A stretch of DNA of 53,223 nucleotides, from IMG/VR virus record IMGVR_UViG_3300048999_000018, positions 1-53,223 of that record. The stretch is one strand, 5' to 3'. Position numbers and translations under genes: made by a program. This stretch comes from a virus. Taxonomy: Duplodnaviria; Caudoviricetes. The notes below the pieces were generated by a model. The model was not told the origin of the DNA. It saw nothing but the letters and a program-made list of their open reading frames with translations, and ran no database searches. How positions within the stretch are numbered: the stretch's first letter is position 1; every line of letters starts with the position of its first letter. Below, piece after piece: positions 1-53,223 of this stretch.

Positions 1-106
1 ATGCACAGGGGGGTGTGTTTTCGCGAGACCCTCCCCCCTATACTTATATTAGAGAAGGAAGTCTCATGTAATTAATACTATTTATTCGATTGCGTGAGTA
101 CGGGAT

Positions 107-174
107 GAACCAACCAAAGCACAGTCTTGCGTGAGTATTGTTCACTCAACATCAAGAGAGGCTTTGGTTGGTTC
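107..174 (-). terminator. Long hairpin after the last gene
   Basis: 14-bp perfect arms GAACCAACCAAAGC (107-120) / GCTTTGGTTGGTTC (161-174) with inner TCTTG/CAAGA and TGAGT/ACTCA stems, just downstream of the stop at 184. Confidence 0.6.
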
Positions 175-183
175 CCGTTGTCA

Positions 184-453
184 CTAGGCTGACAGTCCGT
201 CAGTCGTCATGAGTGACGATGGATCAGCGATCTTTCGATAAACACCGAGAACGTTCTCACTCACGATCTCATCGATTGCTTGAAGACGAGCAAGCTCCTG
301 ATCAGCTTCTGATAGTTCATCAGATGTCTTGATCACTCTGGCAAGGAAGGCACTGGTGTTGTAGCCGGCGGCCATGTCCCATGCGTACCACTCATCGAAC
401 TTGGTGAATGGATTGAATGGATTGTCCACTGTTGTGAGCATGTAGTCAGCCAT
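184..453 (-). CDS. Small acidic phage protein coupled to the RNAP-like gene
   Basis: 89-aa ORF (LTTVDNPFNPFTKFDEW) overlapping the end of the RNAP-like gene by 8 nt. Confidence 0.75.
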   Translation of the reverse strand: MADYMLTTVDNPFNPFTKFDEWYAWDMAAGYNTSAFLARVIKTSDELSEADQELARLQAIDEIVSENVLGVYRKIADPSSLMTTDGLSA

Positions 454-3085
454 TCTCAGTCACCGCACTAAGGCTGCGCTTCAGAGTACTTACTGACACA
501 CCGAGAGCGTCTGCTACTTCAGCTGGGGTGTATCCAGACTGCAGCATGAGCACAGCTCTGTTCTTCTTGGTTGAGGTCATGAGGAGCTTGATCTTGGGTG
601 TGGCCAGCTGCTTGACTTGGTCAAGATCCGAATTGCTCAGGATCTGATTCAGTTTGTTGCTGCTGATTGCACCTGCCTGAATGGCAGCCCATTCTTGCTC
701 ACTGATCTCTATACGCTGCTTCTTGGCGCCTGTTCTGATTCGTGCCTGAGCCAGAGCTTGAGCTTTCAGTTTCTTAATCTCAGAAGCTTCCATATCTGGG
801 TTGGCCTTGGTCTTCTGGTCTACCATGGCGTTTGCCAGGATCTGGGCTTGTCTTTCGAGGGGGCTGTTCCTGAGAGCCAGGTTTAGATTGGCGTCAAGAG
901 TTTTCACTTCCTTGGCATAAGCGAGCTTAGCCGAAGGAGAGTAAGGAATGGGTTTGGTAGAAGCCGCTTCCTTACGTGCTGAGTTAGCCAAGGCCTTCAG
1001 CTTGTTCGAGTGGTCGGCATAGACCTTCTCAATGGGCGTACCAGAAGACAGGCTGTGTGCATTGTCGACGTTGCCCAGCTTTGTCACTTCAATGGTCTTA
1101 GTGACGAGCTTGCCGTGCTTGTCGACGAAGGTCTCGCCTGTGTTCTCGAATACCTTCTTCCCTGTCGCTAGATCGATGGGCCCACCGTTTGCTTTGGATC
1201 GGGGCTTACGATCAGGGATCCTGATTGTCGACGAGATGCCGGCATTCGAGATCAACGTGTTGGCGCCTGCTGTCTTTCCGCCTTGATACTTGGCTTTCAG
1301 AGCAGAGATGCCATTGTCGATGGCCGATTGCTTATAGTTCAGGTTATGCTTCTCAGCATCGATCACAACCATGGAGTGCCGAACTGCTGCAGCAAGCTCG
1401 GTCGTTGACGCTCCCTTAATGGTCATGTCGGTGATGAGATTGGAGACTTTGCCCATCTCCACTTGCTTCGTTTTGGGAGACATCCTCGGCATGCCATCGT
1501 AATGCGGGTAAGCACGCTGAGGGTCGAATCCCTTTAGCCCCTCAAGGGCAGGAGCGGTCTTTACACGGCCGCTATTGTTCGGGATGACCAGAACTGTGTC
1601 GCCGTCAAAGTCGGCCCCTGAGAGGCGTTCTGCGACCTTGCTGTGGATGCCAATGGCGTCCTTAGCATTACCCAGAAGTTTCTTCGCTTCTGGATGACGA
1701 TTGTTGACCGTAAGCTCAGGAATCTCGAAGATACCTCCATGAGGGTAGCGAACCAGAACAACGCGATCACCATCGCGATAGTTGGGCGCATATACCTCAC
1801 CCTCCTTCATGGAGTTGATTGGAAGTATGACGTGAGACCCTTGACGAGGAAGAGCCGCAGCCTTTAGGTGTACAGCCGCAGAGTCCACGTCATCGGCGTA
1901 CGAGTCGAGCAGACGCTTCTTTACTACTGGGTTCGTTAGAGACCTGATTTCGTCAAGCTCACGACTCTTGCGTTCGAACGTCATATCGAGCTGAGACTTG
2001 GCCAAAGCCGGACTCTGCTTCGACAGCATCTGAGAAGAAAGGCTCTTAGACCATTTCTCCCATGCGCCTTCTTCATTGACGATGTTCATGACGCCATGCT
2101 GCCGATCAATGAACGCACCGAAAGGGTTTTCTGGATCGCTCGATACCTCTTTCATGGCATCGAGTTTGTTTCCTGTATTGCTCTTGTTGGTGTTGAAGAC
2201 GAGATCCACGCCAGGAGGAAGGTCGTCTCGGTACATGGCCATACCCTTGAGATAGTGCGTACCGTCCACCGCGATACGTACTTGAGCATAACGGGATTCC
2301 CCGAGAGAAATGTCGTCTACCCCAGGACGAACATAGATAACGCCGTCAGCGTCCGCTCCGCCCTGTTCCGCATACCTTACAGATACACGCTTGGAGCTGA
2401 TCGGGGTCGGAGGCTTGATGTCGTTGTAGGAACGTCCACCGTCGTCCGAGAAGTTGGTGATCTGTTGGATCTTGTCTCGGTTCCGGTACAGCTCTTTGTA
2501 CTCTGTACCGGGAGCAGACAGAACCTTAACCGTGGTCTGATGACGCGTGCCAAGCTGTTCGATCTTGACGTAATCAACCTTATAGCCGTCTTCTTGAAGC
2601 TTGGCCACAGCGATTTTCAGTTTGTCATTGCTGATTCCGAGGTGACGCTCTACGCCAGCGCCGATATCGATATAGCTCTTTTGGGCGACCTGATCCCTGA
2701 GCATGTTCGACGTCGTTTCAAGAACGTCGGCTTTGTCCTTTGCTCCGTCGGCGAGGAGAGCACGAACTGAAGATTCGTTGACTCCCATTTGCTTGCCGAT
2801 GGCAACGTTGGAATAGCCCTTGTCCTTAAGGCGCTGAGCCATTCCAATGTCGGCTTGCTTCTCTGCAGTCTTGGCAATTGACTTGACGGCTCGAAGCTGA
2901 GTGGTCGTGATTCCGAAACCACGAGCAATTTCCGTCTCGCTCATGCCCTTGCTGTGAAGGTCGTCGACAGTGCTGAGGAACGTGCGGTTACGCTCGCTCT
3001 GGGTCTCGCCACTTCCCCAAGGATACCTTCCGGACTTCCGAAGGATTCCGTAGTGCGCGAGATAGTCGTCTTCCTTTACGATCAC
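446..3085 (-). CDS. Single-chain two-barrel (YonO-like) DNA-dependent RNA polymerase with terminal HTH domains
   Basis: ADFDGD metal-binding motif (D492-D496, nt 1598-1612), upstream RYP (R446), DG..I / QVR / KG motifs of the second barrel; HTH-like segments at the N-terminus (two) and C-terminus. Confidence 0.8.
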   Translation of the reverse strand: MIVKEDDYLAHYGILRKSGRYPWGSGETQSERNRTFLSTVDDLHSKGMSETEIARGFGITTTQLRAVKSIAKTAEKQADIGMAQRLKDKGYSNVAIGKQMGVNESSVRALLADGAKDKADVLETTSNMLRDQVAQKSYIDIGAGVERHLGISNDKLKIAVAKLQEDGYKVDYVKIEQLGTRHQTTVKVLSAPGTEYKELYRNRDKIQQITNFSDDGGRSYNDIKPPTPISSKRVSVRYAEQGGADADGVIYVRPGVDDISLGESRYAQVRIAVDGTHYLKGMAMYRDDLPPGVDLVFNTNKSNTGNKLDAMKEVSSDPENPFGAFIDRQHGVMNIVNEEGAWEKWSKSLSSQMLSKQSPALAKSQLDMTFERKSRELDEIRSLTNPVVKKRLLDSYADDVDSAAVHLKAAALPRQGSHVILPINSMKEGEVYAPNYRDGDRVVLVRYPHGGIFEIPELTVNNRHPEAKKLLGNAKDAIGIHSKVAERLSGADFDGDTVLVIPNNSGRVKTAPALEGLKGFDPQRAYPHYDGMPRMSPKTKQVEMGKVSNLITDMTIKGASTTELAAAVRHSMVVIDAEKHNLNYKQSAIDNGISALKAKYQGGKTAGANTLISNAGISSTIRIPDRKPRSKANGGPIDLATGKKVFENTGETFVDKHGKLVTKTIEVTKLGNVDNAHSLSSGTPIEKVYADHSNKLKALANSARKEAASTKPIPYSPSAKLAYAKEVKTLDANLNLALRNSPLERQAQILANAMVDQKTKANPDMEASEIKKLKAQALAQARIRTGAKKQRIEISEQEWAAIQAGAISSNKLNQILSNSDLDQVKQLATPKIKLLMTSTKKNRAVLMLQSGYTPAEVADALGVSVSTLKRSLSAVTENG

Positions 3086-3642
3086 GCCAGAGCCTCCTGT
3101 CTCAATTCTTCGATCCGCTTGTCAGAAGTGATGATCTTATCCATGATGTGAACGATCATGTCTGGGTCTGGATTGACGATGTCGACATCATCGCTCTGAT
3201 ATATACGCAACTCTATCTCGATCTGATGCGGCCTTTGGTGGTATTCGAGACAGAACAACGCAGTGTAGATGTAGAGCTGGTTCATGGACGATTTGACGAT
3301 ACCACTTTTGAAATCGTGGATTCGAAGAAACTTGTTACGGAAAGAGATCGCGTCTGTGGTCCCGTAACAATTATACGAGTAAAACAGAACTTGCTCAGGC
3401 GTCATCCCATACACGATGGCGTCGTTCACGTAGAGACTTAGCGTCGACCCATTGTCTGCTTGCAAGATTTTGAGTCGGATGGCTTCGTGAGCGAACGCGT
3501 GAAGTTCTGTTCCACGCTGGGCAGCCATAGCAGTCAAGAAACGAGAGTCCAGCTTCTCGTCGCTATAGTTGATCCAGTGGTAGTTGCTCGCGCTAAGAAA
3601 CGCGTGGGTGTTGGAGAGCTTCAAATGTTCGTTGAAGATCAT
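3082..3642 (-). CDS. PD-(D/E)XK Cas4/RecB-like nuclease
   Basis: GTELH...GTTDAI...IHDFKSG...QLYIY motifs; ATGA overlap with the RNAP-like start. Confidence 0.75.
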   Translation of the reverse strand: MIFNEHLKLSNTHAFLSASNYHWINYSDEKLDSRFLTAMAAQRGTELHAFAHEAIRLKILQADNGSTLSLYVNDAIVYGMTPEQVLFYSYNCYGTTDAISFRNKFLRIHDFKSGIVKSSMNQLYIYTALFCLEYHQRPHQIEIELRIYQSDDVDIVNPDPDMIVHIMDKIITSDKRIEELRQEALA

Positions 3643-3904
3643 CGAGTACTGCCTCTTGGTTCGAAGGATAGATAAACGCCGCGAAAGACATCTCGTTCAG
3701 CTTATGGACGTAGTAGTCTTGGTTTGGTTGAACGGAGGATTTCGCGCCGGCCTTAACTTCGAGCATCGCCCATCGGTCGTTGTAGAGAATCGTGAGGTCG
3801 GGGATTCCCTGCAAGTAGTCCGAATCGTTCTTCAGGATCACACAGCCTGGGAACAAGCGACGGAGCTCTTTGATGAGACGCGCTTGATAATTCCGCTCTA
3901 GCAT
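3593..3904 (-). CDS. VRR-NUC domain nuclease
   Basis: E..YQ, GIPDL, LEVK, QPNQ motifs in 103 aa. Confidence 0.8.
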   Translation of the reverse strand: MLERNYQARLIKELRRLFPGCVILKNDSDYLQGIPDLTILYNDRWAMLEVKAGAKSSVQPNQDYYVHKLNEMSFAAFIYPSNQEAVLDDLQRTFEALQHPRVS

Positions 3905-3953
3905 TGTGCAATCCTTTCGATACTAAAAATCAAAGCATATTCTACACCCTTCT

Positions 3954-3978
3954 ATTATAAGCAATGTATACGACGCGA
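3954..3978 (-). promoter_or_regulatory. Promoter-like repeat (copy 9) upstream of the nuclease-RNAP operon
   Basis: Minus strand TCGCG-tcgtat-ACA-ttgct-TATAAT; same spacing as the eight cassette copies but without the GAGACCCC tail. Confidence 0.65.
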
Positions 3979-3993
3979 CTTGGTATCTCTTTT

Positions 3994-4485
3994 TCAATCT
4001 ATGACCCGGAATCGCTGATACGTCGGCCACACAACCGTTTCGTCTATGAGCGACTTGAACAGGTCCATCTCAAGTAGTCCGAATGTTATCGCTGCTTCCC
4101 AAAGCGATTCGAACTTCTCGCGTGACTTCAATTCTTCCACAGCCTTATTGAAACCCATACGGCTCCGATTGAACTGTTGGAAGTACTTGATCGCAAACCA
4201 TCGCGGGCGCCAAACCAAATTGACTGCCCGATTGTTGAACCGATCCCCATCAAGATTGATTGGCGTGTCGAACGTGAGACTTCTTGCAGTCATGATGAAA
4301 GCTTCAGCTACCAGAATAGCTACAGACCTCTTGTACTGAATTCCTTCTTTCCTGAGGCCTACGTTTACTATTCCTCTCTGGTTGCTAGTCTGCCGCATCA
4401 TGCGTCCAGTCTCGTCGTTCATGACGAATCCTGAGTTACTCACAGAGTAACCCGGGAAACTCAATATTGTTCTCCACTCATCCAT
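3994..4485 (-). CDS. NUMOD4/HNH-family protein with degenerate active site
   Basis: EWR.I..F.GYSVSN.G NUMOD4 start; INLDGDRFNNRAVNLVW lacks the His expected before DG. Confidence 0.7.
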   Translation of the reverse strand: MDEWRTILSFPGYSVSNSGFVMNDETGRMMRQTSNQRGIVNVGLRKEGIQYKRSVAILVAEAFIMTARSLTFDTPINLDGDRFNNRAVNLVWRPRWFAIKYFQQFNRSRMGFNKAVEELKSREKFESLWEAAITFGLLEMDLFKSLIDETVVWPTYQRFRVID

Positions 4486-4544
4486 TCAAGGACCCCCTGA
4501 TCGCTGTGCTTTGTACTGCGGCTCTTTACATTAGGACAAACTAG

Positions 4545-4747
4545 GACACTTTGCGACGCTTTGCGACAAAACGATTTCCTCCGTCACTTTTGAAGAAAAT
4601 CGAGAAAAACTTTTTTAATTTTTGCAACTTGGTATCTCTTTTTAAATTTCCCTATATAAAAGAGATACCAAGTTAACCATTAAGGGTAGTTTTCTCGAAA
4701 AAAGTGGCAAAGTGACGTCGCTTATATCACCCTTCTTGCAAAGTGTC
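4545..4747. repeat. Nested inverted repeats in an AT-rich intergenic region (putative replication origin)
   Basis: Perfect 17-bp IR 4626-4642/4658-4674 plus outer pairs 4600-4608/4690-4698, 4582-4590/4709-4717 and 4545-4554/4738-4747. Confidence 0.7.
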
Positions 4748-4850
4748 GCAAAATGTCTCTTTTGTTCTCTGCCCTATTATGTCCCATTACAGCATATCTT
4801 GCCCTAGTTGATATGCTGATCGCCCCATTGTGCCCTCATACGTCCCTATA

Positions 4851-6023
4851 TCAACCCTTATAGCCTCCGACGAACTTTGCCTCGTTGAAATTGCGTTTTT
4901 GGCCCAAAGATCGGGCAACAATTTTGTCAATTTCAGAAACGCCGAGAAGTCGGTAGTACCAAAGATCGAAATAGGGTGTATTCAACCTATCTATCCTACC
5001 GTGGGCTTGATGCCATAGAATGTACGAATATGTCTGCGAGTAAAAAACCATCGCATCGGTCGTCGTACAGTTCCATCCCTCTGCCCCAGCAGTGTATTGA
5101 ACCAGATATACCCACCTCTGAGTGTCCGGAATGTCCTGATGTTTATGGCCGTTCCATTCGGCGACTGTGACTGAATCCGAAAGTGTTCGAAGAGCATCCA
5201 GCTCGTAATTGAAGTTGTAGAACACGATCAATCGAGGATGCTTCACCAATAGTTTACGGACAGCCTCAAGGCGAGAAGGATGCGAATAAGCCACCCTTCT
5301 CATGAGTCTGAAGAGCTCCGCAACATCCTTCACAGGACGGTCCTCATAGGGGTTCCAACGCCCCTTCAAGACACGGTCGAACATATCCTTGTCGTATTCT
5401 ACGGGGACGTCTACGGCCCTTCTGGTGGTGTGCATGAGGTATGGCATCTCGACCAAGAGAGAGTCCCTGAGTCTCCTCAACTTCGAGACACCTACGTAGT
5501 GATCGATCTTCGGGAACTTGACGTACGGAGCGTACACAACGTGCTCTTCTACGAATTGAGTCCTGTTCTTAAAGAACCCATTCGCAATAAAGACAGGCAC
5601 ATAGTGCAGCCAATTATCTCCGGGGGTAGCGGTGAGCAAGATCCAGTTATTCCGCTTCGCAATGAAGATGAATGCCTTAGCCCACTCACCGCTACCTACA
5701 AGTCGCTGTTCGTCGAAGATGAAAAACGCTCCCTTAACGTTCTTGTACTTCATGATGTTGTTCCACGAGTCGATCCTCAACACACCCGCTGTAGTGGCTT
5801 CACGTGACTTGTAGACGCCATAGCGGACGAACTCCTTCTCCCAATCAAGGGAGTCTCTCTTCTTCGCTGTGGTGATCACGTAGACGTCTTTAGGGGCTTC
5901 CTTGGCCATGTAATAAGCCGCAGACGTCAACGATTTCCCCGAACCCACACCACCATGAAGGATAGAGCCGTTCTTCAACTTCTCGACTGCATCCTTCTGA
6001 TGTGGGTACAGGTCTACAGGCAT
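4851..6023 (-). CDS. Superfamily 2 (SNF2-like) DNA helicase
   Basis: LYPHQ Q-motif, GVGSGKS Walker A, IFDEQ Walker [19 protein letters not shown]. Confidence 0.9.
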
Positions 6024-6026
6024 TTG

Positions 6027-6209
6027 TTACTCCTGGGTGTGGCTCTCAGGCTCCTTGAAGAAGTCGCCATACTCGTCCACGATGTCTTGCACAAGCGGGC
6101 GTTGCCCCTCCACTGAGCGCTTCCTCGCCGGCCTGACTATGATATAGGGATCCGCGTTCCGGCTTCGTTGTTCCAATTCACGAGCCAGTTCATCGAGTAT
6201 CTCTGACAC
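6027..6209 (-). CDS. Hypothetical protein
   Basis: 60-aa ORF tightly packed between neighbours, AAGGA RBS. Confidence 0.55.
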   Translation of the reverse strand: MSEILDELARELEQRSRNADPYIIVRPARKRSVEGQRPLVQDIVDEYGDFFKEPESHTQE

Positions 6210-6223
6210 GATCGTTCCTTCTA

Positions 6224-6778
6224 TCAGTAGAAGAGCTTGATGATGTTGTAGGCTACTTCTTCCGAGATCTCCTTTTCGCTAGAATCCGATACAGGAGCCT
6301 CGCGCAAAGCCTTGTAGACCATCGCAAGAACTTTATCGTTACGAGCATGGATCTCCGGATTTGTGTGGTGCTCTCTCTGCATACGATCAGCGATGCTGTC
6401 AACCACTTCTTCGCCAACAGATATGTCTCTACCGCTGGTGTCGATGCCCACATGCTCAAGTAGACCTCGAATGCCTTGAACCCCCTTACACGAATCAGTG
6501 CATGCGTGATCGTCCTTGGGCTTCTCGAACGTATACTTGAACAGCTTGTTGGTGTATCGCTTGAACTTTCCGCCCATCCAAGTAAGCCAATCACCGACGT
6601 AAACCTGAGCCCTTACGTCATCAGGACCTTCGACGATCTCGAAATGGTTTTTATAACCACTCGCGAAATGACGTCTCTTCACCTCGCTGTTCATCATCTT
6701 AGCGACTTCGCCTATGTTCTCTTCCGTGATCCGTACTGCTCGGATCCTGAAAGACCTACGAACGTAGTCCTCAAGCAC
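6224..6778 (-). CDS. Hypothetical protein, 'EA.Q.T.EN...GDW' family with shared C-terminal helical tail
   Basis: Similar to 8239-8682 and 8679-9110; GGGGAG RBS. Confidence 0.7.
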   Translation of the reverse strand: MLEDYVRRSFRIRAVRITEENIGEVAKMMNSEVKRRHFASGYKNHFEIVEGPDDVRAQVYVGDWLTWMGGKFKRYTNKLFKYTFEKPKDDHACTDSCKGVQGIRGLLEHVGIDTSGRDISVGEEVVDSIADRMQREHHTNPEIHARNDKVLAMVYKALREAPVSDSSEKEISEEVAYNIIKLFY

Positions 6779-6781
6779 GCT

Positions 6782-7387
6782 CTACTCCCCCTCGTTCTTC
6801 TCGAAGTAGCCGCGGAAGTCCATGGCTTGAGTCTCGTCGAGCTTCTTAACGAGTTCCTTCTTCCGCAAGTGATGCTCAGCTTCATTCTCCAAGTCAGCCT
6901 CATTCAAGGACTTCACGGTGTACTCGGGAGTGAGAGACTCCGCATCGAATGACGGGCGTTCAAGTCCCTCCACAGTCAGCGTGATAGACCCGTCATCGTT
7001 CCGATGTGCATCCCTCAGACCCATAAAGGCAGCGTTGGGGTAATCCGAAGCGAACTTGGTCTTGGCATACTCCGTGAGTTCTCTCGCCATGATCTTGATG
7101 GCGGTGGTCTCTTCCACAACCTTGGGGTCGACGATGTATCCAGCAGCACGCTCTTCGTGATTCCCCACCAGATACTCTGGCTCCACCTTGGCGAGGAATG
7201 AGTCAGTGGGCGTCAAAACTTCCCCCGTGCTGGTTCTGGTGTACTCCGGCTCTTCATCTTCCTGCTTCAAGGCGATGTTTTTTCTGAGAGTCTTGGCGTC
7301 CACGTGCGGTTCCATCAAGGGGTTCTTGTGGCTCCGACGGGAATTGAACTCATCCATCAGCGCGTCGTATATAGGAGTCTCGGACAT
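6782..7387 (-). CDS. Hypothetical acidic protein
   Basis: Start moved to MSETPIY after AAGGA RBS; the upstream in-frame extension overlaps a hairpin. Confidence 0.65.
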   Translation of the reverse strand: MSETPIYDALMDEFNSRRSHKNPLMEPHVDAKTLRKNIALKQEDEEPEYTRTSTGEVLTPTDSFLAKVEPEYLVGNHEERAAGYIVDPKVVEETTAIKIMARELTEYAKTKFASDYPNAAFMGLRDAHRNDDGSITLTVEGLERPSFDAESLTPEYTVKSLNEADLENEAEHHLRKKELVKKLDETQAMDFRGYFEKNEGE

Positions 7388-7418
7388 GAGCGTTCCTTTC
7401 CAACGAGATTCGAGTGAT

Positions 7419-7494
7419 AAACAAAATACAGGATTAGGGCGGGGCAAGAGACCCAGTTAAGGATCCCCTACCCCATCGCCCCATACCCCTGTAT
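7419..7494 (-). terminator. Long hairpin with TTAAC loop and U-rich tail
   Basis: Minus ATACAGG..GGGATCC-TTAACT-GGGTCTC..CCTGTAT-TTTGTTT directly after the stop at 7494. Confidence 0.6.
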
Positions 7495-7688
7495 CAGTTC
7501 AGACGATCTTCCAGGTTGTTGACCTCGCGCGCAGCTTCTTCTCTGGAAATCGTTTCGACGATGTTGATCATCGTGTCTTCGATTTTCGGATAGTGTGTCC
7601 CATAAGGCAACTTCTCAACAACGTTGCCCAGAAACGCAGCGAGTTCTGTCCGAACGATTCTACGAACGTCTTCTTCGTTCAAACTCAT
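7494..7688 (-). CDS. Hypothetical protein
   Basis: 64-aa ORF in operon context, GAGGGG RBS. Confidence 0.6.
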   Translation of the reverse strand: MSLNEEDVRRIVRTELAAFLGNVVEKLPYGTHYPKIEDTMINIVETISREEAAREVNNLEDRLN

Positions 7689-7698
7689 CGGAAACCCC

Positions 7699-8004
7699 TC
7701 AGATGATCTTCGTGATCTTCTGGGCTATCTCAGTCGCGACGTAACCCATGTTCGATGTATCGCCGTAATACGAGGCCGCGTCCTGCTTCTCCATGGCCTC
7801 TTTCACCAACTCCAGAACCCAGAGGTACTTCTTCTTGTTGATGTACTCCGAGACCGATACGACACCCATGGAGTACCCGTAGCACACCTTGTGAGCAGAC
7901 AAGTCCAGCTTCTTCGGGTTCTCCTTCAACCACTTCTCAGTCTCTTCCGGCGTACCGTTGAAGACGGGCTTCATGCGATCGTCGAGCACAGCATCGAAGT
8001 ACAT
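7699..8004 (-). CDS. Hypothetical protein ('VLD..MKP.F.GT..E...W' domain + shared C-terminal tail)
   Basis: N-terminus similar to 26487-26681 and 23169-23363; C-terminus similar to 8239-8682. Confidence 0.7.
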   Translation of the reverse strand: MYFDAVLDDRMKPVFNGTPEETEKWLKENPKKLDLSAHKVCYGYSMGVVSVSEYINKKKYLWVLELVKEAMEKQDAASYYGDTSNMGYVATEIAQKITKII

Positions 8005-8017
8005 TGCTTCCCCTCGT

Positions 8018-8239
8018 TCAGTTCTGCATGATCTTTATAGTCCTGTCGATGTATTCCTTTACCATCGCGAGCTCATTCTTCGCGGATTTAGGCTCCACCG
8101 ACAAAAACTCAGTGACCAGGTCCCAGAGAGCGTTGTACTTCAACGCCTCGTCCCAATAGTCTTCGAGTTCGTCCTTCGCTCTTAACGCCCTCAGCATCTT
8201 CACGAAGGCCTCATGCTCAGATTTGTACTTCTTGGCCAT
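8018..8239 (-). CDS. Hypothetical protein
   Basis: Start MAKKYK at a TGATG overlap with the upstream stop. Confidence 0.6.
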   Translation of the reverse strand: MAKKYKSEHEAFVKMLRALRAKDELEDYWDEALKYNALWDLVTEFLSVEPKSAKNELAMVKEYIDRTIKIMQN

Positions 8240-8682
8240 CAGAGAAGGATCTCGAAGATCTGGTGAGTGATCTCCTCGTCGACGCCGTCCATGATCCGAG
8301 ACTCGCCGTGGTAGGTTGCCACGTCCTGACGGGACATCGCGTCTTTCACGAGCTTCAGGACTGCCTCGAACTTGTTCTCGTCCGTGGGCTCGAAGGAGAT
8401 CCCGAAACCCTTCTTGGTGTACACCGCAAAGCCCTGACCGGTCTTCACAACCCAGCTGTTGACGAACGCCTGGTCGGGCCTGAACGTCTTGGCCTTCGAC
8501 AGGACGACGGGGACCTGGATGTACCAAACCGGAGTGTCAGAGGCGTTGTAGCGAGGAAGGTCTCGTGCATCCTTCTTGGTGCCACCGCACCACTCAGCGA
8601 CCTCAGCCATGTTCTCCGCGGTGACCTGTATCGCCTCGACGTTGAACGACTTACGAGTGAACTTGCCCGTGACGATGCTCAT
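8239..8682 (-). CDS. Hypothetical protein, 'EA.Q.T.EN' family
   Basis: Tandem paralogue of 8679-9110. Confidence 0.75.
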   Translation of the reverse strand: MSIVTGKFTRKSFNVEAIQVTAENMAEVAEWCGGTKKDARDLPRYNASDTPVWYIQVPVVLSKAKTFRPDQAFVNSWVVKTGQGFAVYTKKGFGISFEPTDENKFEAVLKLVKDAMSRQDVATYHGESRIMDGVDEEITHQIFEILL

Positions 8683-9110
8683 CCCATCTCCCCCTCGAAG
8701 ATTTCGACGATCTTGTTTGCGGCTTTTACAGCACGTCGATGAGTCTCGTGAAGTCCGTCATCAACGAGGTCAAGCAGGGCATGACGTATGATCTTGTAGA
8801 CTTCCTCGTGCCTGACCTCAGGATCGGTCAGCGTGTCCTGCTCAAAGGCTATCTTGAACGCCTCATTGCGATAGGCCTTGAACGAGCGATCTGTCCGAGT
8901 GACCCAATCGTGGACGAAAGCCTTGTCCCGCTTGACGCCGTTTTTTACGGTCACAGGAACTTCGATGTATGTTTTCAGAACTCCGTCAAAATCGCTTCTC
9001 TTGACGAACCCTTCACACCACTCAGCTATCTCGAAGATGTTCTCGGCGGTCACCTGCATTGCTTCAACCGAGAAAGTCTTACGAGTGAACCTCGTCGATT
9101 CTATTGTCAC
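8679..9110 (-). CDS. Hypothetical protein, 'EA.Q.T.EN' family
   Basis: FTRK.F.VEA.QVTAEN..E.AEWC shared with 8239-8682. Confidence 0.75.
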   Translation of the reverse strand: MTIESTRFTRKTFSVEAMQVTAENIFEIAEWCEGFVKRSDFDGVLKTYIEVPVTVKNGVKRDKAFVHDWVTRTDRSFKAYRNEAFKIAFEQDTLTDPEVRHEEVYKIIRHALLDLVDDGLHETHRRAVKAANKIVEIFEGEMG

Positions 9111-9598
9111 TTCTCCCCCTGAAGAAGATCCATGATGTCACCGGCGGTTTGATCAGCAATCCTCGACACAGACAACGGACTGCACTTGTCTTCTTCGTTC
9201 ACGTCCATCTCTTGCTTGACCATGAGCGCCGACTTCACGAACATGAATACTTTCGAGCGCAAAACAGCAGTCTTCTCGTCGCTTGGCATACTGGCCTTCT
9301 TGACCAGCCAAGCGCTTTTGAAACCCATCATCCGCTGCTTCTTGGTGCCGTCCTCGTACTCGGCGATGAACACCACGGTGGTACCATCCGAGATCACGTG
9401 AGATACCGTGGCCCAACGGTTCCTCTCAAGGATGCGGTCCATCTCCCAGTCGAGGTCAGTTTCCTTGACAGCGAAACGATTGTTGGGATCGGCGATGAGA
9501 ACAACCATCCCGTTCTTGATCGCCCCGCCGTTGGGAAGCATGTCCTCGGTCTCCGGGTCCATCTGATAGTACTTCGCAACGATGTTCTGCTCAGTCAT
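9107..9598 (-). CDS. Hypothetical protein
   Basis: 163-aa ORF, AAGGA RBS, GTGA overlap with the next gene. Confidence 0.7.
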   Translation of the reverse strand: MTEQNIVAKYYQMDPETEDMLPNGGAIKNGMVVLIADPNNRFAVKETDLDWEMDRILERNRWATVSHVISDGTTVVFIAEYEDGTKKQRMMGFKSAWLVKKASMPSDEKTAVLRSKVFMFVKSALMVKQEMDVNEEDKCSPLSVSRIADQTAGDIMDLLQGEK

Positions 9599-9636
9599 GA
9601 TGATCCTTTTGTTTTGGTGTGTGGGTGTTTGTTCGT

Positions 9637-9837
9637 TTATCTACGAGCATGTCGGGCCCGTTTAATAGGCTCTGAACGTAATTCAGTTTTTGTCTGCAGG
9701 TAAATCGGGCATGCGTTATAGGAATTTATCGCGTTATGAGCCTTCTTGTCGGCCCACGTAGCCGTGACGACGTCAATTGCGACGGCTATCAGCACAACGC
9801 ATAATGAAGTCACAACTATGAAGACCAACAAGCCCAT
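9637..9837 (-). CDS. Small membrane protein
   Basis: MGLLVFIVVTSLCVVLIAVAI hydrophobic N-terminus. Confidence 0.5.
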   Translation of the reverse strand: MGLLVFIVVTSLCVVLIAVAIDVVTATWADKKAHNAINSYNACPIYLQTKTELRSEPIKRARHARR

Positions 9838-9850
9838 TATTAACCCTTTC

Positions 9851-9976
9851 TTACTTGCGGAAGAATTTCCGCTCATCCAAATAGGCATAAGCTTCTACCG
9901 AAGCCATACCAAGCACGAGCCCCACGATCACGCCAAATATGCAACCGAGGGGCACAAACCAAATGCTGACTAACAC
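9851..9976 (-). CDS. 41-aa membrane peptide (not in ORF track)
   Basis: MLVSIWFVPLGCIFGVIVGLVLGMASVEAYAYLDERKFFRK; GTG abuts the upstream TAA. Confidence 0.5.
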   Translation of the reverse strand: MLVSIWFVPLGCIFGVIVGLVLGMASVEAYAYLDERKFFRK

Positions 9977-10084
9977 TTACTCGTCGTCCTTAATGATCGA
10001 TTCGACAGCCTTGGACGTTCCGAAGACGTATCCGAATATCACACCGACGAGCATGATCGTTGCTCCTGCGATGAGCATCTTCAC
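9977..10084 (-). CDS. 35-aa membrane peptide (not in ORF track)
   Basis: MKMLIAGATIMLVGVIFGYVFGTSKAVESIIKDDE; GTGA overlap. Confidence 0.55.
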   Translation of the reverse strand: MKMLIAGATIMLVGVIFGYVFGTSKAVESIIKDDE

Positions 10085-10164
10085 TTGTTCTTCTTCCCCC
10101 AGTAGTAACCGACAATGAGCCCTAGTATAGCGCTAAGAGCTCCTCCTGCCATAACCCCAAACAT
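10081..10164 (-). CDS. 27-aa membrane peptide (not in ORF track)
   Basis: MFGVMAGGALSAILGLIVGYYWGKKNK; TGATG overlap with the SSB stop. Confidence 0.5.
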   Translation of the reverse strand: MFGVMAGGALSAILGLIVGYYWGKKNK

Positions 10165-10760
10165 CATCCACGTCCGCGGGGAAGCGCTCGCTGGTCGGCG
10201 TTGATCATCTTGTGGTACTCGGCCTCGTCCGGGTCGTCGTACTCGTCCACCACTTCACCGTCGACGACGTTCGGGTCATCACCCGGAGGCAGAGCATTCT
10301 CGTCCTCAAGGTGGGCGTACTTCAGATCGAGCTCATCCTCATGAATGGTGGCGTAGATCGTCTTGAGGTAGGCGGATCGACCGGTCTCACCATTCACGTC
10401 CCAGTCGTAAGGACGGAGCATGATGTCGACAGTCTCAAGCTCGGCATAGTCCATGAGTTCTGCCATGTCCTCATCCAGAACGTTGCGACGGTTCTTGGAC
10501 TTGGTGATGAGGACCAGACGCGGCTTCGTACGGCCCTTGTAGCTGACGGTGACCTTCAGGCTCAGGTCGCCCGGCACATCGTCCTCACGGGGCTTCAGGC
10601 GCTTCACGTTCCAGCCGTCGTCAAGCATCTTCTGACCGGTCTCCTCATCGAGGATCACAGTGAAGTTCCGCTTCCCCTGAGCGTTGTAGAGACGCTCCTC
10701 GCCGGCGAAGTTCCGGAAGATTATCCGGACATCCTCAAGAAGTACGGTGTTGTCAGCCAT
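10164..10760 (-). CDS. Putative single-stranded DNA-binding protein
   Basis: FRNFAG...N..GKRNF OB-fold-like N-terminus, W..NG..G.SAYLK, acidic C-terminal tail; start set at MADNT. Confidence 0.7.
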   Translation of the reverse strand: MADNTVLLEDVRIIFRNFAGEERLYNAQGKRNFTVILDEETGQKMLDDGWNVKRLKPREDDVPGDLSLKVTVSYKGRTKPRLVLITKSKNRRNVLDEDMAELMDYAELETVDIMLRPYDWDVNGETGRSAYLKTIYATIHEDELDLKYAHLEDENALPPGDDPNVVDGEVVDEYDDPDEAEYHKMINADQRALPRGRG

Positions 10761-11079
10761 TCTTGTTCTCCTCATCGTTCACAGAGTCGGTGATCATACG
10801 AAACGAAACACCAGCTTCTGCGAGTTTGTCAATGACTGCTTGCGCTTCATCTTGACTCAGGTCAAACGAGTCTTCGAGAACCAAACGAACTTGATGATGA
10901 AGCTCTAGCATTTTTGAAGCCTCACATGAATCATTCCCGGTATCGAAGAAGTGTTTTGCTGCTTCAGAGAACACCTTATGATCATACGATGCCATGTAGC
11001 TCAAAGTAGGGCTGAAGAATATCGATCCGTACTTCGGCCTGAACCCCAGACAGTATACCAATCGTCGTATGTGTTTCAC
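10753..11079 (-). CDS. Hypothetical protein
   Basis: 108-aa ORF, AAGGAG RBS. Confidence 0.6.
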   Translation of the reverse strand: MKHIRRLVYCLGFRPKYGSIFFSPTLSYMASYDHKVFSEAAKHFFDTGNDSCEASKMLELHHQVRLVLEDSFDLSQDEAQAVIDKLAEAGVSFRMITDSVNDEENKNG

Positions 11080-11082
11080 GCA

Positions 11083-11298
11083 TTACTCCTTGCGGCCGAA
11101 ATGCTTGTTTGCGCAGCAGATACAATCATCACGTTCGACAACCAGAGTTATGCGCTCATTGCCTTGAGGATGCATCAGACAATCCCAGCACAAGGCGTCA
11201 AATGACTTCTGGCACCAGCAATTCCCGAACATATGTGCTGCCCAGGAATGAATGCCGAGCAGATGACCTATCCACCCGGCACGCCACGGCTTCTTCAT
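11083..11298 (-). CDS. Cys/His-rich hypothetical protein
   Basis: 71 aa with CWC, CWDC and CICC motifs. Confidence 0.55.
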   Translation of the reverse strand: MKKPWRAGWIGHLLGIHSWAAHMFGNCWCQKSFDALCWDCLMHPQGNERITLVVERDDCICCANKHFGRKE

Positions 11299-11571
11299 CT
11301 ACTGCGTCCCGTACAAGAGGGATTCGTAGAACTTGAACTGCTGCTCGGTGTTCTCTTCGAGCTTCGCCTTGAGCTCCTTGACAGGAAGCGGACTGGCGAT
11401 GATCTGGTTCTTGAAACCCAGCGAAAACTCAGTCACCGGAGTGTCGGGAGTCTCTATGAACCTCGGCTCAGTGACGGTCATGCTGATGATCTTCTCGCCG
11501 ATCATCTCGGCATTGCCCACAACCTTGCGGACACCGTTCTTATAGACTACGAGTGGAACCTGTCTGCTCAT
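11299..11571 (-). CDS. Hypothetical protein, 'R.VPL...G.AE' family
   Basis: Start MSRQVPL after GGGGAG; similar to 14068-14256 and 14815-14994. Confidence 0.6.
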   Translation of the reverse strand: MSRQVPLVVYKNGVRKVVGNAEMIGEKIISMTVTEPRFIETPDTPVTEFSLGFKNQIIASPLPVKELKAKLEENTEQQFKFYESLLYGTQ

Positions 11572-11785
11572 TGTTCTCCCCCTCAATACTGGAAGCCTCG
11601 TTGCCCCAGTACCCATCCCAATATGCTTCGAGTATGTCCTCGCGGAAATCGGTGCCGAAAGAGAAAGGAGCGAGTATGTCGCCCAAGCTCTGTTTGGCGT
11701 TTTCGCTTTCTTCGAAAAGATTGTTGGAGAGAAGAGCCGCGACATGTTTCCCCAGCTGTCGGGCATCCTCTACTGACTTTGACAT
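11540..11785 (-). CDS. Hypothetical protein
   Basis: 81-aa ORF; ATG abuts the upstream TAG. Confidence 0.55.
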   Translation of the reverse strand: MSKSVEDARQLGKHVAALLSNNLFEESENAKQSLGDILAPFSFGTDFREDILEAYWDGYWGNEASSIEGENNEQTGSTRSL

Positions 11786-11932
11786 CTACTTCTCCGGCTC
11801 TGTCTCCTCTACGGGGATCCCCTGGTCATAGATAATGGCATCTACGTCGTTGCCATCGTCGCTGATCTCTACTGAACCCATCAGATACTTCTGGCCCTTG
11901 TAGACCGTGTACAGCGGTTCTCTTTGGCCCAC
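11786..11932 (-). CDS. 48-aa hypothetical protein (not in ORF track)
   Basis: MGQREPLYTVYKGQKYLMGSVEISDDGNDVDAIIYDQ..., GAGGAG RBS. Confidence 0.55.
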   Translation of the reverse strand: MGQREPLYTVYKGQKYLMGSVEISDDGNDVDAIIYDQGIPVEETEPEK

Positions 11933-11934
11933 AA

Positions 11935-12195
11935 CTACTCCTCAATGAGATCGTAACGGGCGTCAAATCTCTTCGGGTCTAGAACCTTCAATTCGCCCTT
12001 GGTATTTTTGATAATCCAATTGGTGATATGTGCATTTCGATCCCCGAATGGAGTTGCGACAATCAACCAATTTGGATTATTCTCAGTTGGACCATAAATA
12101 TCGTCTGCGCCGAGAGTTTCCCAGATTATATCGAGATTGTGACCATTGTACTGAACAGCCTCAACGATTACTGGCTTTTCCTTGTACTTAGCCAT
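11935..12195 (-). CDS. Hypothetical protein, 'YK.KPV.VEAVQ...WIIK' phage domain
   Basis: Motif pattern common in phage small proteins; related to the 6224/8239/8679 family. Confidence 0.7.
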   Translation of the reverse strand: MAKYKEKPVIVEAVQYNGHNLDIIWETLGADDIYGPTENNPNWLIVATPFGDRNAHITNWIIKNTKGELKVLDPKRFDARYDLIEE

Positions 12196-12475
12196 ACATT
12201 CCCTCCCGGTCCATCACTACAAAGTCGTTGATGAGTGTGTAGGTGTCGATGCGCGTTTTGTGGCTTTTGGTGTTGTGACTGACTTGATAGAGCTTACCGT
12301 CCATCTGAGAGACACTCACGACCGCGTGCCAACCGGCTTTGGTCCAGGAATACCAGACAACAGTGATGTCTTCGAGTATGACCCAGTCATCGACGGTTTC
12401 GGTGTACGCCCCATTGACGTACCGTCGGATTAACTTCTTGGCGACGTCGATGCATGCGAATGCTTCGGTGGCCAT
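12188..12475 (-). CDS. DUF6275-like protein (divergent copy)
   Basis: VVWYS....W.A.VS....G..Y.V..N......ID.Y pattern shared with the C-terminus of 12504-13286. Confidence 0.6.
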   Translation of the reverse strand: MATEAFACIDVAKKLIRRYVNGAYTETVDDWVILEDITVVWYSWTKAGWHAVVSVSQMDGKLYQVSHNTKSHKTRIDTYTLINDFVVMDREGMYG

Positions 12476-12503
12476 GAGTGCCCCTCAGTAGAACGGTGGT
12501 GTG

Positions 12504-13286
12504 CTAATCAGGAATACAGACGTTTGCGGTCTTCACGTACGCATCGAGGTAGGTCTCTCGCTTGTCGCCGTTATACGTGACCTCGTAGTACATGCGGTCC
12601 TCGATCGTCGTGCAGACCATTGCCTTCCAGTTCTGCAGCGTCTTGCTATACCACACGACGAAGAGCTCATAGGCCGGCTTCTCGCTGTAGCCGATGTATC
12701 CCTTGTCGATGTGGTCCTTGACGATCCGTATGGCCTTCGTCTGGTAGTTCTCCGGAGATCCGGTCTTGTACAGAGACTCGGAGGCGATGGGCTCGATTCG
12801 AGCAACCCCAACTACAGGAGGCTTTCGGCTCTCGTCCAAGCAGAAACCACATCCAAGCTGACCTTGCGGAGCGTGAAACTGGTGAGCATCCGCGTCCCAA
12901 ACAAGCATCGTTCCTTCAGGATAAGGCTTGTACATTGCCGCTTCTATCGAGCATGGGCCGCATAGACCAGGACCACCACACCTCGCCACCGCGTTGGGCT
13001 TGTTGGTCATGACAGTTCCAGTGACGTGATGTCCGTGCTTCGTGTACGCCATGGCGTCGTTTGCTCTCTGCTCGATCACGGATAGGGCGGGAAAGTTCCG
13101 GATGATCTCTGGCGGAATTTCGACGACCTTCTTCTTGCCCCACCAAGTTCGTTTCGGGCGGTTGATGACTGAGGCTTCGACTATGGGGTCTCCATAGGTT
13201 TCACCATCGAGATCGATCGGCGTGGCCATCATGCTCCTTAAATGCTCACCGTACATTTTGCCGTCGAGGAAGGGCGGAGAATACAT
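12504..13286 (-). CDS. Multi-domain protein with C-terminal DUF6275-like domain
   Basis: VVWYSKTLQNWKAMV.TT..D.MYYEVTYNGDK.ETYLDAY.K; central RCGGPGLCGPC and CGFC Cys motifs. Confidence 0.7.
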   Translation of the reverse strand: MYSPPFLDGKMYGEHLRSMMATPIDLDGETYGDPIVEASVINRPKRTWWGKKKVVEIPPEIIRNFPALSVIEQRANDAMAYTKHGHHVTGTVMTNKPNAVARCGGPGLCGPCSIEAAMYKPYPEGTMLVWDADAHQFHAPQGQLGCGFCLDESRKPPVVGVARIEPIASESLYKTGSPENYQTKAIRIVKDHIDKGYIGYSEKPAYELFVVWYSKTLQNWKAMVCTTIEDRMYYEVTYNGDKRETYLDAYVKTANVCIPD

Positions 13287-13287
13287 G

Positions 13288-13590
13288 TTAGCCGCCGAGA
13301 CCCAGATAGATCGCCCGTGCGAGATCGTCGACCTGTTCCTTAGTGGGCTCCATCATCAGCTGGGAGTGCTGAATGTCCCGAACACGAGATACTACATCAG
13401 CGGTGTGATGGTTCAGTATCTCCTGATGCCGCTCGTTGATCTCCCTGTAAGCATTTTTGGTTGCTTCACGACGCAACTTCTGCTGCTCGTGGTCCCACTC
13501 CTGAGACAGAAGTCCATCGGCCTTCACCTCTGCGAGGAACTTCTCTCGCTTGGCCAGAGCTGCCGCACGCTTCTGCTTCTTCGTTGCCAT
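13288..13590 (-). CDS. Hypothetical helical protein
   Basis: 100-aa ORF, TAATG coupling. Confidence 0.65.
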   Translation of the reverse strand: MATKKQKRAAALAKREKFLAEVKADGLLSQEWDHEQQKLRREATKNAYREINERHQEILNHHTADVVSRVRDIQHSQLMMEPTKEQVDDLARAIYLGLGG

Positions 13591-13742
13591 TACTCCCCAG
13601 CTTTCATTTCAATCACGGCAACGCGTCCGTCACTCAACGCGAAGAATGAATACTTTTTGTCAGGCTCAGTCTCGGGGAGAACCGTGATGACTACTTCTCC
13701 CTCGTTCAAGAGATCTTGAAGTTCATCTGGAATCGCATCCAT
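13590..13742 (-). CDS. Hypothetical protein, 'VLP....Y....DGRVA' family
   Basis: Start MDAIP at a TGATG overlap. Confidence 0.55.
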   Translation of the reverse strand: MDAIPDELQDLLNEGEVVITVLPETEPDKKYSFFALSDGRVAVIEMKAGE

Positions 13743-14050
13743 CAGTTCTCCTTGTAATAGTCGGCGTGACAACTGCAGCCATACTTCTTTGCGAATTCCT
13801 GACAGACCTGATGATTCTCACCACCATCACGATGAATCGCAGGCAAATCATGGTCGGTGCACCAAGGGTGATAACTCGCATGAGCTTTCCCGAAATCCAA
13901 CGCACAGTACTCAACCACCTCGATCAATTCACTCGGTTGAGCAAAGGTTACTTTTGCTGGTTTACCGGCCTCAACCTCGAGCTTAACCAAAACGAACCAA
14001 TGACCGAGAATATCGACTTCATCGCCCATTTTCAGTTCGATTCGAGCCAT
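13742..14050 (-). CDS. Hypothetical protein with Cys/His-rich C-terminus
   Basis: 102-aa ORF, GGGGGAG RBS. Confidence 0.6.
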   Translation of the reverse strand: MARIELKMGDEVDILGHWFVLVKLEVEAGKPAKVTFAQPSELIEVVEYCALDFGKAHASYHPWCTDHDLPAIHRDGGENHQVCQEFAKKYGCSCHADYYKEN

Positions 14051-14067
14051 TTCTCCCCCTGGGATTT

Positions 14068-14256
14068 TTAGTTCACTACGCCGTCGAATACCAGCGCAGT
14101 GAATGATTCAGCTTTGCTCTCGGTGAGGTTGAAGACAATGTCGGGGTCAGTGATTACGAAAGTTACTTTCTCGTAGTCATCAATGACGGCTTCGCCAATC
14201 TTCTGAGTTCTACTTGCCCGATGAATTATCAGCGGAACTTTCCGGCTCACTCTCAC
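14068..14256 (-). CDS. Hypothetical protein, 'R.VPL...G.AE' family
   Basis: Close paralogue of 14815-14994. Confidence 0.65.
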   Translation of the reverse strand: MRVSRKVPLIIHRASRTQKIGEAVIDDYEKVTFVITDPDIVFNLTESKAESFTALVFDGVVN

Positions 14257-14395
14257 TCCTCACAATCATTACTCCGAGATAACCGCTGTCTTGTTCCTTG
14301 GCGAGCTCGTACTTGAGCCCCTCGGGAAGAGGCGGCAGAACGATATACATCGCTCCAACGAGATCTTCAGCACGTCGAGGCCAATTAGAAACCAC
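14210..14395 (-). CDS. Hypothetical protein, 'VLP.LP.G..YEL' family
   Basis: YIVLPPLPEGLKYEL similar to 15097-15261. Confidence 0.55.
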   Translation of the reverse strand: MVSNWPRRAEDLVGAMYIVLPPLPEGLKYELAKEQDSGYLGVMIVRSESEPESSADNSSGK

Positions 14396-14403
14396 TATCT
14401 CTC

Positions 14404-14640
14404 CTAAAGAATTCGCCAGATATCTGGGTTCTTCGGGTCAAGATCGGCTATCTTGTTTTTGAATGAGTTATACACAGCAGCATTCTGAGCTACGAACTCA
14501 GACCAGGGCATTGATTCTTCGTGCATTGAGGCAAATTCCTCATATACGCATTTACCCATGAGATTGCCACCGAGGAGACGAGTTTCCGGACAAGCCAGTC
14601 CCTCGCCTTCCTCAGCGCCGTGATTGTGTACTTGTGTCAT
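14404..14640 (-). CDS. Hypothetical protein
   Basis: Start set at MTQVHNHG after GAGGGA. Confidence 0.55.
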   Translation of the reverse strand: MTQVHNHGAEEGEGLACPETRLLGGNLMGKCVYEEFASMHEESMPWSEFVAQNAAVYNSFKNKIADLDPKNPDIWRIL

Positions 14641-14653
14641 GCCAGAGGATCCC

Positions 14654-14815
14654 TCAGATGAAGTGAATTTTGAGCTTGGAGGGACCTGCATCTCCAGCGA
14701 TGAGATCATCAAGATCGTTCGTCAATCCGAGATCACCTTCCTCGGAATTCTCCGGATCGTTGATCAACCCACCATCTTCATCGTTGAAGAGGTTTTCCAA
14801 TCCGTAGATCCCCAT
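14654..14815 (-). CDS. 53-aa acidic peptide (not in ORF track)
   Basis: MGIYGLENLFNDEDGGLINDPENSEEGDLGLTNDLDDLIAGDAGPSKLKIHFI; TGATG coupling. Confidence 0.5.
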   Translation of the reverse strand: MGIYGLENLFNDEDGGLINDPENSEEGDLGLTNDLDDLIAGDAGPSKLKIHFI

Positions 14816-14994
14816 CAGAGAACCGCCTCGAAGGTGACGATGGTCATCGCGTCGGCTTCGCTCTCAGTGATCTGGTTGATGAGAGACTCGTCCGTAATCG
14901 TGATGGTCACCCTCTCGTAGTTGTCGACCTCTGCTTCCCCGATGATTGTCTTCTCTTCGTCGTCATAAGAGACGAGAGGGATTTTCCTGCCCAT
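14815..14994 (-). CDS. Hypothetical protein, 'R.VPL...G.AE' family
   Basis: Start MGRKIPL after AGGAGG. Confidence 0.65.
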   Translation of the reverse strand: MGRKIPLVSYDDEEKTIIGEAEVDNYERVTITITDESLINQITESEADAMTIVTFEAVL

Positions 14995-15023
14995 TGTTCC
15001 TCCTAGAATGTTTTGTGCTGATG

Positions 15024-15083
15024 CAACCAACAAGCCCGAGATATCTGCGCGGCTCCTCTATTGGAGTACACAAACATCTCGGG
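15024..15083 (-). terminator. Intergenic hairpin (terminator or processing site)
   Basis: GCCCGAGAT/ATCTCGGGC arms with an inner CTCC/GGAG stem. Confidence 0.45.
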
Positions 15084-15096
15084 CAAAGTGGTTCCG

Positions 15097-15261
15097 TCAA
15101 CTGACAACGTAAATGGCAACTCTTCCGTCAGCCAAATCTCTGAGTTCGTATCTCTGTCCGTTCGGAAGCGCCGGAAGAACAGAGTAGAGCTTGTTGCCTT
15201 CCGCTACAGAAGCTTTATGAATCGCTTCTGTCCGCTCGTTGTTCTCGAATATGTTGCTCAT
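15097..15261 (-). CDS. 54-aa hypothetical protein (not in ORF track)
   Basis: MSNIFENNE...LYSVLPALPNGQRYELRDLADGRVAIYVVS; paralogue of 13590-13742 and 14210-14395. Confidence 0.6.
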   Translation of the reverse strand: MSNIFENNERTEAIHKASVAEGNKLYSVLPALPNGQRYELRDLADGRVAIYVVS

Positions 15262-15265
15262 GATC

Positions 15266-15445
15266 TCAGCTTCCATCCCAGAACATGAGAGGACCGATGT
15301 GGAAACCAGGAGTCGTTTCGAGACGACCTACAAGCGTGTAGTGGGTCCAACTGGACAACTTCCACCAGCGTTCTCCATGGAACACAGCGATGGCGAAACG
15401 GCGATTGCCTATCTGAACTTTTGCTGCTCGGATATAGATCTTCAC
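15266..15445 (-). CDS. 59-aa hypothetical protein (not in ORF track)
   Basis: MKIYIRAAKVQIGNRRFAIAVFHGERWWK...; GTGA overlap with the stop at 15442, AAGGAG RBS. Confidence 0.5.
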   Translation of the reverse strand: MKIYIRAAKVQIGNRRFAIAVFHGERWWKLSSWTHYTLVGRLETTPGFHIGPLMFWDGS

Positions 15446-15672
15446 GCCACGAACTCCTTATCGAACTTATGTACTTCATCCCGAGGAACATAGATTGTGA
15501 TTACGTCTTCGGGATTCCTGTTCGATTCCGTTTCGTTGTCTTCTCGACGATACATATGTCCTACGGCCCGATTACAATCAGACCATGGCGAAACAGCATC
15601 TGAAAGACCGTAGGATTCTGCTCCGAAGACTTCGATAGGTACGAGCACTACCTTGATCAAGTCCTCGTTCAC
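15442..15672 (-). CDS. Hypothetical protein
   Basis: 76 aa, GTGA coupling. Confidence 0.6.
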   Translation of the reverse strand: MNEDLIKVVLVPIEVFGAESYGLSDAVSPWSDCNRAVGHMYRREDNETESNRNPEDVITIYVPRDEVHKFDKEFVA

Positions 15673-15854
15673 GTTGCGAACTCACCCTTTGCGTTCGGAG
15701 ACCGATCTTCGGTGTGATTAGGACACCAAACGACGCCGTTTCCTTGTAGGAACCATCCGATGCGGTTTTCTTTTGCGCTCCCAAGCTTTTTGGGAATGAA
15801 TCTTTTACCGCATCCGGTGTGAGCACAGGGTCTCGAACCTCTCAGATAAGGCAT
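15669..15854 (-). CDS. Small Zn-binding-like protein
   Basis: CAHTGC...GW......WCPNH pattern. Confidence 0.55.
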   Translation of the reverse strand: MPYLRGSRPCAHTGCGKRFIPKKLGSAKENRIGWFLQGNGVVWCPNHTEDRSPNAKGEFAT

Positions 15855-15862
15855 CGCATTTC

Positions 15863-18800
15863 CTAGCTCACGAAGTCCTCGAAATCACCGAACTTCTCAA
15901 TGGTCTTTCGAGCCTCATCGGCGAGACGCTCGAAATACATCATGTCGATGATGATATCGCTGTCGGGATCTCCGACTTCAATGGACGTCTCGATCTTGTC
16001 CTTGACCATCTCAGCTTCAAGCCAGAAATAGTCTTTAGTGCCGGCGACGGCATAAGGCTTTTCGTCCTTCACCCGAAGCAGTATTCCGCCACCAGAAGTC
16101 TGATCCACGGGGACGAACAGCCCAGTACGACCGACGAAGTGCATTCCCTCGTAGGAGAACATCGGCTTGTTCACCGCATCGAAGTCGAGGTACATCGCCC
16201 CTTCCTTTACCTGCTTGGTTTCGCACAGGTCCTCGAACTCGATGTCTTCGCCCGTGAAGAGCGTCTTGTAGACGAACGGGTGCTGGAACTGCTTGCCCAC
16301 CGCCGTCCACTTGCGCTCGTAAGCTCCGGGGGGATCTTCCTCCACGGTCTTAGCGATGTACACGGCTTCGTTCACCAGACAGAGATCGTTGTACGTTGCC
16401 TCGTGCTCGAAGTCGTATCCGTACTGCTTTCCGAACTCGACGACCTGAGCGATCATCTCCTTGTCGGCATCGGGAATCTTGATCGAGTCGGTCTTGATGT
16501 GAGCGACCGTGAAACCGCACTCCTGGACGAAGTGCTTGAGGTCGATCATGAACAGCGCACCACGCTTGGCCACGATGTTGTCAACATTCCTCTTGTCCCT
16601 GAAAGGATTCGGGAACGTTGCCGACGTGTAACCGTAGATCGAGTTGATCACGAGCTTCAGGGCGTCTGAGACAGCCTTGGCGTTACTGTCGTCCACCTCG
16701 ATGCCGGGGAGCATTTCTGCAGCCCTACGGAAGTCACCGTGCTTCACAGCAAGGCGAGCCTCGACCAAACGAGCGAACTTCTCGGTATAAGGGCCGAACA
16801 GGTTCAACTTGATGATCGAAGTGGGGTGCATCGACGCAACATCCAGAAGAACGACGTCCTTGTACATGCCAGGTTCGGCATAGACATAGCCGCCTTCCCC
16901 GACGGTCTCGCCTCGATAGGTGCTCTTTTCGAGCTTGTCGAAGGGATCGAACTTGTAACCCGGAAACTCCTTGCTCAGATCCGTGTATACGAAGTCTTTC
17001 TGAGGATCCCTGACGTTGCCGAATATGATCTTCTCGGCATGCTTGCGGGTCGTATCGTTGACTGTGAGCCCACTGAGATTCGCCATGATCTGACGAGCCA
17101 TGAGATCGTTCTTGCGATTCTCAAGCAAGACCTCAGTCGAGACAACATCGTTCGCGCAGTACTCGACAACCTTCGGCCACAGTTCCTTCGGGACCGGCTT
17201 GTCCCAAGGGTGATCCATCTCTTGATGATGAATGCCGAGCTTAATCTGCCACTTCTTCAGCCCCATTTTCTCAGAGGCGAAGTCGTAGATATCGGCGTAG
17301 GAGACGTTGTAGGCCTCACCGAACATGGCGTTCTGATTGCCCGAAATGATCTTCTGCGAGAGCTCGTAAAGCTCCTTGTTGTCGTACCCCATATACGCAG
17401 CCCACAGAATATGGTTGTCGTACTTGCGGTTGTTGAACCCCACCAACTTGTACTGGAGAAGTTGCTCGATTTCCTGAGCACCAGGGTTGATCATCTTTAC
17501 GACAGTCTTTGACCCCTGATATTTCCAGCACACGACGAAGAGGTTTGGGAAGACCTCGACGTCATAAATGACCAAGCGATCGTCCTTGATCTGAGGCTCT
17601 TGTTCCTCGCCGGCGTTTTCCTCAGACTTGAATTGCATCTTCAGAACAGTCTTCAAGCAGATCAACGGCTGATGAGAGCTGTTGTTGGCGAACGCCATGA
17701 TCCTAGGACGCAGATCAGTCACGTCATAGACGATCCCAGACTTGTGAGCATCGTCCAGAATCTTCTGAATGAAATCGATTGACGGCTTGGTGCCCGGGTG
17801 GATCTCCTTCCTCAGATTTCGGGCGATCAGGTCGCGGAGCCCCCTTTCGCTTTGGAGAGTGTTCTTCTCAAGCACTGGCTTCTTCTCCTTGAATGGGAGC
17901 CCGCTATTTATTGTTGCAACGGGCACATTGTTACATTTCGTCAGCTTGCGTCGGAGTGATGAGTTTCCGACATAGACCTTGATCTCGATTCCATCAGAAT
18001 ATACTGACGCAAGTTCCGAAACATCACCGTCGTAGGTATAGTGAAGATGAACACCACCCCCGGATTTGCTGAGCTCGGCATAGGTGGCGGGCCATACGGA
18101 CGCAGCCCCAAGATTTCGTTCGAGGGATTTCTCACCCTTGTCATCCTTCAAATCGAAATCGATCACGATGTGATTCTCTGGAACCTTGACGAAATGCAAC
18201 TTGGTCGTGTCGATATCAGAGAGCTTGGTCTTTACGTTCTCCCATTTCGACTTAGGAGTTTCCTCCTCGGTCCCATACTGAGCCGATTGATCTGCATACT
18301 CAATGTCAAAGATGGATTCGTCTTCGTCCATCACCAACGAATAAGTAGGCGGTTTCGTGATCGGCTCAACAGGAGTTCTGAAAGGTTGTGCTGTGAAGCC
18401 GACGAAATAACTACGCACATCCACGCCATCGACGTTATATCGATCACGAAAGTCCTCGAAGTAGTTTTTGAGTTCTTCGCGGAACTTATGCAAAGGAAGC
18501 TTGTAGTCGAGTTCGCTCTCCAGGCAGTACTCCTTGTACAAGACATAAGCCTGTTTCAGACTCGTGCCGTTCTGCTCTTTGAAGATATCGTAATTCGCTT
18601 CGATGAAGTTGAAGAACACATCCGTCTGGAGCATCATGTCCAGTGGGCGGTACGAATTGTAGTAGTTCTTCCCCATTTGGCGATAGACTCCGAGGCAGTG
18701 GTATGCAATTGCACCAAGCTCGAAATCGATTTGCGACATCAATGCGTAGTAGTGATCCGGATCAAACTTGTTGCCGGTAGGTTTCACGTCGATAAGACGG

Positions 18801-19666
18801 CGAATAAGACCAGACTTGGCGTCGGTGATCTTCACAGGCTTGTTGGTGCCCATGAACAACAGAGCGTGGATCTTCGCCATGTATCCGGGCTTGTACTTCT
18901 CGTTGATCAGCATGGCGTCGTGCCCAACAATCGAGTTGAGCTTGCTGTTGTCGTCGATCTTGGACAGATCGCCATCGTGCTGAATCGCAACGAGTGGGTT
19001 GCTCTTGAATGCTTCCGTGGAGAACGAGTTGTTGTTCCCCACGAGAGCCTTCGCCTCGAACATCGCCACATAGCCAACGAACAGCTTTTCGACGATCTTC
19101 AAGATGGTGGACTTACCTGTGCCACCGGGTCCGTAGAACACCAAGAACTTTTCGATCTTCTTGGCGTCACCAGAAATAACGGACCCGATAGCCCATTCGA
19201 TCTTTGCTCGTTCCTCTTCCGAGTAGAGGAATCCAACTAGCTCGTCCCAGGCCTTGATGTCACCTTGAGCGAGATTGTACGAAAGCCGGCGGCTGGTGTA
19301 ATCCGACTTCTTCACTTCTGTGTTGGCGAACGTCAATTTCATGTCAAGCTGATGAGAGTTATCGCTGACGTTCTTGCAGAACTTCTTGAACTGGTTCCAG
19401 CCGTTGTTGCTGTACTCTTCGAGATACTTCGGACTGCACGAAACCCCGTTTGCCCGCTGTTCCTCGGCGTACTTCTTGATCTCTTCATCCACAAGACGAA
19501 CGACGTCGTATTCGTCAGTGGACCAGAGTTTGGCTTCTTCGTCCCATATGGCATAGAACGATTGCCCCCGGACCATCAAGTCCTTGGATCTGCCGACAAC
19601 GAAATCGGGGCGCACCTCGACGATACCGCCCCGGACCTCTTTCGTGCTAATCCGAAAGAAATCCAT
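15863..19666 (-). CDS. SF3 helicase - primase - 3'-5' exonuclease - family B DNA polymerase fusion
   Basis: GPGGTGKST Walker A; VIDFD and SKSGGGVHLHY primase motifs; YDVE, GFNN.KYD and YC.ND exonuclease motifs; DVASMHP, KLVINSIYG and KTDS PolB motifs. Confidence 0.9.
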   Translation of the reverse strand: MDFFRISTKEVRGGIVEVRPDFVVGRSKDLMVRGQSFYAIWDEEAKLWSTDEYDVVRLVDEEIKKYAEEQRANGVSCSPKYLEEYSNNGWNQFKKFCKNVSDNSHQLDMKLTFANTEVKKSDYTSRRLSYNLAQGDIKAWDELVGFLYSEEERAKIEWAIGSVISGDAKKIEKFLVFYGPGGTGKSTILKIVEKLFVGYVAMFEAKALVGNNNSFSTEAFKSNPLVAIQHDGDLSKIDDNSKLNSIVGHDAMLINEKYKPGYMAKIHALLFMGTNKPVKITDAKSGLIRRLIDVKPTGNKFDPDHYYALMSQIDFELGAIAYHCLGVYRQMGKNYYNSYRPLDMMLQTDVFFNFIEANYDIFKEQNGTSLKQAYVLYKEYCLESELDYKLPLHKFREELKNYFEDFRDRYNVDGVDVRSYFVGFTAQPFRTPVEPITKPPTYSLVMDEDESIFDIEYADQSAQYGTEEETPKSKWENVKTKLSDIDTTKLHFVKVPENHIVIDFDLKDDKGEKSLERNLGAASVWPATYAELSKSGGGVHLHYTYDGDVSELASVYSDGIEIKVYVGNSSLRRKLTKCNNVPVATINSGLPFKEKKPVLEKNTLQSERGLRDLIARNLRKEIHPGTKPSIDFIQKILDDAHKSGIVYDVTDLRPRIMAFANNSSHQPLICLKTVLKMQFKSEENAGEEQEPQIKDDRLVIYDVEVFPNLFVVCWKYQGSKTVVKMINPGAQEIEQLLQYKLVGFNNRKYDNHILWAAYMGYDNKELYELSQKIISGNQNAMFGEAYNVSYADIYDFASEKMGLKKWQIKLGIHHQEMDHPWDKPVPKELWPKVVEYCANDVVSTEVLLENRKNDLMARQIMANLSGLTVNDTTRKHAEKIIFGNVRDPQKDFVYTDLSKEFPGYKFDPFDKLEKSTYRGETVGEGGYVYAEPGMYKDVVLLDVASMHPTSIIKLNLFGPYTEKFARLVEARLAVKHGDFRRAAEMLPGIEVDDSNAKAVSDALKLVINSIYGYTSATFPNPFRDKRNVDNIVAKRGALFMIDLKHFVQECGFTVAHIKTDSIKIPDADKEMIAQVVEFGKQYGYDFEHEATYNDLCLVNEAVYIAKTVEEDPPGAYERKWTAVGKQFQHPFVYKTLFTGEDIEFEDLCETKQVKEGAMYLDFDAVNKPMFSYEGMHFVGRTGLFVPVDQTSGGGILLRVKDEKPYAVAGTKDYFWLEAEMVKDKIETSIEVGDPDSDIIIDMMYFERLADEARKTIEKFGDFEDFVS

Positions 19667-19683
19667 CTACCCTCCTTTCATTA

Positions 19684-20211
19684 TCAGCTTAGTTCTACGA
19701 CGTAGGCACTTAGTTGATACCAGAGTTCTACGCCACGCTGATCCTCATCTGGGTGCTTCAAAGGGAAGAACCCACCATCACCATTTGGATTGTACGTACG
19801 CCAAATCACTTGATCAAGTTTGGCGTCGATGGTCTGGCCCGGAAGTTTACGTCGATCGTTGTATCTCTCAAGACCGAGGTTTTTCATCAACTCCCAGAAC
19901 CAATAATGGGGCTCACCTTCGGCCTCAAACGCAAGACGTCGGGAAAGCCCCACCATAAGTTCCAATACCGAACAACCCAGCCGCATCCAATCAGGATCTG
20001 GTTCTCCGAGTCCACGCTCATTTGCAAATTCTCGTCGGAGATCCTTTCCGTCTTCCATGCGGTTGTCGTCGTTCGGAATGAGCCAGAAGAACTCCTTGGA
20101 ATATAGCTGACGAAACAATTTCCAATAAGTTCTTGACGGGTTCTTGATCTCAACTGCAGTGACTTGGCCACAGAGCCATACAAAATATAGCTCGTCCAGT
20201 GGCTCATTCAC
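19684..20211 (-). CDS. Hypothetical protein upstream of the polymerase
   Basis: 175 aa, D.NR..DG..LR..F, GGFFPL, ELWYQL. Confidence 0.75.
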   Translation of the reverse strand: MNEPLDELYFVWLCGQVTAVEIKNPSRTYWKLFRQLYSKEFFWLIPNDDNRMEDGKDLRREFANERGLGEPDPDWMRLGCSVLELMVGLSRRLAFEAEGEPHYWFWELMKNLGLERYNDRRKLPGQTIDAKLDQVIWRTYNPNGDGGFFPLKHPDEDQRGVELWYQLSAYVVELS

Positions 20212-21035
20212 TAGTCAGCGCCTTGGTCAAGGACCTTCTCGGAGTACATCCCCATGTCCCGGACAATCTCGTAGTCGGTCCTGAAGCGCTCAGACCGAAT
20301 GTACAGCACGTTGGGGTCTCCGTCAGCTCCAGCGAGCTCGGCGAACTTCATCAGATTGGTGAGTCCGATGGTATCATTCACTCGTTCGAGCTGAATGTCA
20401 GCCTGGTTGGTCACCACACCATCGACATCATAGTAGGTCACCGTCTCCTGGTCGTAGTCCAGTTCAGCGCTCATGAATGTGTCCTGACTGATGACGTACG
20501 GAGCCTTGTGCTGGGGCGGGAGCTCCTCACCAGGGATATCCGACTTGAGAGGCACAATCGTACGAGCCTCGGGAACCTTGGGTGACTTCGACTTGCTTAC
20601 GTTGTTGTAGAACACCCGCTCGGGCTGCTTCTTCTCGGATCGAGGAGCAGGCTTCTCTTCGACGACTTCCTCGGTTGTCCTGCTCAGCTTCGGAGGCTCG
20701 TTGATTCCCGCGTAAGACAGAAGAGCGTCAGAAGCCTCTTCGACCATCGTGCTGGGTACGGTCTCTTCGGCGACCTCGTTCAAATCGACCGGCTTCTGCT
20801 TCTCCAAGGCCTTAATGAAACTCTCATCGCTAACGGCCGCAGCCATCAAGCTCTCTTCGAGCTTCTTCTCGTACAAGCCCTTGTAGAACTCCTTGGTCTT
20901 CTCCGTCTCCTCCTGCAGCATCTCGGCGTATACGTGCTCGAAACGCTTTTTGGTGGCGAAGTAGCCGAGTCCGACGCCGGCCGCGGAACACAGTGACGCC
21001 GTGGCGATTACGATTTGGTTCTGGGTGATCATCAC
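20211..21035 (-). CDS. Hypothetical protein with N-terminal membrane anchor
   Basis: Hydrophobic N-terminus, acidic body, PYVI...YY..DGV C-terminal domain. Confidence 0.75.
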   Translation of the reverse strand: MMITQNQIVIATASLCSAAGVGLGYFATKKRFEHVYAEMLQEETEKTKEFYKGLYEKKLEESLMAAAVSDESFIKALEKQKPVDLNEVAEETVPSTMVEEASDALLSYAGINEPPKLSRTTEEVVEEKPAPRSEKKQPERVFYNNVSKSKSPKVPEARTIVPLKSDIPGEELPPQHKAPYVISQDTFMSAELDYDQETVTYYDVDGVVTNQADIQLERVNDTIGLTNLMKFAELAGADGDPNVLYIRSERFRTDYEIVRDMGMYSEKVLDQGAD

Positions 21036-21979
21036 TCTTCTCCGTTCCCAAGCAAGTCGTAGACGATGCCGTCGACGTTGAAGTCCAAAATGGTAGACTT
21101 CTCTGCGCCGTTGACGAACTGCTGACCCATGTAACCATTGCGCTTGCCGTTGAGAACGCCGAAGTCAATGACGCTGTCTCCGCCACGAGGATTGTCACGA
21201 ACCCATCCGACGATAGCGCCGGCCTTGGTACGAGACAGACCCAGTGCGTCGTAGACCTCGTTCAGGAACACGTGGCCTCGACCGTTGAGCAGATCGTTCA
21301 TGTACATCTGCTGAGACCGGATGAACATGGAGTTGTACGAGGGTTCCGGAGACCAGTTGTCAGAAGCGCCCTTCTCGAAGATCCGAGCGTAGATCGAGGG
21401 GAACTGCTTCTTGTCGAGTTCACGAACAGTCTTGACCGCGATACCCTCATCGGTCTCGACGGCGATTTCCTTCTCGACTACGCCGAAGCGGAACTCCTGG
21501 TCCTTGTCCTCGCCGTACTCCTTGACGACACGTGCTCGGTAGTCCTTGAAGCCCTTCTCCACTGCAGCGTAAGCCGCGGTTAGAGCAGCATTCCGACGAG
21601 TCAGGATGACGTGAGATCCGGTCAGGCAGCCGACAGAGACGACACCGACAATGAACGCCGGCGCGTAGAGCTGAGCGATCTTCGACGCAGTCTTCACACG
21701 AACGAGAAGACGGTCCTTCTTGCTGTCCTCGTCAGTGTAGTCCTCGCGCTCAAGATTCTCGGCGGCCTTGATCTTGTTGTTATCTTCGTCGGCCTCCTTC
21801 AGAACCTGATCCATCTTGAGAGTTGCGTGGCTTGCGAGTACCACCGTGGCGACGAAGCCCACAGCTCCGACCCCGAATAGCAGCACCGGAGAGTGCTTCT
21901 GCGTGATCAGGACCTGTCGACCCACCTTGCTGGTGATCGAGTTCCTGAGAGCCTTGACGTTCAAGAGCTTTCCTTCCAA
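21032..21979 (-). CDS. DUF6353-like protein
   Basis: KHSP.LL..G.VG...AT.K, AAL.AAY...F..YR.RV, G.VFLNEVYD.LG, GW, LDFNVDG. Confidence 0.7.
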   Translation of the reverse strand: MEGKLLNVKALRNSITSKVGRQVLITQKHSPVLLFGVGAVGFVATVVLASHATLKMDQVLKEADEDNNKIKAAENLEREDYTDEDSKKDRLLVRVKTASKIAQLYAPAFIVGVVSVGCLTGSHVILTRRNAALTAAYAAVEKGFKDYRARVVKEYGEDKDQEFRFGVVEKEIAVETDEGIAVKTVRELDKKQFPSIYARIFEKGASDNWSPEPSYNSMFIRSQQMYMNDLLNGRGHVFLNEVYDALGLSRTKAGAIVGWVRDNPRGGDSVIDFGVLNGKRNGYMGQQFVNGAEKSTILDFNVDGIVYDLLGNGEE

Positions 21980-22158
21980 GAGTTTTCTTTCCTAACGGGA
22001 ATGCACGGGCAGTCGTCTTTTCCGCAGTTGTACCGAATGCCGCGGTAAATACATCCGCCGCGCTCTAGGTAGTCCTGGAAATCGAATCGATCGTAAAACT
22101 TGAGCAAGGCATCTCGGCTCATCACGCCTACGAAGACACCAACGAGGAACTTGAGCAA
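21961..22158 (-). CDS. Small hypothetical protein
   Basis: 65 aa, AGGAG RBS, hydrophobic N-terminus. Confidence 0.5.
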   Translation of the reverse strand: MLKFLVGVFVGVMSRDALLKFYDRFDFQDYLERGGCIYRGIRYNCGKDDCPCIPVRKENSWKESS

Positions 22159-22165
22159 CGTTCTC

Positions 22166-22816
22166 CTAGCTGATTACGGTGGTCCGGGGAAGGTTCAGCA
22201 AATATCCGTTACTTACACGACGCGCATCCGCGCCACGAAGATCTGTCCAGCCCCACTTCTCGTCTACGTAGCTTCCTTCGATTCCTACGAGCTCGTACAG
22301 GTCCGAAACGGAGACGGCGTTGTGCTTCTCCAGAAGCTCGTACATCCTGTCAATGACTCCCTCAGCCTCACTTCGAGTGGGGAGTATGATCTCATCGAAA
22401 TCATGAGAACCGCGTGCACGTCGGCTCATGGTTCGAGGTTCGTCTCGGCGATTCGAAGTGCTTGACTGACTCGAAGCGTACCGGTTGTTGTAGCTGGTGT
22501 AGCCACCGGTGGTTGGACGATGTCCGGTTCGACGGTTCGAAGATCGTACCTCGCCGAAAACCATCCGCTCCAAGCCCTGGGTGAATGCGTCCACTATCAT
22601 GTCCCTGGCTGCGGGGATCAAGACGTCAGCAAAGACATATTCCACGACGCTTTTGGTGTCGTCGCCAAAGAACATCTCCTTGAAACGAGCGCCCGTGGAC
22701 TTCTTGCGGCGGACAGCTTCGCCGGAAATGATCTTTTGCACCTTCTTCGCCGACTCTTCTTTGCCGGTTTCGGGTGCGATTTTTGGGTTTTGACTGTTGC
22801 TCGGGAACTCTTCCAC
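22166..22816 (-). CDS. Hypothetical protein
   Basis: 216 aa; VSVSDLYELVG...WGWTDL C-terminus resembles the DUF6353-like tails. Confidence 0.75.
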   Translation of the reverse strand: MEEFPSNSQNPKIAPETGKEESAKKVQKIISGEAVRRKKSTGARFKEMFFGDDTKSVVEYVFADVLIPAARDMIVDAFTQGLERMVFGEVRSSNRRTGHRPTTGGYTSYNNRYASSQSSTSNRRDEPRTMSRRARGSHDFDEIILPTRSEAEGVIDRMYELLEKHNAVSVSDLYELVGIEGSYVDEKWGWTDLRGADARRVSNGYLLNLPRTTVIS

Positions 22817-22835
22817 GTCTACCTCGATGCAAGGG

Positions 22836-22871
22836 AAAACTAAAAGACCATGTAATATAGTCTAGTAGTTT
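22836..22871 (-). terminator. Cassette 8 hairpin
   Basis: AAACTA.AGAC..GTCT.TAGTTTT after the stop at 22887. Confidence 0.55.
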
Positions 22872-22886
22872 GAGATGGTGGTACGG

Positions 22887-23129
22887 TCAGATCTTGGGCT
22901 TGACGTTCTTCTCCCACCAATTGACGATCTCGTCGATCTTGGCATCGGTGTACTTCTTCGTGGTATCGGCAGCCATCGTCCCTATGACCAACGAGGCAGA
23001 AGCGACAGCAATTCTGTCTGTCTTCTTCTCGAACTCGGTGTTCTTCTGGATGATGGAGCCGACGATCTTGGTAGTTCCGGCACCGACGACGAAACCGACA
23101 ACTCGCTTGGCGATATCGGTCTTGGTCAT
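22887..23129 (-). CDS. Cassette 8 small membrane-associated protein
   Basis: 80 aa with two hydrophobic stretches; AAAGGA RBS right after the repeat. Confidence 0.75.
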   Translation of the reverse strand: MTKTDIAKRVVGFVVGAGTTKIVGSIIQKNTEFEKKTDRIAVASASLVIGTMAADTTKKYTDAKIDEIVNWWEKNVKPKI

Positions 23130-23142
23130 GGTGATCCTTTCG

Positions 23143-23177
23143 TAGGGGTCTCATTATAGCCCCTGTTATTACTGCGA
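23143..23177 (-). promoter_or_regulatory. Promoter-like repeat, copy 8
   Basis: TCGCA-gtaata-ACA-ggggc-TATAAT-GAGACCCCTA. Confidence 0.8.
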
Positions 23178-23363
23178 GCCGTACTTGTCGAGGAACTGCT
23201 CTTTGGTCAAGATCGTAGAAGCCTTGTCGTCGATGATTCTCGGCTCCTTGACGTACGGGCGTTCCTTTAGCCAAGCAATCACTTCAACAGCAGAGCCCTC
23301 GTACAAATATCGCATGTGAGCATCTGCGATACCGAAGAGAGGAGGAAGACGCATATTCGTCAC
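23169..23363 (-). CDS. Hypothetical protein
   Basis: Related to the 7699 N-terminus and to 26487-26681. Confidence 0.6.
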   Translation of the reverse strand: MTNMRLPPLFGIADAHMRYLYEGSAVEVIAWLKERPYVKEPRIIDDKASTILTKEQFLDKYGSQ

Positions 23364-23545
23364 CTATTCGGGTATCTTGGCCGGCGAACCTTACCACAAG
23401 GCTTGTTCAGGCATTTTCCTGTAAGCCGATGCGTCAAAAGACCATCTGGACGGTTTTTTGATTGGATTCTCGTCCAACCGTTCTCGGTTTTTACGTGCCA
23501 TTCGTTCATGCCGAACTCTCGTTTCTTACGATGGATGCAGGGCAC
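23360..23545 (-). CDS. Small basic hypothetical protein
   Basis: 61 aa, GGGGA RBS, GTGA overlap with the next gene. Confidence 0.5.
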   Translation of the reverse strand: MPCIHRKKREFGMNEWHVKTENGWTRIQSKNRPDGLLTHRLTGKCLNKPCGKVRRPRYPNR

Positions 23546-23548
23546 ATG

Positions 23549-23672
23549 TTCCCCGAAAGGGGGAGTCGGCCTCGGCTGTCGTTTAAAATTAGCATCCGGA
23601 ATAAGATCCTGTGAGACCCCTCGGCGTGCGGGCAGGACCTTTGCTAATTCCCCACATCTTTTATCGGATGGT
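23549..23672 (-). ncRNA. Candidate structured RNA / leader
   Basis: Nested stems 23587-23594/23642-23649 and 23603-23611/23633-23641 (G-U pair only on the minus strand); 21-nt loop contains AGGGGUCUCA. Confidence 0.4.
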
Positions 23673-23673
23673 A

Positions 23674-24210
23674 CTAGGCGGCCTTATTCTTCCGCTGCAT
23701 GGCCGCGACGAGATGCGCCTTACTCATCTCCTTCGGGTCGGAGCCGGCGACGCGGGTGAACTGGTCATCCGTCATCTCCAGGAGAGCATCCATGGTGTAC
23801 TCCTTGGCGGCATCTCCTTCGGGCAACTCGTGATCAACGACCTTCTTGGCCATATCGGCAGGGATGATGCCTGTGATGAACTCGACGGCGCCGTCGGTCT
23901 GACTCACCAGGTCCATGAACAGTTCCGAGTACGCGTCGGACTGAAGGAACCCGTTGGTGATGTCTTCGGACTTGATGAAGCGCTTGCCGTCCTCGGACTT
24001 CTGACCCACGGACATTGATAGGATGCCCTTGAGAGCGGCGATGATCTTGCCGCCGTCCTCGGACTTGATCAGGTCCTGGAGATGCCCCGAAAGGCCTCCT
24101 GCGTGGCTGAGCTCCAACTCCACAAGCTCGGACTTGTTGAGGTTGAAGTAGAAGTCGTCAGTGACCGAATTACCTTCGAGGTCACTGTAGGTTATCGTTT
24201 TCTTGAGCAT
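23674..24210 (-). CDS. Probable tail assembly chaperone-like protein, displaced from the tail module
   Basis: MLKKTITY.D..G....DFYFNL.K.EL...S.DGKRFIKS.....F.Q..AYS.LFM.L pattern recalled from genes adjacent to the major tail gene in related phages. Confidence 0.55.
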   Translation of the reverse strand: MLKKTITYSDLEGNSVTDDFYFNLNKSELVELELSHAGGLSGHLQDLIKSEDGGKIIAALKGILSMSVGQKSEDGKRFIKSEDITNGFLQSDAYSELFMDLVSQTDGAVEFITGIIPADMAKKVVDHELPEGDAAKEYTMDALLEMTDDQFTRVAGSDPKEMSKAHLVAAMQRKNKAA

Positions 24211-24253
24211 GTTAGTGCCTTTCGGGTAATTGCTCGCGAGTCCGAATTAGGCC

Positions 24254-24538
24254 TTAGACCTCTTCGATGGCCTCGGTCTCGGCGGTGTCCTCCACCAGCG
24301 AACGGCTTCGGACCACACGACCCACGGCGAGCATCGCAACCGCCGACGCCACGAAGACGAGGACCTTGCGGTTCTTCTTGACGAGAGCCTTCGCCTTCTG
24401 AACGACCGTCTGGGTGTCGTCGCTGACGACGATCACAGTCTTGCCGTCCTCGGCCACATCGTCGACGACGGTCACCTGACTGGGGACAGAGATCTTCTTC
24501 TCGTCAGCAGCGGTCACGGTCGGCTTGGAGCTGTTCAC
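24254..24538 (-). CDS. Small membrane protein
   Basis: 94 aa, VLVFVASAVAMLAVG segment. Confidence 0.65.
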   Translation of the reverse strand: MNSSKPTVTAADEKKISVPSQVTVVDDVAEDGKTVIVVSDDTQTVVQKAKALVKKNRKVLVFVASAVAMLAVGRVVRSRSLVEDTAETEAIEEV

Positions 24539-24584
24539 AGTTGGTGCCTCTCGGGCTCAGTTTTTGTGTTGTGCAGGTGGTTGA

Positions 24585-25364
24585 TCAGTGAAGCCGGCTG
24601 TAGTTCCTTACCGGCCTGGCGCTGAACGTGATGGAGATGCATGGACGTCCATCGTCGGAGAGAGTTGTCGAGTAATCGACCTTGAGCAATTCGTCCGTGT
24701 TCCAGCCAATCTCATCGGACTCATCCGTGCGAGCAAGTCCGATCAGGTCGTAGTAGTCAGTCAACGGTGCGTACGTGTTGTTGATGACCTGTTCGTTGAT
24801 GTCATTCACGGCCTTTCGAAGCGTTTCCATGTCGCTTTTGAAATATCGGCCCGTGAATGCATCGAAGCAGAGTACCTCGTGTGGCATGAGGATGATTTCC
24901 TGCTTCGTGCTGGGGGTCTTATCGACCTTTTCCTGCGCGAGCTCGTCTCGAACCGTCTGCTCCTTCTTTTCCCCGAACTTCGCGAGTACCTTCCCCTTGT
25001 ACTCTTCGTAAGCCTTTTCGGAGAGAGAATATGCGGAAGCCAAAGCCGCCGCGCGACGTGTTCCGATGTGATTCGCGCTGATGATCGCCGTAATCGTCAG
25101 AGCTGCACTTGCCGCCGCAGGTACGTATAGCTTCCAGACGAGTTCGGCCTTCTCCTTGAACGGGATGTCTTCGAATTCGTCTTCGGTGTGTCCCTCAAGG
25201 AACTGGTTGCGCTCAAGAGCCAGTATCTCGGCTGCCTTGAACGAGGCCTTCCCAGTGAGATATGCGGTAGTGATAGCGCCGGTAACACCGATTGCCGTCA
25301 GAATCGCAGGAGTGTTGTCGCCGGCGAGTTTCCCGGCACGCTTGGCTAGTATGCCAAGATTCAT
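24585..25364 (-). CDS. DUF6353-like protein (paralogue of 21032-21979)
   Basis: P.ILT.IGV.G...TAYL..KA, AAALASAY.LSE, D..TGRYF.S, IGWN. Confidence 0.75.
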   Translation of the reverse strand: MNLGILAKRAGKLAGDNTPAILTAIGVTGAITTAYLTGKASFKAAEILALERNQFLEGHTEDEFEDIPFKEKAELVWKLYVPAAASAALTITAIISANHIGTRRAAALASAYSLSEKAYEEYKGKVLAKFGEKKEQTVRDELAQEKVDKTPSTKQEIILMPHEVLCFDAFTGRYFKSDMETLRKAVNDINEQVINNTYAPLTDYYDLIGLARTDESDEIGWNTDELLKVDYSTTLSDDGRPCISITFSARPVRNYSRLH

Positions 25365-25400
25365 GGTTGAGTCCTGTCTTGTTACCGGCCGGCGAGTGGG

Positions 25401-25856
25401 TTACTTGGACATGTGGACGGTCGTGGAAACGCCCCTGATAGAGAACTGGAAGCTCAGGTCGCCGTAGTCGTAGAAGAACTTCTTAGTCTTCTCACTGGAG
25501 CCGTACAGACTGGCGTCAAGCAACTTCAGATCGCCGTAGGAAGTGGTTGTGAAAGGCTGCGAGGTCACCGCGTTGGTGTCGAACGTGCCTTCCCAGAACA
25601 GACCGGTTGTGTCCTCCATCGTCAGCGTGATCTCGATCTTGTTGTCCGAGATAGTCGCAGCCATGACGGCCTTCGGAAGACCACTCTGGACCTGATGGTA
25701 CTCACCCTGAAGACTCTTCGACGGAATCGAGATATTCGAGGCCGCGGAGGCAGAAGAAACACCATGTGGAGTTCCGAAGCCGTTCACCACGTCGTACAAC
25801 CCCACGAAAGAGGCCAGAACCGCGAACACGAGGATAAACTTCCTCGGAAAAGACAT
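25401..25856 (-). CDS. Putative exported/membrane-anchored protein
   Basis: N-terminal signal-like segment, beta-rich body, AAGGAG RBS. Confidence 0.7.
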   Translation of the reverse strand: MSFPRKFILVFAVLASFVGLYDVVNGFGTPHGVSSASAASNISIPSKSLQGEYHQVQSGLPKAVMAATISDNKIEITLTMEDTTGLFWEGTFDTNAVTSQPFTTTSYGDLKLLDASLYGSSEKTKKFFYDYGDLSFQFSIRGVSTTVHMSK

Positions 25857-25891
25857 GATGTACTCCTTGTTTGATTGTCAGAGTTGAAACG

Positions 25892-25926
25892 AAAAAACCA
25901 TAAGCCGGGTTAGGGTCTTATGGTTT
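25892..25926 (-). terminator. Cassette 7 hairpin (CTAAC loop)
   Basis: AAACCATAAGACC-CTAACCC-GGCTTATGGTTTTTT. Confidence 0.7.
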
Positions 25927-25950
25927 GTTGAGCGTCCTTGAGTTGGTGTA

Positions 25951-26145
25951 TCAGGCCTCGGGGGTCTCCTCGACGACCTTCTTGGTCTTCTTGGCCGCGA
26001 GGACCGCGACGACTCCGAGGGCGATGATGCCGGCGGTCACGGCAGCGAGCTGCTTGGTGTTCCGCTGGATCTTCGTCTTCAGGTCGGTGTTGGTCTCTTC
26101 GGTCACGACGATGTCGATAGTCTCGGGGGTTGCCTTCTGGGACAC
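25951..26145 (-). CDS. Cassette 7 small membrane protein
   Basis: 64 aa, LAAVTAGIIALGVVAVLAA followed by KKTKK. Confidence 0.75.
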   Translation of the reverse strand: MSQKATPETIDIVVTEETNTDLKTKIQRNTKQLAAVTAGIIALGVVAVLAAKKTKKVVEETPEA

Positions 26146-26158
26146 GATGTTCCTTTCA

Positions 26159-26193
26159 TAGGGGTCTCATTATACCCCATGTATTTTCTGCGA
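26159..26193 (-). promoter_or_regulatory. Promoter-like repeat, copy 7
   Basis: TCGCA-gaaaat-ACA-tgggg-TATAAT-GAGACCCCTA. Confidence 0.8.
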
Positions 26194-26201
26194 ATCGAGA
26201 T

Positions 26202-26239
26202 AAAAACCTAAAGACCGGGTTAGGGTCTTGTTGGTTTTT
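26202..26239 (-). terminator. Cassette 6 hairpin (CTAAC loop)
   Basis: AAAAACC..AAGACC-CTAACCC-GGTCTT..GGTTTTT. Confidence 0.7.
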
Positions 26240-26259
26240 GGTATCCTTCTTGATTGATC

Positions 26260-26436
26260 TCAGTCTTCGTTGACGGTGTCTTCTTCGTTGAACAGGTACT
26301 TCAGGCCGTAGTAGACAGCAGCGGTGACGGCGATGGGCAGGACGATTTTCGTCAGCACCAGCTTCTTCACCAGCCGGCTGTTTTCAGCGGCGAGTTGTTC
26401 CTTGTTCATCTTCTGAATTTCGTTCCACGACTTCAT
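26260..26436 (-). CDS. Cassette 6, 58-aa membrane protein (not in ORF track)
   Basis: MKSWNEIQKMNKEQLAAENSRLVKKLVLTKIVLPIAVTAAVYYGLKYLFNEEDTVNED; AAGGA RBS. Confidence 0.7.
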   Translation of the reverse strand: MKSWNEIQKMNKEQLAAENSRLVKKLVLTKIVLPIAVTAAVYYGLKYLFNEEDTVNED

Positions 26437-26450
26437 GGGATGTCCTTAGA

Positions 26451-26485
26451 TAGGGGTCTCATTATAGCCCCTGTATTTCTTGCGA
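26451..26485 (-). promoter_or_regulatory. Promoter-like repeat, copy 6
   Basis: TCGCA-agaaat-ACA-ggggc-TATAAT-GAGACCCCTA. Confidence 0.8.
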
Positions 26486-26486
26486 A

Positions 26487-26681
26487 TTACTGTTCCCAAC
26501 CGTCCATCCACTCGTCAATTGACATGGGAGCGTATTCGTCTGCCGGCCAAACGCTACAAGGGCTAACGGGATTAGCCATGATCCAATCAAGAATTTCGTG
26601 ATCGGTTCCCTTGAACAAGGGCTTCATTTTTCGGTCAAGAACTGTCCCGCATTTTCCATATTTATCGGCTCGTCTAACCAT
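26487..26681 (-). CDS. Hypothetical protein
   Basis: VLDRKMKPLFKGT..E...W motif shared with 7699-8004. Confidence 0.65.
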   Translation of the reverse strand: MVRRADKYGKCGTVLDRKMKPLFKGTDHEILDWIMANPVSPCSVWPADEYAPMSIDEWMDGWEQ

Positions 26682-27160
26682 CAGTATCTCCCGTATACCG
26701 CTGTCGAGCCACCCGTCGTGTACTCAGAAATCGGGGCGTTGATGACTACCTTGTAACCTCGGTAACTTCCGGTGTTGGCGTTGGTCATTACGGCCTTACC
26801 ACCGAAAATGCCTGTGAATATACCCACATGGTAAACATGGCCGCTGCGGTCTTTGATGAACACCAGATCACCGATTGCACGAGAACCAGCGCTTATGTGT
26901 TTGGACTTGTTGTACTGATCCTGCGCAGTGCGAGGCAAAGTCTTTCCGTGTGTCTTGTACGCCCACCACACAAGTCCAGAGCAGTCATAACCCTTGACGT
27001 AACCGCCCTCAGCACCGTACGTGTACTTCGCGCCCTTTTGACCGTGAGCACTTACCATGGCTGCGTTCCTGAGCGTTGCAGCATTTGCGTCTGGGATGGA
27101 AAGAAAGAATGTTCCGAATGCCAGACCAAATATGACTGCGAGCTTTATGGTGCTTTTCAT
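26681..27160 (-). CDS. Secreted NlpC/P60 (C40) peptidoglycan endopeptidase
   Basis: Signal peptide MKSTIK...ANA; Y.YGA, YDCSGLV, LPRTA..Q, GDLVF, HVGI. Confidence 0.85.
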   Translation of the reverse strand: MKSTIKLAVIFGLAFGTFFLSIPDANAATLRNAAMVSAHGQKGAKYTYGAEGGYVKGYDCSGLVWWAYKTHGKTLPRTAQDQYNKSKHISAGSRAIGDLVFIKDRSGHVYHVGIFTGIFGGKAVMTNANTGSYRGYKVVINAPISEYTTGGSTAVYGRY

Positions 27161-27353
27161 GATACTACCCAATCGGTTGAAGGAGATATTACTGAAACAT
27201 GCCGATTCGCTCAGGGAATTTCTTTTGTGCTTGGTAGAACGACCGGCAGGCATATACTGAAGCCTTTTGTCCGGGAGGTATCAGCCTCCAATATCCCCCA
27301 CGCTTTTTCCACTTGCCACTTGTTCTTGGCGGGCATGACTATGCCCAATCCTC

Positions 27354-27569
27354 TCAGAACGTATCTCGCTTCCACTCACTGAGCTTCGGCAAATGCCATG
27401 CGTGCAATTCGTCCGGAGTCATTTTGTCTAGAGCTTCCCCTTCTAGACAAGCCAACATTCCGTACACCATTACCCACAGTTTTGTGCCATCTTCAGATAC
27501 CCGATAGGAATCAGGCTTGACTGGGTGAGTTAGTGCAGTATAGGCGTCCAACCATTCTAGATATCTCAC
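27354..27569 (-). CDS. Hypothetical protein
   Basis: 71-aa ORF in operon context. Confidence 0.55.
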   Translation of the reverse strand: MRYLEWLDAYTALTHPVKPDSYRVSEDGTKLWVMVYGMLACLEGEALDKMTPDELHAWHLPKLSEWKRDTF

Positions 27570-27575
27570 GTTGTG

Positions 27576-27716
27576 TTACTTCCCCTCAGTCTCTTCCGCA
27601 ATTGTGTCAGCAATCGCTTCTGCTGTTTCCGGGTCATTGTCGAGAGCCGCAGCAACATCCTGAGGCGAGTTGATCTCGGTAATGCTTCCGTCCTGATTGA
27701 CCCACATCAAACCCAT
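27576..27716 (-). CDS. 46-aa acidic peptide (not in ORF track)
   Basis: MGLMWVNQDGSITEINSPQDVAAALDNDPETAEAIADTIAEETEGK; AGGA RBS. Confidence 0.55.
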   Translation of the reverse strand: MGLMWVNQDGSITEINSPQDVAAALDNDPETAEAIADTIAEETEGK

Positions 27717-27784
27717 TGTGTTTCCTGCTTTCTTTGAAGAGTTTGGTGAAATTACTCCGCCGGGAATTTTTCAAGAATCGGTTA

Positions 27785-27973
27785 CTATCCCTTTTCATAC
27801 CTCTCGTTCATCTTGTTGAGAGATTCCTTGTAGTCTTTCTTGATTTCTTCGATGGAATCATGGTAGATCCTACGAGCTTCCGCCATGGTTTTTCTGTAAC
27901 TTCGATCGAGCACGAGAATATAGATCAGACCGCCGAGAAGCCAAACAGAAAGAACAACGATCGTGAGTAGCAT
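27785..27973 (-). CDS. Small membrane protein
   Basis: Hydrophobic N-terminus followed by a coiled tail. Confidence 0.6.
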   Translation of the reverse strand: MLLTIVVLSVWLLGGLIYILVLDRSYRKTMAEARRIYHDSIEEIKKDYKESLNKMNERYEKG

Positions 27974-27990
27974 AGTTAGATCTCCATTTC

Positions 27991-28028
27991 AAAAACATAA
28001 AACCCGTGTTAAGGGCTTTAGAGGTTTT
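27991..28028 (-). terminator. Cassette 5 hairpin (TTAAC loop)
   Basis: AAAAC..TAAAGCCC-TTAACAC-GGGTTTTA.GTTTTT. Confidence 0.65.
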
Positions 28029-28044
28029 GTATGAAAACAACTTT

Positions 28045-28233
28045 CTAGTAAATCTGCCTTGCATCCCGAATTGTCTGCAGATCAGGATCCTCGAACAGAT
28101 CGGCCAATGCCTTCTGGGCACTGTTCGTGCTCATGTCTCTTGGCGAGAGAACGCGAATGATTCCAATAATGGCATCGATCAATCCGACCGTGATTCCTTC
28201 TTCGTCACGACAACTCTGAGTTTCCTCAGGCAT
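28045..28233 (-). CDS. Cassette 5 small protein
   Basis: 62 aa, AGGAG RBS after the repeat. Confidence 0.7.
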   Translation of the reverse strand: MPEETQSCRDEEGITVGLIDAIIGIIRVLSPRDMSTNSAQKALADLFEDPDLQTIRDARQIY

Positions 28234-28246
28234 GTGATCTCCTAGG

Positions 28247-28281
28247 TAGGGGTCTCATTATATGCCGTGTTTTTTCTGCGA
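28247..28281 (-). promoter_or_regulatory. Promoter-like repeat, copy 5
   Basis: TCGCA-gaaaaa-ACA-cggca-TATAAT-GAGACCCCTA. Confidence 0.8.
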
Positions 28282-28286
28282 AGACG

Positions 28287-28317
28287 AAACTCAAAGCCCT
28301 TGTTAGGGCCCGGAGTT
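28287..28317 (-). terminator. Cassette 4 hairpin (CTAAC loop)
   Basis: AACTC.GGGCCCT-AACA-AGGGCTT.GAGTTT. Confidence 0.6.
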
Positions 28318-28332
28318 GGTTGTGAGGGTTGT

Positions 28333-28572
28333 CTACTTGTTGTCGGCGCTCTTGGTCTTCTTGACGGCGATCTCACCCAGAATGTCAACGACCTTTATGG
28401 CAACGATGATTACACCGACCGTGATGGCAGTGCGCTTCAGAACGTCTTTAGCGATCTCAGTTACGAGTTCACCAGAGGCGGTTCCGATTCGCTCTTCCAT
28501 GGTGGCGGATGAATCTTTGTTTTCTTTGGGGGTCTTGACGAGTACGGGCTTGATAGCGTAGCGGTTAAACAC
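28333..28572 (-). CDS. Cassette 4 small membrane protein
   Basis: 79 aa, AITVGVIIVAI segment. Confidence 0.7.
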   Translation of the reverse strand: MFNRYAIKPVLVKTPKENKDSSATMEERIGTASGELVTEIAKDVLKRTAITVGVIIVAIKVVDILGEIAVKKTKSADNK

Positions 28573-28586
28573 GGCGTTCCAATCTG

Positions 28587-28621
28587 TAGGGGTCTCATAA
28601 TAGGCCGTGTTTTTTCTGCGA
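28587..28621 (-). promoter_or_regulatory. Promoter-like repeat, copy 4
   Basis: TCGCA-gaaaaa-ACA-cggcc-TATTAT-GAGACCCCTA. Confidence 0.8.
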
Positions 28622-28650
28622 AGTTGTTAGAGATCACTCTCATTTTGACG

Positions 28651-28685
28651 AAACATAAAGGCCGGGTTAGGGCCTTTAGAGGTTT
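28651..28685 (-). terminator. Cassette 3 hairpin (CTAAC loop)
   Basis: AAAC..TAAAGGCC-CTAACCC-GGCCTTTA.GTTT. Confidence 0.65.
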
Positions 28686-28690
28686 CGAGA

Positions 28691-28804
28691 TTACTGCTTG
28701 AGTTTCCGGTCGAACACAGCGTCGGCGAGATCCATCCAGTCGTCGGTGTGCGTGTGGTGCTTCGCGATGGTGGATTGGATTACTCGAATCAGCTTCTTCA
28801 ACAT
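28691..28804 (-). CDS. Cassette 3, 37-aa peptide (not in ORF track)
   Basis: MLKKLIRVIQSTIAKHHTHTDDWMDLADAVFDRKLKQ; AAAGG RBS. Confidence 0.6.
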   Translation of the reverse strand: MLKKLIRVIQSTIAKHHTHTDDWMDLADAVFDRKLKQ

Positions 28805-28818
28805 GGAAGGGCCTTTCG

Positions 28819-28853
28819 TAGGGGTCTCACTATAATCCTTGTAATTCCTACGA
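28819..28853 (-). promoter_or_regulatory. Promoter-like repeat, copy 3
   Basis: TCGTA-ggaatt-ACA-aggat-TATAGT-GAGACCCCTA. Confidence 0.75.
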
Positions 28854-28859
28854 TTGGCC

Positions 28860-28894
28860 AAAACGTAAAGGCCGTGTTAGGGCCTTTAGAGGTT
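28860..28894 (-). terminator. Cassette 2 hairpin (CTAAC loop)
   Basis: AAC..TAAAGGCC-CTAACAC-GGCCTTTA.GTTTT. Confidence 0.65.
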
Positions 28895-28902
28895 CTTGAG
28901 AT

Positions 28903-29133
28903 CTACTTCCTGTTGAAGTCGTCGACGAACAGTCCGACGCCGGGGTAGAAGTCGTACGTCCATCCCTCGTCCTTGGCCTTGCTGATGGCGCGTCCCATGT
29001 TGTCTCGGCCGTCCTTTAGGTCCTTTCGGTCCTTGGCGACGACAGCGAGAATGCCGATGGTGGCGACAGCAGTCACGAGTTCAGGAGCGTGAATGGTGAT
29101 GTACGACTTGACTTTGGCGATCTTCTTGTTCAC
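28903..29133 (-). CDS. Cassette 2 small membrane protein
   Basis: 76 aa, LVTAVATIGILAVVA segment, AAAGGA RBS. Confidence 0.75.
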   Translation of the reverse strand: MNKKIAKVKSYITIHAPELVTAVATIGILAVVAKDRKDLKDGRDNMGRAISKAKDEGWTYDFYPGVGLFVDDFNRK

Positions 29134-29147
29134 GTGGGTTCCTTTCG

Positions 29148-29181
29148 TAGGGTCTCATTAAAAGCCATGTTTTTCTTGCGA
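29148..29181 (-). promoter_or_regulatory. Promoter-like repeat, copy 2
   Basis: TCGCA-agaaaa-ACA-tggct-TTTAAT-GAGACCCTA. Confidence 0.75.
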
Positions 29182-29186
29182 ATGCG

Positions 29187-29240
29187 AAAAAACAAAGGGC
29201 ATGTAAGAGTCGTTTAAACTCTCGCACGCCCTCTGCTTTT
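29187..29240 (-). terminator. Cassette 1 hairpin with U-tract
   Basis: AGGGCGTG.AGAGT-TTAAACG-ACTCT.CATGCCCT followed by TTGTTTTTT. Confidence 0.7.
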
Positions 29241-29267
29241 CGATTTCCTGCTGTGGGTCTGTTTGTG

Positions 29268-29558
29268 TTACCTGGGCTTCAGAACGAAGCCGATTGCCTT
29301 CGAAGTCACGATATGGACTCGCTCGAAGTTCAAGATCATCAGGATACCGGCGAGGTTCCCTGCGACGACGGCCAACGTGTCCGGACTTACACGGCTCGGA
29401 GATTCGATCTCCTTGAGCTTGTAGAGCTTGGTCAGTTGGTCCGCCATCGCGGCGAATTCGGGGGTACCGCTGTTGGTCTCAGACATCTGAGTGAGAACCT
29501 TGGTGATGACTTCGTCGAGGTGAGTCGGCGATTCGATCTTGGTCTTCAGGGTGTACAA
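29268..29558 (-). CDS. Cassette 1 membrane protein
   Basis: TTG start 6 nt after AAGGAG; SPDTL.VV.GNL.GI..IL.FE...I.TSKA.GFV.K C-terminus. Confidence 0.7.
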   Translation of the reverse strand: MYTLKTKIESPTHLDEVITKVLTQMSETNSGTPEFAAMADQLTKLYKLKEIESPSRVSPDTLAVVAGNLAGILMILNFERVHIVTSKAIGFVLKPR

Positions 29559-29573
29559 AGCATACTCCTTACA

Positions 29574-29608
29574 TAGGGGTCTCACTATACCCTATGTATT
29601 ATATGCGA
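29574..29608 (-). promoter_or_regulatory. Promoter-like repeat, copy 1
   Basis: TCGCA-tataat-ACA-taggg-TATAGT-GAGACCCCTA. Confidence 0.8.
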
Positions 29609-29619
29609 CCCCGGAAAAA

Positions 29620-29868
29620 CTACTCCGGAACGATTGGAGCAGTCTCAGCGATCGATTTATGAGCCCACATCGAAGCTGCTTCCAGTTCCGTGAAGGCTAT
29701 AGTTTTGGCGCGACCCTCATTGGGGAGGACAATGTCCAAGTATTCAGCAAACTCGATGAACTTAAACCGAAGTTCCGCATGTTTCGGAAGTGTCGCATTA
29801 GAACCTTCGATAGTTCCCTTGTGGAAACCGAATCGGTTCTCAATTTCTTCTTTTCCAAGATCAGCCAT
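29620..29868 (-). CDS. Acb2/Tad1-like helical hairpin protein (putative cyclic-nucleotide sponge)
   Basis: RF.FH...H..LR......A......LP..R.K..A.T.LE.A.MWA.K.IA pattern, 82 aa. Confidence 0.6.
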   Translation of the reverse strand: MADLGKEEIENRFGFHKGTIEGSNATLPKHAELRFKFIEFAEYLDIVLPNEGRAKTIAFTELEAASMWAHKSIAETAPIVPE

Positions 29869-29875
29869 TGTTCTC

Positions 29876-30259
29876 CTACTGCGGAATCGTGCCGGGAACT
29901 ACCTTGAACTTGGCATCGGTCTGTGTATCCAGAGCATGAGCCGCTGCTTCAGAGTTCATCGCCACTTGAATGGTCTTGAAACCATCCTCAGTCTGACCCA
30001 CGAGCAAATCGCCGGCATACTTGGCGTCACTCGCATTGTACGAGGCCTGTGAAACACCCATCAAACCGCCCATGAAGACGTTCACAGCGGCGATGGAACC
30101 GACTACCTGTTCCGCGTTCGGGAGATGCCAGAGAGACGCCAGAGCGAAGTACAGCGCTCCAACAGAAGGGAGTCCGATCGCGGATATGTGCTTCAGAATC
30201 GTGTAATACCGATCACTGAGAAGGGGGCGTTTGCCTTGCGTCTCCGACGAGTTGGACAT
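29876..30259 (-). CDS. Holin (Dp-1-like)
   Basis: LSD..Y..LK....I.LP..GALY..LA..W.LP..EQVVG.I.A...F.G.L.G.S; start set at MSNSSE. Confidence 0.75.
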   Translation of the reverse strand: MSNSSETQGKRPLLSDRYYTILKHISAIGLPSVGALYFALASLWHLPNAEQVVGSIAAVNVFMGGLMGVSQASYNASDAKYAGDLLVGQTEDGFKTIQVAMNSEAAAHALDTQTDAKFKVVPGTIPQ

Positions 30260-30608
30260 TGCTGATGACCCTTCCCTGATCGTTCGTGAATATCCCGTTG
30301 TACTCGGTATGTGGCCTGAATGGAAGAGTTTCCACCTCACGCATGATGCGTTTGGCGACGCCGTTACCACCCAAAGCCGCATATGGATCGAAGAAGTATT
30401 CGCGGAAATCTTCGAGTTCGTCTTTTGTGATAGATCCGCGTTCTATATAGGTGAGGCCCAACGTCGTGATCTTGTCATACGCAACGCCCATCAGGAGACG
30501 CGTTGTCGCATTTCTCTTCGTGTCCTTACTCTGCAGAAATGCCCAGAGACCACCAGATCCGAGAATCGAACCGAATATGATCACCAGCATTCTTGCCCAT
30601 ACATCCAC
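30213..30608 (-). CDS. Membrane protein preceding the holin
   Basis: N-terminal TM; LL.G...D.I......YI.RG.IT..E......Y..LGGNG motif; GTG start after GGAGG. Confidence 0.7.
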   Translation of the reverse strand: MDVWARMLVIIFGSILGSGGLWAFLQSKDTKRNATTRLLMGVAYDKITTLGLTYIERGSITKDELEDFREYFFDPYAALGGNGVAKRIMREVETLPFRPHTEYNGIFTNDQGRVISNVQLVGDARQTPPSQ

Positions 30609-30622
30609 GAAATATCCTCCCC

Positions 30623-31606
30623 TTATACCGTACGGCTCCAAACCCCCTGATTACAAATCCAAGGTTCGGCTTTCTTCCACACCCCGCCGACCCTCACATA
30701 AGGAACCGCGATTTTCCATTCCGTGCCTACTTTGATATAGGCTCCGGCAACTGTTCTAAAGCTAGCTGACGCCGACCAAGGGCTCCACCCAACTGAGTTC
30801 TGAACTCGTGCCCAGACGTAATACATCGTGCCTGGAATGAGCCCGTCGATTATGTGCGGAGATCCTGCGGTGTCGATCGTCGTTGGAGCTGACGAACTGG
30901 TTCCATAACCGACCTGAGAACTGGTGATTATGGCCCCGCCATTGCCGTTCTGAGAGAAGGAAGCCTCTGCAGTAATCGACGTAATACTGGCTATAAGAGG
31001 CTTTGATGGAGCATCAGGAACCCTGAGAGTTACCGCACTAGATCTACCGGACCAATTACTCCAGCCGACGAAATTATGAACTCGGGCCCAGAAATAGTAT
31101 CTCGAACCAGGATCAAGACTCCCTACAGTCGTTGATCCGTCAGAGATAGTCGTATCTGTGATGACACCAGAGTTCTTGCTGTAACCGATCTCTCGTAGAT
31201 CGATATCAGCTCCACCGTCGCCGTTACTTGCGAATTTCACAAGAATTGACGTTGACTTGATGCTGGACAACTGCGGTGTATCAGGAGTGGGCGGTTCGGT
31301 AGCTCTTGTGACACCGTGGCTGAAAGTCGTCGGACCACCAATACCCGGAATACTGGTACTGGTAAGGAGTCTGAACGTTACTGTTTGGTTCGTGGATACC
31401 GAGACCGACCCGACGTGATACCAATCAGCCCCAGTAGGGTAATTGATGGTATTGCTGTTTGTTGAACCATTTGCGGTCCAGTTGAAAGCAAGACCATTTA
31501 CCCATTCGGCAGAATTACCCGCCTTGAACCAGAACTCGACAGACGACCCAGTATCCCGGATCATCATGGTTCCGTTGGTGCCTGTTGTCTTTGTCCAGTC
31601 GGTCAC
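30623..31606 (-). CDS. Minor tail protein with two fibronectin type III-like repeats
   Basis: Two P..P...L.PG..YY.WARV.N.VGWS.WS repeats. Confidence 0.75.
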   Translation of the reverse strand: MTDWTKTTGTNGTMMIRDTGSSVEFWFKAGNSAEWVNGLAFNWTANGSTNSNTINYPTGADWYHVGSVSVSTNQTVTFRLLTSTSIPGIGGPTTFSHGVTRATEPPTPDTPQLSSIKSTSILVKFASNGDGGADIDLREIGYSKNSGVITDTTISDGSTTVGSLDPGSRYYFWARVHNFVGWSNWSGRSSAVTLRVPDAPSKPLIASITSITAEASFSQNGNGGAIITSSQVGYGTSSSAPTTIDTAGSPHIIDGLIPGTMYYVWARVQNSVGWSPWSASASFRTVAGAYIKVGTEWKIAVPYVRVGGVWKKAEPWICNQGVWSRTV

Positions 31607-31614
31607 GGAACCTC

Positions 31615-31854
31615 CTAGCTGATGATCTTGAAGTAAATATCGCCGTCATTCCCACCAGTGGGATCGGCAGTCCCAGAAGTGATTCCCGAAGCAGTGCGAT
31701 ATGCAGCCTTACCTGTGGGAGTCAGCCCCTTGACCTGAGCGACGAAGTCACGAGTGCGAGTGATCTCCTGAGCTCCGATCTTCACGAGACCATCAACTCC
31801 CGTGTTGGGAACAATGGGATAGCCGGCGGCAGTAGCGTCATCGCCAACAGCCAT
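31615..31854 (-). CDS. Small tail-associated protein
   Basis: 79 aa, GTADPTGGNDGDIYFK C-terminus. Confidence 0.65.
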   Translation of the reverse strand: MAVGDDATAAGYPIVPNTGVDGLVKIGAQEITRTRDFVAQVKGLTPTGKAAYRTASGITSGTADPTGGNDGDIYFKIIS

Positions 31855-31869
31855 TTCAAACCTCCTTCA

Positions 31870-33045
31870 TCACCCAGGCAGATCGGCCCAGTGCTCGGTC
31901 GTGTAGTCATTCCAAACCTTATCGGCCGGCAACGCCAACCAAGATCCAGGTGTGACGAATTGGTTGACAGTCAGCGTAGGATATGATCTGTCGCCTTGGT
32001 TGTCCGACACAAAGATCTGCTCAGTGACTTGCATGTCATTCATGACACCACTGGCGTTTCTGAGCGTTACGAGATCACCAAGGTTGTAGTCGGTTCCATA
32101 CTTGTACTGACTGTTTTGACTGATCTCTCCGTCGAAAGCAGAGGTCTTTCGATACTTGGCCAGCTCGTCAATGCCACGTCGAATCATTTGAGCAGAAGCT
32201 GTTGGAGGATCCGGGTCTGTTATGTCGTCTGCTTGGACGATCAAGACCTGACGGCTAAAACCGGCCACAGAAGAATCAGCCTCAGGCGCATAGACGATTT
32301 CAGTCCCAACAGGCGAAAGGACATATGCGACATTTTTGTATGCCGCACTTGACGTCAATTCGCTGGTGTTCTGAAGATTGTCTAGCTCTGAACTGAACAG
32401 TACCGCGGGAAGCACGGATTGATGTGTGGTCCTATCACTTCCCGTGTAGATGCCGAAATACAGCTGAGACGTATCGAAGTTCCGAACCAGGCGGAAACCA
32501 AGAAGGTACTGATCACACAGATCTTTTTCAGCTGTATAGACAGTTTTCGGATCGACTTCATAAGTGATGATGTCCACGGGAGCAGGGATAGTATCGTCAG
32601 GGAATATGCTTCCCTCGGTGACCATCGGAATGACATCTGAAGCATGGAGAATTCCAGTGACACAGATGTCGTGAAAGATCTGTACGGCTATGGCCACTGG
32701 AGTTCCTGTGAGAACCCATTTTGGATCTGTTGTCAGATCATCCATGGACCCCCTGGCGAGGCGACTGTCGAGAATCGCCTCCAACGACCGTCCAGTGAGC
32801 TTCAGAATCTTGATTCCGTTGTCATCAATAGAATCCTCGACAGTCTCTACAGTCATTACACGATACGACTCGTTGATCGCGAATCTGGTTCCCGCCGGAA
32901 ACAAATTCCTGTTCTCAAGAGTCGAGTGCAGATGTAGTTCAAAATCACCATAGGCCGAAAACCTCTCGGTCCAGATAAGCGACTCGAATTTGTCCACTAC
33001 CGTTTGCCGGCGGTAGAGACTGTCGAGGATGTACATCTCCATCAC
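31870..33045 (-). CDS. Siphovirus ReqiPepy6 Gp37-like minor tail (baseplate hub) protein
   Basis: FESLIWTERF...GDFEL, YG.DY.LGDLV; follows the distal tail gene. Confidence 0.8.
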   Translation of the reverse strand: MMEMYILDSLYRRQTVVDKFESLIWTERFSAYGDFELHLHSTLENRNLFPAGTRFAINESYRVMTVETVEDSIDDNGIKILKLTGRSLEAILDSRLARGSMDDLTTDPKWVLTGTPVAIAVQIFHDICVTGILHASDVIPMVTEGSIFPDDTIPAPVDIITYEVDPKTVYTAEKDLCDQYLLGFRLVRNFDTSQLYFGIYTGSDRTTHQSVLPAVLFSSELDNLQNTSELTSSAAYKNVAYVLSPVGTEIVYAPEADSSVAGFSRQVLIVQADDITDPDPPTASAQMIRRGIDELAKYRKTSAFDGEISQNSQYKYGTDYNLGDLVTLRNASGVMNDMQVTEQIFVSDNQGDRSYPTLTVNQFVTPGSWLALPADKVWNDYTTEHWADLPG

Positions 33046-33863
33046 AAACCCCCGTATCGAGGTGTGAAGGTGATGTCGTACGGGATTGCTGCCCCCGTCG
33101 CGTAGATTCGGAAATAGTTATCCCCGGGCTGGAAATCGACCCAACTTGACTGAGACGACATTCCGTACAGCAACGAAGACGTGATACCAGACCTCGTCAG
33201 AAGCACGCTTTTGGATCCATTGACAGTGCTTATGGTGAGCTTGTCGCCGGAAACCATAGATGCTGCTACATCCAAGACACGGATGTTGTTATCGGGAGGC
33301 CTGTTGTAGATGGTGAATTCAGTGAGGGCACGATTCACGTGCAATACAACCACGAAACCGGTTTCGATCGTGCCCTGGTAGTCCAAATGAGTCTCAGCGG
33401 TACTCGAAACCGTCGAACCACTGAGTGTGACCGATGTTGAGTCTATGAAATCCGGATCGAAGCAGAGGATCGAAATATCGACCTTCGGCTCATTGGAGAA
33501 GAGTGGAGACTCGAAAGATTCCACCCTCCCAGCAATGTCAACAATTGAACCGTCATCCATGTAGAACCGAAGTCCAACTTGAGACTTCGGCATGAAGAAG
33601 TTGTACAACCGCTTTCTGAGATCACGAACCGTATCCACGACATAGTCGGGATCAAGACCGAATGTCATCGTGATGTTCCGAGTGTCGCGTCGACTGGACT
33701 GATACTGTGCGCCGTCCATCGCAGCGAAACTTGATGACACTAGCGTGGCCTTGACTGGATCCAGACCGTCAATCTCTTGAACGATAATCCCCGAAGACAC
33801 GTCATCCAGCAAAAGGCTCAGGAGTGTGCCCTGAAGAGTCTGAACGTCGACCTGTGTTATCAC
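33042..33863 (-). CDS. Distal tail protein
   Basis: Directly after the tape measure; I.GL.P...DG......R...RNI. Confidence 0.75.
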   Translation of the reverse strand: MITQVDVQTLQGTLLSLLLDDVSSGIIVQEIDGLDPVKATLVSSSFAAMDGAQYQSSRRDTRNITMTFGLDPDYVVDTVRDLRKRLYNFFMPKSQVGLRFYMDDGSIVDIAGRVESFESPLFSNEPKVDISILCFDPDFIDSTSVTLSGSTVSSTAETHLDYQGTIETGFVVVLHVNRALTEFTIYNRPPDNNIRVLDVAASMVSGDKLTISTVNGSKSVLLTRSGITSSLLYGMSSQSSWVDFQPGDNYFRIYATGAAIPYDITFTPRYGGL

Positions 33864-36800
33864 GGATTCTTCAGAGCCCCCTTCGCAATAGATAGCTGAT
33901 TCTTCGTCTGACGATAAATATCGGCAGCGGACAATGTCTTTGGTGACGTGTTGTATTGGTTGAAGTTGATTGGTGCAGCAGAAACCTTAGCTCCGGTGAT
34001 CGAATCAACAGTGGACGAATCCGTCATGGTGCTGTTGGAAATGCCCACTGCCTTAGCGTATGCCGCGTCAACCGAGATGGGTTGAGCAGTCAGCATTCCG
34101 CTGATGTCTCCGGCATTCTTCTTTACGCTGGAAAGATCCAACACAGGAGTGATGGTCGGCGTGATATCAACCGGGCCTGTTATCAGATCAGACATACCCG
34201 AAAGAGACTTGCTGAGTGAAGTGATAGCAGATTGCCCCATGCTCTCCGCAGACTTCGAAACAGCGACAGAAGCAGCATCAAGTCCATTGATGAGACCCTC
34301 AGCCGAATATGAACCGATCTCCTTGAAGACTGTAGACGGAGACTTGATTCCAAGAGCGTTCTTGATGGCCTTGACCATCGCGTCAGCAATCGTATTCATC
34401 TGCTTCTGGATAGCAGATTGTTGCTTCTTGAGACCGTCCACAAGGCCCTGTGCAGAGTCAACAGCAGCCTGGTACAGTGCGCTGGATGCGGACTTTCCTA
34501 GGGCCGCAGCAGCCGTGTCAAGCTGCTTGTCGAGGCTGTTGATCTGGTCAACACTGGTCTTACCGCCGGCCAGAAGTTCCTGAGCGAACGGAAGAGCTGT
34601 AGCTCCCTGACTGAGCAACTGCTTGTAGGCATCGTCGTTCAGTCCCAGCTTGCGGAGACGCGCAAGCGTGTTAGAGAATACCTTAGTGTCTTCGATCTGC
34701 TTCTGAATACTGTCGACATAATCAGCAACAGTGGTTGTGTCGGTGATAGTCGGAAGCGTTTCGAATTGCGTTGTGACGGTCGCATTGTAGTCATCGCGCG
34801 TCTTCTTCGCGTTGGCAAGAGCGTCATTCGCATTGTTGAGCTTGGTCGTAAGAGTGTCGTACTGAGTTGAGAGCTTGGTGAGCTCTACTCGCTCTTCGCT
34901 CAACTTCTTGGTGAGAGTTGTGAAAGCGGCCTGTTCGCCGTTGTACTCACTTCGAGCCTGAGCAAGTGCGTCAGTGGTCTCCTTGATCGCCTGAGTGTCC
35001 TTCTTACGGGCACTTGTAAGCGTCTTGAGACGGTCTTCGAGAGTCTGCACCTTCTGACCGGTAGCTTGCATTGCGGCAGAAAGTTGGCTCTGCATGGCGT
35101 TAAGGGCGGTTGTTACCTGACCCCTACCGCCGACGAGTCCCTTGGCGAAACCTTCGTTGACCGATTCACCGATCTTGACGAACTCCTTTGATGGGGAGTT
35201 GATGTCAAGAACACTCTTTGCAGCACTAATAGCGCTCTTCGCAATGCTTGCGGCTTTGTCAGCGATTGTGCCGATGCCCGCCGTAAGACCCTTGGCCATG
35301 CCCTCGATGATTGCAGTGCCGAGATTCGCACCTGCTTCACCTACAGCAGCAGAATTGTCATCGATCGCCTTAGCAACACCATTGATGAACTTCACGATGA
35401 AGTCAGCGCCGGCCTGAGCAATCTTGGGTATGCTATCGCCCAAAGCACCCAGGAATTTGGTGACAATATTTGTGGCTGCTGCAACTATCTTTCCGATATT
35501 GTTACCGATACCCGTAAGAATGCCAGTCACGAGTCGAAGACCCGCGTCGACCATTTTGGGTACGTAATTCGCCAACTGCTGAACGAGCATCGTGAGGAGT
35601 CTGAGCAACGTCGACACAATTTTTGGCGTCAAAGTTCCTATCGCCGTGATCAGCGAATTCAGAACTGTTGTGATCGCCTTGGTCATGGCTGGGCCAGCCG
35701 TAGATATGACCTTGGCGAACGCAATAACGCCTTGACCTAGCTCCGTCATAACCTTGGGAATTAGTCCTAGGAGAGACGACACGATTGCGACAATTGCACC
35801 TGCACCCGCTGCGCCAGAGATACTCAAAGCCGTAAGACCGGCAGAGAACAACAGAAGGCCTGCTCCGGCAGACAACATTCCCAAACCGAGAAGCAGGATA
35901 GCTCCACCGAGTCCGATAAGAACCGGAACAACAGGTGCTAGCAAAATTCCCGCGGCGCCAATTATGACGAAGACTCCGGCGAGCATCGTGAGACCCTTGC
36001 CGATTTCTTCCCACGACATTTGTCCAAACGCCAGTAGAACAGGCGCCAGAATCAACAAAGAACCGGCCACCACGAGCAGAGCCGCAGCGCCAGGAAGAGC
36101 ACTCGTCATCGATATGACTGCTACTGCGATGATCCCAAGAGCGCCGGCAAGAGTTACCAGTCCCTTAGCGATCTCTCCCCAACTCATCCCAGCCATGTTT
36201 TGCAGCGCTGTGCTGATCAACCCGAGGGAAGCAGCAACAATGAGAATTGCAGCGGCAGAGAGCAAGGATGAGGGAGGAAGAATATAGAGCGCAGCCGCGA
36301 TAAGAACAAGAGCGCCAGCAAGAACCGTTAGGCCCTTACCTATGTCGCCCCAACTCATCGTGGCCATGTTTTTTACAGCATCGGCGATCAACCCGAGAGA
36401 AGATGCGACGATCAAAACACCTGCAGCAGACAGAGCCGCAGTTGGCGGGATCAAATAGAGAGCCGCACCAATCAACAGGAGCCCACCGGCCATGACCGAA
36501 AGACCCTTGCCGATTTCAGTCCACGAGAAGGAAGAGAAATCCTTCATGGCGCTTGCAAGGATTTTCATAGCCGTAGCTAGAAGAATGATTCCTGCGCCTT
36601 GAAGAACGCCGGCCTTTCCTGCTTCTGAGAACTTGGTGAACAACGCCAAGCTGACAAGCAGTGCTCCTACACCGACAAGTCCCTTAGCCAATTCTTGCCA
36701 ACTGAAGCCAGCAAGATCCGTTACAGCAGAAACAAGAATGTTGATAGCTGCAGCGAGAGCGATCAAGCCGAGACCGGTAGAGATCATTCCCGACGTAGCA

Positions 36801-39142
36801 GGCATCAGTTTCATCGCGCCGGCGAGAGCAGCGATAAGAACTGTTACTCCGGTCAAACCCTTTGACAACTGGACCCAGTCAAGACCAGCAAGGTTCTTGA
36901 CAGCTATCGTCAATAGATCAACAGCAGTGGCAAGAAGAATCATGGCACCAGTGACCAAGATCATCTTACCAAAGCCGGCACCACCGACGAATTTATTGAA
37001 CACAGCCATCGAAGCGAACAACTGAGTGAACATCACGGCCATAGCCGTAAGCGCTCGCGTCAGATCATCCGAATTGATCTTGGACAATGCCACAACAGAA
37101 ATCGTCAAGATTCCGATAGCAGTTGCGATCTCAAGGAGAATCGTAGCCTTCAGAACCTGTTGCATTGTCTTAAGAGTATTCGTCAGTTGATCGAAAGACT
37201 CACGAATTCCACTGAAAACACCGCTGATTCCACTGTCTTGATTCCTGAACTTGCTAAGGAAATTCTTCAGGAGAAGCAGAAGAGTAGCGAACAACCCGGT
37301 GTTGACTGAATCAAGAACACGACTGAAATCGATACCGGAGAAAGCAGACGAGATAGACGTCCCCAGCTTGCTGAAGAACGAAGTAACCTTATCTGCAAGA
37401 GGACCGATATTGCCCAGGATGTTGTTGAGAATCTGTACGAAATGATCTCCGCCAGAAGTTATCGAATCAATCAAACGACCGAGGGGATTAAGCTTGTCAG
37501 CAACTCCAGTGACAGATTTCGCTGCACTATCGCCATTGAAGTTGTCGAACAACGAACCTATTTTGGAAGCAAGAACTTGGAAAAGTTTGATCGGAATAGC
37601 TAGGATGTTACCAAGCCGTTGGAAGAACGTGGTTAGTCCGGTACCCTGATCTATTGCCTTGTGCAAAGCTACAAGGAAATCTCCTATTTTGGCAGTTACG
37701 CCAAGGAAGCTTCCGGAGCCTTGTGTTGCGGTCTTGAACAGGCTCGCGAGAGTTTTGGCTACTCCCTTTACGATGTCCCATCCGATACCAAGGATCGCAA
37801 AGAACCCAGCGAAAGTCCTCCGGAGGTTTTCTGCGGTTTGAGGACCTAGTTTGAGCCTCTCCATGAAGTTACGGAAGTTGACCGTGAGGTCGTAAAGCTG
37901 CTTGCCGGTAGTTGCCGGGAAGATTTCACGGAAGGCGTCCTTGATCGGCTTGATGACCGAAATGAGAGCGTAAAAGGCCTTGGAAATTCCATCGATCAGT
38001 GCTGTACGACCGCCGAGAGCTTTCCAGTCACCGAGCACCTTGTTGCGCGCATTGCTTGAAGCACTTACGAATCCACCAAGAACATTGTTAACATTGGTGA
38101 ATAGCGTCTTCGCTTCGTTGAAATCGCCGAACAAGATCTGCCAAGTCTTGGTCCAACCAGATCCAACAGCTTCTTGCAAAGTGTTGATGAGCTGAGAGAA
38201 CGTTTTGATCTTAGTGGCTGCGTCCTGAGCGGTTTTACCCATCTTCAGGATGCCGGCGATCTGTTGGGTGTTGTACCCCATGGCCTTAAGCTGCTTGGCC
38301 GTTAGGTCGCCAGTGAACTTGTTCAGAGTTTCAGTCAGAATGCTGGATGTAAGCCAACCCTTTTGCAGGGAATTACGGAAACTGCCTTCATCCTTGATGA
38401 TCTTGTCTACTGCTACGCCGTGAGCACGAGCTGTTTCCACAAGAGACTGCTGGAAAACCTTGCCGCCCATGCCCGCATTGACTACTGAGTTCCAGTCCTG
38501 CAGCGTGACCTTGCCCGCAGCCAGAGCTTGGGAAAGTTGATACATTGCGGTTGAAGCTTGATCGGCATTGGAACCCGAAATAGCAGCAAGGTTTGCAATT
38601 CCCTTGATTGCAGAAACCGAAGTATCAAGATTCACGCCCGCAGCAGTGAATGTACCAACGTTCTTAGCCATTTCCGAGAAGTTGTAAATTGTCTTGTCGG
38701 AATATGTGTTGAGGTCATTCAGAGCAGCATTGACCTTGTTGAGACCCTTTTGGCCTTCAAGACCGGTGTTGGCAAGAACCGTTTGAATGGCGTTGAGGTT
38801 TGTCTCATACTCGTGAAAACCGGCCATGATAGGGCCGAAACTGAAGGAATTGAGAAGTTGAGCTCCCGCGGAAACAGCTCGTTGTGAGATGGTTGCCAGA
38901 GCTGTAATTCCGACCACAGACATTGCACGGAATTTGCTGGCGATGTTCTCTACACCGGATGCTATGCCACTGAGAGAGACGCCCTTGGCGGCGCTGCTAA
39001 TATCAGTAAGACCCTTGGTAGCTCCCTCAAGCTTCAGGCCTTTAGTGAGCTTGTCAAGCGAGGAAAGGGTCGTAGATATACCTTGTTCGAACTGACGATT
39101 GTCGAACACCATTTGGACGACGCGCTCATCGATACTACTCAT
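33860..39142 (-). CDS. Tape measure protein
   Basis: About 1760 aa, Ala/Gly-rich helical; tape-measure domain (LN.YSDKTIYNF.EM), SW.EI.KGL repeats, I.SPS motifs; start MSSID. Confidence 0.92.
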   Translation of the reverse strand: MSSIDERVVQMVFDNRQFEQGISTTLSSLDKLTKGLKLEGATKGLTDISSAAKGVSLSGIASGVENIASKFRAMSVVGITALATISQRAVSAGAQLLNSFSFGPIMAGFHEYETNLNAIQTVLANTGLEGQKGLNKVNAALNDLNTYSDKTIYNFSEMAKNVGTFTAAGVNLDTSVSAIKGIANLAAISGSNADQASTAMYQLSQALAAGKVTLQDWNSVVNAGMGGKVFQQSLVETARAHGVAVDKIIKDEGSFRNSLQKGWLTSSILTETLNKFTGDLTAKQLKAMGYNTQQIAGILKMGKTAQDAATKIKTFSQLINTLQEAVGSGWTKTWQILFGDFNEAKTLFTNVNNVLGGFVSASSNARNKVLGDWKALGGRTALIDGISKAFYALISVIKPIKDAFREIFPATTGKQLYDLTVNFRNFMERLKLGPQTAENLRRTFAGFFAILGIGWDIVKGVAKTLASLFKTATQGSGSFLGVTAKIGDFLVALHKAIDQGTGLTTFFQRLGNILAIPIKLFQVLASKIGSLFDNFNGDSAAKSVTGVADKLNPLGRLIDSITSGGDHFVQILNNILGNIGPLADKVTSFFSKLGTSISSAFSGIDFSRVLDSVNTGLFATLLLLLKNFLSKFRNQDSGISGVFSGIRESFDQLTNTLKTMQQVLKATILLEIATAIGILTISVVALSKINSDDLTRALTAMAVMFTQLFASMAVFNKFVGGAGFGKMILVTGAMILLATAVDLLTIAVKNLAGLDWVQLSKGLTGVTVLIAALAGAMKLMPATSGMISTGLGLIALAAAINILVSAVTDLAGFSWQELAKGLVGVGALLVSLALFTKFSEAGKAGVLQGAGIILLATAMKILASAMKDFSSFSWTEIGKGLSVMAGGLLLIGAALYLIPPTAALSAAGVLIVASSLGLIADAVKNMATMSWGDIGKGLTVLAGALVLIAAALYILPPSSLLSAAAILIVAASLGLISTALQNMAGMSWGEIAKGLVTLAGALGIIAVAVISMTSALPGAAALLVVAGSLLILAPVLLAFGQMSWEEIGKGLTMLAGVFVIIGAAGILLAPVVPVLIGLGGAILLLGLGMLSAGAGLLLFSAGLTALSISGAAGAGAIVAIVSSLLGLIPKVMTELGQGVIAFAKVISTAGPAMTKAITTVLNSLITAIGTLTPKIVSTLLRLLTMLVQQLANYVPKMVDAGLRLVTGILTGIGNNIGKIVAAATNIVTKFLGALGDSIPKIAQAGADFIVKFINGVAKAIDDNSAAVGEAGANLGTAIIEGMAKGLTAGIGTIADKAASIAKSAISAAKSVLDINSPSKEFVKIGESVNEGFAKGLVGGRGQVTTALNAMQSQLSAAMQATGQKVQTLEDRLKTLTSARKKDTQAIKETTDALAQARSEYNGEQAAFTTLTKKLSEERVELTKLSTQYDTLTTKLNNANDALANAKKTRDDYNATVTTQFETLPTITDTTTVADYVDSIQKQIEDTKVFSNTLARLRKLGLNDDAYKQLLSQGATALPFAQELLAGGKTSVDQINSLDKQLDTAAAALGKSASSALYQAAVDSAQGLVDGLKKQQSAIQKQMNTIADAMVKAIKNALGIKSPSTVFKEIGSYSAEGLINGLDAASVAVSKSAESMGQSAITSLSKSLSGMSDLITGPVDITPTITPVLDLSSVKKNAGDISGMLTAQPISVDAAYAKAVGISNSTMTDSSTVDSITGAKVSAAPINFNQYNTSPKTLSAADIYRQTKNQLSIAKGALKNP

Positions 39143-39516
39143 CCGGAGATCACCGCCTTCCATATGTCGTCTGCAATTTTGTCAAAGACGGGCCTCATTG
39201 CCGGGTTGATAAAGTCATACCCAGCTACGTAACCACCAGTTCCAGTTCCATGGCCGTACTGGAGCATGATTACGACAGGAAACCCGTTTTCGACATCGGA
39301 GTTCGTCCAAGTAATTGTGTAAAATCCGCCGGAGTTAGAGACCTCAAAACCCCATGAGTGAGCTGCCACTCCGGTTTCTATAGGGGTTACACGCGAAAGA
39401 GCGTTAACGCCTTGCTGCGCGCTTGCTCTTAGCAAACCGAGAATATCCAATTTGGACACTCTCTTGAGGAAGGCCTGCGTTTTTTCGAAGGAGCCTGTTA
39501 TTTTTACCGTTATCAC
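39139..39516 (-). CDS. HK97 gp10-like tail completion / neck protein
   Basis: GV.AL...TP..TG..A.SW, LQYGHGT.TGGYV.G.DFINPA. Confidence 0.7.
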   Translation of the reverse strand: MITVKITGSFEKTQAFLKRVSKLDILGLLRASAQQGVNALSRVTPIETGVAAHSWGFEVSNSGGFYTITWTNSDVENGFPVVIMLQYGHGTGTGGYVAGYDFINPAMRPVFDKIADDIWKAVISG

Positions 39517-39533
39517 TTCGGCTCCTCCTTGTT

Positions 39534-40673
39534 CTAGAAACCTGTAACCGGGTAGCTTGCGCAGAATTCCACAGTGGTCGGCTGAGAAGAAAGACCACCA
39601 GAACCGGCTATGATCGATCCGTCAGTGAGAATTCCGAAGACTGAGGGACGAGCGGCAGCACCAAATGCACCACCGCGAACGTTCACTGCAGGACGATACG
39701 CGGCAGGAATTGCCCCGGCATTCGCGATGGTCATCAGAGTGGCCGAAGTGAAAGTTCCGTTTGCGCCGCCTCGGAAATATACGACGCCACCCTTCACCCT
39801 ATATGCCAACTGACTGATGCCCGTAGCGTTATAGCCTGAGGCATAACTGATACTGACCCAGTCTGTGTCTCCGCCCAGAGTGATCCAGTTGGACCAACCG
39901 CTTGCGGTGTTAGACGTCCTCTGCCACAGCTCGGTGCTAGCTCCCGTGCCGCCCTGATGCTTGATCCACTGCTGTTTGGTGAAGTCGTTGGTGACGTCGC
40001 GGTAAGTAAGAACCTCGCCGGCCTTACCCGTAAAGTCCCAAGAACCAGAAGTAGCAGTCGTGTAGTAGAGACGCGATGCTCCAGCAGGGTAGCTAGTGGC
40101 TGCTGTGGTTTGCACGAAACTTGCGGCAACCAAGTTGTTCACGATCGACAATTGCTGCCATGCTGTCCAACCACCGCCACCACTGGTACTGTTGTAGATT
40201 CGAACCCACGTCAAGACCGGGGTCGTTCCACCGGAGTTGGAATAGAAGGTCTGTATGCATCGGTCTGTTCCGACATTGTGAGTTATCACTGAGCCGAAGC
40301 CAGAGTTGATCGACCAGCCAGAACCAGTCGTGAGTGGCATGAACGAAACGCCACTCGGATATGACGAAGGCGTAGCACTTTCAACAACCAAAGCAATGAC
40401 CGTAGCCTTGAGAGCCGAAGCAAGGCCGGCGGGAGTCACTGCACGAATGGTGTCGGTTAGAGCAGCGGTTTCTGTTCCGGTAGCGAGCTCGACAATGCCC
40501 GAAGCAATAGTACTGGCTGCAGGAACTGCAGTTGCAATATTGCCGGCATCGATCTCGGTTCCGTCGTGCTGTGTGAGAATGAGATGGCCTGAACCATCGA
40601 TCACTCCACTCACCACTGTTGCAGCTTCGATAGCGAGCATTCTGTCGGCTGTCAAGCCGGTGATGGTAGCCAC
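39534..40673 (-). CDS. Minor tail / fibre-like structural protein
   Basis: G.L.LT..DG..IDAG, AVTPAGL, two repeated W..W-ending modules; Ser/Thr/Gly-rich. Confidence 0.65.
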   Translation of the reverse strand: MATITGLTADRMLAIEAATVVSGVIDGSGHLILTQHDGTEIDAGNIATAVPAASTIASGIVELATGTETAALTDTIRAVTPAGLASALKATVIALVVESATPSSYPSGVSFMPLTTGSGWSINSGFGSVITHNVGTDRCIQTFYSNSGGTTPVLTWVRIYNSTSGGGGWTAWQQLSIVNNLVAASFVQTTAATSYPAGASRLYYTTATSGSWDFTGKAGEVLTYRDVTNDFTKQQWIKHQGGTGASTELWQRTSNTASGWSNWITLGGDTDWVSISYASGYNATGISQLAYRVKGGVVYFRGGANGTFTSATLMTIANAGAIPAAYRPAVNVRGGAFGAAARPSVFGILTDGSIIAGSGGLSSQPTTVEFCASYPVTGF

Positions 40674-40685
40674 GTGACCACCTTT

Positions 40686-41474
40686 CTATGTAGAACTGAT
40701 GGTGTAGCTGTCTTCATCAATGAACACTGCAGTCGATGCTGTAATGGAGAATGTCGTTGAATCCAGCATACGAATAACGTCGAACGGAGCGGTAGCAGTC
40801 CATGTTCCATCGCCATGATCGACGATCGTGAGAGAGGATATGGTATCGAAGATCTCGATCAATTCTGCGAAGGCCGGAATTCTTGCGGGATCCGAATCAG
40901 TCCCGTAAAGAACGTCCTCCACAAGAGAAAGAATCGATGGATCCGTGGATCGCGAATCGATTATGACGTGCGCCATCGGCTTGTATGCAACGATGGCCGG
41001 TGGGCGAGTTGTGATCTTCCAACTAAAGTCGGTTGGATCACTGGATTCACCGAGCGTCTTGTTTGATCGGTCAGTCGGAGAAGCAAGAGCGTTATAGACT
41101 ATGTGAATCTTATAGCCCAGGTCGCCGGCGAGATCATTCCCAACGTTTGTTCGATACGACAAACCGAAAGACTGACGCCTTTGCTGAGTTATGAACATTC
41201 CAGGACGAGGCTGGAAAGTTCCATCGCAATGCGTGAACTCATCAGGGTATGTGAAAGCCGTAATAGTTGCTTCGAATTCTTCAGCACCAGGCACGTTCAA
41301 ATACTTGACGCCGTCGATGTAGAAAGGTTTGGCGTCTCCGCCAGAAGAAGTCTCGTTGACTCCAGTCAAACCATTCCAAGCAACACCTGCTAGCTCTCCG
41401 ACATACAGAACCCCTCGGTCAATGCCAGCTTCATAGAAGCGAGAACCAGCAACGCCCCAAGTGAGCTTTGGCAT
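40686..41474 (-). CDS. Second major-tail-like protein
   Basis: Paralogue of 42065-42934 (L.W...G.R..E.G.DRGVLY, AWNGLT, AFTYPDEF). Confidence 0.85.
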   Translation of the reverse strand: MPKLTWGVAGSRFYEAGIDRGVLYVGELAGVAWNGLTGVNETSSGGDAKPFYIDGVKYLNVPGAEEFEATITAFTYPDEFTHCDGTFQPRPGMFITQQRRQSFGLSYRTNVGNDLAGDLGYKIHIVYNALASPTDRSNKTLGESSDPTDFSWKITTRPPAIVAYKPMAHVIIDSRSTDPSILSLVEDVLYGTDSDPARIPAFAELIEIFDTISSLTIVDHGDGTWTATAPFDVIRMLDSTTFSITASTAVFIDEDSYTISST

Positions 41475-41489
41475 ACCGAATTCCTCCTA

Positions 41490-42038
41490 TCATCCGGAAC
41501 TGCCCAATTGTGCTCTCCGCTGTTCGTTGAGCTCGCGGTTTCTCTGAGCAACTTCTGCTCTGCTCATCTTCTTTTCAGGGGAGTTCTTCTGATTGCAGAC
41601 TCTGATGAGAGTGATCAAACGATTCAAATGCCAGTGTTGACATTCGAAAGGAATGTTCAGCGAAACCATCCAATAGTAGATGATCTCTGCGGTTATTGTT
41701 TCTCGACTGTGCCTTTGGTTGGTGATTTTACTGAACCAAGTAGCAGTCATCTCCTCGCCGATGTATTTGTGAATGGCATCGACGTGTTCTTTTGACTTGA
41801 AAAGTCTGGAGAAAACTTCCGAAGGAACTTTTGGGGTCAAGATCATGGCTTTGATGTACCAAAGCGTTTCTTCAGAAGTCTTATCGCCGTTTCCCAAGAA
41901 AGGCTTTTTGAAGAATGACTCCCATTTTGACAGTGAGGCCAGAGAGTGCTCCAGTTCCAAAGTGAAACTAGTAGCGATCACGAATTCATCTGTCTCTTCG
42001 TTAAAAGCTTCAGACATAGGAACGTTTATGGTAAGCAC
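41490..42038 (-). CDS. Tail assembly chaperone
   Basis: GTG after GGAGG; LEHSL.SLSKWES, T.E.IYYWM....IP.ECQ.WHLNRL..LIRV. Confidence 0.7.
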
Positions 42039-42064
42039 TCTCTGACCTCCTATCGAAACGGATG

Positions 42065-42934
42065 TTACACGTAGTCGTAGAACCAGTCGCTGTCGATGAC
42101 AGCCGGGAACTTGTAACCGGTGGCCGGAACGGCGTTGACGATGGTGTCCTGAGTGATGACAACTGCTCCGGGAGCAGCCACCTCGCCCAGGATCTTGTAA
42201 ATGACGCCGGCGATGGTCGGGATGGTGATAGTGTGCGTGCTGCTGTTGTACGCAGGCATGGTCGGGGTGACCGTGGTGATGGTGCCAGCAAACAGAGCCA
42301 GAACGTCGGTAGGGCTGGGCAGAGACGGATCCGAGCCCACAGTGCCGTAGAGGAAGCCCTCCAGAGCAGCAAGAGCAGTCGCATCGACCTTGGTCGAGTC
42401 GATCGTCAGAGTCGCCGTGGGCTTGTAGCCCGGAACATCCAGTGGGATGGTGGTGATGGCCCAACTGAAAGCCAGAGCCTCGGGCGAGTCATTGACAGTC
42501 GCGTGCGCCTTCTCGGAAGGAGCAGCGGTGGCGCCGTAGATCAGGTGCAGCTTGTAGCCGTACTCCGTACCAGTCAGATCGTTACCGACCTTGGTCCGGT
42601 AGCACATGCCGAAGGTGTGGCGGGGCTGCTGACCGATCGCGACGCCCGGCTCGGGAGTGGCCGATCCATCGCACTGAGCCCACTCATCGGGGTACGTGAA
42701 GGCCTCGATGGTGCCGCCGAACTGCTCGGCCGAGTAGAGGTTCAGGTACTTGATGTTGTCGGCGTACTGCGGGTTGGCCTCAGCACCGGAAGGCGACTCG
42801 GTGATGGTCGTGAGACCATTCCAAGCGTATCCGTTGATGTAGGCGCCGGTGTTGTCGGGAATGTACAGAACGCCGCGATCGACACCGGTCTCGAAGATTC
42901 GGTCGCCGGTCTGATCCCAGGCTAGTGTGCTCAT
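42065..42934 (-). CDS. Major tail (tube) protein
   Basis: [37 protein letters not shown]; strong codon bias. Confidence 0.9.
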
Positions 42935-42944
42935 TCACTTCTCC

Positions 42945-43232
42945 TCAGAAGTATAGTTTGAAAACATCATGATGCAGGTTATCCGCCGAGAAATATCTGT
43001 CGAAGATACTCATTGGCAGAGCCGCAATCTTGTCTGGAATCAAACTGTCAGGGTTCCTGTCGATCACAGTTACCTGATAGCGCTTGGTGTATTTGTAAGT
43101 TTTGTTGTCGGCGAATTCGGTTATTGCATTGTCACGAGCATATACAACGCAAGGATACTGAATTTGCACATTGGCCGGGGGCTGGAAATATACATTCGAG
43201 GTTCCCAAGGCCCCCTCAAGAAGTGCCTGCAA
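42945..43232 (-). CDS. Tail terminator-like protein
   Basis: NVYFQPP....YPC.VY, Y.VTVID..PDS, DNL.H.VF; start uncertain (TTG at 43232). Confidence 0.7.
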   Translation of the reverse strand: MQALLEGALGTSNVYFQPPANVQIQYPCVVYARDNAITEFADNKTYKYTKRYQVTVIDRNPDSLIPDKIAALPMSIFDRYFSADNLHHDVFKLYF

Positions 43233-43233
43233 A

Positions 43234-43557
43234 TTAACCCTTGGGGCCGTTGTAGACACCTCCCAATATAAGGAGGAGACGGGGGCTCCGTACTTCGACC
43301 TCTGAGACCGTCCACAGAGTCCCCGCCCACTCGACATAGCGAATGGCAAAGAAATGTTCGTTGGCGTATGCGTCCGCGACAATACTTATGGAGTTGTTAA
43401 CAGAGAGATCGTTATTAACGCTCGCCCCATCACGGGTTTGGCGTATGTTCTTTACTACATCACCGAAATATGAGACATCAGTGATTGTGTCTTCCCATAC
43501 CCCTGGAGCCGTCTCCACAGATTCGCCGTATCCGACTCTTCCGTAGAACCTTGCCAT
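43234..43557 (-). CDS. Head-closure / head-tail joining protein
   Basis: MA.F.G..GY...E..PGVW, ISIVAD.YA, PRL.L.LGGVYNG; follows the capsid gene. Confidence 0.7.
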   Translation of the reverse strand: MARFYGRVGYGESVETAPGVWEDTITDVSYFGDVVKNIRQTRDGASVNNDLSVNNSISIVADAYANEHFFAIRYVEWAGTLWTVSEVEVRSPRLLLILGGVYNGPKG

Positions 43558-43572
43558 GGTTGAACCTGCCTA

Positions 43573-45633
43573 CTACGCAGCCGGACGCTTGAAGGTCCAC
43601 TCGTCGACGCCGGCCTGACCGGTGACCGCGAAGAAGTATCCGGAAGCCGGGAGGGCCTTGACCTTCAGAGTGGCACCAGCCGCGAGAGCGGTCTGAGCGC
43701 CAGCACTGAGGGTAGCGTTGGTGTCGGCATTCTTGTAAACGACGCCGGTCTGCGTCGGGATGGTCGTGACACCCGTGGCAGAAACGAACGTCGGGGCGGT
43801 CGGCGAAACCAGGACGTTGCCAGAAGCGGTCTTGTTGATGATGAGAGCAGCCTTGATCTTGACCATGGCGCCGGACATCCGGGTCTCGATCAGGTACTTG
43901 TACTGGTTGTAGTCGATGTCGAAGTCATCGAACATGTTGACCTCGCCGCCCTTGTCCGTACCGACGTTGTAGTCGGTCAGGTTGACGACGATGCCCAGCA
44001 GGTTCGGGAACCGGTCCATCGGGTCCACGGCGACGATGGAATCCACGTTCATCGCTGCAGCCAGTTCGGCGATGTTCGCGTACATCCGACGCAAGTTGGC
44101 GTCACGCGTCAGGAGCATCTTGTTGATGGTCCGCTGCGTGCTGTAGAAGGTCGGCCGGCCAGTTCCCTTGTAGAACTCGCTCGCGGTCATGACCTGGTCC
44201 ACGACCTCCGAGTAACTGGAGTTCGCGTCATCCACGTTGACGTTGACCTGAGTGGCGTACAGCTCGTTCTCGTTGATGATCGAGCGGATGCCCTCACCAC
44301 TCGAAGCAGCCATCGGGTCATTGATGTGGTCCGGGTCGTCCACGTCACGGCCATCGCCGACGAGGATCGCAACGGCGATCTCCTCCATCAACATGATCCG
44401 CATCTCCAGCTTGAGCCAGGAGACGACATCGAAGTCAGTGATGTCGACGATGTTGTTGCGGTCGAGCTTCTGCTTCTTGTAGATCGTGGTCGGGGTGGTG
44501 GAACGGCTGGTGAGCGCGTACCACTCTTCCTTCTTGTACGTGCCGGTGATGTAACCCTTGGCACGGGCCTCGTCCTGCGTGATGTCCGCGGTGATGGACT
44601 TGATCCGGGCGAACGGGCTCTTGCGAGTACCGTCGATGACACCCTGAACCCAAGCCATGTTGCGGCTGTTGAAGTCCGGAGTGTTGTTGAGAGTCTTCGG
44701 GTCCGGGAAGAGGGCTTCGATGTTCTCGATGCCGTGCTGCAGGGCATAGCCCTCGACAGCGGTTCGGAGGGATCCGCTCTTCTTGGCGTCCTCGAAGATG
44801 GTCTTCAGATCGCTGTGCGACACCAGGTGTCGCTCGACACCATCGCCGTGCTGGATCTTGTTCTTGTCGGCCTGCTCGAACACGTTGGTCACGGAGCCAG
44901 TTCCTTCCTGGTGGACTACAACACCCTCTTCGGGCTTCTTGTCGTCGGGGTTGACGCCCTCTTCGGGCTTCTTCTCGTCCGGCTTGGGCTCGACGGCCGT
45001 CTGCGCGATGGCAGCATCCTTCGCCGCGAGAGCTTCGCTTACGACGATCGCAAGGACTTCCTTCTGATCGTCATTGAAGGTGTCCAGAACATCCTGAACA
45101 GTGGCTCCGGGAGCTGCGTGCTGAATGACGGGCTCCTCGGGCTTCTTGTCGAGGATGATCTCGATTTCGAGGCCCGTGTGAATGACAGCTTCGTCAGTCA
45201 GAACTTCGATGTCGTTCGGGTCATCGCTGTGCTTGAGCTGAACGTAGTCGATGACCGCCTCAGGATTGGCTCCGGCGAGCACGAGACTGACCTCACGAAT
45301 TTCTCCGTGGACGACAGTCTGACCCTTCATCACCAACTTGTTGGCGTAGATCGACATCGCCTTGATGTCCTTGTGCTGAACATACTCGCGAGCGTCCTGA
45401 CCCTGCTTGGTTCCGTTGAAGAAACCGTAGGCGTAAACGCCGTCCTTGCGGGCTTCGAGAACCGCGTGACCGAGAACGTTCTCGATGTTGCTGTGTCCGT
45501 GCTGGTAGACGAGCGGAAGCTGCATCTGATCCATGTGCGCAAACGCCAGGGGGCTGATGGTCTTACCATCGGAGCACTTGACGTTGGCCTTCGTGGCGTA
45601 ACCGCTGAAGTCAGCGTTGGAGTTGTCTCCCAT
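43573..45633 (-). CDS. Prohead protease - major capsid protein fusion
   Basis: DFSGYAT, PLVYQH.H and EVSLVLAGANP protease motifs; acidic linker; HK97-like capsid region ending FDIDYNQ.KYLIETR.SGA. Confidence 0.9.
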   Translation of the reverse strand: MGDNSNADFSGYATKANVKCSDGKTISPLAFAHMDQMQLPLVYQHGHSNIENVLGHAVLEARKDGVYAYGFFNGTKQGQDAREYVQHKDIKAMSIYANKLVMKGQTVVHGEIREVSLVLAGANPEAVIDYVQLKHSDDPNDIEVLTDEAVIHTGLEIEIILDKKPEEPVIQHAAPGATVQDVLDTFNDDQKEVLAIVVSEALAAKDAAIAQTAVEPKPDEKKPEEGVNPDDKKPEEGVVVHQEGTGSVTNVFEQADKNKIQHGDGVERHLVSHSDLKTIFEDAKKSGSLRTAVEGYALQHGIENIEALFPDPKTLNNTPDFNSRNMAWVQGVIDGTRKSPFARIKSITADITQDEARAKGYITGTYKKEEWYALTSRSTTPTTIYKKQKLDRNNIVDITDFDVVSWLKLEMRIMLMEEIAVAILVGDGRDVDDPDHINDPMAASSGEGIRSIINENELYATQVNVNVDDANSSYSEVVDQVMTASEFYKGTGRPTFYSTQRTINKMLLTRDANLRRMYANIAELAAAMNVDSIVAVDPMDRFPNLLGIVVNLTDYNVGTDKGGEVNMFDDFDIDYNQYKYLIETRMSGAMVKIKAALIINKTASGNVLVSPTAPTFVSATGVTTIPTQTGVVYKNADTNATLSAGAQTALAAGATLKVKALPASGYFFAVTGQAGVDEWTFKRPAA

Positions 45634-46969
45634 TTTGACTGTTCCCTCCTGATTCTATAGCTAGAGGCTGCTTAGCCTTTGCCAATTGAGGATTGTTCTT
45701 CAATGCAGCGGCAAACACTGCAGCAGGATCGCCTGATGGCGGTTGTACAGGGAGACTGTTCCCCGGTTGTGGCATGTTGCTGTTCATCAGCATGTCGGCC
45801 CTCGGATCCTTCGAAGGCTTTGTGCCGATCGCAGTTCTGATCTCGTTCGGAGTCAAGATCTCATTCCGAGAGAACATGTCTGCGATCTGAGCGATCTCGC
45901 TAAGAGGAACCAGGCTGAACAGATCACGGAAGTACATGATTGTTTGGCCTTGAGACCGAGCAGTCTTGGTCAGGAAGGTTCGCTGCATGGCTTCAGCAAT
46001 GGAATCCAGAATCGGCTTGACGGTTCTGTCGATGTAGTTCAACATCGTAGATTCATCGGCCGTACCATTCATGATGGTGTCGGTCAAACCGAGTTCCGAA
46101 TAGACCATACTCGTCAAGTACTGAATCTGAGCCAGAAAATTGTTCTCGACAGGACGGTTTAGCTGTTGAACCTTTTCAGTACCGTCTGTATAGGCGATTC
46201 CGTACTTACTGCCCTTTAGCTGATTCTCGATGTCCGTACGTCGCTGTTCGGCCTGTTGTCTACGAGCTTCAGACTTAATGACGTAAGGAAGCTGGATGAT
46301 CAGATCAAGTTTGCCTGAACTGGAAGCTTCATCAGTAGCATCCAGCAAATTCAGCTTTCGAATCAGTCTCTGAAGAGTCGAGTTGGGTTCATTCATCACT
46401 GCGAAAAGAGGATTTTCAACTATAGCAACAAATTGCTTAGCGAGTGTGATCTCTTCGCGGTAACCTTTTTTCTCATTGTAAACACTGACTCTTACATGTT
46501 GCGGGAACCAAGCAACTACTTCACCGACACGAAGCGTTTGAACATCGAATGCGCCGGAAATAGTCGGATCAGATGTCGTGTCGACCGGCACAACAGCAAT
46601 CGTTCCTTTTTGAAGGAGAGACATTGCCATGTCTTGGCGGAACTGCCGAGCTCCTTGGTCGATGTTTGCTTCGACAGTCAGACAATTATTCAACCCGCTG
46701 TTGATGTCTTCTACGTATCGACCGTCTTTGTCGGCACGGACATGATTGATACGAATGCCGGCAACGTCGATGGTCATTCGAGTGTAGATCGACGAGATGA
46801 TGGTCTTCTCGGCTGAATACGTCGGCCGCATTCTGTCCGGTCGGTAATAACCAATGCTACCGCCGCCGGAATAAGGATCGCTTGGGTATTGGTAACTTTT
46901 ATCGTCCTGGAATGCGTTCCAGCCGTGATACAGAGCCTTCAGACGAGAAAATACTCCTGCCATGTTCAC
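45611..46969 (-). CDS. Portal protein
   Basis: LT.EAN.DQ..R.F, ENP..AVMNEPNSTL.RL..KL, RNEI.T.NE.R; lies between TerL and capsid genes. Confidence 0.9.
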   Translation of the reverse strand: MNMAGVFSRLKALYHGWNAFQDDKSYQYPSDPYSGGGSIGYYRPDRMRPTYSAEKTIISSIYTRMTIDVAGIRINHVRADKDGRYVEDINSGLNNCLTVEANIDQGARQFRQDMAMSLLQKGTIAVVPVDTTSDPTISGAFDVQTLRVGEVVAWFPQHVRVSVYNEKKGYREEITLAKQFVAIVENPLFAVMNEPNSTLQRLIRKLNLLDATDEASSSGKLDLIIQLPYVIKSEARRQQAEQRRTDIENQLKGSKYGIAYTDGTEKVQQLNRPVENNFLAQIQYLTSMVYSELGLTDTIMNGTADESTMLNYIDRTVKPILDSIAEAMQRTFLTKTARSQGQTIMYFRDLFSLVPLSEIAQIADMFSRNEILTPNEIRTAIGTKPSKDPRADMLMNSNMPQPGNSLPVQPPSGDPAAVFAAALKNNPQLAKAKQPLAIESGGNSQNGRQLQR

Positions 46970-47010
46970 CTCCTTTCCTTAGACAGCGGTCGATGTAACA
47001 GCTCTCAGAA

Positions 47011-47268
47011 CTAGGCGGCTTCGAGAGCCGCGATACGAGCTTCGAGCTTGGCGATGGCCACATTGGCCGAATCGGCCGCAGCGACGTTTCCGACAGCGTG
47101 GGAGGTGTAGCCAGTCAGGAGGACGGTCGCGCCAGTGTCCGGAACTCCGATGCCAGCGAGAGGTACGCCGGACGCACTGAAGAAAGCCATCTGCTCGAAG
47201 GGCTGACCGGGAAGAGGCCTGACAGCGGTTACGGGAACTACCTGACGAGTAGGCTGAGTGACGCCCAT
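47011..47268 (-). CDS. Small structural-region protein
   Basis: Start MGVTQ; AIAKLEARIAALE coiled end. Confidence 0.55.
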   Translation of the reverse strand: MGVTQPTRQVVPVTAVRPLPGQPFEQMAFFSASGVPLAGIGVPDTGATVLLTGYTSHAVGNVAAADSANVAIAKLEARIAALEAA

Positions 47269-47284
47269 GTTAAGAACTGCCTTT

Positions 47285-49033
47285 CTATTCGAACGAGTCC
47301 TTGTTCGCTTTGTAAGCGATGTATGCATCCATCAAGGCGGAGACGTTGTCGATCTTTGCGTCTTGCCGCTTCTTCAAAAGCTTTCGGTTACCGTTCGTGT
47401 CTTCCATGGTGATCGCATTACCCATGGCGAAGGTCATAAGCGCTTGGTCGAACACGAGAAGACGCTCTTCGCTCAGGATTTTGAGTTCTCCGAGAGGAAC
47501 CGATTCGGTCTTTGCGCCCTGAATAACCTTCTCGATACCGAATGGACCATTCTCGGCTTCGTAACGGGTTATAAACTCTTTGGCGTTATACGGGTCAAAG
47601 CCCAAAGCACGAATGTCGTATTCAGAATTCTGTATGAAGAAATCCAAATCTTCATAGACTTCCATCATGTCGAGAACAGTTCCTTCAAGAACATGAAGAC
47701 TGCCCTCGTTGATGAATTCATCGTACTTCATTCGCATAGCGCCAGGAAGCTTCATCAACGTAAGCGACGTGATGTAACTTCGGGTCTTTACCCCATAGCC
47801 ATTTCGCAATGGAAAGAGGAATGTGAATGCACAGAAGTCGTCACCTTGAGAAAGGTCGGCGCCGAGGGCGCAAGGCATACCATCAAAGGTCCTACGACGA
47901 TGAGGAAGGGTTTCTTCGTAAGTGAAGAAGTACGTGTAACCTTCCATCGGTATACCAAAACGCTTAGCCAAGATGTCGTTTCGAGAAGCCGGCGCTTTTT
48001 CGGCTCGTTCAACATCAAGTTGGTAAGTGTCATACGTGATGGTTTTCCCGAGATTTGGATTTGCCTTGAGCCACATCGAAGGATCATTGACTTCCTCCAA
48101 TTCGTCTAGCTTGTAATGCCAGATCGAAATGTGGGGTGCTAGATACTCACCCTTGAGAATGTCAGCCAGCTCCATTTTAATGGTGTCGCCAGAACCATTG
48201 CGAACTGTTCCTTCGGAGCTGATTGCAACAATCAAATAATCGTCCAGCTTTGACGCGCCCTGTTCGACAGCCCCAACGACATCTTCACGAATGTCGCCAG
48301 ACAACCACTCATCGATCGTCGAGATTTTAGGCCTAAGGCCCTGCAGTTTGTTGATCGACATTGGGCGGATCTCCAGGAGGGATCCCGTCAAGAAATTCTC
48401 GATGCCTTTCTTGGTGGGCACCAATTTCTGTCGATTCGCCCGAGAGCCAGTCGTGTTCTGGAGGGAACCCTCCGTCAGAAACTTGAATAGAGGTCCTCGA
48501 CTTCTGACGATCGCAGTCCGAAATGGAGACATCACTTCGTCGGCTTGCTTCATCGTCGGCGCTGTTGTGATCTGATGCGTAGTCGACGTGTCGACATTCA
48601 AGAAGTAGCTTTGTATGCATTCAGCATACATGGACTTAGCAGCACCTCGTGCGACTATGAGATACTGCTTTGTGGTCAAACGCTTCTTGATGGTCTTGTT
48701 AACGTAATGACCACCAGGATTGTCATCGTTCGGAACGTAAACACTTCGATCAACGAAGTAATACCATCCGAAGATTTGTTCCGACCACAACTTGAACGAA
48801 GGAAGCAGATGCAGATCTGATCCATCTGTCAGCGTAAGTTCATTCTCGCAGTAAAGAATGAAGCCTTCGACAACCAAATCGTCATAGTAGATGTTCGGGT
48901 TGGCGATAAGCGCATCAACGCGGTTCATCTCCATCGAGACTTCCCTGTTAACAGGAATATCGCCACGAAGCACTGCATCGCGAAATTGGCCGTAATAAGT
49001 TGGTACTGTCGTGTTCGACAGAGCCATCGTCAA
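47285..49033 (-). CDS. terL: Terminase large subunit
   Basis: VARGAAKS Walker A, TAPTMKQA, IDEW Walker B, GADLSQGDDF and KID.V.A.MDA nuclease motifs. Confidence 0.93.
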   Translation of the reverse strand: MTMALSNTTVPTYYGQFRDAVLRGDIPVNREVSMEMNRVDALIANPNIYYDDLVVEGFILYCENELTLTDGSDLHLLPSFKLWSEQIFGWYYFVDRSVYVPNDDNPGGHYVNKTIKKRLTTKQYLIVARGAAKSMYAECIQSYFLNVDTSTTHQITTAPTMKQADEVMSPFRTAIVRSRGPLFKFLTEGSLQNTTGSRANRQKLVPTKKGIENFLTGSLLEIRPMSINKLQGLRPKISTIDEWLSGDIREDVVGAVEQGASKLDDYLIVAISSEGTVRNGSGDTIKMELADILKGEYLAPHISIWHYKLDELEEVNDPSMWLKANPNLGKTITYDTYQLDVERAEKAPASRNDILAKRFGIPMEGYTYFFTYEETLPHRRRTFDGMPCALGADLSQGDDFCAFTFLFPLRNGYGVKTRSYITSLTLMKLPGAMRMKYDEFINEGSLHVLEGTVLDMMEVYEDLDFFIQNSEYDIRALGFDPYNAKEFITRYEAENGPFGIEKVIQGAKTESVPLGELKILSEERLLVFDQALMTFAMGNAITMEDTNGNRKLLKKRQDAKIDNVSALMDAYIAYKANKDSFE

Positions 49034-49042
49034 CCCTCCCTT

Positions 49043-49951
49043 CTACTTCTTCAACAGACCAGCAACTTGCTTTGCAGCTACTCCGGCCGCAGCCTTTGTG
49101 AGTTCTTGCTTGCCGATGCTCAGAAGCGTGTCTGTAATGAACTTGGTGGTTGCCTTCCGACCGGTTGCCGGCTGAAGACGAGTGAATTGCTGTTCCAAGT
49201 TCATCCTCGTGACGAGATCCTGAAGCTCTTTAGTAGTGAGAGCCTTAGTGCCTCCGGACTTCACCTTGGCCTTGGACTCAGCGGCTCGTTGAGCATCATC
49301 AGAAGACGGATGTGCCGTCGGAGTTCCCTTGCCTCCACGAACACCCCACTTCATACCCTTGACGCCGAAATGCTCAAGAACGTCATCTACAGCTGCTCGG
49401 CCCAGATCGGCCTGAGACACAGCAACCTCCATGTCGCCTGAGTATTCGAGCTTGAATGTGGGACCCGCTGAGTCGCTCGTCCACAAAGCGACTCGATCGA
49501 AGTTCACCCACGAGAATCCAGGGAATTCTCTGTCGTCCTTCTTGGCTGGGTTGTCCGGGAACCCCATCGTCAAATGCGGATTCCACTCGTCGAACTGACT
49601 CGTCGATAGAAAAGCTTTCGAAATCAGTTCGTTCTTCAGAAGCTGACCGCGGAATGTATCCACAGCCTTAGTCCACTTCTTGTTGAAGAACAATACATCA
49701 GCTTGGCTTGTTCCCAACACACCGCGTTCCTTCACTTCCAGCCCGAAAGGCTGAAGCAGAGAAGCCGCATGTTCTACGAATCCAGTGACGAGAGTCAACT
49801 CAGACGCGTCATAACCAGGAGAACCCAAGTACAAAAGAGTCAAGTGTGGTTCTTTATCACTTGAGAATTTCAGCACTGGATCAGATTCGGGCGGGAGAGC
49901 TACGATGACAACCTGTTGATTCTTACCGACTAGGGATTTGGGTTCGTCCAT
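49043..49951 (-). CDS. 2H phosphoesterase fused to an HFG.KGMKWG domain
   Basis: Two HxT motifs (PHLTL, PHLTM); C-terminal LEHFGVKGMKWGVR...EL...V.R.NLEQ. Confidence 0.7.
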   Translation of the reverse strand: MDEPKSLVGKNQQVVIVALPPESDPVLKFSSDKEPHLTLLYLGSPGYDASELTLVTGFVEHAASLLQPFGLEVKERGVLGTSQADVLFFNKKWTKAVDTFRGQLLKNELISKAFLSTSQFDEWNPHLTMGFPDNPAKKDDREFPGFSWVNFDRVALWTSDSAGPTFKLEYSGDMEVAVSQADLGRAAVDDVLEHFGVKGMKWGVRGGKGTPTAHPSSDDAQRAAESKAKVKSGGTKALTTKELQDLVTRMNLEQQFTRLQPATGRKATTKFITDTLLSIGKQELTKAAAGVAAKQVAGLLKK

Positions 49952-50304
49952 GAATCCCCCTCTCTCACAACGTTGAGACGCCATTCAAGTTCTTTGATCT
50001 GCTTGTCCATCGCATCGAGAACGAAAGAAGTAATCGTGGCGTTATCGAATAGAAGCCGAACTCTGAGACCTATGTAACTCTTGACAGAAATCAGTCTCAA
50101 ATCATCACCGAGAAAGGCGTCCCACGTGGGGGTAGAATTCTCGATCATGTAACCTTCAGGCGGACCGATACCCAGTTGAGTAAGAGTCGAGAACACTGAG
50201 TTGATGTGCAACAGAATAACGGGATCGAAAACCGTTAGACTCGCATCGACTCCGAGAATGTTTTTGATACTTGTCAGAATGCTGGTTTCAGCCACGGTGA
50301 ACAC
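49930..50304 (-). CDS. Head-tail connector (gp6-like) protein
   Basis: SIL.SIK..LG....FD..I..HINS.F..L.QLG.GP, V.L.FD, ELEWRL. Confidence 0.7.
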   Translation of the reverse strand: MFTVAETSILTSIKNILGVDASLTVFDPVILLHINSVFSTLTQLGIGPPEGYMIENSTPTWDAFLGDDLRLISVKSYIGLRVRLLFDNATITSFVLDAMDKQIKELEWRLNVVREGDSWTNPNP

Positions 50305-50506
50305 CTCCTTCGATTTGTCGTTTCCATCTGTCTCGCCACGCTGTTTGGATATCGGGCGTTGAATTCAACCCGTAATCGTAAGTGCCCAAGCAGATAGGAC
50401 AATTAACGCGAGGAGGTGAAGATGCGCAAACTGGACAAAACTTGAAAAGCAAACGCCAACGTCCTTGAAGGCGGAGAGGCCAGTTTAGGATGCGGGCGCT
50501 TTTCAT
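50288..50506 (-). CDS. Small Zn-finger-like protein
   Basis: CPVC...CPIC. Confidence 0.5.
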   Translation of the reverse strand: MKSARILNWPLRLQGRWRLLFKFCPVCASSPPRVNCPICLGTYDYGLNSTPDIQTAWRDRWKRQIEGGVHRG

Positions 50507-51345
50507 CAGAGCAGCTTGTTGACTTCGGTCTGAACAGCCTTGGGGTCATAACCGGCAGACTTGAGTCGGTTGACTCGGTTGCTGCCGTTACCCCACAGGC
50601 CGGCGATGACCTCCTTGGCGACCTGAGTCACCGTCTTCTTCGGAACGGGAGCCTTGCCCATCTGACGGTTGACCTCGCCCTGGACGGCGTCGGCGTTGTA
50701 ACCAGCCGCGGTGAGAAGCTTGACACGCTCGGCGCCACTGCCCCACTTGCCGGCAATGACCTCCTTGGCGACCTGAGCGATCGACTTTGAAGACGAGGGA
50801 GAAGTCGGCGTAGATCCGGGGTCTGAAGTGAACTCGTCGTATGCCTTCTGGGCCTCGGCGATGATCTTGGAAAGATTCTTGACGACGTACGGACCGGGGC
50901 ACTCAGTGGCAGACCAGTGCTTGTGACCGAACACGTTCTTGTCACTTGGCCGAGGCGTCTTGTCGATGACGTGAGCGAAGAGCCACCCGATAAGTCGAGC
51001 AGTCGCCTTCCAAGTCGTCTCGGAAACCGTCCAGTCGGGCGAGAACGTCACATTGGCCTGCTCGATGCTGATGCTGCTCTGGTTGCCGTCCTTGTCTCCG
51101 ACAGCCCAGGCGTACTCACTCGCCTTGACGTACTGAGCGACGTTGCCCTTGGCATCCACATCGAAGTGAGCGGAAGCAGCTCGGGTTCGCCAAACAGAAA
51201 GCAGGCCTTCGTGCGTGAGATTGCCGGCGTTGTGATGGACCGTGACGGACGTCTTCTTGTACGAAGTGTGCGTGACGTGTCCAGTGGCACTCAGTTCGGG
51301 AATGAAGTTCTTGACGGTCTTGTCGTATGCGATCGTCTCGCCCAT
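50506..51345 (-). CDS. Endolysin: N-acetylmuramoyl-L-alanine amidase with two CW_7 (Cpl-7) repeats
   Basis: VHH, SAHF, AWAVG..N..SISIE, GH...TECPG; two VAKEVIAG.WG.G..R...L..AGY....VQ.EVN repeats. Confidence 0.9.
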   Translation of the reverse strand: MGETIAYDKTVKNFIPELSATGHVTHTSYKKTSVTVHHNAGNLTHEGLLSVWRTRAASAHFDVDAKGNVAQYVKASEYAWAVGDKDGNQSSISIEQANVTFSPDWTVSETTWKATARLIGWLFAHVIDKTPRPSDKNVFGHKHWSATECPGPYVVKNLSKIIAEAQKAYDEFTSDPGSTPTSPSSSKSIAQVAKEVIAGKWGSGAERVKLLTAAGYNADAVQGEVNRQMGKAPVPKKTVTQVAKEVIAGLWGNGSNRVNRLKSAGYDPKAVQTEVNKLL

Positions 51346-51360
51346 GAGTTCTCTTTCTGA

Positions 51361-52359
51361 TTAAGCGGGTTCCGGACCGATGTTCTTCAATCGCATCCTG
51401 AAAGGATATGTAGCGTGAGCATACACACGATTCGCACTTCCGGCATAAGCGCCTTGATGTGCCAATGCGCATGTTACTCGCCCTGCAGCGATGTGGGCTT
51501 CTTCGACAACAAACATCGGTGGCATGGGGTTTCTGCTCAAACCACTGAAGTTTGGATACAACGCAGGATCGCCCTCGGGGGGAGGCGTTGACGATTCTGA
51601 AGTTGCGTAGAGAGAAATAGCGCCGGCGTTATCTAGTAGAACCCAATCTAGATAGTGTGATCCAATGTAGATGAAACCTGGATGCACTTCAATACGATCG
51701 CCTGGAACAGCTTGAATAGAACACTGGAGATAACTACCACCAGAAGTCCGAACAACACTCCAAACCAGAGCTTCGGGAAGACCACTTAGATCATCATCGG
51801 TTACACGAGACTTGGCTGTTCGTTCGCTGCTTCCAGAACTACCGGGAATTCCTTGGATGCCCTGTTCGCCTTGCTGTCCAGCTTCTCCTTGAATGCCGTC
51901 AGTGCCATCGGTGCCATCAATGCCTGGAAGTCCTTGGGTGCCCTGAATGCCCTGAAGTCCTCTAGGACCAGCAACAGGAACATAACTCGGGGTTCGAGGA
52001 TTGATCTCCAGAAGATCATTAAGATCGACACCGTTTGAAACACCGGCAAGCGAAAAGTTGCGAATGCTGGTTATTCCACCAATGGTTACGTGAGCTTCCC
52101 ACAACCAATCACGAGGATTTGAACCGGGAGCTGAATTATCGAGAAGTTCTACTCCTACTGTTCCGTCGTTTGAAACCATTCGGCCGAGAGAGTCAAACCG
52201 ATAACTACCTCCTCCCGTCCAACGAACAGGAATACCGTCGATGATGATTTCAGGAACGTTCGGAATCAATCGAATAATTCCACGAACCCGTTCACCTTCG
52301 GCAGCAGTTCGAGACGTGAAGTTTACTATCTTCGTCGGAGTGCCTTCGGGGAAAGACAA
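51361..52359 (-). CDS. Collagen-repeat-containing protein (probable structural/fibre)
   Basis: G-X-Y run GPRGLQGIQGTQGLPG...; TTG start after AAGGAG. Confidence 0.7.
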   Translation of the reverse strand: MSFPEGTPTKIVNFTSRTAAEGERVRGIIRLIPNVPEIIIDGIPVRWTGGGSYRFDSLGRMVSNDGTVGVELLDNSAPGSNPRDWLWEAHVTIGGITSIRNFSLAGVSNGVDLNDLLEINPRTPSYVPVAGPRGLQGIQGTQGLPGIDGTDGTDGIQGEAGQQGEQGIQGIPGSSGSSERTAKSRVTDDDLSGLPEALVWSVVRTSGGSYLQCSIQAVPGDRIEVHPGFIYIGSHYLDWVLLDNAGAISLYATSESSTPPPEGDPALYPNFSGLSRNPMPPMFVVEEAHIAAGRVTCALAHQGAYAGSANRVYAHATYPFRMRLKNIGPEPA

Positions 52360-52373
52360 TGAGTCACTCCTTT

Positions 52374-52781
52374 CTACCAAAGTTTCGTGTCGTTGGGCTT
52401 ACGTTCGACGAAAGGCCGGGGAAGTAGTTTTTCGTCGCCGTAGTGAATAGCGTTGTGCGTTTGATGCGTCGTGCTTATCAAGTTGTTCGGGTCGAGCATG
52501 CTTTCGTCGGCGTACTTAATGTCAAGAACTGTGAGAGGTTTCAGATGGTGGATGTAGATCCTGTCATGGATCTCGTAACCAGCAACACCCAAATCGCACC
52601 CATTGTCACGAACGATGATTTGGTTTCGCATGTGACGCCACTCGGACGAAGTGTAAAACTTCTGGTTGACGTAACGATCGAATCCGAATGTAGATCTTCC
52701 GACTTCACCACGAAGGGCTAGGTACCTGAATCGTTCCTCGAAGGTTTCGATTCGCCTAAGTTCTGAGTACGTCCTAATCAT
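52374..52781 (-). CDS. HNH endonuclease (packaging-associated)
   Basis: FY.S.EW...R..II.RD.GC, IHH, NLI....THNAIH. Confidence 0.85.
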   Translation of the reverse strand: MIRTYSELRRIETFEERFRYLALRGEVGRSTFGFDRYVNQKFYTSSEWRHMRNQIIVRDNGCDLGVAGYEIHDRIYIHHLKPLTVLDIKYADESMLDPNNLISTTHQTHNAIHYGDEKLLPRPFVERKPNDTKLW

Positions 52782-53127
52782 CGAACTCAGACGTCGTGTT
52801 AACCGGCTCTTGACCTGAGTAAGTACGCATGGCGCTGAGTGCGTCCTTGTAAAGTTGCTCGACTGCTTCTTGAGATTCGATCGCTTTGCGCTTGACGACC
52901 AGAAGTTCGTTCTCATGAGACAAACGTTCTTGTTCGAGGCGTTCTCGTGAGGATCCGAGTTTCAAGAAGTGCGTGATCTCCTGTGCGGAGGCCGTGCCTT
53001 CTCGGATACGCTTCTCGGCCAGGTCATGAGCCAAGCCAATCATCTGTTGTTCTCGGCCCTCAGGAGTTGTTGCTATTCTGCGATTACTTGTCCCGAATTC
53101 AAGACCACTTTTACGACCAGCAACCAT
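52774..53127 (-). CDS. Putative terminase small subunit
   Basis: TPE.RE.Q.I.LA..LAE.....GTAS.Q.I.HFLKLGS; first gene of the packaging module. Confidence 0.6.
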   Translation of the reverse strand: MVAGRKSGLEFGTSNRRIATTPEGREQQMIGLAHDLAEKRIREGTASAQEITHFLKLGSSRERLEQERLSHENELLVVKRKAIESQEAVEQLYKDALSAMRTYSGQEPVNTTSEFDD

Positions 53128-53223
53128 AGTTTCAACTCCTTTCGGAGGGGTTCATGACAAGCGAAAGAGGGGTGGGTCAAGGGCGGGGAGACTTTCCCGG
53201 ACCTGCAAAGCAAAAACTTTCTC

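Follow-up and report, generated by a model that had tools for sequence, protein, structure and literature searches.

Promoter recognition by the small, single-chain relatives of the cellular RNA polymerase is still an open question. The gene considered here is the penultimate one of an uncultured soil phage, whose DNA (the window, 53,223 nucleotides) was analysed. It belongs to PHROG 4291, a very large family in which DNA-binding modules are already attached and for which a precise candidate promoter can be put forward. The original prediction had described its product as a compact two-barrel RNA polymerase with built-in helix-turn-helix (HTH) domains, and had supposed that these domains could allow promoters to be recognised without a sigma factor. 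As a find in this window the gene is modest, since publications already cover the family and what it probably is; the addition bearing on mechanism is a rigid motif of ~36 nt that co-occurs with the polymerase gene.

The gene, its family and its neighbours

The open reading frame (446..3085, on the minus strand, as are all features given below by coordinates) starts with GTG and encodes 879 amino acids (P0001). The frame is intact where it had been predicted, with a GGAGG ribosome site 8 nt 5' of the start codon. Its first 4 nt (GTGA) are shared with the end of the exonuclease gene that precedes it. P0001 matches the phrog_4291 profile over its full length (E 0, 1349 bits; residues 3-873 on profile positions 6-906 of 909), and the gene is identified by this match together with the frame and the fold. 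Proteins from 250 phage records are 40-68% identical to P0001, with any isolate at 68% or less, and a second metagenome contig carries a 98% identical copy. Homologues matching P0001 form at least 8000 clusters at 90% identity, and 918 clusters at 50% identity have E values below 1e-30.

The family is called "RNA-dependent RNA polymerase" in RefSeq, and the majority of GenBank records name its members as HTH DNA-binding proteins; in P0001 the Pfam thresholds are passed by HTH domains only, and no NCBIfam model matches the core. Its members include ORF75 of Lactococcus phage 1706 and the 'HTH / putative RNA polymerase' signature protein of an actinobacteriophage supercluster. The idea of a two-barrel polymerase with terminal HTHs is not new. 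An RdRP-like HHpred match, a DxDGD loop and HTHs at both ends are already described by Koert et al. (bioRxiv 10.1101/842583), the 1706 ORF75 family also appears in Ruprich-Robert & Thuriaux 2010 (PMC2919709), and the family has a name in both PHROGs and RefSeq. Literature searches found no bench study (activity, transcript or virion) for any PHROG 4291 member.

The content of the ORF scan shows that the phage was correctly described as a 53-kb siphophage: all 53 large ORFs scanned share one strand, they include a terminase, a portal, a protease-capsid fusion, two major tail proteins and a 1767-aa tape measure, and none of the 53 matches a tail sheath. The structural genes form a tightly packed block of ~23 kb (about 29.9-53.1 kb) with two gaps over 60 nt in a crude map. 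In the window, as in all six relatives whose records were compared, the polymerase gene is the last but one at the right genome end, and its stop is overlapped by the last gene (184..453; 89 aa; phrog_4303, a family with no function assigned), a small gene that occupies the last position in all relatives examined. With the genome ends joined, the polymerase gene lies directly upstream of the structural genes. Two sites considered as possible promoters were rejected, namely the 201-nt gap at 50305-50505, where the sequence looked coding, and a TCGC...ATGAGA string across the joined ends, whose spacing is unlike that of the motif described below and which was put down to chance.

The predicted polymerase operon also contains a co-oriented VRR-NUC nuclease gene (3593..3904) and, overlapping it, a Cas4/RecB-like exonuclease gene (3082..3642), and this gene order recurs in relatives. 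The polymerase gene ends a replication/recombination block (helicase, HNH, VRR-NUC, Cas4-like exonuclease) whose order is retained in the four actinophage relatives whose right ends were compared. Such a position, together with the 4-nt overlap, would suit a replication or recombination helper, which would make primer or R-loop RNA at an HTH-bound origin, alongside the nuclease, exonuclease and helicase, rather than messenger RNA. The fused long form P0275, in which the polymerase core is attached to a DUF5906 primase-helicase-type region, points in the same direction, but it is one sequence on two contigs. All five fused long forms are single sequences (the other four on one contig each) that lack the terminal HTHs, and in one of them a portal domain is fused upstream of the polymerase. 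A helper role nevertheless appears quite unlikely: the phage already encodes a 1267-aa primase/polymerase fusion (named DNA primase/polymerase in relatives), in lactococcal relatives the polymerase gene comes after the lysin and not after nucleases, and priming leaves unexplained the nine dispersed motif copies that stand before ribosome sites.

Catalytic core and terminal domains

Conservation was judged from an alignment of 129 homologues that are 44-98% identical. D492, D494, G495, D496, R446 and P448 are invariant in all 129, as are G248, Q268, R270, K280, G281 and K312, while D247 and F493 occur in 90% or more of the sequences. Because of this near or full invariance, the DFDGD, R-x-P, DG, QxR and KG motifs of the original prediction, which had also numbered the DFDGD loop correctly (492-496), are conserved family features and not chance strings. 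The prediction depended further on two double-psi beta-barrel (DPBB) domains, and both are present in the predicted structure of P0001 (pLDDT 88, pTM 0.78; core pLDDT above 90), where they form one active site.

The first barrel (beta-subunit-like, DPBB-B; residues 226-345, 2051..2410), placed by invariance, by strands at 234-338 and by structural alignment, holds D247-G248, Q268-x-R270, K280-G281 and K312. D247, K280 and K312 are candidates for the acidic and two basic residues of a beta-like barrel (cf. Rpb2 D837, K979, K987), which complete the 'eight invariant residues' of two-barrel polymerases given in PMC2919709. The second barrel (beta-prime-like, DPBB-A; residues 407-502, 1580..1867) contains R446-x-P448 and the metal loop, in which D492-F-D494-G-D496 (codons at 1598..1612) is predicted from sequence and invariance to bind Mg and to be catalytic. 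Past it, the helices and hairpins of residues 503-714 (944..1579), a bridge-helix-like region with invariant M544, G545, N549, L550, D553, D576 and K579, co-align with QDE-1, RDR2 and gp64.

The best Foldseek matches of the model are all two-barrel polymerases. QDE-1, which the original prediction had named for comparison, is the best of them (E 2.8e-10), followed by Thermus-phage gp64 (3.8e-9), P74-26 gp62 (1.6e-8), RDR2 (3.6e-8) and P23-45 gp96 (9.5e-5), and after those by bacterial beta-prime and crAss gp66. The model aligns to QDE-1, RDR2 and gp64 from residue ~226 onward, and the alignment ranges reach residues 705-714 (788 for RDR2). PDB sequence searches with the protein and the family profile returned HTH matches only, and no polymerase match came near significance (8h2n_A, E 0.35; AR9 beta-prime, E 1.9-2.1). 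A close full-length match was not found in BFVD, where the best matches are other phage proteins named 'RdRP' and P23-45 gp64. The best explanation of the model and the conserved residues is that P0001 is a catalytically competent single-chain two-barrel RNA polymerase, and the original two-barrel reading is supported.

The HTH names in most GenBank records amount in effect to a different view, in which the protein is a DNA-binding regulator with a vestigial polymerase core, and the fact that only HTH domains exceed the Pfam thresholds agrees with it. However, the catalytic and substrate-site residues stay invariant across all 129 homologues, the most distant only 44% identical, and the model gives the core a pLDDT above 90; since a dead enzyme would not keep invariant catalytic residues, this is the least probable of the readings weighed here. 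The RefSeq and PHROGs name implies instead an RNA-dependent enzyme that would turn transcripts of the phage or the host into double-stranded RNA (e.g., for gene regulation or counter-defence). Likeness to eukaryotic RdRP structures is the strongest in the PDB despite a Pfam RdRP (PF05183) score below the gathering threshold (13.5 versus 23.8 bits, E 0.028, residues 483-578). QDE-1 is itself described as using DNA templates too, though, YonO and gp64, the two phage polymerases with this fold whose activity has been tested, are reported to be DNA-dependent, and four or five fused HTH modules of the double-stranded-DNA type argue for DNA, so that an RNA template seems very improbable.

The HTH segments that had been predicted, three in number and at both ends, coincide with profile matches and modelled helix pairs at all three sites. 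Two N-terminal units lie within residues 29-136 (2678..3001), where RepB matches also occur. The first (47-64) falls under phrog_3855 (29-65, E 9.6e-9) and under CENP-B_N (46-68, E 9.3e-4, below the cut-off), the second (91-108) under phrog_7061 (81-111, E 8.4e-7), and the model places helices at 50-57/61-88 and 93-100/104-111. A small alpha/beta domain follows (138-201, 2483..2674), with its elements in the order helix, helix, hairpin (H145-149, H153-165, E169-176, E183-190), an invariant G167 and nearly invariant Y168 and T184; as read from the modelled secondary structure, it is winged-helix-like. Two three-helix HTH units make up residues 796-878 (452..700), supported by Pfam, by phrog_664 (761-872) and by the model. 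The unit at 851-869 is the strongest Pfam match of P0001 (HTH_23, E 2.5e-10; HTH_7, 2.1e-9; Sigma70_r4_2, 4.9e-7), and the model adds a three-helix unit at 796-828. An HTH Pfam domain is found in 120 of 120 homologues, among the matches listed. Sigma70_r4_2 reaches 29.7 bits on residues 841-873 (cut-off 25.7) and is outscored by the generic HTH_23 and HTH_7; with no match to region 2 and with NCBIfam sigma models far below their cut-offs, P0001 does not fall within the sigma-70 family.

The extreme N-terminus (residues 1-26, 3008..3085; L-x-H-Y-G ... S-G-R-Y-P-W-G-S-G) is conserved and disordered (pLDDT under 50). G13, S18, G19 and G24 are invariant, and H11, R20, Y21, S25 and G26 are kept in at least 90% of the 129 homologues. 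This peptide is a possible capsid-targeting or cleavage tag. The first 47 residues match DUF7211 (PF23847) over residues 6-14 only (E 0.016; 15 bits, cut-off 27), a weak resemblance to the tag type of a 313-aa head-region protein (49043..49984) in which a profile match to a LigT-like 2H phosphoesterase (42-148) is followed by a bona fide DUF7211 tag (198-216; E 6.4e-11; 41.9 bits, cut-off 27). The 1706 homologue is labelled 'structural protein' in a GenBank note.

A rigid motif and the enzyme that may read it

Eight small genes are preceded by a rigid motif of ~36 nt, TCGCA-N7-ACA-N5-TATAAT-GA. Its copies run from 29573..29608, the first past the tail and holin genes, through 29146..29181 (with the C run one base shorter), 28818..28853, 28586..28621, 28246..28281, 26450..26485 and 26158..26193 to 23142..23177, the last ahead of the long replication-gene block, and all lie on the gene strand, 17-27 nt ahead of a ribosome site and start codon. 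The 12-nt core of the motif is found 8 times in the window against 1.34 expected, a number reached in none of 100 shuffles; a looser core is found 9 times on the gene strand and twice on the opposite strand. A variant, TCGCG-N7-ACA-N5-TATAAT-AG (3952..3978), heads the VRR-NUC/exonuclease/polymerase operon, 49 nt 5' of the VRR-NUC start and 882 nt 5' of the polymerase start. Between the small transcription units are three terminator-like sites, each a hairpin plus T run (28656-28678, 27998-28020 and 26211-26229; overall span 26211..28678), with the loop CCCTAACCCGG in two of the three and a variant of CCCTAACCCGG in the third. The structural genes (about 29.9-53.1 kb) contain no copy of the motif, and another promoter type must therefore exist.

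Related phages of Actinobacteria and Lactococcus also carry the motif, and its ACA-N5-box-purine-purine core is common to all six polymerase-carrying genomes examined, whose hosts belong to two phyla. When a 56-nt copy was used as query, 124 of 50,697 phage records matched at 557 places, exclusively in phages of Gordonia (55), Streptomyces (39), Arthrobacter (23), Rhodococcus (4) and Microbacterium (3); for Gordonia and Rhodococcus, the polymerase-positive set has the same numbers of records, and the polymerase is encoded in all five motif-positive records tested. Of 67 viral loci, 24 have the strict core within 1.6 kb upstream of the polymerase gene, compared with 4 for the opposite strand. 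Of the 26 strict-core matches, 22 lie 876-1016 nt upstream of the gene, and this operon-head position is occupied at 21 of the 67 related loci. Since motif and gene share ancestry, their co-occurrence is no proof of a functional link. A literal search of papers for four motif strings found no phage paper, and a search of sequencing runs with the promoter region found no RNA run; six soil-metagenome DNA runs from three studies match the whole or part of it, and the window may derive from one of these runs.

Most copies have a perfect TATAAT as their A/T box, and the only paper found on the motif (on Gordonia phage Vardy) reads it as the -10 element of host sigma-70. The main rival explanation builds on this hexamer. 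Host RNA polymerase with its primary sigma factor would read the motif, expressing the early genes and then, with a delay, the polymerase operon, and P0001 would act as a YonO-like late polymerase, transcribing the ~23-kb structural block from one or a few unrecognised promoters, possibly across the joined ends. The co-directional genome, the penultimate gene directly upstream of the structural genes after end joining, and the tight packing of a block with two gaps over 60 nt and no motif copy all agree with such a scheme, and YonO is reported to make the SPbeta late genes as one operon from a single start site. On the other hand, the motif, at the level of sequence, lacks sigma-70 architecture: its upstream boxes lie only at 5 and ~14 nt from the A/T box, with no -35 box at 16-18 nt, and the three sigma-70-type sites found in 22500-30500 coincide with no motif copy. 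Five of seven copies in Streptomyces phage RosaAsantewaa have T for the essential A at hexamer position 2, with the flanks invariant. The ACA spacing and the purine pair are conserved between Actinobacteria and Lactococcus phages, which host sigma recognition does not explain, and no candidate late promoter was found when one was looked for. The host-read, late-polymerase scheme is thus considered unlikely.

The reading preferred here, with modest confidence, is that P0001 is a factor-independent DNA-dependent RNA polymerase that reads the motif and may be delivered in the virion. The core (residues ~226-714) would supply basic residues from its beta-like barrel and R446-x-P448 with D492-x-D494-G-D496 from its beta-prime-like barrel, and to this core are fused the two predicted N-terminal HTHs, the winged-helix-like domain and the two C-terminal HTHs. 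Double-stranded phage DNA would be copied into RNA without a sigma factor, the HTH modules docking the enzyme on the ~36-nt promoter and the RNA starting at the conserved purine pair right past the A/T box. The promoter would head the eight small mid-genome transcription units, and its variant the polymerase operon. In phage 1706 the ribosome site begins 3-4 nt past the A/T box, a further departure from sigma-70-type sites. The start-site argument is soft, as a host-type start 7 nt past the box still leaves the 1706 ribosome site at the very 5' end. Sigma-independent recognition, as originally supposed, would follow on this reading, and the conserved candidate promoter makes the idea testable.

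Because the polymerase gene would itself sit behind such a promoter, the first enzyme molecules may most simply arrive with the virion, which would fit the conserved, disordered N-terminal tag. The GenBank note on the 1706 homologue, the weak DUF7211 resemblance and the long form with an upstream portal domain point the same way. The fuller version, in which a cleavable N-terminal tag loads the enzyme into the head, the enzyme is injected along with the DNA, and the fused HTHs, in place of a sigma factor, read a ~36-nt promoter whose core is unchanged between Actinobacteria and Firmicutes phages, is put forward tentatively, as a conjecture that may well prove wrong. The small mid-genome genes, with their strong promoters and terminators, resemble classic host-read early genes, and a far-end polymerase gene behind the same promoter class fits host transcription as easily as virion delivery. 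If the link between motif and enzyme holds, it would account for how several hundred isolates among the Arthrobacter, Gordonia, Streptomyces and Lactococcus phages run their transcription, the misleading labels 'HTH DNA binding protein' and 'RNA-dependent RNA polymerase' would be corrected, and a compact polymerase-promoter pair would be available for Gram-positive synthetic biology. If the fuller version is true, P0001 would be the first two-barrel RNA polymerase whose promoter recognition is modular and built in, and it would amount to a minimal orthogonal transcription system found in nature.

Comparison with known polymerases

The members of PHROG 4291 show no essential difference from P0001, sharing its motifs, its HTHs at both ends and its place as the penultimate gene. 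YonO of Bacillus prophage SPbeta, to which the original prediction likened P0001, is also a single-chain phage enzyme of about 840-880 aa with two-barrel catalytic residues. That likeness holds for the catalytic motifs and not for family membership, which was ruled out: P0001 matches phrog_8308, the YonO family, with an E value of 0.0014 over residues 425-504 only (E 0 for YonO itself), and hhalign of the P0001 family alignment against the single YonO sequence gives a probability of 1%. In profile scans YonO matched phrog_8308 and two further families without an assigned function, none of them an HTH family. Forrest et al. 2017 (PMC5467207) showed that YonO transcribes DNA processively, and left open whether promoters are recognised by the enzyme alone or via helper factors. 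It serves one late operon, whereas the phage encoding P0001 has nine dispersed candidate promoters.

The gp64 protein of Thermus phage P23-45 (with gp62 of P74-26; PDB 8F72, 8F5M) is DNA-dependent and has its own promoters (Chaban et al., bioRxiv 10.1101/2022.12.01.518664). It has ~600 residues, the word helix-turn-helix does not occur in the preprint, and PDB searches with the P0001 sequence and the family profile detected no sequence similarity between the two. Virions do not contain gp64, whose synthesis follows the action of a second, virion-borne polymerase fused to the tape measure. QDE-1 and RDR2 (PDB 2J7N, 7Y7P-T, 7W82, 7ROZ) are eukaryotic enzymes without HTH modules that use RNA templates, QDE-1 being described as having both RNA- and DNA-templated activities.

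The gp66 of phi14:2 (PDB 6VR4) and gp96 of P23-45 (PDB 8H2M/8H2N) have a fold like that of P0001 (Foldseek E 2.2e-3 and 9.5e-5, respectively). They follow the logic of an injected enzyme acting on phage-specific early promoters, which P0001 would share if the virion lead holds. These two are domains of giant virion proteins (2180 and 5002 residues), whereas P0001 is a free 879-aa protein whose entry into the virion would need a targeting tag.

Single-subunit RNA polymerases of the T7 type consist of one polypeptide, use no sigma factor and recognise a long, rigid promoter in which a purine start immediately follows an A/T-rich box. Their fold is the right-hand one, and their promoters are read by the enzyme's own loops and not by fused HTH domains. 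P0001 resembles them in outline, and the folds are unrelated.

Predicted fold and family of the polymerase

The 879-codon gene at 446..3085 (minus strand, GTG start) encodes the protein designated P0001. An alignment was built from it and 128 homologues (44-98% identical) drawn from two large protein collections. All of the motif strings named in the original prediction (DFDGD, R-x-P, DG, QxR, and KG) were found at the residue numbers it assigned to them; D492, D494, G495, D496, R446, P448, G248, Q268, R270, K280, G281, and K312 are invariant in the alignment, with D247 and F493 shared by 90% or more of the aligned sequences. Each of the three helix-turn-helix (HTH) segments it had proposed is covered by profile matches, at the N-terminus by phrog_3855 (residues 29-65) and phrog_7061 (81-111), and at the C-terminus by HTH_23, HTH_7, and Sigma70_r4_2 (841-878). 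Only the HTH segments scored above threshold in the Pfam scan of P0001, with the RdRP model PF05183 falling below it (13.5 bits versus a cut-off of 23.8), and the NCBIfam scan returned no model for the polymerase core.

The AlphaFold2 model built from the homologue alignment is confident (mean pLDDT 88, pTM 0.78), with pLDDT values under 50 only at residues 1-26 and 212-224. A Foldseek search of this model against the PDB gave top matches exclusively to two-barrel polymerases, the best being QDE-1 (E 2.8e-10), gp64 of a P23-45-type Thermus phage (3.8e-9), and P74-26 gp62 (1.6e-8), followed by plant RDR2 (3.6e-8) and the tape-measure-fused gp96 of P23-45 (9.5e-5), and at ~1e-3 by bacterial beta-prime subunits and crAss-like gp66. 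Searching the PDB by sequence alone detected none of this likeness to two-barrel polymerases. The predicted chain begins with a conserved yet disordered peptide (residues 1-26), two HTH units (29-136), and a small helix-helix-hairpin domain (138-201), continues through a beta-like barrel (226-345), a helical hairpin (351-406), and a beta-prime-like barrel that holds the metal loop (407-502), and ends with helices and hairpins (503-785) and two further three-helix units (796-878). Both barrels are thus present in the model, and the sequence observations and the predicted structure together support the proposed reading of P0001 as a two-barrel RNA polymerase.

The family itself has been catalogued before. 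PHROG 4291, annotated 'RNA-dependent RNA polymerase', matches P0001 over its full length (E 0), and tblastn located relatives with 40-68% identity in 250 of 50,697 phage records, mainly from phages of Arthrobacter (95), Gordonia (55), Streptomyces (54), Lactococcus (13), and Curtobacterium (7). Most GenBank records name the product 'helix-turn-helix DNA binding domain protein', while the RefSeq name is 'RNA-dependent RNA polymerase'. According to Koert et al. (bioRxiv 10.1101/842583), exactly this protein is a signature gene of an actinophage supercluster and of Lactococcus and Faecalibacterium phages, with an HHpred RdRP match of 95.7%, a DxDGD loop, and HTH domains at both ends, and RNA polymerase activity was already suggested there. 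Ruprich-Robert and Thuriaux (PMC2919709) had earlier placed the protein of phage 1706 among five 'YonO-like' families. P0001 does not belong to the family of YonO itself: YonO of Bacillus phage SPbeta belongs to phrog_8308, which P0001 matches only at E 0.0014 over residues 425-504, and the YonO sequence gave no match to the P0001 family alignment in hhalign. Literature searches turned up neither biochemical nor transcript work on a PHROG 4291 member; P0001 adds a new sequence to a family that is catalogued and described computationally but experimentally untouched.

Genome setting and candidate promoter

The window represents a complete or nearly complete siphophage genome of 53.2 kb drawn in reverse; all 53 large ORFs scanned across it lie on the minus strand. 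From 53.1 kb the gene order runs through a small gene, an HNH nuclease, terminase, portal, a protease-capsid fusion, two major tail proteins, a 1767-aa tape measure, tail-tip and holin genes, and a stretch of small genes, and then through a 1267-aa primase/polymerase fusion, an annealing protein, and a helicase. The replication block closes with an HNH nuclease, a VRR-NUC nuclease, and a Cas4/RecB-like exonuclease, and the polymerase gene is next; its GTG overlaps the exonuclease stop (GTGA), a GGAGG lies 8 nt upstream of the start, and a single gene follows (184..453, minus strand, 89 aa, phrog_4303). The fusion protein (15863-19666, minus strand) combines a primase-helicase region of DUF5906/D5 type (~136-410) with a DNA polymerase (phrog_4210), so that the phage owns a conventional candidate primase. 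Three paralogous minus-strand genes (6224-6778, 8239-8682, and 8679-9110; phrog_14977), also detected as DNA repeat family D3, show a weak match to nucleotide pyrophosphohydrolases. The two major tail protein genes (40686-41474 and 42065-42934, minus strand) are likewise paralogous (both phrog_2645), and the annotations of Arthrobacter phage Nason and Gordonia phage Duffington include such a pair as well. The ends of the window are non-coding (1-120 and 53128-53223), and the right one contains a stretch rich in A/T as well as a G/C-rich inverted repeat.

Searching the window for repeats revealed eight copies of a conserved intergenic element at 23.1-29.6 kb, with the gene-strand consensus TTCGCAGAAAAAACAnGGGnTATAATGAGACCCCTAC and with a ribosome site and start codon 17-27 nt after its A/T box. 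The 12-nt core occurs 8 times versus 1.34 expected, a count reached in none of 100 shuffles, and the gene strand holds nine instances of a looser core (ACA and, after five bases, an A/T-rich hexamer plus two purines), the opposite strand two. A ninth copy, a variant ending TATAAT-AG (3952-3978), lies 49 nt before the VRR-NUC gene and therefore heads the nuclease/exonuclease/polymerase operon. A further candidate across the joined genome ends was rejected, as the junction string bears a superficial likeness and its spacing is wrong. Several small units are separated by hairpin-plus-T-run terminators, and the terminator-like hairpins between small genes (25892-25930, 26211-26229, 27998-28020, and 28656-28678, minus strand) share, beyond stem and T run, the loop CCCTAACCCGG or a close variant. 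Three hairpins in Streptomyces phage RosaAsantewaa (3870, 4180, and 4600) are each followed by TTAGGGTTT.

A lead on virion delivery

If the polymerase reads the promoter of its own operon, its first molecules should arrive with the particle. Delivery in the virion is a lead rather than a result, and the three observations behind it are each weak. In the GenBank entry for Rhodococcus phage ReqiPoco6 the homologue is annotated 'similar to Lactococcus phage 1706_gp75 structural protein', and the entry for 1706 applies 'structural protein' at scattered places outside the morphogenesis block, as it would after a virion proteome. The model shows residues 1-26 of P0001 as disordered even though four of them (G13, S18, G19, and G24) are invariant, and this N-terminus scanned alone gave a weak, below-threshold match to Pfam DUF7211 (E 0.016). 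A true DUF7211 occurs among the head genes in a 313-aa LigT-like protein (49043-49984, minus strand), which carries two H-x-T motifs within residues 42-148, the DUF7211 tag at 198-216, and a ~100-aa tail. Its 2H phosphoesterase domain appears intact, and in the related metagenome protein P0127 the same LigT-like domain stands directly ahead of a full polymerase; the product could be an injected enzyme, and an anti-defence nuclease of the 2H type would be a guess. The spacer of the protease-capsid fusion (43573-45633, minus strand, 686 aa; protease 6-132, capsid 346-596) contains some eight histidines, most of them within repeated hydrophobic-x-His sites of a similar kind; the capsid part itself has one histidine. 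The last such site, A-L-Q-H-G, lies ~40 residues before the capsid-family match begins, and these sites are possible maturation cut sites.

The third observation is a set of five longer forms of the core (P0147, P0174, P0274, P0275, and P0276; 1655-2020 aa), which lack the terminal HTHs. Three of the five share a ~1000-aa N-terminal extension, in one case behind a portal domain (PF04860, E 2.9e-29), which suggests that the polymerase gene adjoins or is joined to the portal gene in that lineage; one long form has a DUF5906 primase-helicase-type region ahead of the core. All five are single sequences from metagenome assemblies and are possibly artefacts.

Distribution of the element and its possible reader

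Six relatives were compared, five as complete genomes and one over its right half. The full element is present again in RosaAsantewaa (looser core, 7 copies) and Duffington (6 full copies), Nason carries a TCGCG variant (9 copies), and Lactococcus phages P118 (about 9) and 1706 (about 11) keep ACA-N5-box-purine-purine with a different upstream half. One gene of Nason is preceded by a tandem pair of motif-like boxes 35 nt apart (17570-17640). BLAST with a 56-nt copy matched 557 places in 124 of 50,697 phage records, exclusively from phages of Gordonia (55), Streptomyces (39), Arthrobacter (23), Rhodococcus (4), and Microbacterium (3), and for Gordonia and Rhodococcus these counts equal those of polymerase-positive records. 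The polymerase is encoded in all five motif-positive records tested from outside the listed polymerase matches (E <=3.9e-277). Viral contigs provided 80 loci with the polymerase gene, 13 of which were dropped for having <1.6 kb upstream; the strict core occurs within 1.6 kb upstream in 24 of the remaining 67 on the gene strand and in 4 of 67 on the other, and 22 of 26 strict-core matches sit 876-1016 nt upstream, which agrees with the position of the copy in the window. Because motif and gene share ancestry, this co-occurrence is not independent evidence that the polymerase reads the motif.

The element could instead be read by a host sigma factor, given that the usual copy has a perfect TATAAT hexamer, the genes behind the copies resemble early genes, the same kind of promoter precedes the polymerase's own operon, and the 23-kb structural block has no copy. 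For Gordonia phage Vardy, PMC9671010 reports the element as a '50-bp motif' that includes a sigma-70 -10 box; the paper does not mention the polymerase. Several features argue against a host sigma. A scan of 22.5-30.5 kb found three sigma-70-type sites, none coinciding with a motif copy, and the spacing between the hexamer and the conserved boxes upstream of it is 5 and ~14 nt rather than 16-18. Recognition of a -10 hexamer by primary sigma factors requires A at position 2, but five of the seven RosaAsantewaa copies have T there, with the flanking ACA, GG, and ATGAGACCCC invariant. All of the phages compared retain the two purines that follow the box, as expected of a start site, and the ribosome site of 1706 starts 3-4 nt beyond the box. 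The chance that the polymerase is linked to the motif is put at somewhat better than even. Parallel reasoning was used for Thermus phage P23-45 (bioRxiv 10.1101/2022.12.01.518664), where the motif is present in relatives with the enzyme and absent in relatives without it.

The remaining interest lies in mechanism, as fused DNA-binding modules accompany a precise, conserved candidate promoter, a combination that makes promoter recognition by single-chain two-barrel polymerases directly testable.

Follow-up and report, generated by a model that had tools for sequence, protein, structure and literature searches.

A covarying RNA element of actinobacteria-infecting phages whose apical loop is complementary to a repeated promoter tail

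Why does the gap behind a 178-aa gene in the phage record IMGVR_UViG_3300048999_000018 carry, on the opposite strand, the block of sequence that elsewhere directly follows the -10 box of a repeated promoter cassette? The window, that is, the whole stretch of 53,223 nt analysed here, has all genes of this region on the minus strand, the same strand as the element in the gap. The first-pass annotation had proposed that the gap is transcribed into an RNA with two stacked stems, one of 8 bp and one of 9 bp with a single G-U pair, whose loop is antisense to the promoter repeat. Both stems were confirmed in the minus-strand sequence and both are drawn by RNAfold: P1 pairs AATTAGCA (23649-23642) with TGCTAATT (23594-23587) over 8 bp, and P2 pairs AAGGTCCTG (23641-23633) with CAGGATCTT (23611-23603) over 9 bp including the one G-U. 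As annotated, the last 10 bases of the loop are the exact complement of TGAGACCCCT. Taken as a whole, it is very probable that 23534-23658 (minus strand) belongs to a new family of structured phage RNAs, in which a helix P0 closes the P1-P2 arm, a variable P3 and the conserved junction strands UUAAACGACAGCCG and AACAUGYGCCC, with (U)AGGGGUCUC, complementary to GAGACCCCUA, at the tip of the arm, and in which loop and promoter tail occur together and change together (Table 1).

Table 1. Positions of the RNA element, its parts, the neighbouring gene, the candidate polymerase and the promoter cassettes in the window
Feature	Position	Strand	Evidence or remark
Whole structured RNA, P0 5' strand to P0 3' strand	23534..23658	-	covariance model R1, alignments A3/A4
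P0 5' strand GAUGUGGGG, GGGG conserved	23650..23658	-	pairs with 23534-23542
P1 5' strand AAUUAGCA	23642..23649	-	8-bp helix
P2 5' strand AAGGUCCUG	23633..23641	-	covariation
Apical loop, 21 nt, CCCGCACGCCGAGGGGTCTCA	23612..23632	-	enclosed by P1/P2 stems
Anti-tail motif AGGGGUCUCA within apical loop	23612-23621	-	exact complement of TGAGACCCCT
P2 3' strand CAGGAUCUU	23603..23611	-	covariation
Internal loop AUUCCGGA, 3' side between P2 and P1	23595..23602	-	conserved
P1 3' strand UGCUAAUU	23587..23594	-	covariation
Junction UUAAACGACAGCCG	23573..23586	-	most conserved single-stranded block
Variable P3 region, CUCCCC/GGGG hairpin here	23551..23572	-	length and folding survey
Junction AACAUGUG, then P0 3' strand CCCUGCAUC	23534..23550	-	alignment
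Upstream gene, 178 aa, phrog_4282, Pfam PF23803	23674..24210	-	element follows its stop codon
Candidate single-chain two-barrel RNA polymerase, 879 aa, GADFDGD, HTH modules at both ends	446..3085	-	
Cassette 1, TCGCA-N6-ACA-N5-TATAGT-GAGACCCCTA	29574..29608	-	
Cassette 2, tail GAGACCCTA (one C shorter)	29148..29181	-	
Cassette 3, TCGTA variant	28819..28853	-	
Cassette 4	28587..28621	-	
Cassette 5	28247..28281	-	
Cassette 6	26451..26485	-	
Cassette 7	26159..26193	-	
Cassette 8, only one downstream of element	23143..23177	-	

The covariance model R1 matches the window once in cmsearch (23526-23668 including flanks, minus strand; 109.3 bits, E = 7e-27). The element was found at 46 IMG/VR and 82 metagenome loci, with one copy per genome; the family comprises 94 distinct sequences, from phages of Streptomyces, Gordonia and Rhodococcus and from uncultured soil phages. 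A scan of bacterial and archaeal genome contigs, one genome per species, returned no element match. Rfam 15 at the gathering score gave no match anywhere in the window, and at E ≤ 10 the sole match within 23300-23800 was a chance 15.8-bit togavirus element outside the feature. By these comparisons, the element is a widely conserved folded RNA of actinobacteria-infecting phages that was previously undescribed. Its upstream neighbour also recurs: HotFries, Popy, Petito, ReqiPepy6 and Gill likewise have the phrog_4282 gene ahead of the element or a variant of it, and tblastn finds homologues of it in Mudcat, Salk, Camille and Yotsuba. A tandem paralogue of the element, with the core but without the loop motif, is present in relative L100, and relative G004 has a second core-like copy.

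The reality of the structure is judged by comparison with relatives, because the folding energy of the single sequence does not exceed that of shuffles: the RNAfold energy of the window element is -43.3 kcal/mol with z = -0.01, no stabler than shuffled sequences, and on neither strand is there a difference. Among 47 sequences, 92.0% of the cells are paired against 77.4% in shuffles and 32-53% in slid controls, and 138 cells are changed on both sides (38.4 expected). When 87 distinct sequences are aligned to the model, 95.6% of the cells are paired (shuffles 78.6%, slid controls 34-52%), with 292 both-side changes (72.2 expected). A separate gap-free anchored count gives 345/376 paired in P1 and 231/282 in P2, with slid controls at 0.44 and 0.47. 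Within the set of 87, P1 has both-side changes in 6 of its 8 pairs and 98.4% of cells paired, and in P2 all six basal pairs covary with 91.3% of cells paired. The inner four pairs of P0 are 94-96% paired across the family, the outermost of these covarying through GC, AU, GU, UA and CG. P2 further contains 28 G-U against 8 A-C combinations, which bears out the proposal of a structured RNA on the transcribed strand. The helices P0, P1 and P2 thus have support from covariation. In many members P2 is AGGGUC/GACCCU and resembles a hairpin of the tail, and the loop motif can alternatively pair with the P2 3' strand GACCCU. A universal switch between P2 and this alternative pairing was rejected, since P2 is unrelated to the tail in many other members, including the window, L017, L021, L032, L034 and L045.

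Of the single-stranded parts, the internal-loop word NNTCCGGA is identical in 7/7 named-phage sequences obtained by BLAST; in the larger set it is invariant by design, as part of the collection pattern, which likewise imposed the invariance of TCCGGAYGC and TAAACGACARCCG. Jodelie19 has ACCGGC as its internal loop. The junction UUAAACGACAGCCG, which the search pattern partly fixed in the large set, is retained in the divergent variants of Yotsuba, Mudcat (TTAAACGACC) and GantcherGoblin, and CATGYGCCC is conserved though absent from that pattern. The annotated sharing of TTTAAACGAC with the hairpin of cassette 1 was reproduced, the word occurring twice in the window (23578-23587 and 29209-29218; shuffles expect 0.10, and 1/100 reach two). 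P3 varies from 3 to 50 nt (median 24), folds at ≤ -3 kcal/mol in 54/89 sequences and shows no sequence conservation in the family alignment.

The annotation had also considered the element as a sensor in cis, in which an upstream GGGGA competes for the UCCCC that otherwise sequesters the GGGGA ribosome-binding site of the next gene, a reading that we consider highly improbable. The three words are present and RNAfold draws a CCCC/GGGG hairpin in this window alone, but P3 is conserved in neither sequence nor length, and the 5' GGGG is taken up by pairing with the 3' GYGCCC in P0. Nor is 'GGGGAACAUG' a ribosome-binding site with start codon: it belongs to the conserved junction AACAUGYGCCC, found even in members that have a promoter instead of a gene directly downstream. 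The ATG within it opens a frame of 13 codons only, and the start of the neighbouring gene is more likely the ATG at 23509, kept in relative L028. A cis-regulatory leader or riboswitch of the next gene was rejected as well: P3 is variable, and what begins 3-20 nt downstream of 35/82 elements is a cassette promoter. No terminator-like site was found at 23526-23668 in a search for intrinsic terminators; CAUCGUAAGAAAC follows P0.

The eight cassettes of the window carry GAGACCCCUA directly 3' of the TATAAT box, with the block lying 0-4 nt ahead of the ribosome-binding site of the cassette, and show no -35 box at sigma-70 spacing. The annotated tail was recovered as seven exact copies, with GAGACCCT, one C shorter, in the cassette at 29148-29181. 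TGAGACCCCT thus occurs eight times in the window, seven times behind a -10 box on the minus strand and a single time on the plus strand (23612-23621), where 0.13 copies are expected and 0/100 shuffles reach eight. In HotFries (L008, position 4073) a tail without promoter core lies directly before a ribosome site and ATG. For the inverted TGAGACCCCT, a scan for an antisense promoter ahead of it on the plus strand gave no promoter-like site, and a sigma-70-type promoter there was rejected from the alignment, the upstream ...AATAAGATCCTG having no similarity to a -10 box or to the cassette core.

In the covariation-supported structure, the motif (U)AGGGGUCUC, complementary to GAGACCCCUA, lies in the apical loop. 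AGGGGTCTC is exact in 55/94 distinct elements and off by 1-2 bases in most others, although the search pattern did not include it. The complementarity spans tail positions 1-11 and ends at the edge of the -10 hexamer, the last T of which is also matched by 25/66 loops. The core duplex in duplexfold is 9-11 bp; the energies of this program were not used, as it drew unrealistic long-range pairs.

Covariation between loop and promoter tail in relatives had been suggested as a check on the antisense reading, and the outcome is positive: loops and the tails of their own genomes change together, as with GAGAACCC and GGGUUCUC. The promoters were located by their upstream half only. The best match between a loop and the tails of its own genome is at least 7 nt in 46/56 elements and at least 9 nt in 34/56. 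Summed over the 56 elements, own-genome matches reach 498 against 468.9 ± 6.9 when permuted (0/5000), and over 16 longer genomes 143 against 120.2 ± 5.0 (0/20000), both with the relatedness of the genomes ignored. Individual genomes illustrate the joint changes: GAGAACCC in all three promoters of G002 with the loop GGGTTCTC, GGAGAACCC with GGGGTTCTCC in G011, GAGACCCCA with TGGGGTCTC in G010, GAGACCCA with TGGGTCTC in G001, and five-C tails with GGGGG loops in G012 and G013. There are exceptions. Ten of the 56 elements, including L108, L127 and L171, match the sampled tails by less than 7 nt; the loop of G008 has GGG versus CCCC in its tails, and its promoters are better fitted by the loops of nine other genomes; the match in Yotsuba is 5 nt only; and G003 has lost the loop motif.

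A natural control is provided by 19 polymerase-bearing phages, in which TCGCR-N14-TATAAT cores were scored for the tail. The canonical tail is accompanied by an anti-tail loop in 8/8 phages, and a canonical loop is found in 0/11 phages without the tail. Cores followed by GAGACCCC number 1/1 in RosaAsantewaa, 1/1 in HotFries, 4/6 in Popy, 8/9 in Petito, 10/14 in ReqiPepy6, 8/9 in Gill, 5/7 in Jodelie19 and 2/2 in Miek, compared with 0/4 in Mudcat, 0/6 in Salk, 0/1 in Camille, 0/10 in Makai, 0/8 in CapnMurica, 0/18 in Qui, 0/7 in GantcherGoblin, 0/3 in DizzyRudy and 0/6 in Serenabean; Yotsuba and P092 have neither such cores nor a canonical loop. Because these 11 phages bear the polymerase without loop or tail (Yotsuba and P092 also without cores), the loop goes with the tail and not with the polymerase or the promoter core as such. 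In Miek the scaffold is absent; another hairpin (-67.5 kcal/mol, z = -6.45) at the same location bears GUAGGGGUCUCA at its tip. Mudcat and GantcherGoblin have variants of the core without the loop motif. The different arm of Mudcat has no repeated target that we could find (0 forward copies of GGGGGTAA), and no covariation can be read for this variant, since the relatives that BLAST returned for it (31 records) are all close, with identities above 92%. Co-change and co-occurrence in relatives thus support the proposed functional link between loop and promoter tail, and the loop has the features expected of the seed of a base-pairing RNA, being complementary to several putative targets and conserved with them.

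The polymerase in question matches phrog_4291 over residues 3-873 (1349 bits), with the DxDGD metal loop as GADFDGD and a sigma-70 region-4-like HTH at residues 841-873, and has homologues in 250 phage records; a search by sequence found no relative of solved structure. By family assignment, the product of 446-3085 is a member of the phrog_4291 / YonO-like two-barrel RNA polymerases, with predicted catalysis. Every named phage with the element encodes such an 879-aa ADFDGD protein with HTH modules.

What would the element do? It is probably a regulator of the whole set of genes behind the promoter cassettes. As to how, we tentatively favour, at a little under an even chance, pairing of the loop with the GAGACCCCUA mRNA leader beside the ribosome site, which would make the element a single RNA switch for the early genes. 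The element RNA would be made as the 3' part of early transcripts and possibly freed by processing, and its loop would form a duplex of 9-12 nt with the GAGACCCCUA leader, whether this leader lies at the 5' end of a cassette transcript, close to it, or inside a read-through polycistronic transcript. Because the duplex would abut the Shine-Dalgarno sequence, pairing would alter ribosome access, 5'-end-dependent decay or both for all cassette-driven mRNAs together, in the sense of either repression or protection, and the early gene set would thereby be switched as one at its border with the replication operon. Some observations do not fit easily. A host sigma-A start at the usual 6-8 nt after TATAAT would let transcripts begin inside CCCC, with about 4-5 complementary bases left, so that pairing would require either read-through RNAs or another polymerase that starts at G1. 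The predicted accessibility of the motif is no higher than the element average (mean unpaired probability 0.42 versus 0.42 for the whole element in single-sequence partition functions; above 0.5 in 24/76; 0.62 in the window). A single DNA-binding protein that reads both sites, moreover, would lead one to expect the joint variation of loop and tail just as much.

That last possibility, an inverted operator in double-stranded DNA, would have a phage protein read GAGACCCCTA at each cassette and its inverted copy in the gap, with an unrelated role for the RNA fold, for example as a stabiliser of 3' ends or a processing site. It would explain co-variation and co-occurrence alike, the element often abuts a promoter, and the phage encodes several HTH proteins. 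We nevertheless think it improbable, as it leaves unexplained the constant position of the site at the tip of a covarying hairpin, the same word on the different and very stable hairpin of Miek, and the single inverted copy per genome, and it requires two overlapping functions where one suffices. We give equally little credence to a structural RNA with another job, in which the core (P0, UUAAACGAC, GYGCCC) is a module for protein binding, processing or antitermination and the loop a relic of an inverted promoter tail without pairing function. Core-only variants in Mudcat, GantcherGoblin, the L100 paralogue and the second G004 copy would agree with it, as would the frequent tail-hairpin-like AGGGUC/GACCCU of P2; a relic, however, should not greatly exceed the remaining apical sequence in conservation (55/94 exact), follow changes of the tail, be absent exactly where tails are absent and reappear on a different scaffold in Miek.

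A somewhat unlikely group of readings takes the RNA as a sequence-specific guide or mimic for transcription, the loop either invading melted promoters or serving the RdRP-related phage polymerase as a pseudo-template. If this were so, a whole family of promoters would be turned off or on by one small RNA acting at the level of DNA or polymerase, and the conserved core with its exchangeable arms (Mudcat, GantcherGoblin, L100, and the scaffold of Miek) would amount to a programmable display platform. In the version with a decoy or template mimic, which we regard as unlikely, the loop would be bound by the host sigma-A holoenzyme or by the phage two-barrel polymerase and act by sequestration or as a 6S-like template for short RNA. 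In sequence the loop is identical to the template strand over tail positions 1-11, ending exactly at the -10 edge, and it is displayed by two different scaffolds; the 879-aa polymerase accompanies all named elements; the missing -35 box makes a non-host reader conceivable; and relatives of the polymerase include RNA-templated enzymes, according to PMC2919709 and bioRxiv 10.1101/842583. Against this, the element is a junction with a hairpin loop rather than the long helix with central bubble of 6S, it matches neither 6S nor any other Rfam family, and the 11 phages that keep the polymerase without loop or tail tie the loop to the tail. In the other version, the loop would pair with the non-template strand (GAGACCCCTA) in the transcription bubble, locking or blocking open complexes as feedback on all early promoters. 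The complementarity starts right after the -10 hexamer and covers the region expected to be melted, loops co-vary and co-occur with tails, and 35/82 elements have a cassette promoter 3-20 nt downstream of them. The chances of this version seem slim: in the open complex the polymerase holds the discriminator part of the non-template strand, the fixed nearness of the tail to the ribosome site fits a role at the RNA level better, a tail without promoter occurs before a ribosome site in HotFries, and we know of no precedent for RNA-DNA pairing at open promoters in bacteria or phages.

Parts of this system have been seen before. In the portions of PMC9671010 available to us, a repeated '50-bp motif' of the cluster DJ Gordonia phage Vardy is described as a possible regulator of expression; it is the same cassette, with its TATAAT -10 box, a start codon about 50 nt on and repetition in the middle region, and the account there concerns the repeat only, without RNA element, inverted copy or complementarity. 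We find the cassette in the DJ phages Petito, Gill and Jodelie19. The single-chain two-barrel polymerase of YonO-like or phage 1706 type and the gene order shared by an actinophage 'supercluster' are described in PMC2919709 and bioRxiv 10.1101/842583, and the words 'promoter', 'intergenic' and 'non-coding' are absent from the main text of the latter. The 879-aa protein of the window belongs to these polymerases by its phrog_4291 match, ADFDGD and HTH modules at both ends. A search of the published literature did not find TAAACGACAGCC, and the matches listed for GAGACCCCTA concerned unrelated subjects. Searches of the main text of papers on ReqiPepy6 promoters, actinophage and YonO polymerases, intergenic promoters of Gordonia phages and covarying noncoding RNA turned up no account of the element; the ReqiPepy6 genome paper may mention promoter repeats. 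The element adds a structured RNA family to large, teachable and tractable phages (SEA-PHAGES Gordonia and Streptomyces clusters and the Rhodococcus ReqiPepy6 group) in which early regulation and the single-chain polymerase are uncharacterised. The co-change of loop and leader yields a hypothesis, testable by mutation, for coordination or shut-off of early genes in actinobacterial hosts, which to our knowledge lack Hfq, and for work on engineered phage gene expression the exact 10-12-nt pairing rule would offer an easy point of control. Should the target be promoter DNA or the polymerase rather than mRNA, a new principle of transcription control would be at hand.

Among known systems, the put RNA of HK022 is a cis-acting antiterminator that acts by its shape on the polymerase that made it. 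Like put, the element is structured and part of an early phage operon, with a long operon following right behind it; the put RNAs, unlike the element, have no complementarity to promoters. Antisense RNAs with a loop-displayed seed are known from CopA/CopT and Sok/hok, and phage or prophage small RNAs from DicF and lambda OOP. The element resembles trans base-pairing RNAs in displaying 9-12 nt on a hairpin, complementary to sites beside the ribosome sites of several mRNAs, with seed and targets changing together. It differs in that its putative target is one shared block after a whole promoter family, its scaffold is of junction type, about 125 nt long with conserved junction strands, and it lies in sense orientation within the same operon array. 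The 6S RNA and mycobacterial Ms1 mimic promoter DNA and bind RNA polymerase; 6S, of about 180 nt, is largely double-stranded, opens into a large bubble at its centre and serves as template for a short product RNA. Identity with 6S was rejected, the element having P0, a P1-P2 arm and P3 with the motif in a terminal loop and no 6S match in Rfam. Like 6S and Ms1, the element carries promoter-derived information, its loop being the template strand next to the -10 box, and it could act globally on the transcription machinery; unlike them, it has no long helix or central bubble, and its mimicry lies in the specific sequence of a 10-nt block, not in shape.

All genes between ~0.4 and 31 kb of the window, an entire IMG/VR virus record of 53,223 bp, lie on the - strand, and on this strand the gap behind the 178-aa gene reads as the first-pass annotation described it. 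Two stacked stems, the outer of 8 bp (AAUUAGCA with UGCUAAUU) and the inner of 9 bp including one G-U pair (AAGGUCCUG with CAGGAUCUU), carry a 21-nt loop whose end, AGGGGUCUCA, has 10 bases complementary to TGAGACCCCT. The latter occurs eight times in the window (0.13 expected from shuffles), once on the + strand inside the element and seven times on the - strand, where every copy is the tail, that is, the block directly after the -10 box, of one repeated promoter cassette with the layout TCGCA-N6-ACA-N5-TATAAT-GAGACCCCTAY-(0-4 nt)-AAGGA-N-ATG. The eighth cassette has the tail shorter by one C that had also been reported. A promoter/terminator scan found no -35 box at sigma-70 spacing in the cassettes and no terminator downstream of the element. 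The same cassette is the "50-bp motif" with a TATAAT box of the cluster DJ phage Vardy (PMC9671010); the portion of that paper dealing with the motif, as far as consulted, mentions neither an RNA nor an inverted copy.

Coordinates of the window features and of elements and hairpins in related records
Feature	Record	Position	Strand	Remark
879-aa phrog_4291 protein	window	446-3085	-	GADFDGD loop, HTH modules
DUF6353 / phrog_2152 paralogue	window	21032-21979	-	flanks the region
Next cassette downstream of the element	window	23143-23177
Structured RNA element	window	23534-23658	-
Anti-tail end of the loop	window	23621-23612	-	AGGGGUCUCA
178-aa gene	window	23674-24210	-	gap with element starts after its stop codon
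Genes with very high GC3	window	23674-24538		0.81-0.84, versus neighbours
DUF6353 / phrog_2152 paralogue	window	24585-25364	-	flanks the region
Terminator hairpins ahead of cassettes	window	26211-26229, 27998-28020, 28656-28678	-	common CCCUAAC loop
Eighth cassette	window	29148-29181		one C fewer in tail
Terminator-like hairpin	window	29196-29232	-	T-tract to 29185; precedes cassette 2
Terminator hairpins	Popy (L009)	5907, 6311, 7625, 7959		5' arm GACCCCUAC
Replaced tail	ReqiPepy6 (L011)	4174
Core-only variant	Arthrobacter phage Mudcat (L092)	5306-5412
Core-only variant	GantcherGoblin (L184)	6751-6859
Tandem elements	L100	1966-2248	-	upstream divergent copy 27.5 bits, canonical copy 66.9 bits
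Second core-like sequence	L071 (record G004)	~12637	-	far from canonical element
Closed hairpin	Streptomyces phage Miek (L183)	8941-9013		GUAGGGGUCUCA at tip

With the element, the terminator-like hairpin ahead of cassette 2 has TTTAAACGAC and ACATG..CCCT in common, in the layout AGGGCGUG...UUUAAACGAC...CAUGCCCU; it could be the element core copied in minimal form, or a product of chance, as two copies of the 10-mer arise in 1/100 shuffles. In Popy the 5' arm of the terminator hairpins is identical to the promoter tail and pairs with UGGGGU, so the anti-tail loop could compete at terminators before cassettes too.

BLAST with the gap matched 63 GenBank phage records (Streptomyces 42, Gordonia 17, Rhodococcus 4); the majority of the hits fall in unannotated gaps. 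A similar-sized gene in the equivalent position precedes the gap in the five inspected closely (HotFries, Popy, Petito, ReqiPepy6 and Gill), and tblastn found homologues of the 178-aa protein in Mudcat, Salk, Camille and Yotsuba. An alignment of seven phage gaps has the invariant blocks GGGG, GCA, AGGGGTC, TCCGGA, TAAACGACA and CCC, together with compensatory changes in the outer stem (TTAGCA/TGCTAA, TCAGCG/CGCTGA, CCAGCA/TGCTGG, TTGGCA/TGCCAA). A pattern built on two of these blocks, TCCGGAYGC and TAAACGACARCCG, which are invariant in the larger set by construction, matched 46 IMG/VR loci, 82 metagenome loci and nothing in bacterial and archaeal genomes scanned at one genome per species; the loop motif, the 5' GGGG and CATGYGCCC lie outside the pattern. 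Once duplicates were dropped, 94 distinct elements remained. The covariance model derived from 47 elements finds a single copy in the window (109.3 bits), and no Rfam family matched. This comparative sequence evidence makes the element a member of an RNA family conserved among phages. One 4-kb metagenome contig holds two copies in opposite orientation, most likely an inverted assembly chimera (L123/L124).

Its parts follow in the order P0, P1, a 3'-side internal loop NNUCCGGA, P2 of variable length, the apical loop, a junction UUAAACGACAGCCG, the variable hairpin P3 (3-50 nt) and a junction AACAUGYGCCC whose CCC closes P0. Folded as a single sequence, the window element is as stable as its shuffles (z = -0.01). 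P1 and P0 were recovered by RNAalifold. When three helices were scored (P0, 4 bp; P1, 8 bp; base of P2, 6 bp), 92.0% of cells were paired in a MAFFT alignment of 47 sequences, versus 77.4% after shuffling and 32-53% in slid controls, and 138 cells had changed on both sides, versus 38 expected. The 87 distinct rows from 100 model matches, a set that leaves out known duplicates and some metagenome loci and whose alignment is fitted to the model, gave 95.6% versus 78.6% and 34-52%, with 292 versus 72 both-side changes. Counted without gaps from fixed anchor words, standard pairs made up 345/376 cases for P1 and 231/282 for P2 (0.44 and 0.47 after a one-base slide). G-U and A-C combinations number 28 versus 8 in P2 and 12 versus 10 in P1; the excess in P2 indicates the gene strand as the RNA strand, and together with the covariation of all three helices it bears out the earlier suggestion of a structured RNA on the transcribed strand.

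This covarying scaffold displays a 9-12-nt anti-tail sequence, which among relatives co-varies with the promoter tails, as the first-pass annotation proposed to check. In RosaAsantewaa, HotFries, Popy, Petito and ReqiPepy6 the gene strand is strongly enriched in GACCCCT, and each of these phages has a single inverted copy, inside the element. Promoters were located by their upstream half alone and the tails read afterwards. In two permutation tests, both of which ignore genome relatedness, so that individual matched cases weigh more, the summed best own loop/tail match was 143 versus 120.2 ± 5.0 for 16 longer genomes (0/20,000 permutations reach 143) and 498 versus 468.9 ± 6.9 (0/5,000) for the 56 of 94 distinct elements whose P1 could be anchored with confidence and that had at least one same-locus promoter (38 were dropped). 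Of these 56, 46 match over 7 nt or more and 34 over 9 nt or more. Matched changes in single genomes comprise tail GAGAACCC (3/3 promoters) with loop GGGTTCTC in G002, GGAGAACCC with GGGGTTCTCC in G011, GAGACCCCA with TGGGGTCTC in G010, GAGACCCA with TGGGTCTC in G001, TGAACCCCTA (one promoter) with TAGGGGTTCA in G005, and tails with five C facing GGGGG loops in G012 and G013. There are counter-cases: G008 has a GGG loop versus CCCC tails, and nine other genomes' loops fit its promoters better; the match is only 5 nt in Yotsuba and 4-5 nt, with few promoters sampled, in L108, L127 and L171; and G003 has lost the loop motif while retaining GACCCCTAC as one of four listed tails. Complementarity spans tail positions 1-11 and ends at the -10 edge. 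GGGGTCTC is followed by A in 25/66 and then C in 48/66, and preceded by A in 55/66, T in 36/66 and G in 30/66. After some cassette cores of ReqiPepy6 and several other records, GAAAGGAAAG... or GAGAAGGA... replaces the tail; one tail-less ReqiPepy6 core runs into GTAGCTCAGTTGG, which resembles the beginning of a tRNA gene, others have no nearby start codon, and such cores are possibly promoters of small RNAs.

A natural control is provided by 19 of 250 polymerase-bearing phage records, in which TCGCR-N14-TATAAT cores with a GAGACCCC tail were counted among all cores. The tail is present, along with the canonical element, in RosaAsantewaa and HotFries (1/1 each), Popy (4/6), Petito and Gill (8/9 each), ReqiPepy6 (10/14) and Jodelie19 (5/7), and in Miek (2/2) with a different hairpin. 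It is absent from Mudcat (0/4), Salk (0/6), Camille (0/1), Makai (0/10), CapnMurica (0/8), Qui (0/18), GantcherGoblin (0/7), DizzyRudy (0/3) and Serenabean (0/6), where the promoter core is intact and the tails are heterogeneous, and from Yotsuba and P092, which have no such cores. The anti-tail loop is displayed in 8/8 tail-present versus 0/11 tail-absent phages. Since core and polymerase persist without it, the tail is, as far as sequences tell, dispensable for both and tied to the displayed loop. In Miek the covariance model, also when run unfiltered on 16 kb, gave no match at E <=0.5; its very stable hairpin, closed by 14 bp (-67.5 kcal/mol, z -6.45), is unrelated to the family scaffold and occupies the same place as the relatives' canonical element, ahead of the last cassette. 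In a relative, ClubPenguin, a match to the canonical element lies shortly before the gene that is found downstream in Miek too.

The core-only variants of Mudcat and GantcherGoblin, in the equivalent gene position, keep P0, P1, UUAAACGAC and GYGCCC, have unrelated arms and are without UCCGGA and the anti-tail loop, which suggests that the scaffold is conserved and the sequences it displays are exchangeable; a search for a repeated target of the Mudcat arm found none. A reduced variant, with UAGGGUUUG, occurs in Yotsuba, and in Camille the gap is absent altogether. The L100 locus carries a divergent copy with TAAATGACCGCCG, a different arm and no anti-tail loop directly upstream of a canonical one, and the second core-like sequence in L071, GAGGGCC...TAAACGACAGCGG...ATCTGTGCCCTC, may be a paralogue that carries another arm.

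All of the longer genomes inspected have the element just ahead of the last one or two cassettes, bordering the long replication operon, and a promoter core begins 3-20 nt past P0 in 35/82 elements; in the window the adjoining promoter has decayed. The 879-aa protein, with a sigma-70 region-4-like HTH at its C-terminus, is a candidate for the YonO-like/phage-1706-type single-chain two-barrel RNA polymerase, a type described in silico (PMC2919709; bioRxiv 10.1101/842583). Its homologue is always the right-end gene of the genome in the 250 phage records.

As mode of action we favour RNA-RNA pairing of the loop with the GAGACCCCUA leader; ribosome access or 5'-end decay would then change for all cassette mRNAs together. 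This preference is due to the position of the tails, directly ahead of the ribosome site and abutting the Shine-Dalgarno sequence, to a promoter-less tail that precedes a ribosome site in HotFries, and to the fact that known antisense RNAs work through loop-displayed seeds. Leader pairing has weak points: a host-type start 6-8 nt past TATAAT would leave primary transcripts with little of the target, and the predicted accessibility of the anti-tail motif is no more than average (0.42; >0.5 in 24/76). The co-variation would be accounted for equally well by a polymerase decoy or template mimic, by pairing of the loop with the melted non-template DNA strand, or by a loop word that copies a duplex DNA operator, although the last leaves the word at the tips of two different hairpins unexplained. 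The idea of a sensor, in which an upstream GGGGA frees the next gene's ribosome site, is contradicted by the comparison with relatives.

The core word is absent from the literature searched (the ReqiPepy6 genome paper lies outside that search), and the element goes unmentioned in the portions consulted of the literature on these phages. What we rate as new here is a putative base-pairing regulatory RNA whose target would be the promoter-proximal block common to a family of promoters. An action on transcription itself is less likely than not, but the chance of it is appreciable; if true, this would be new in kind.
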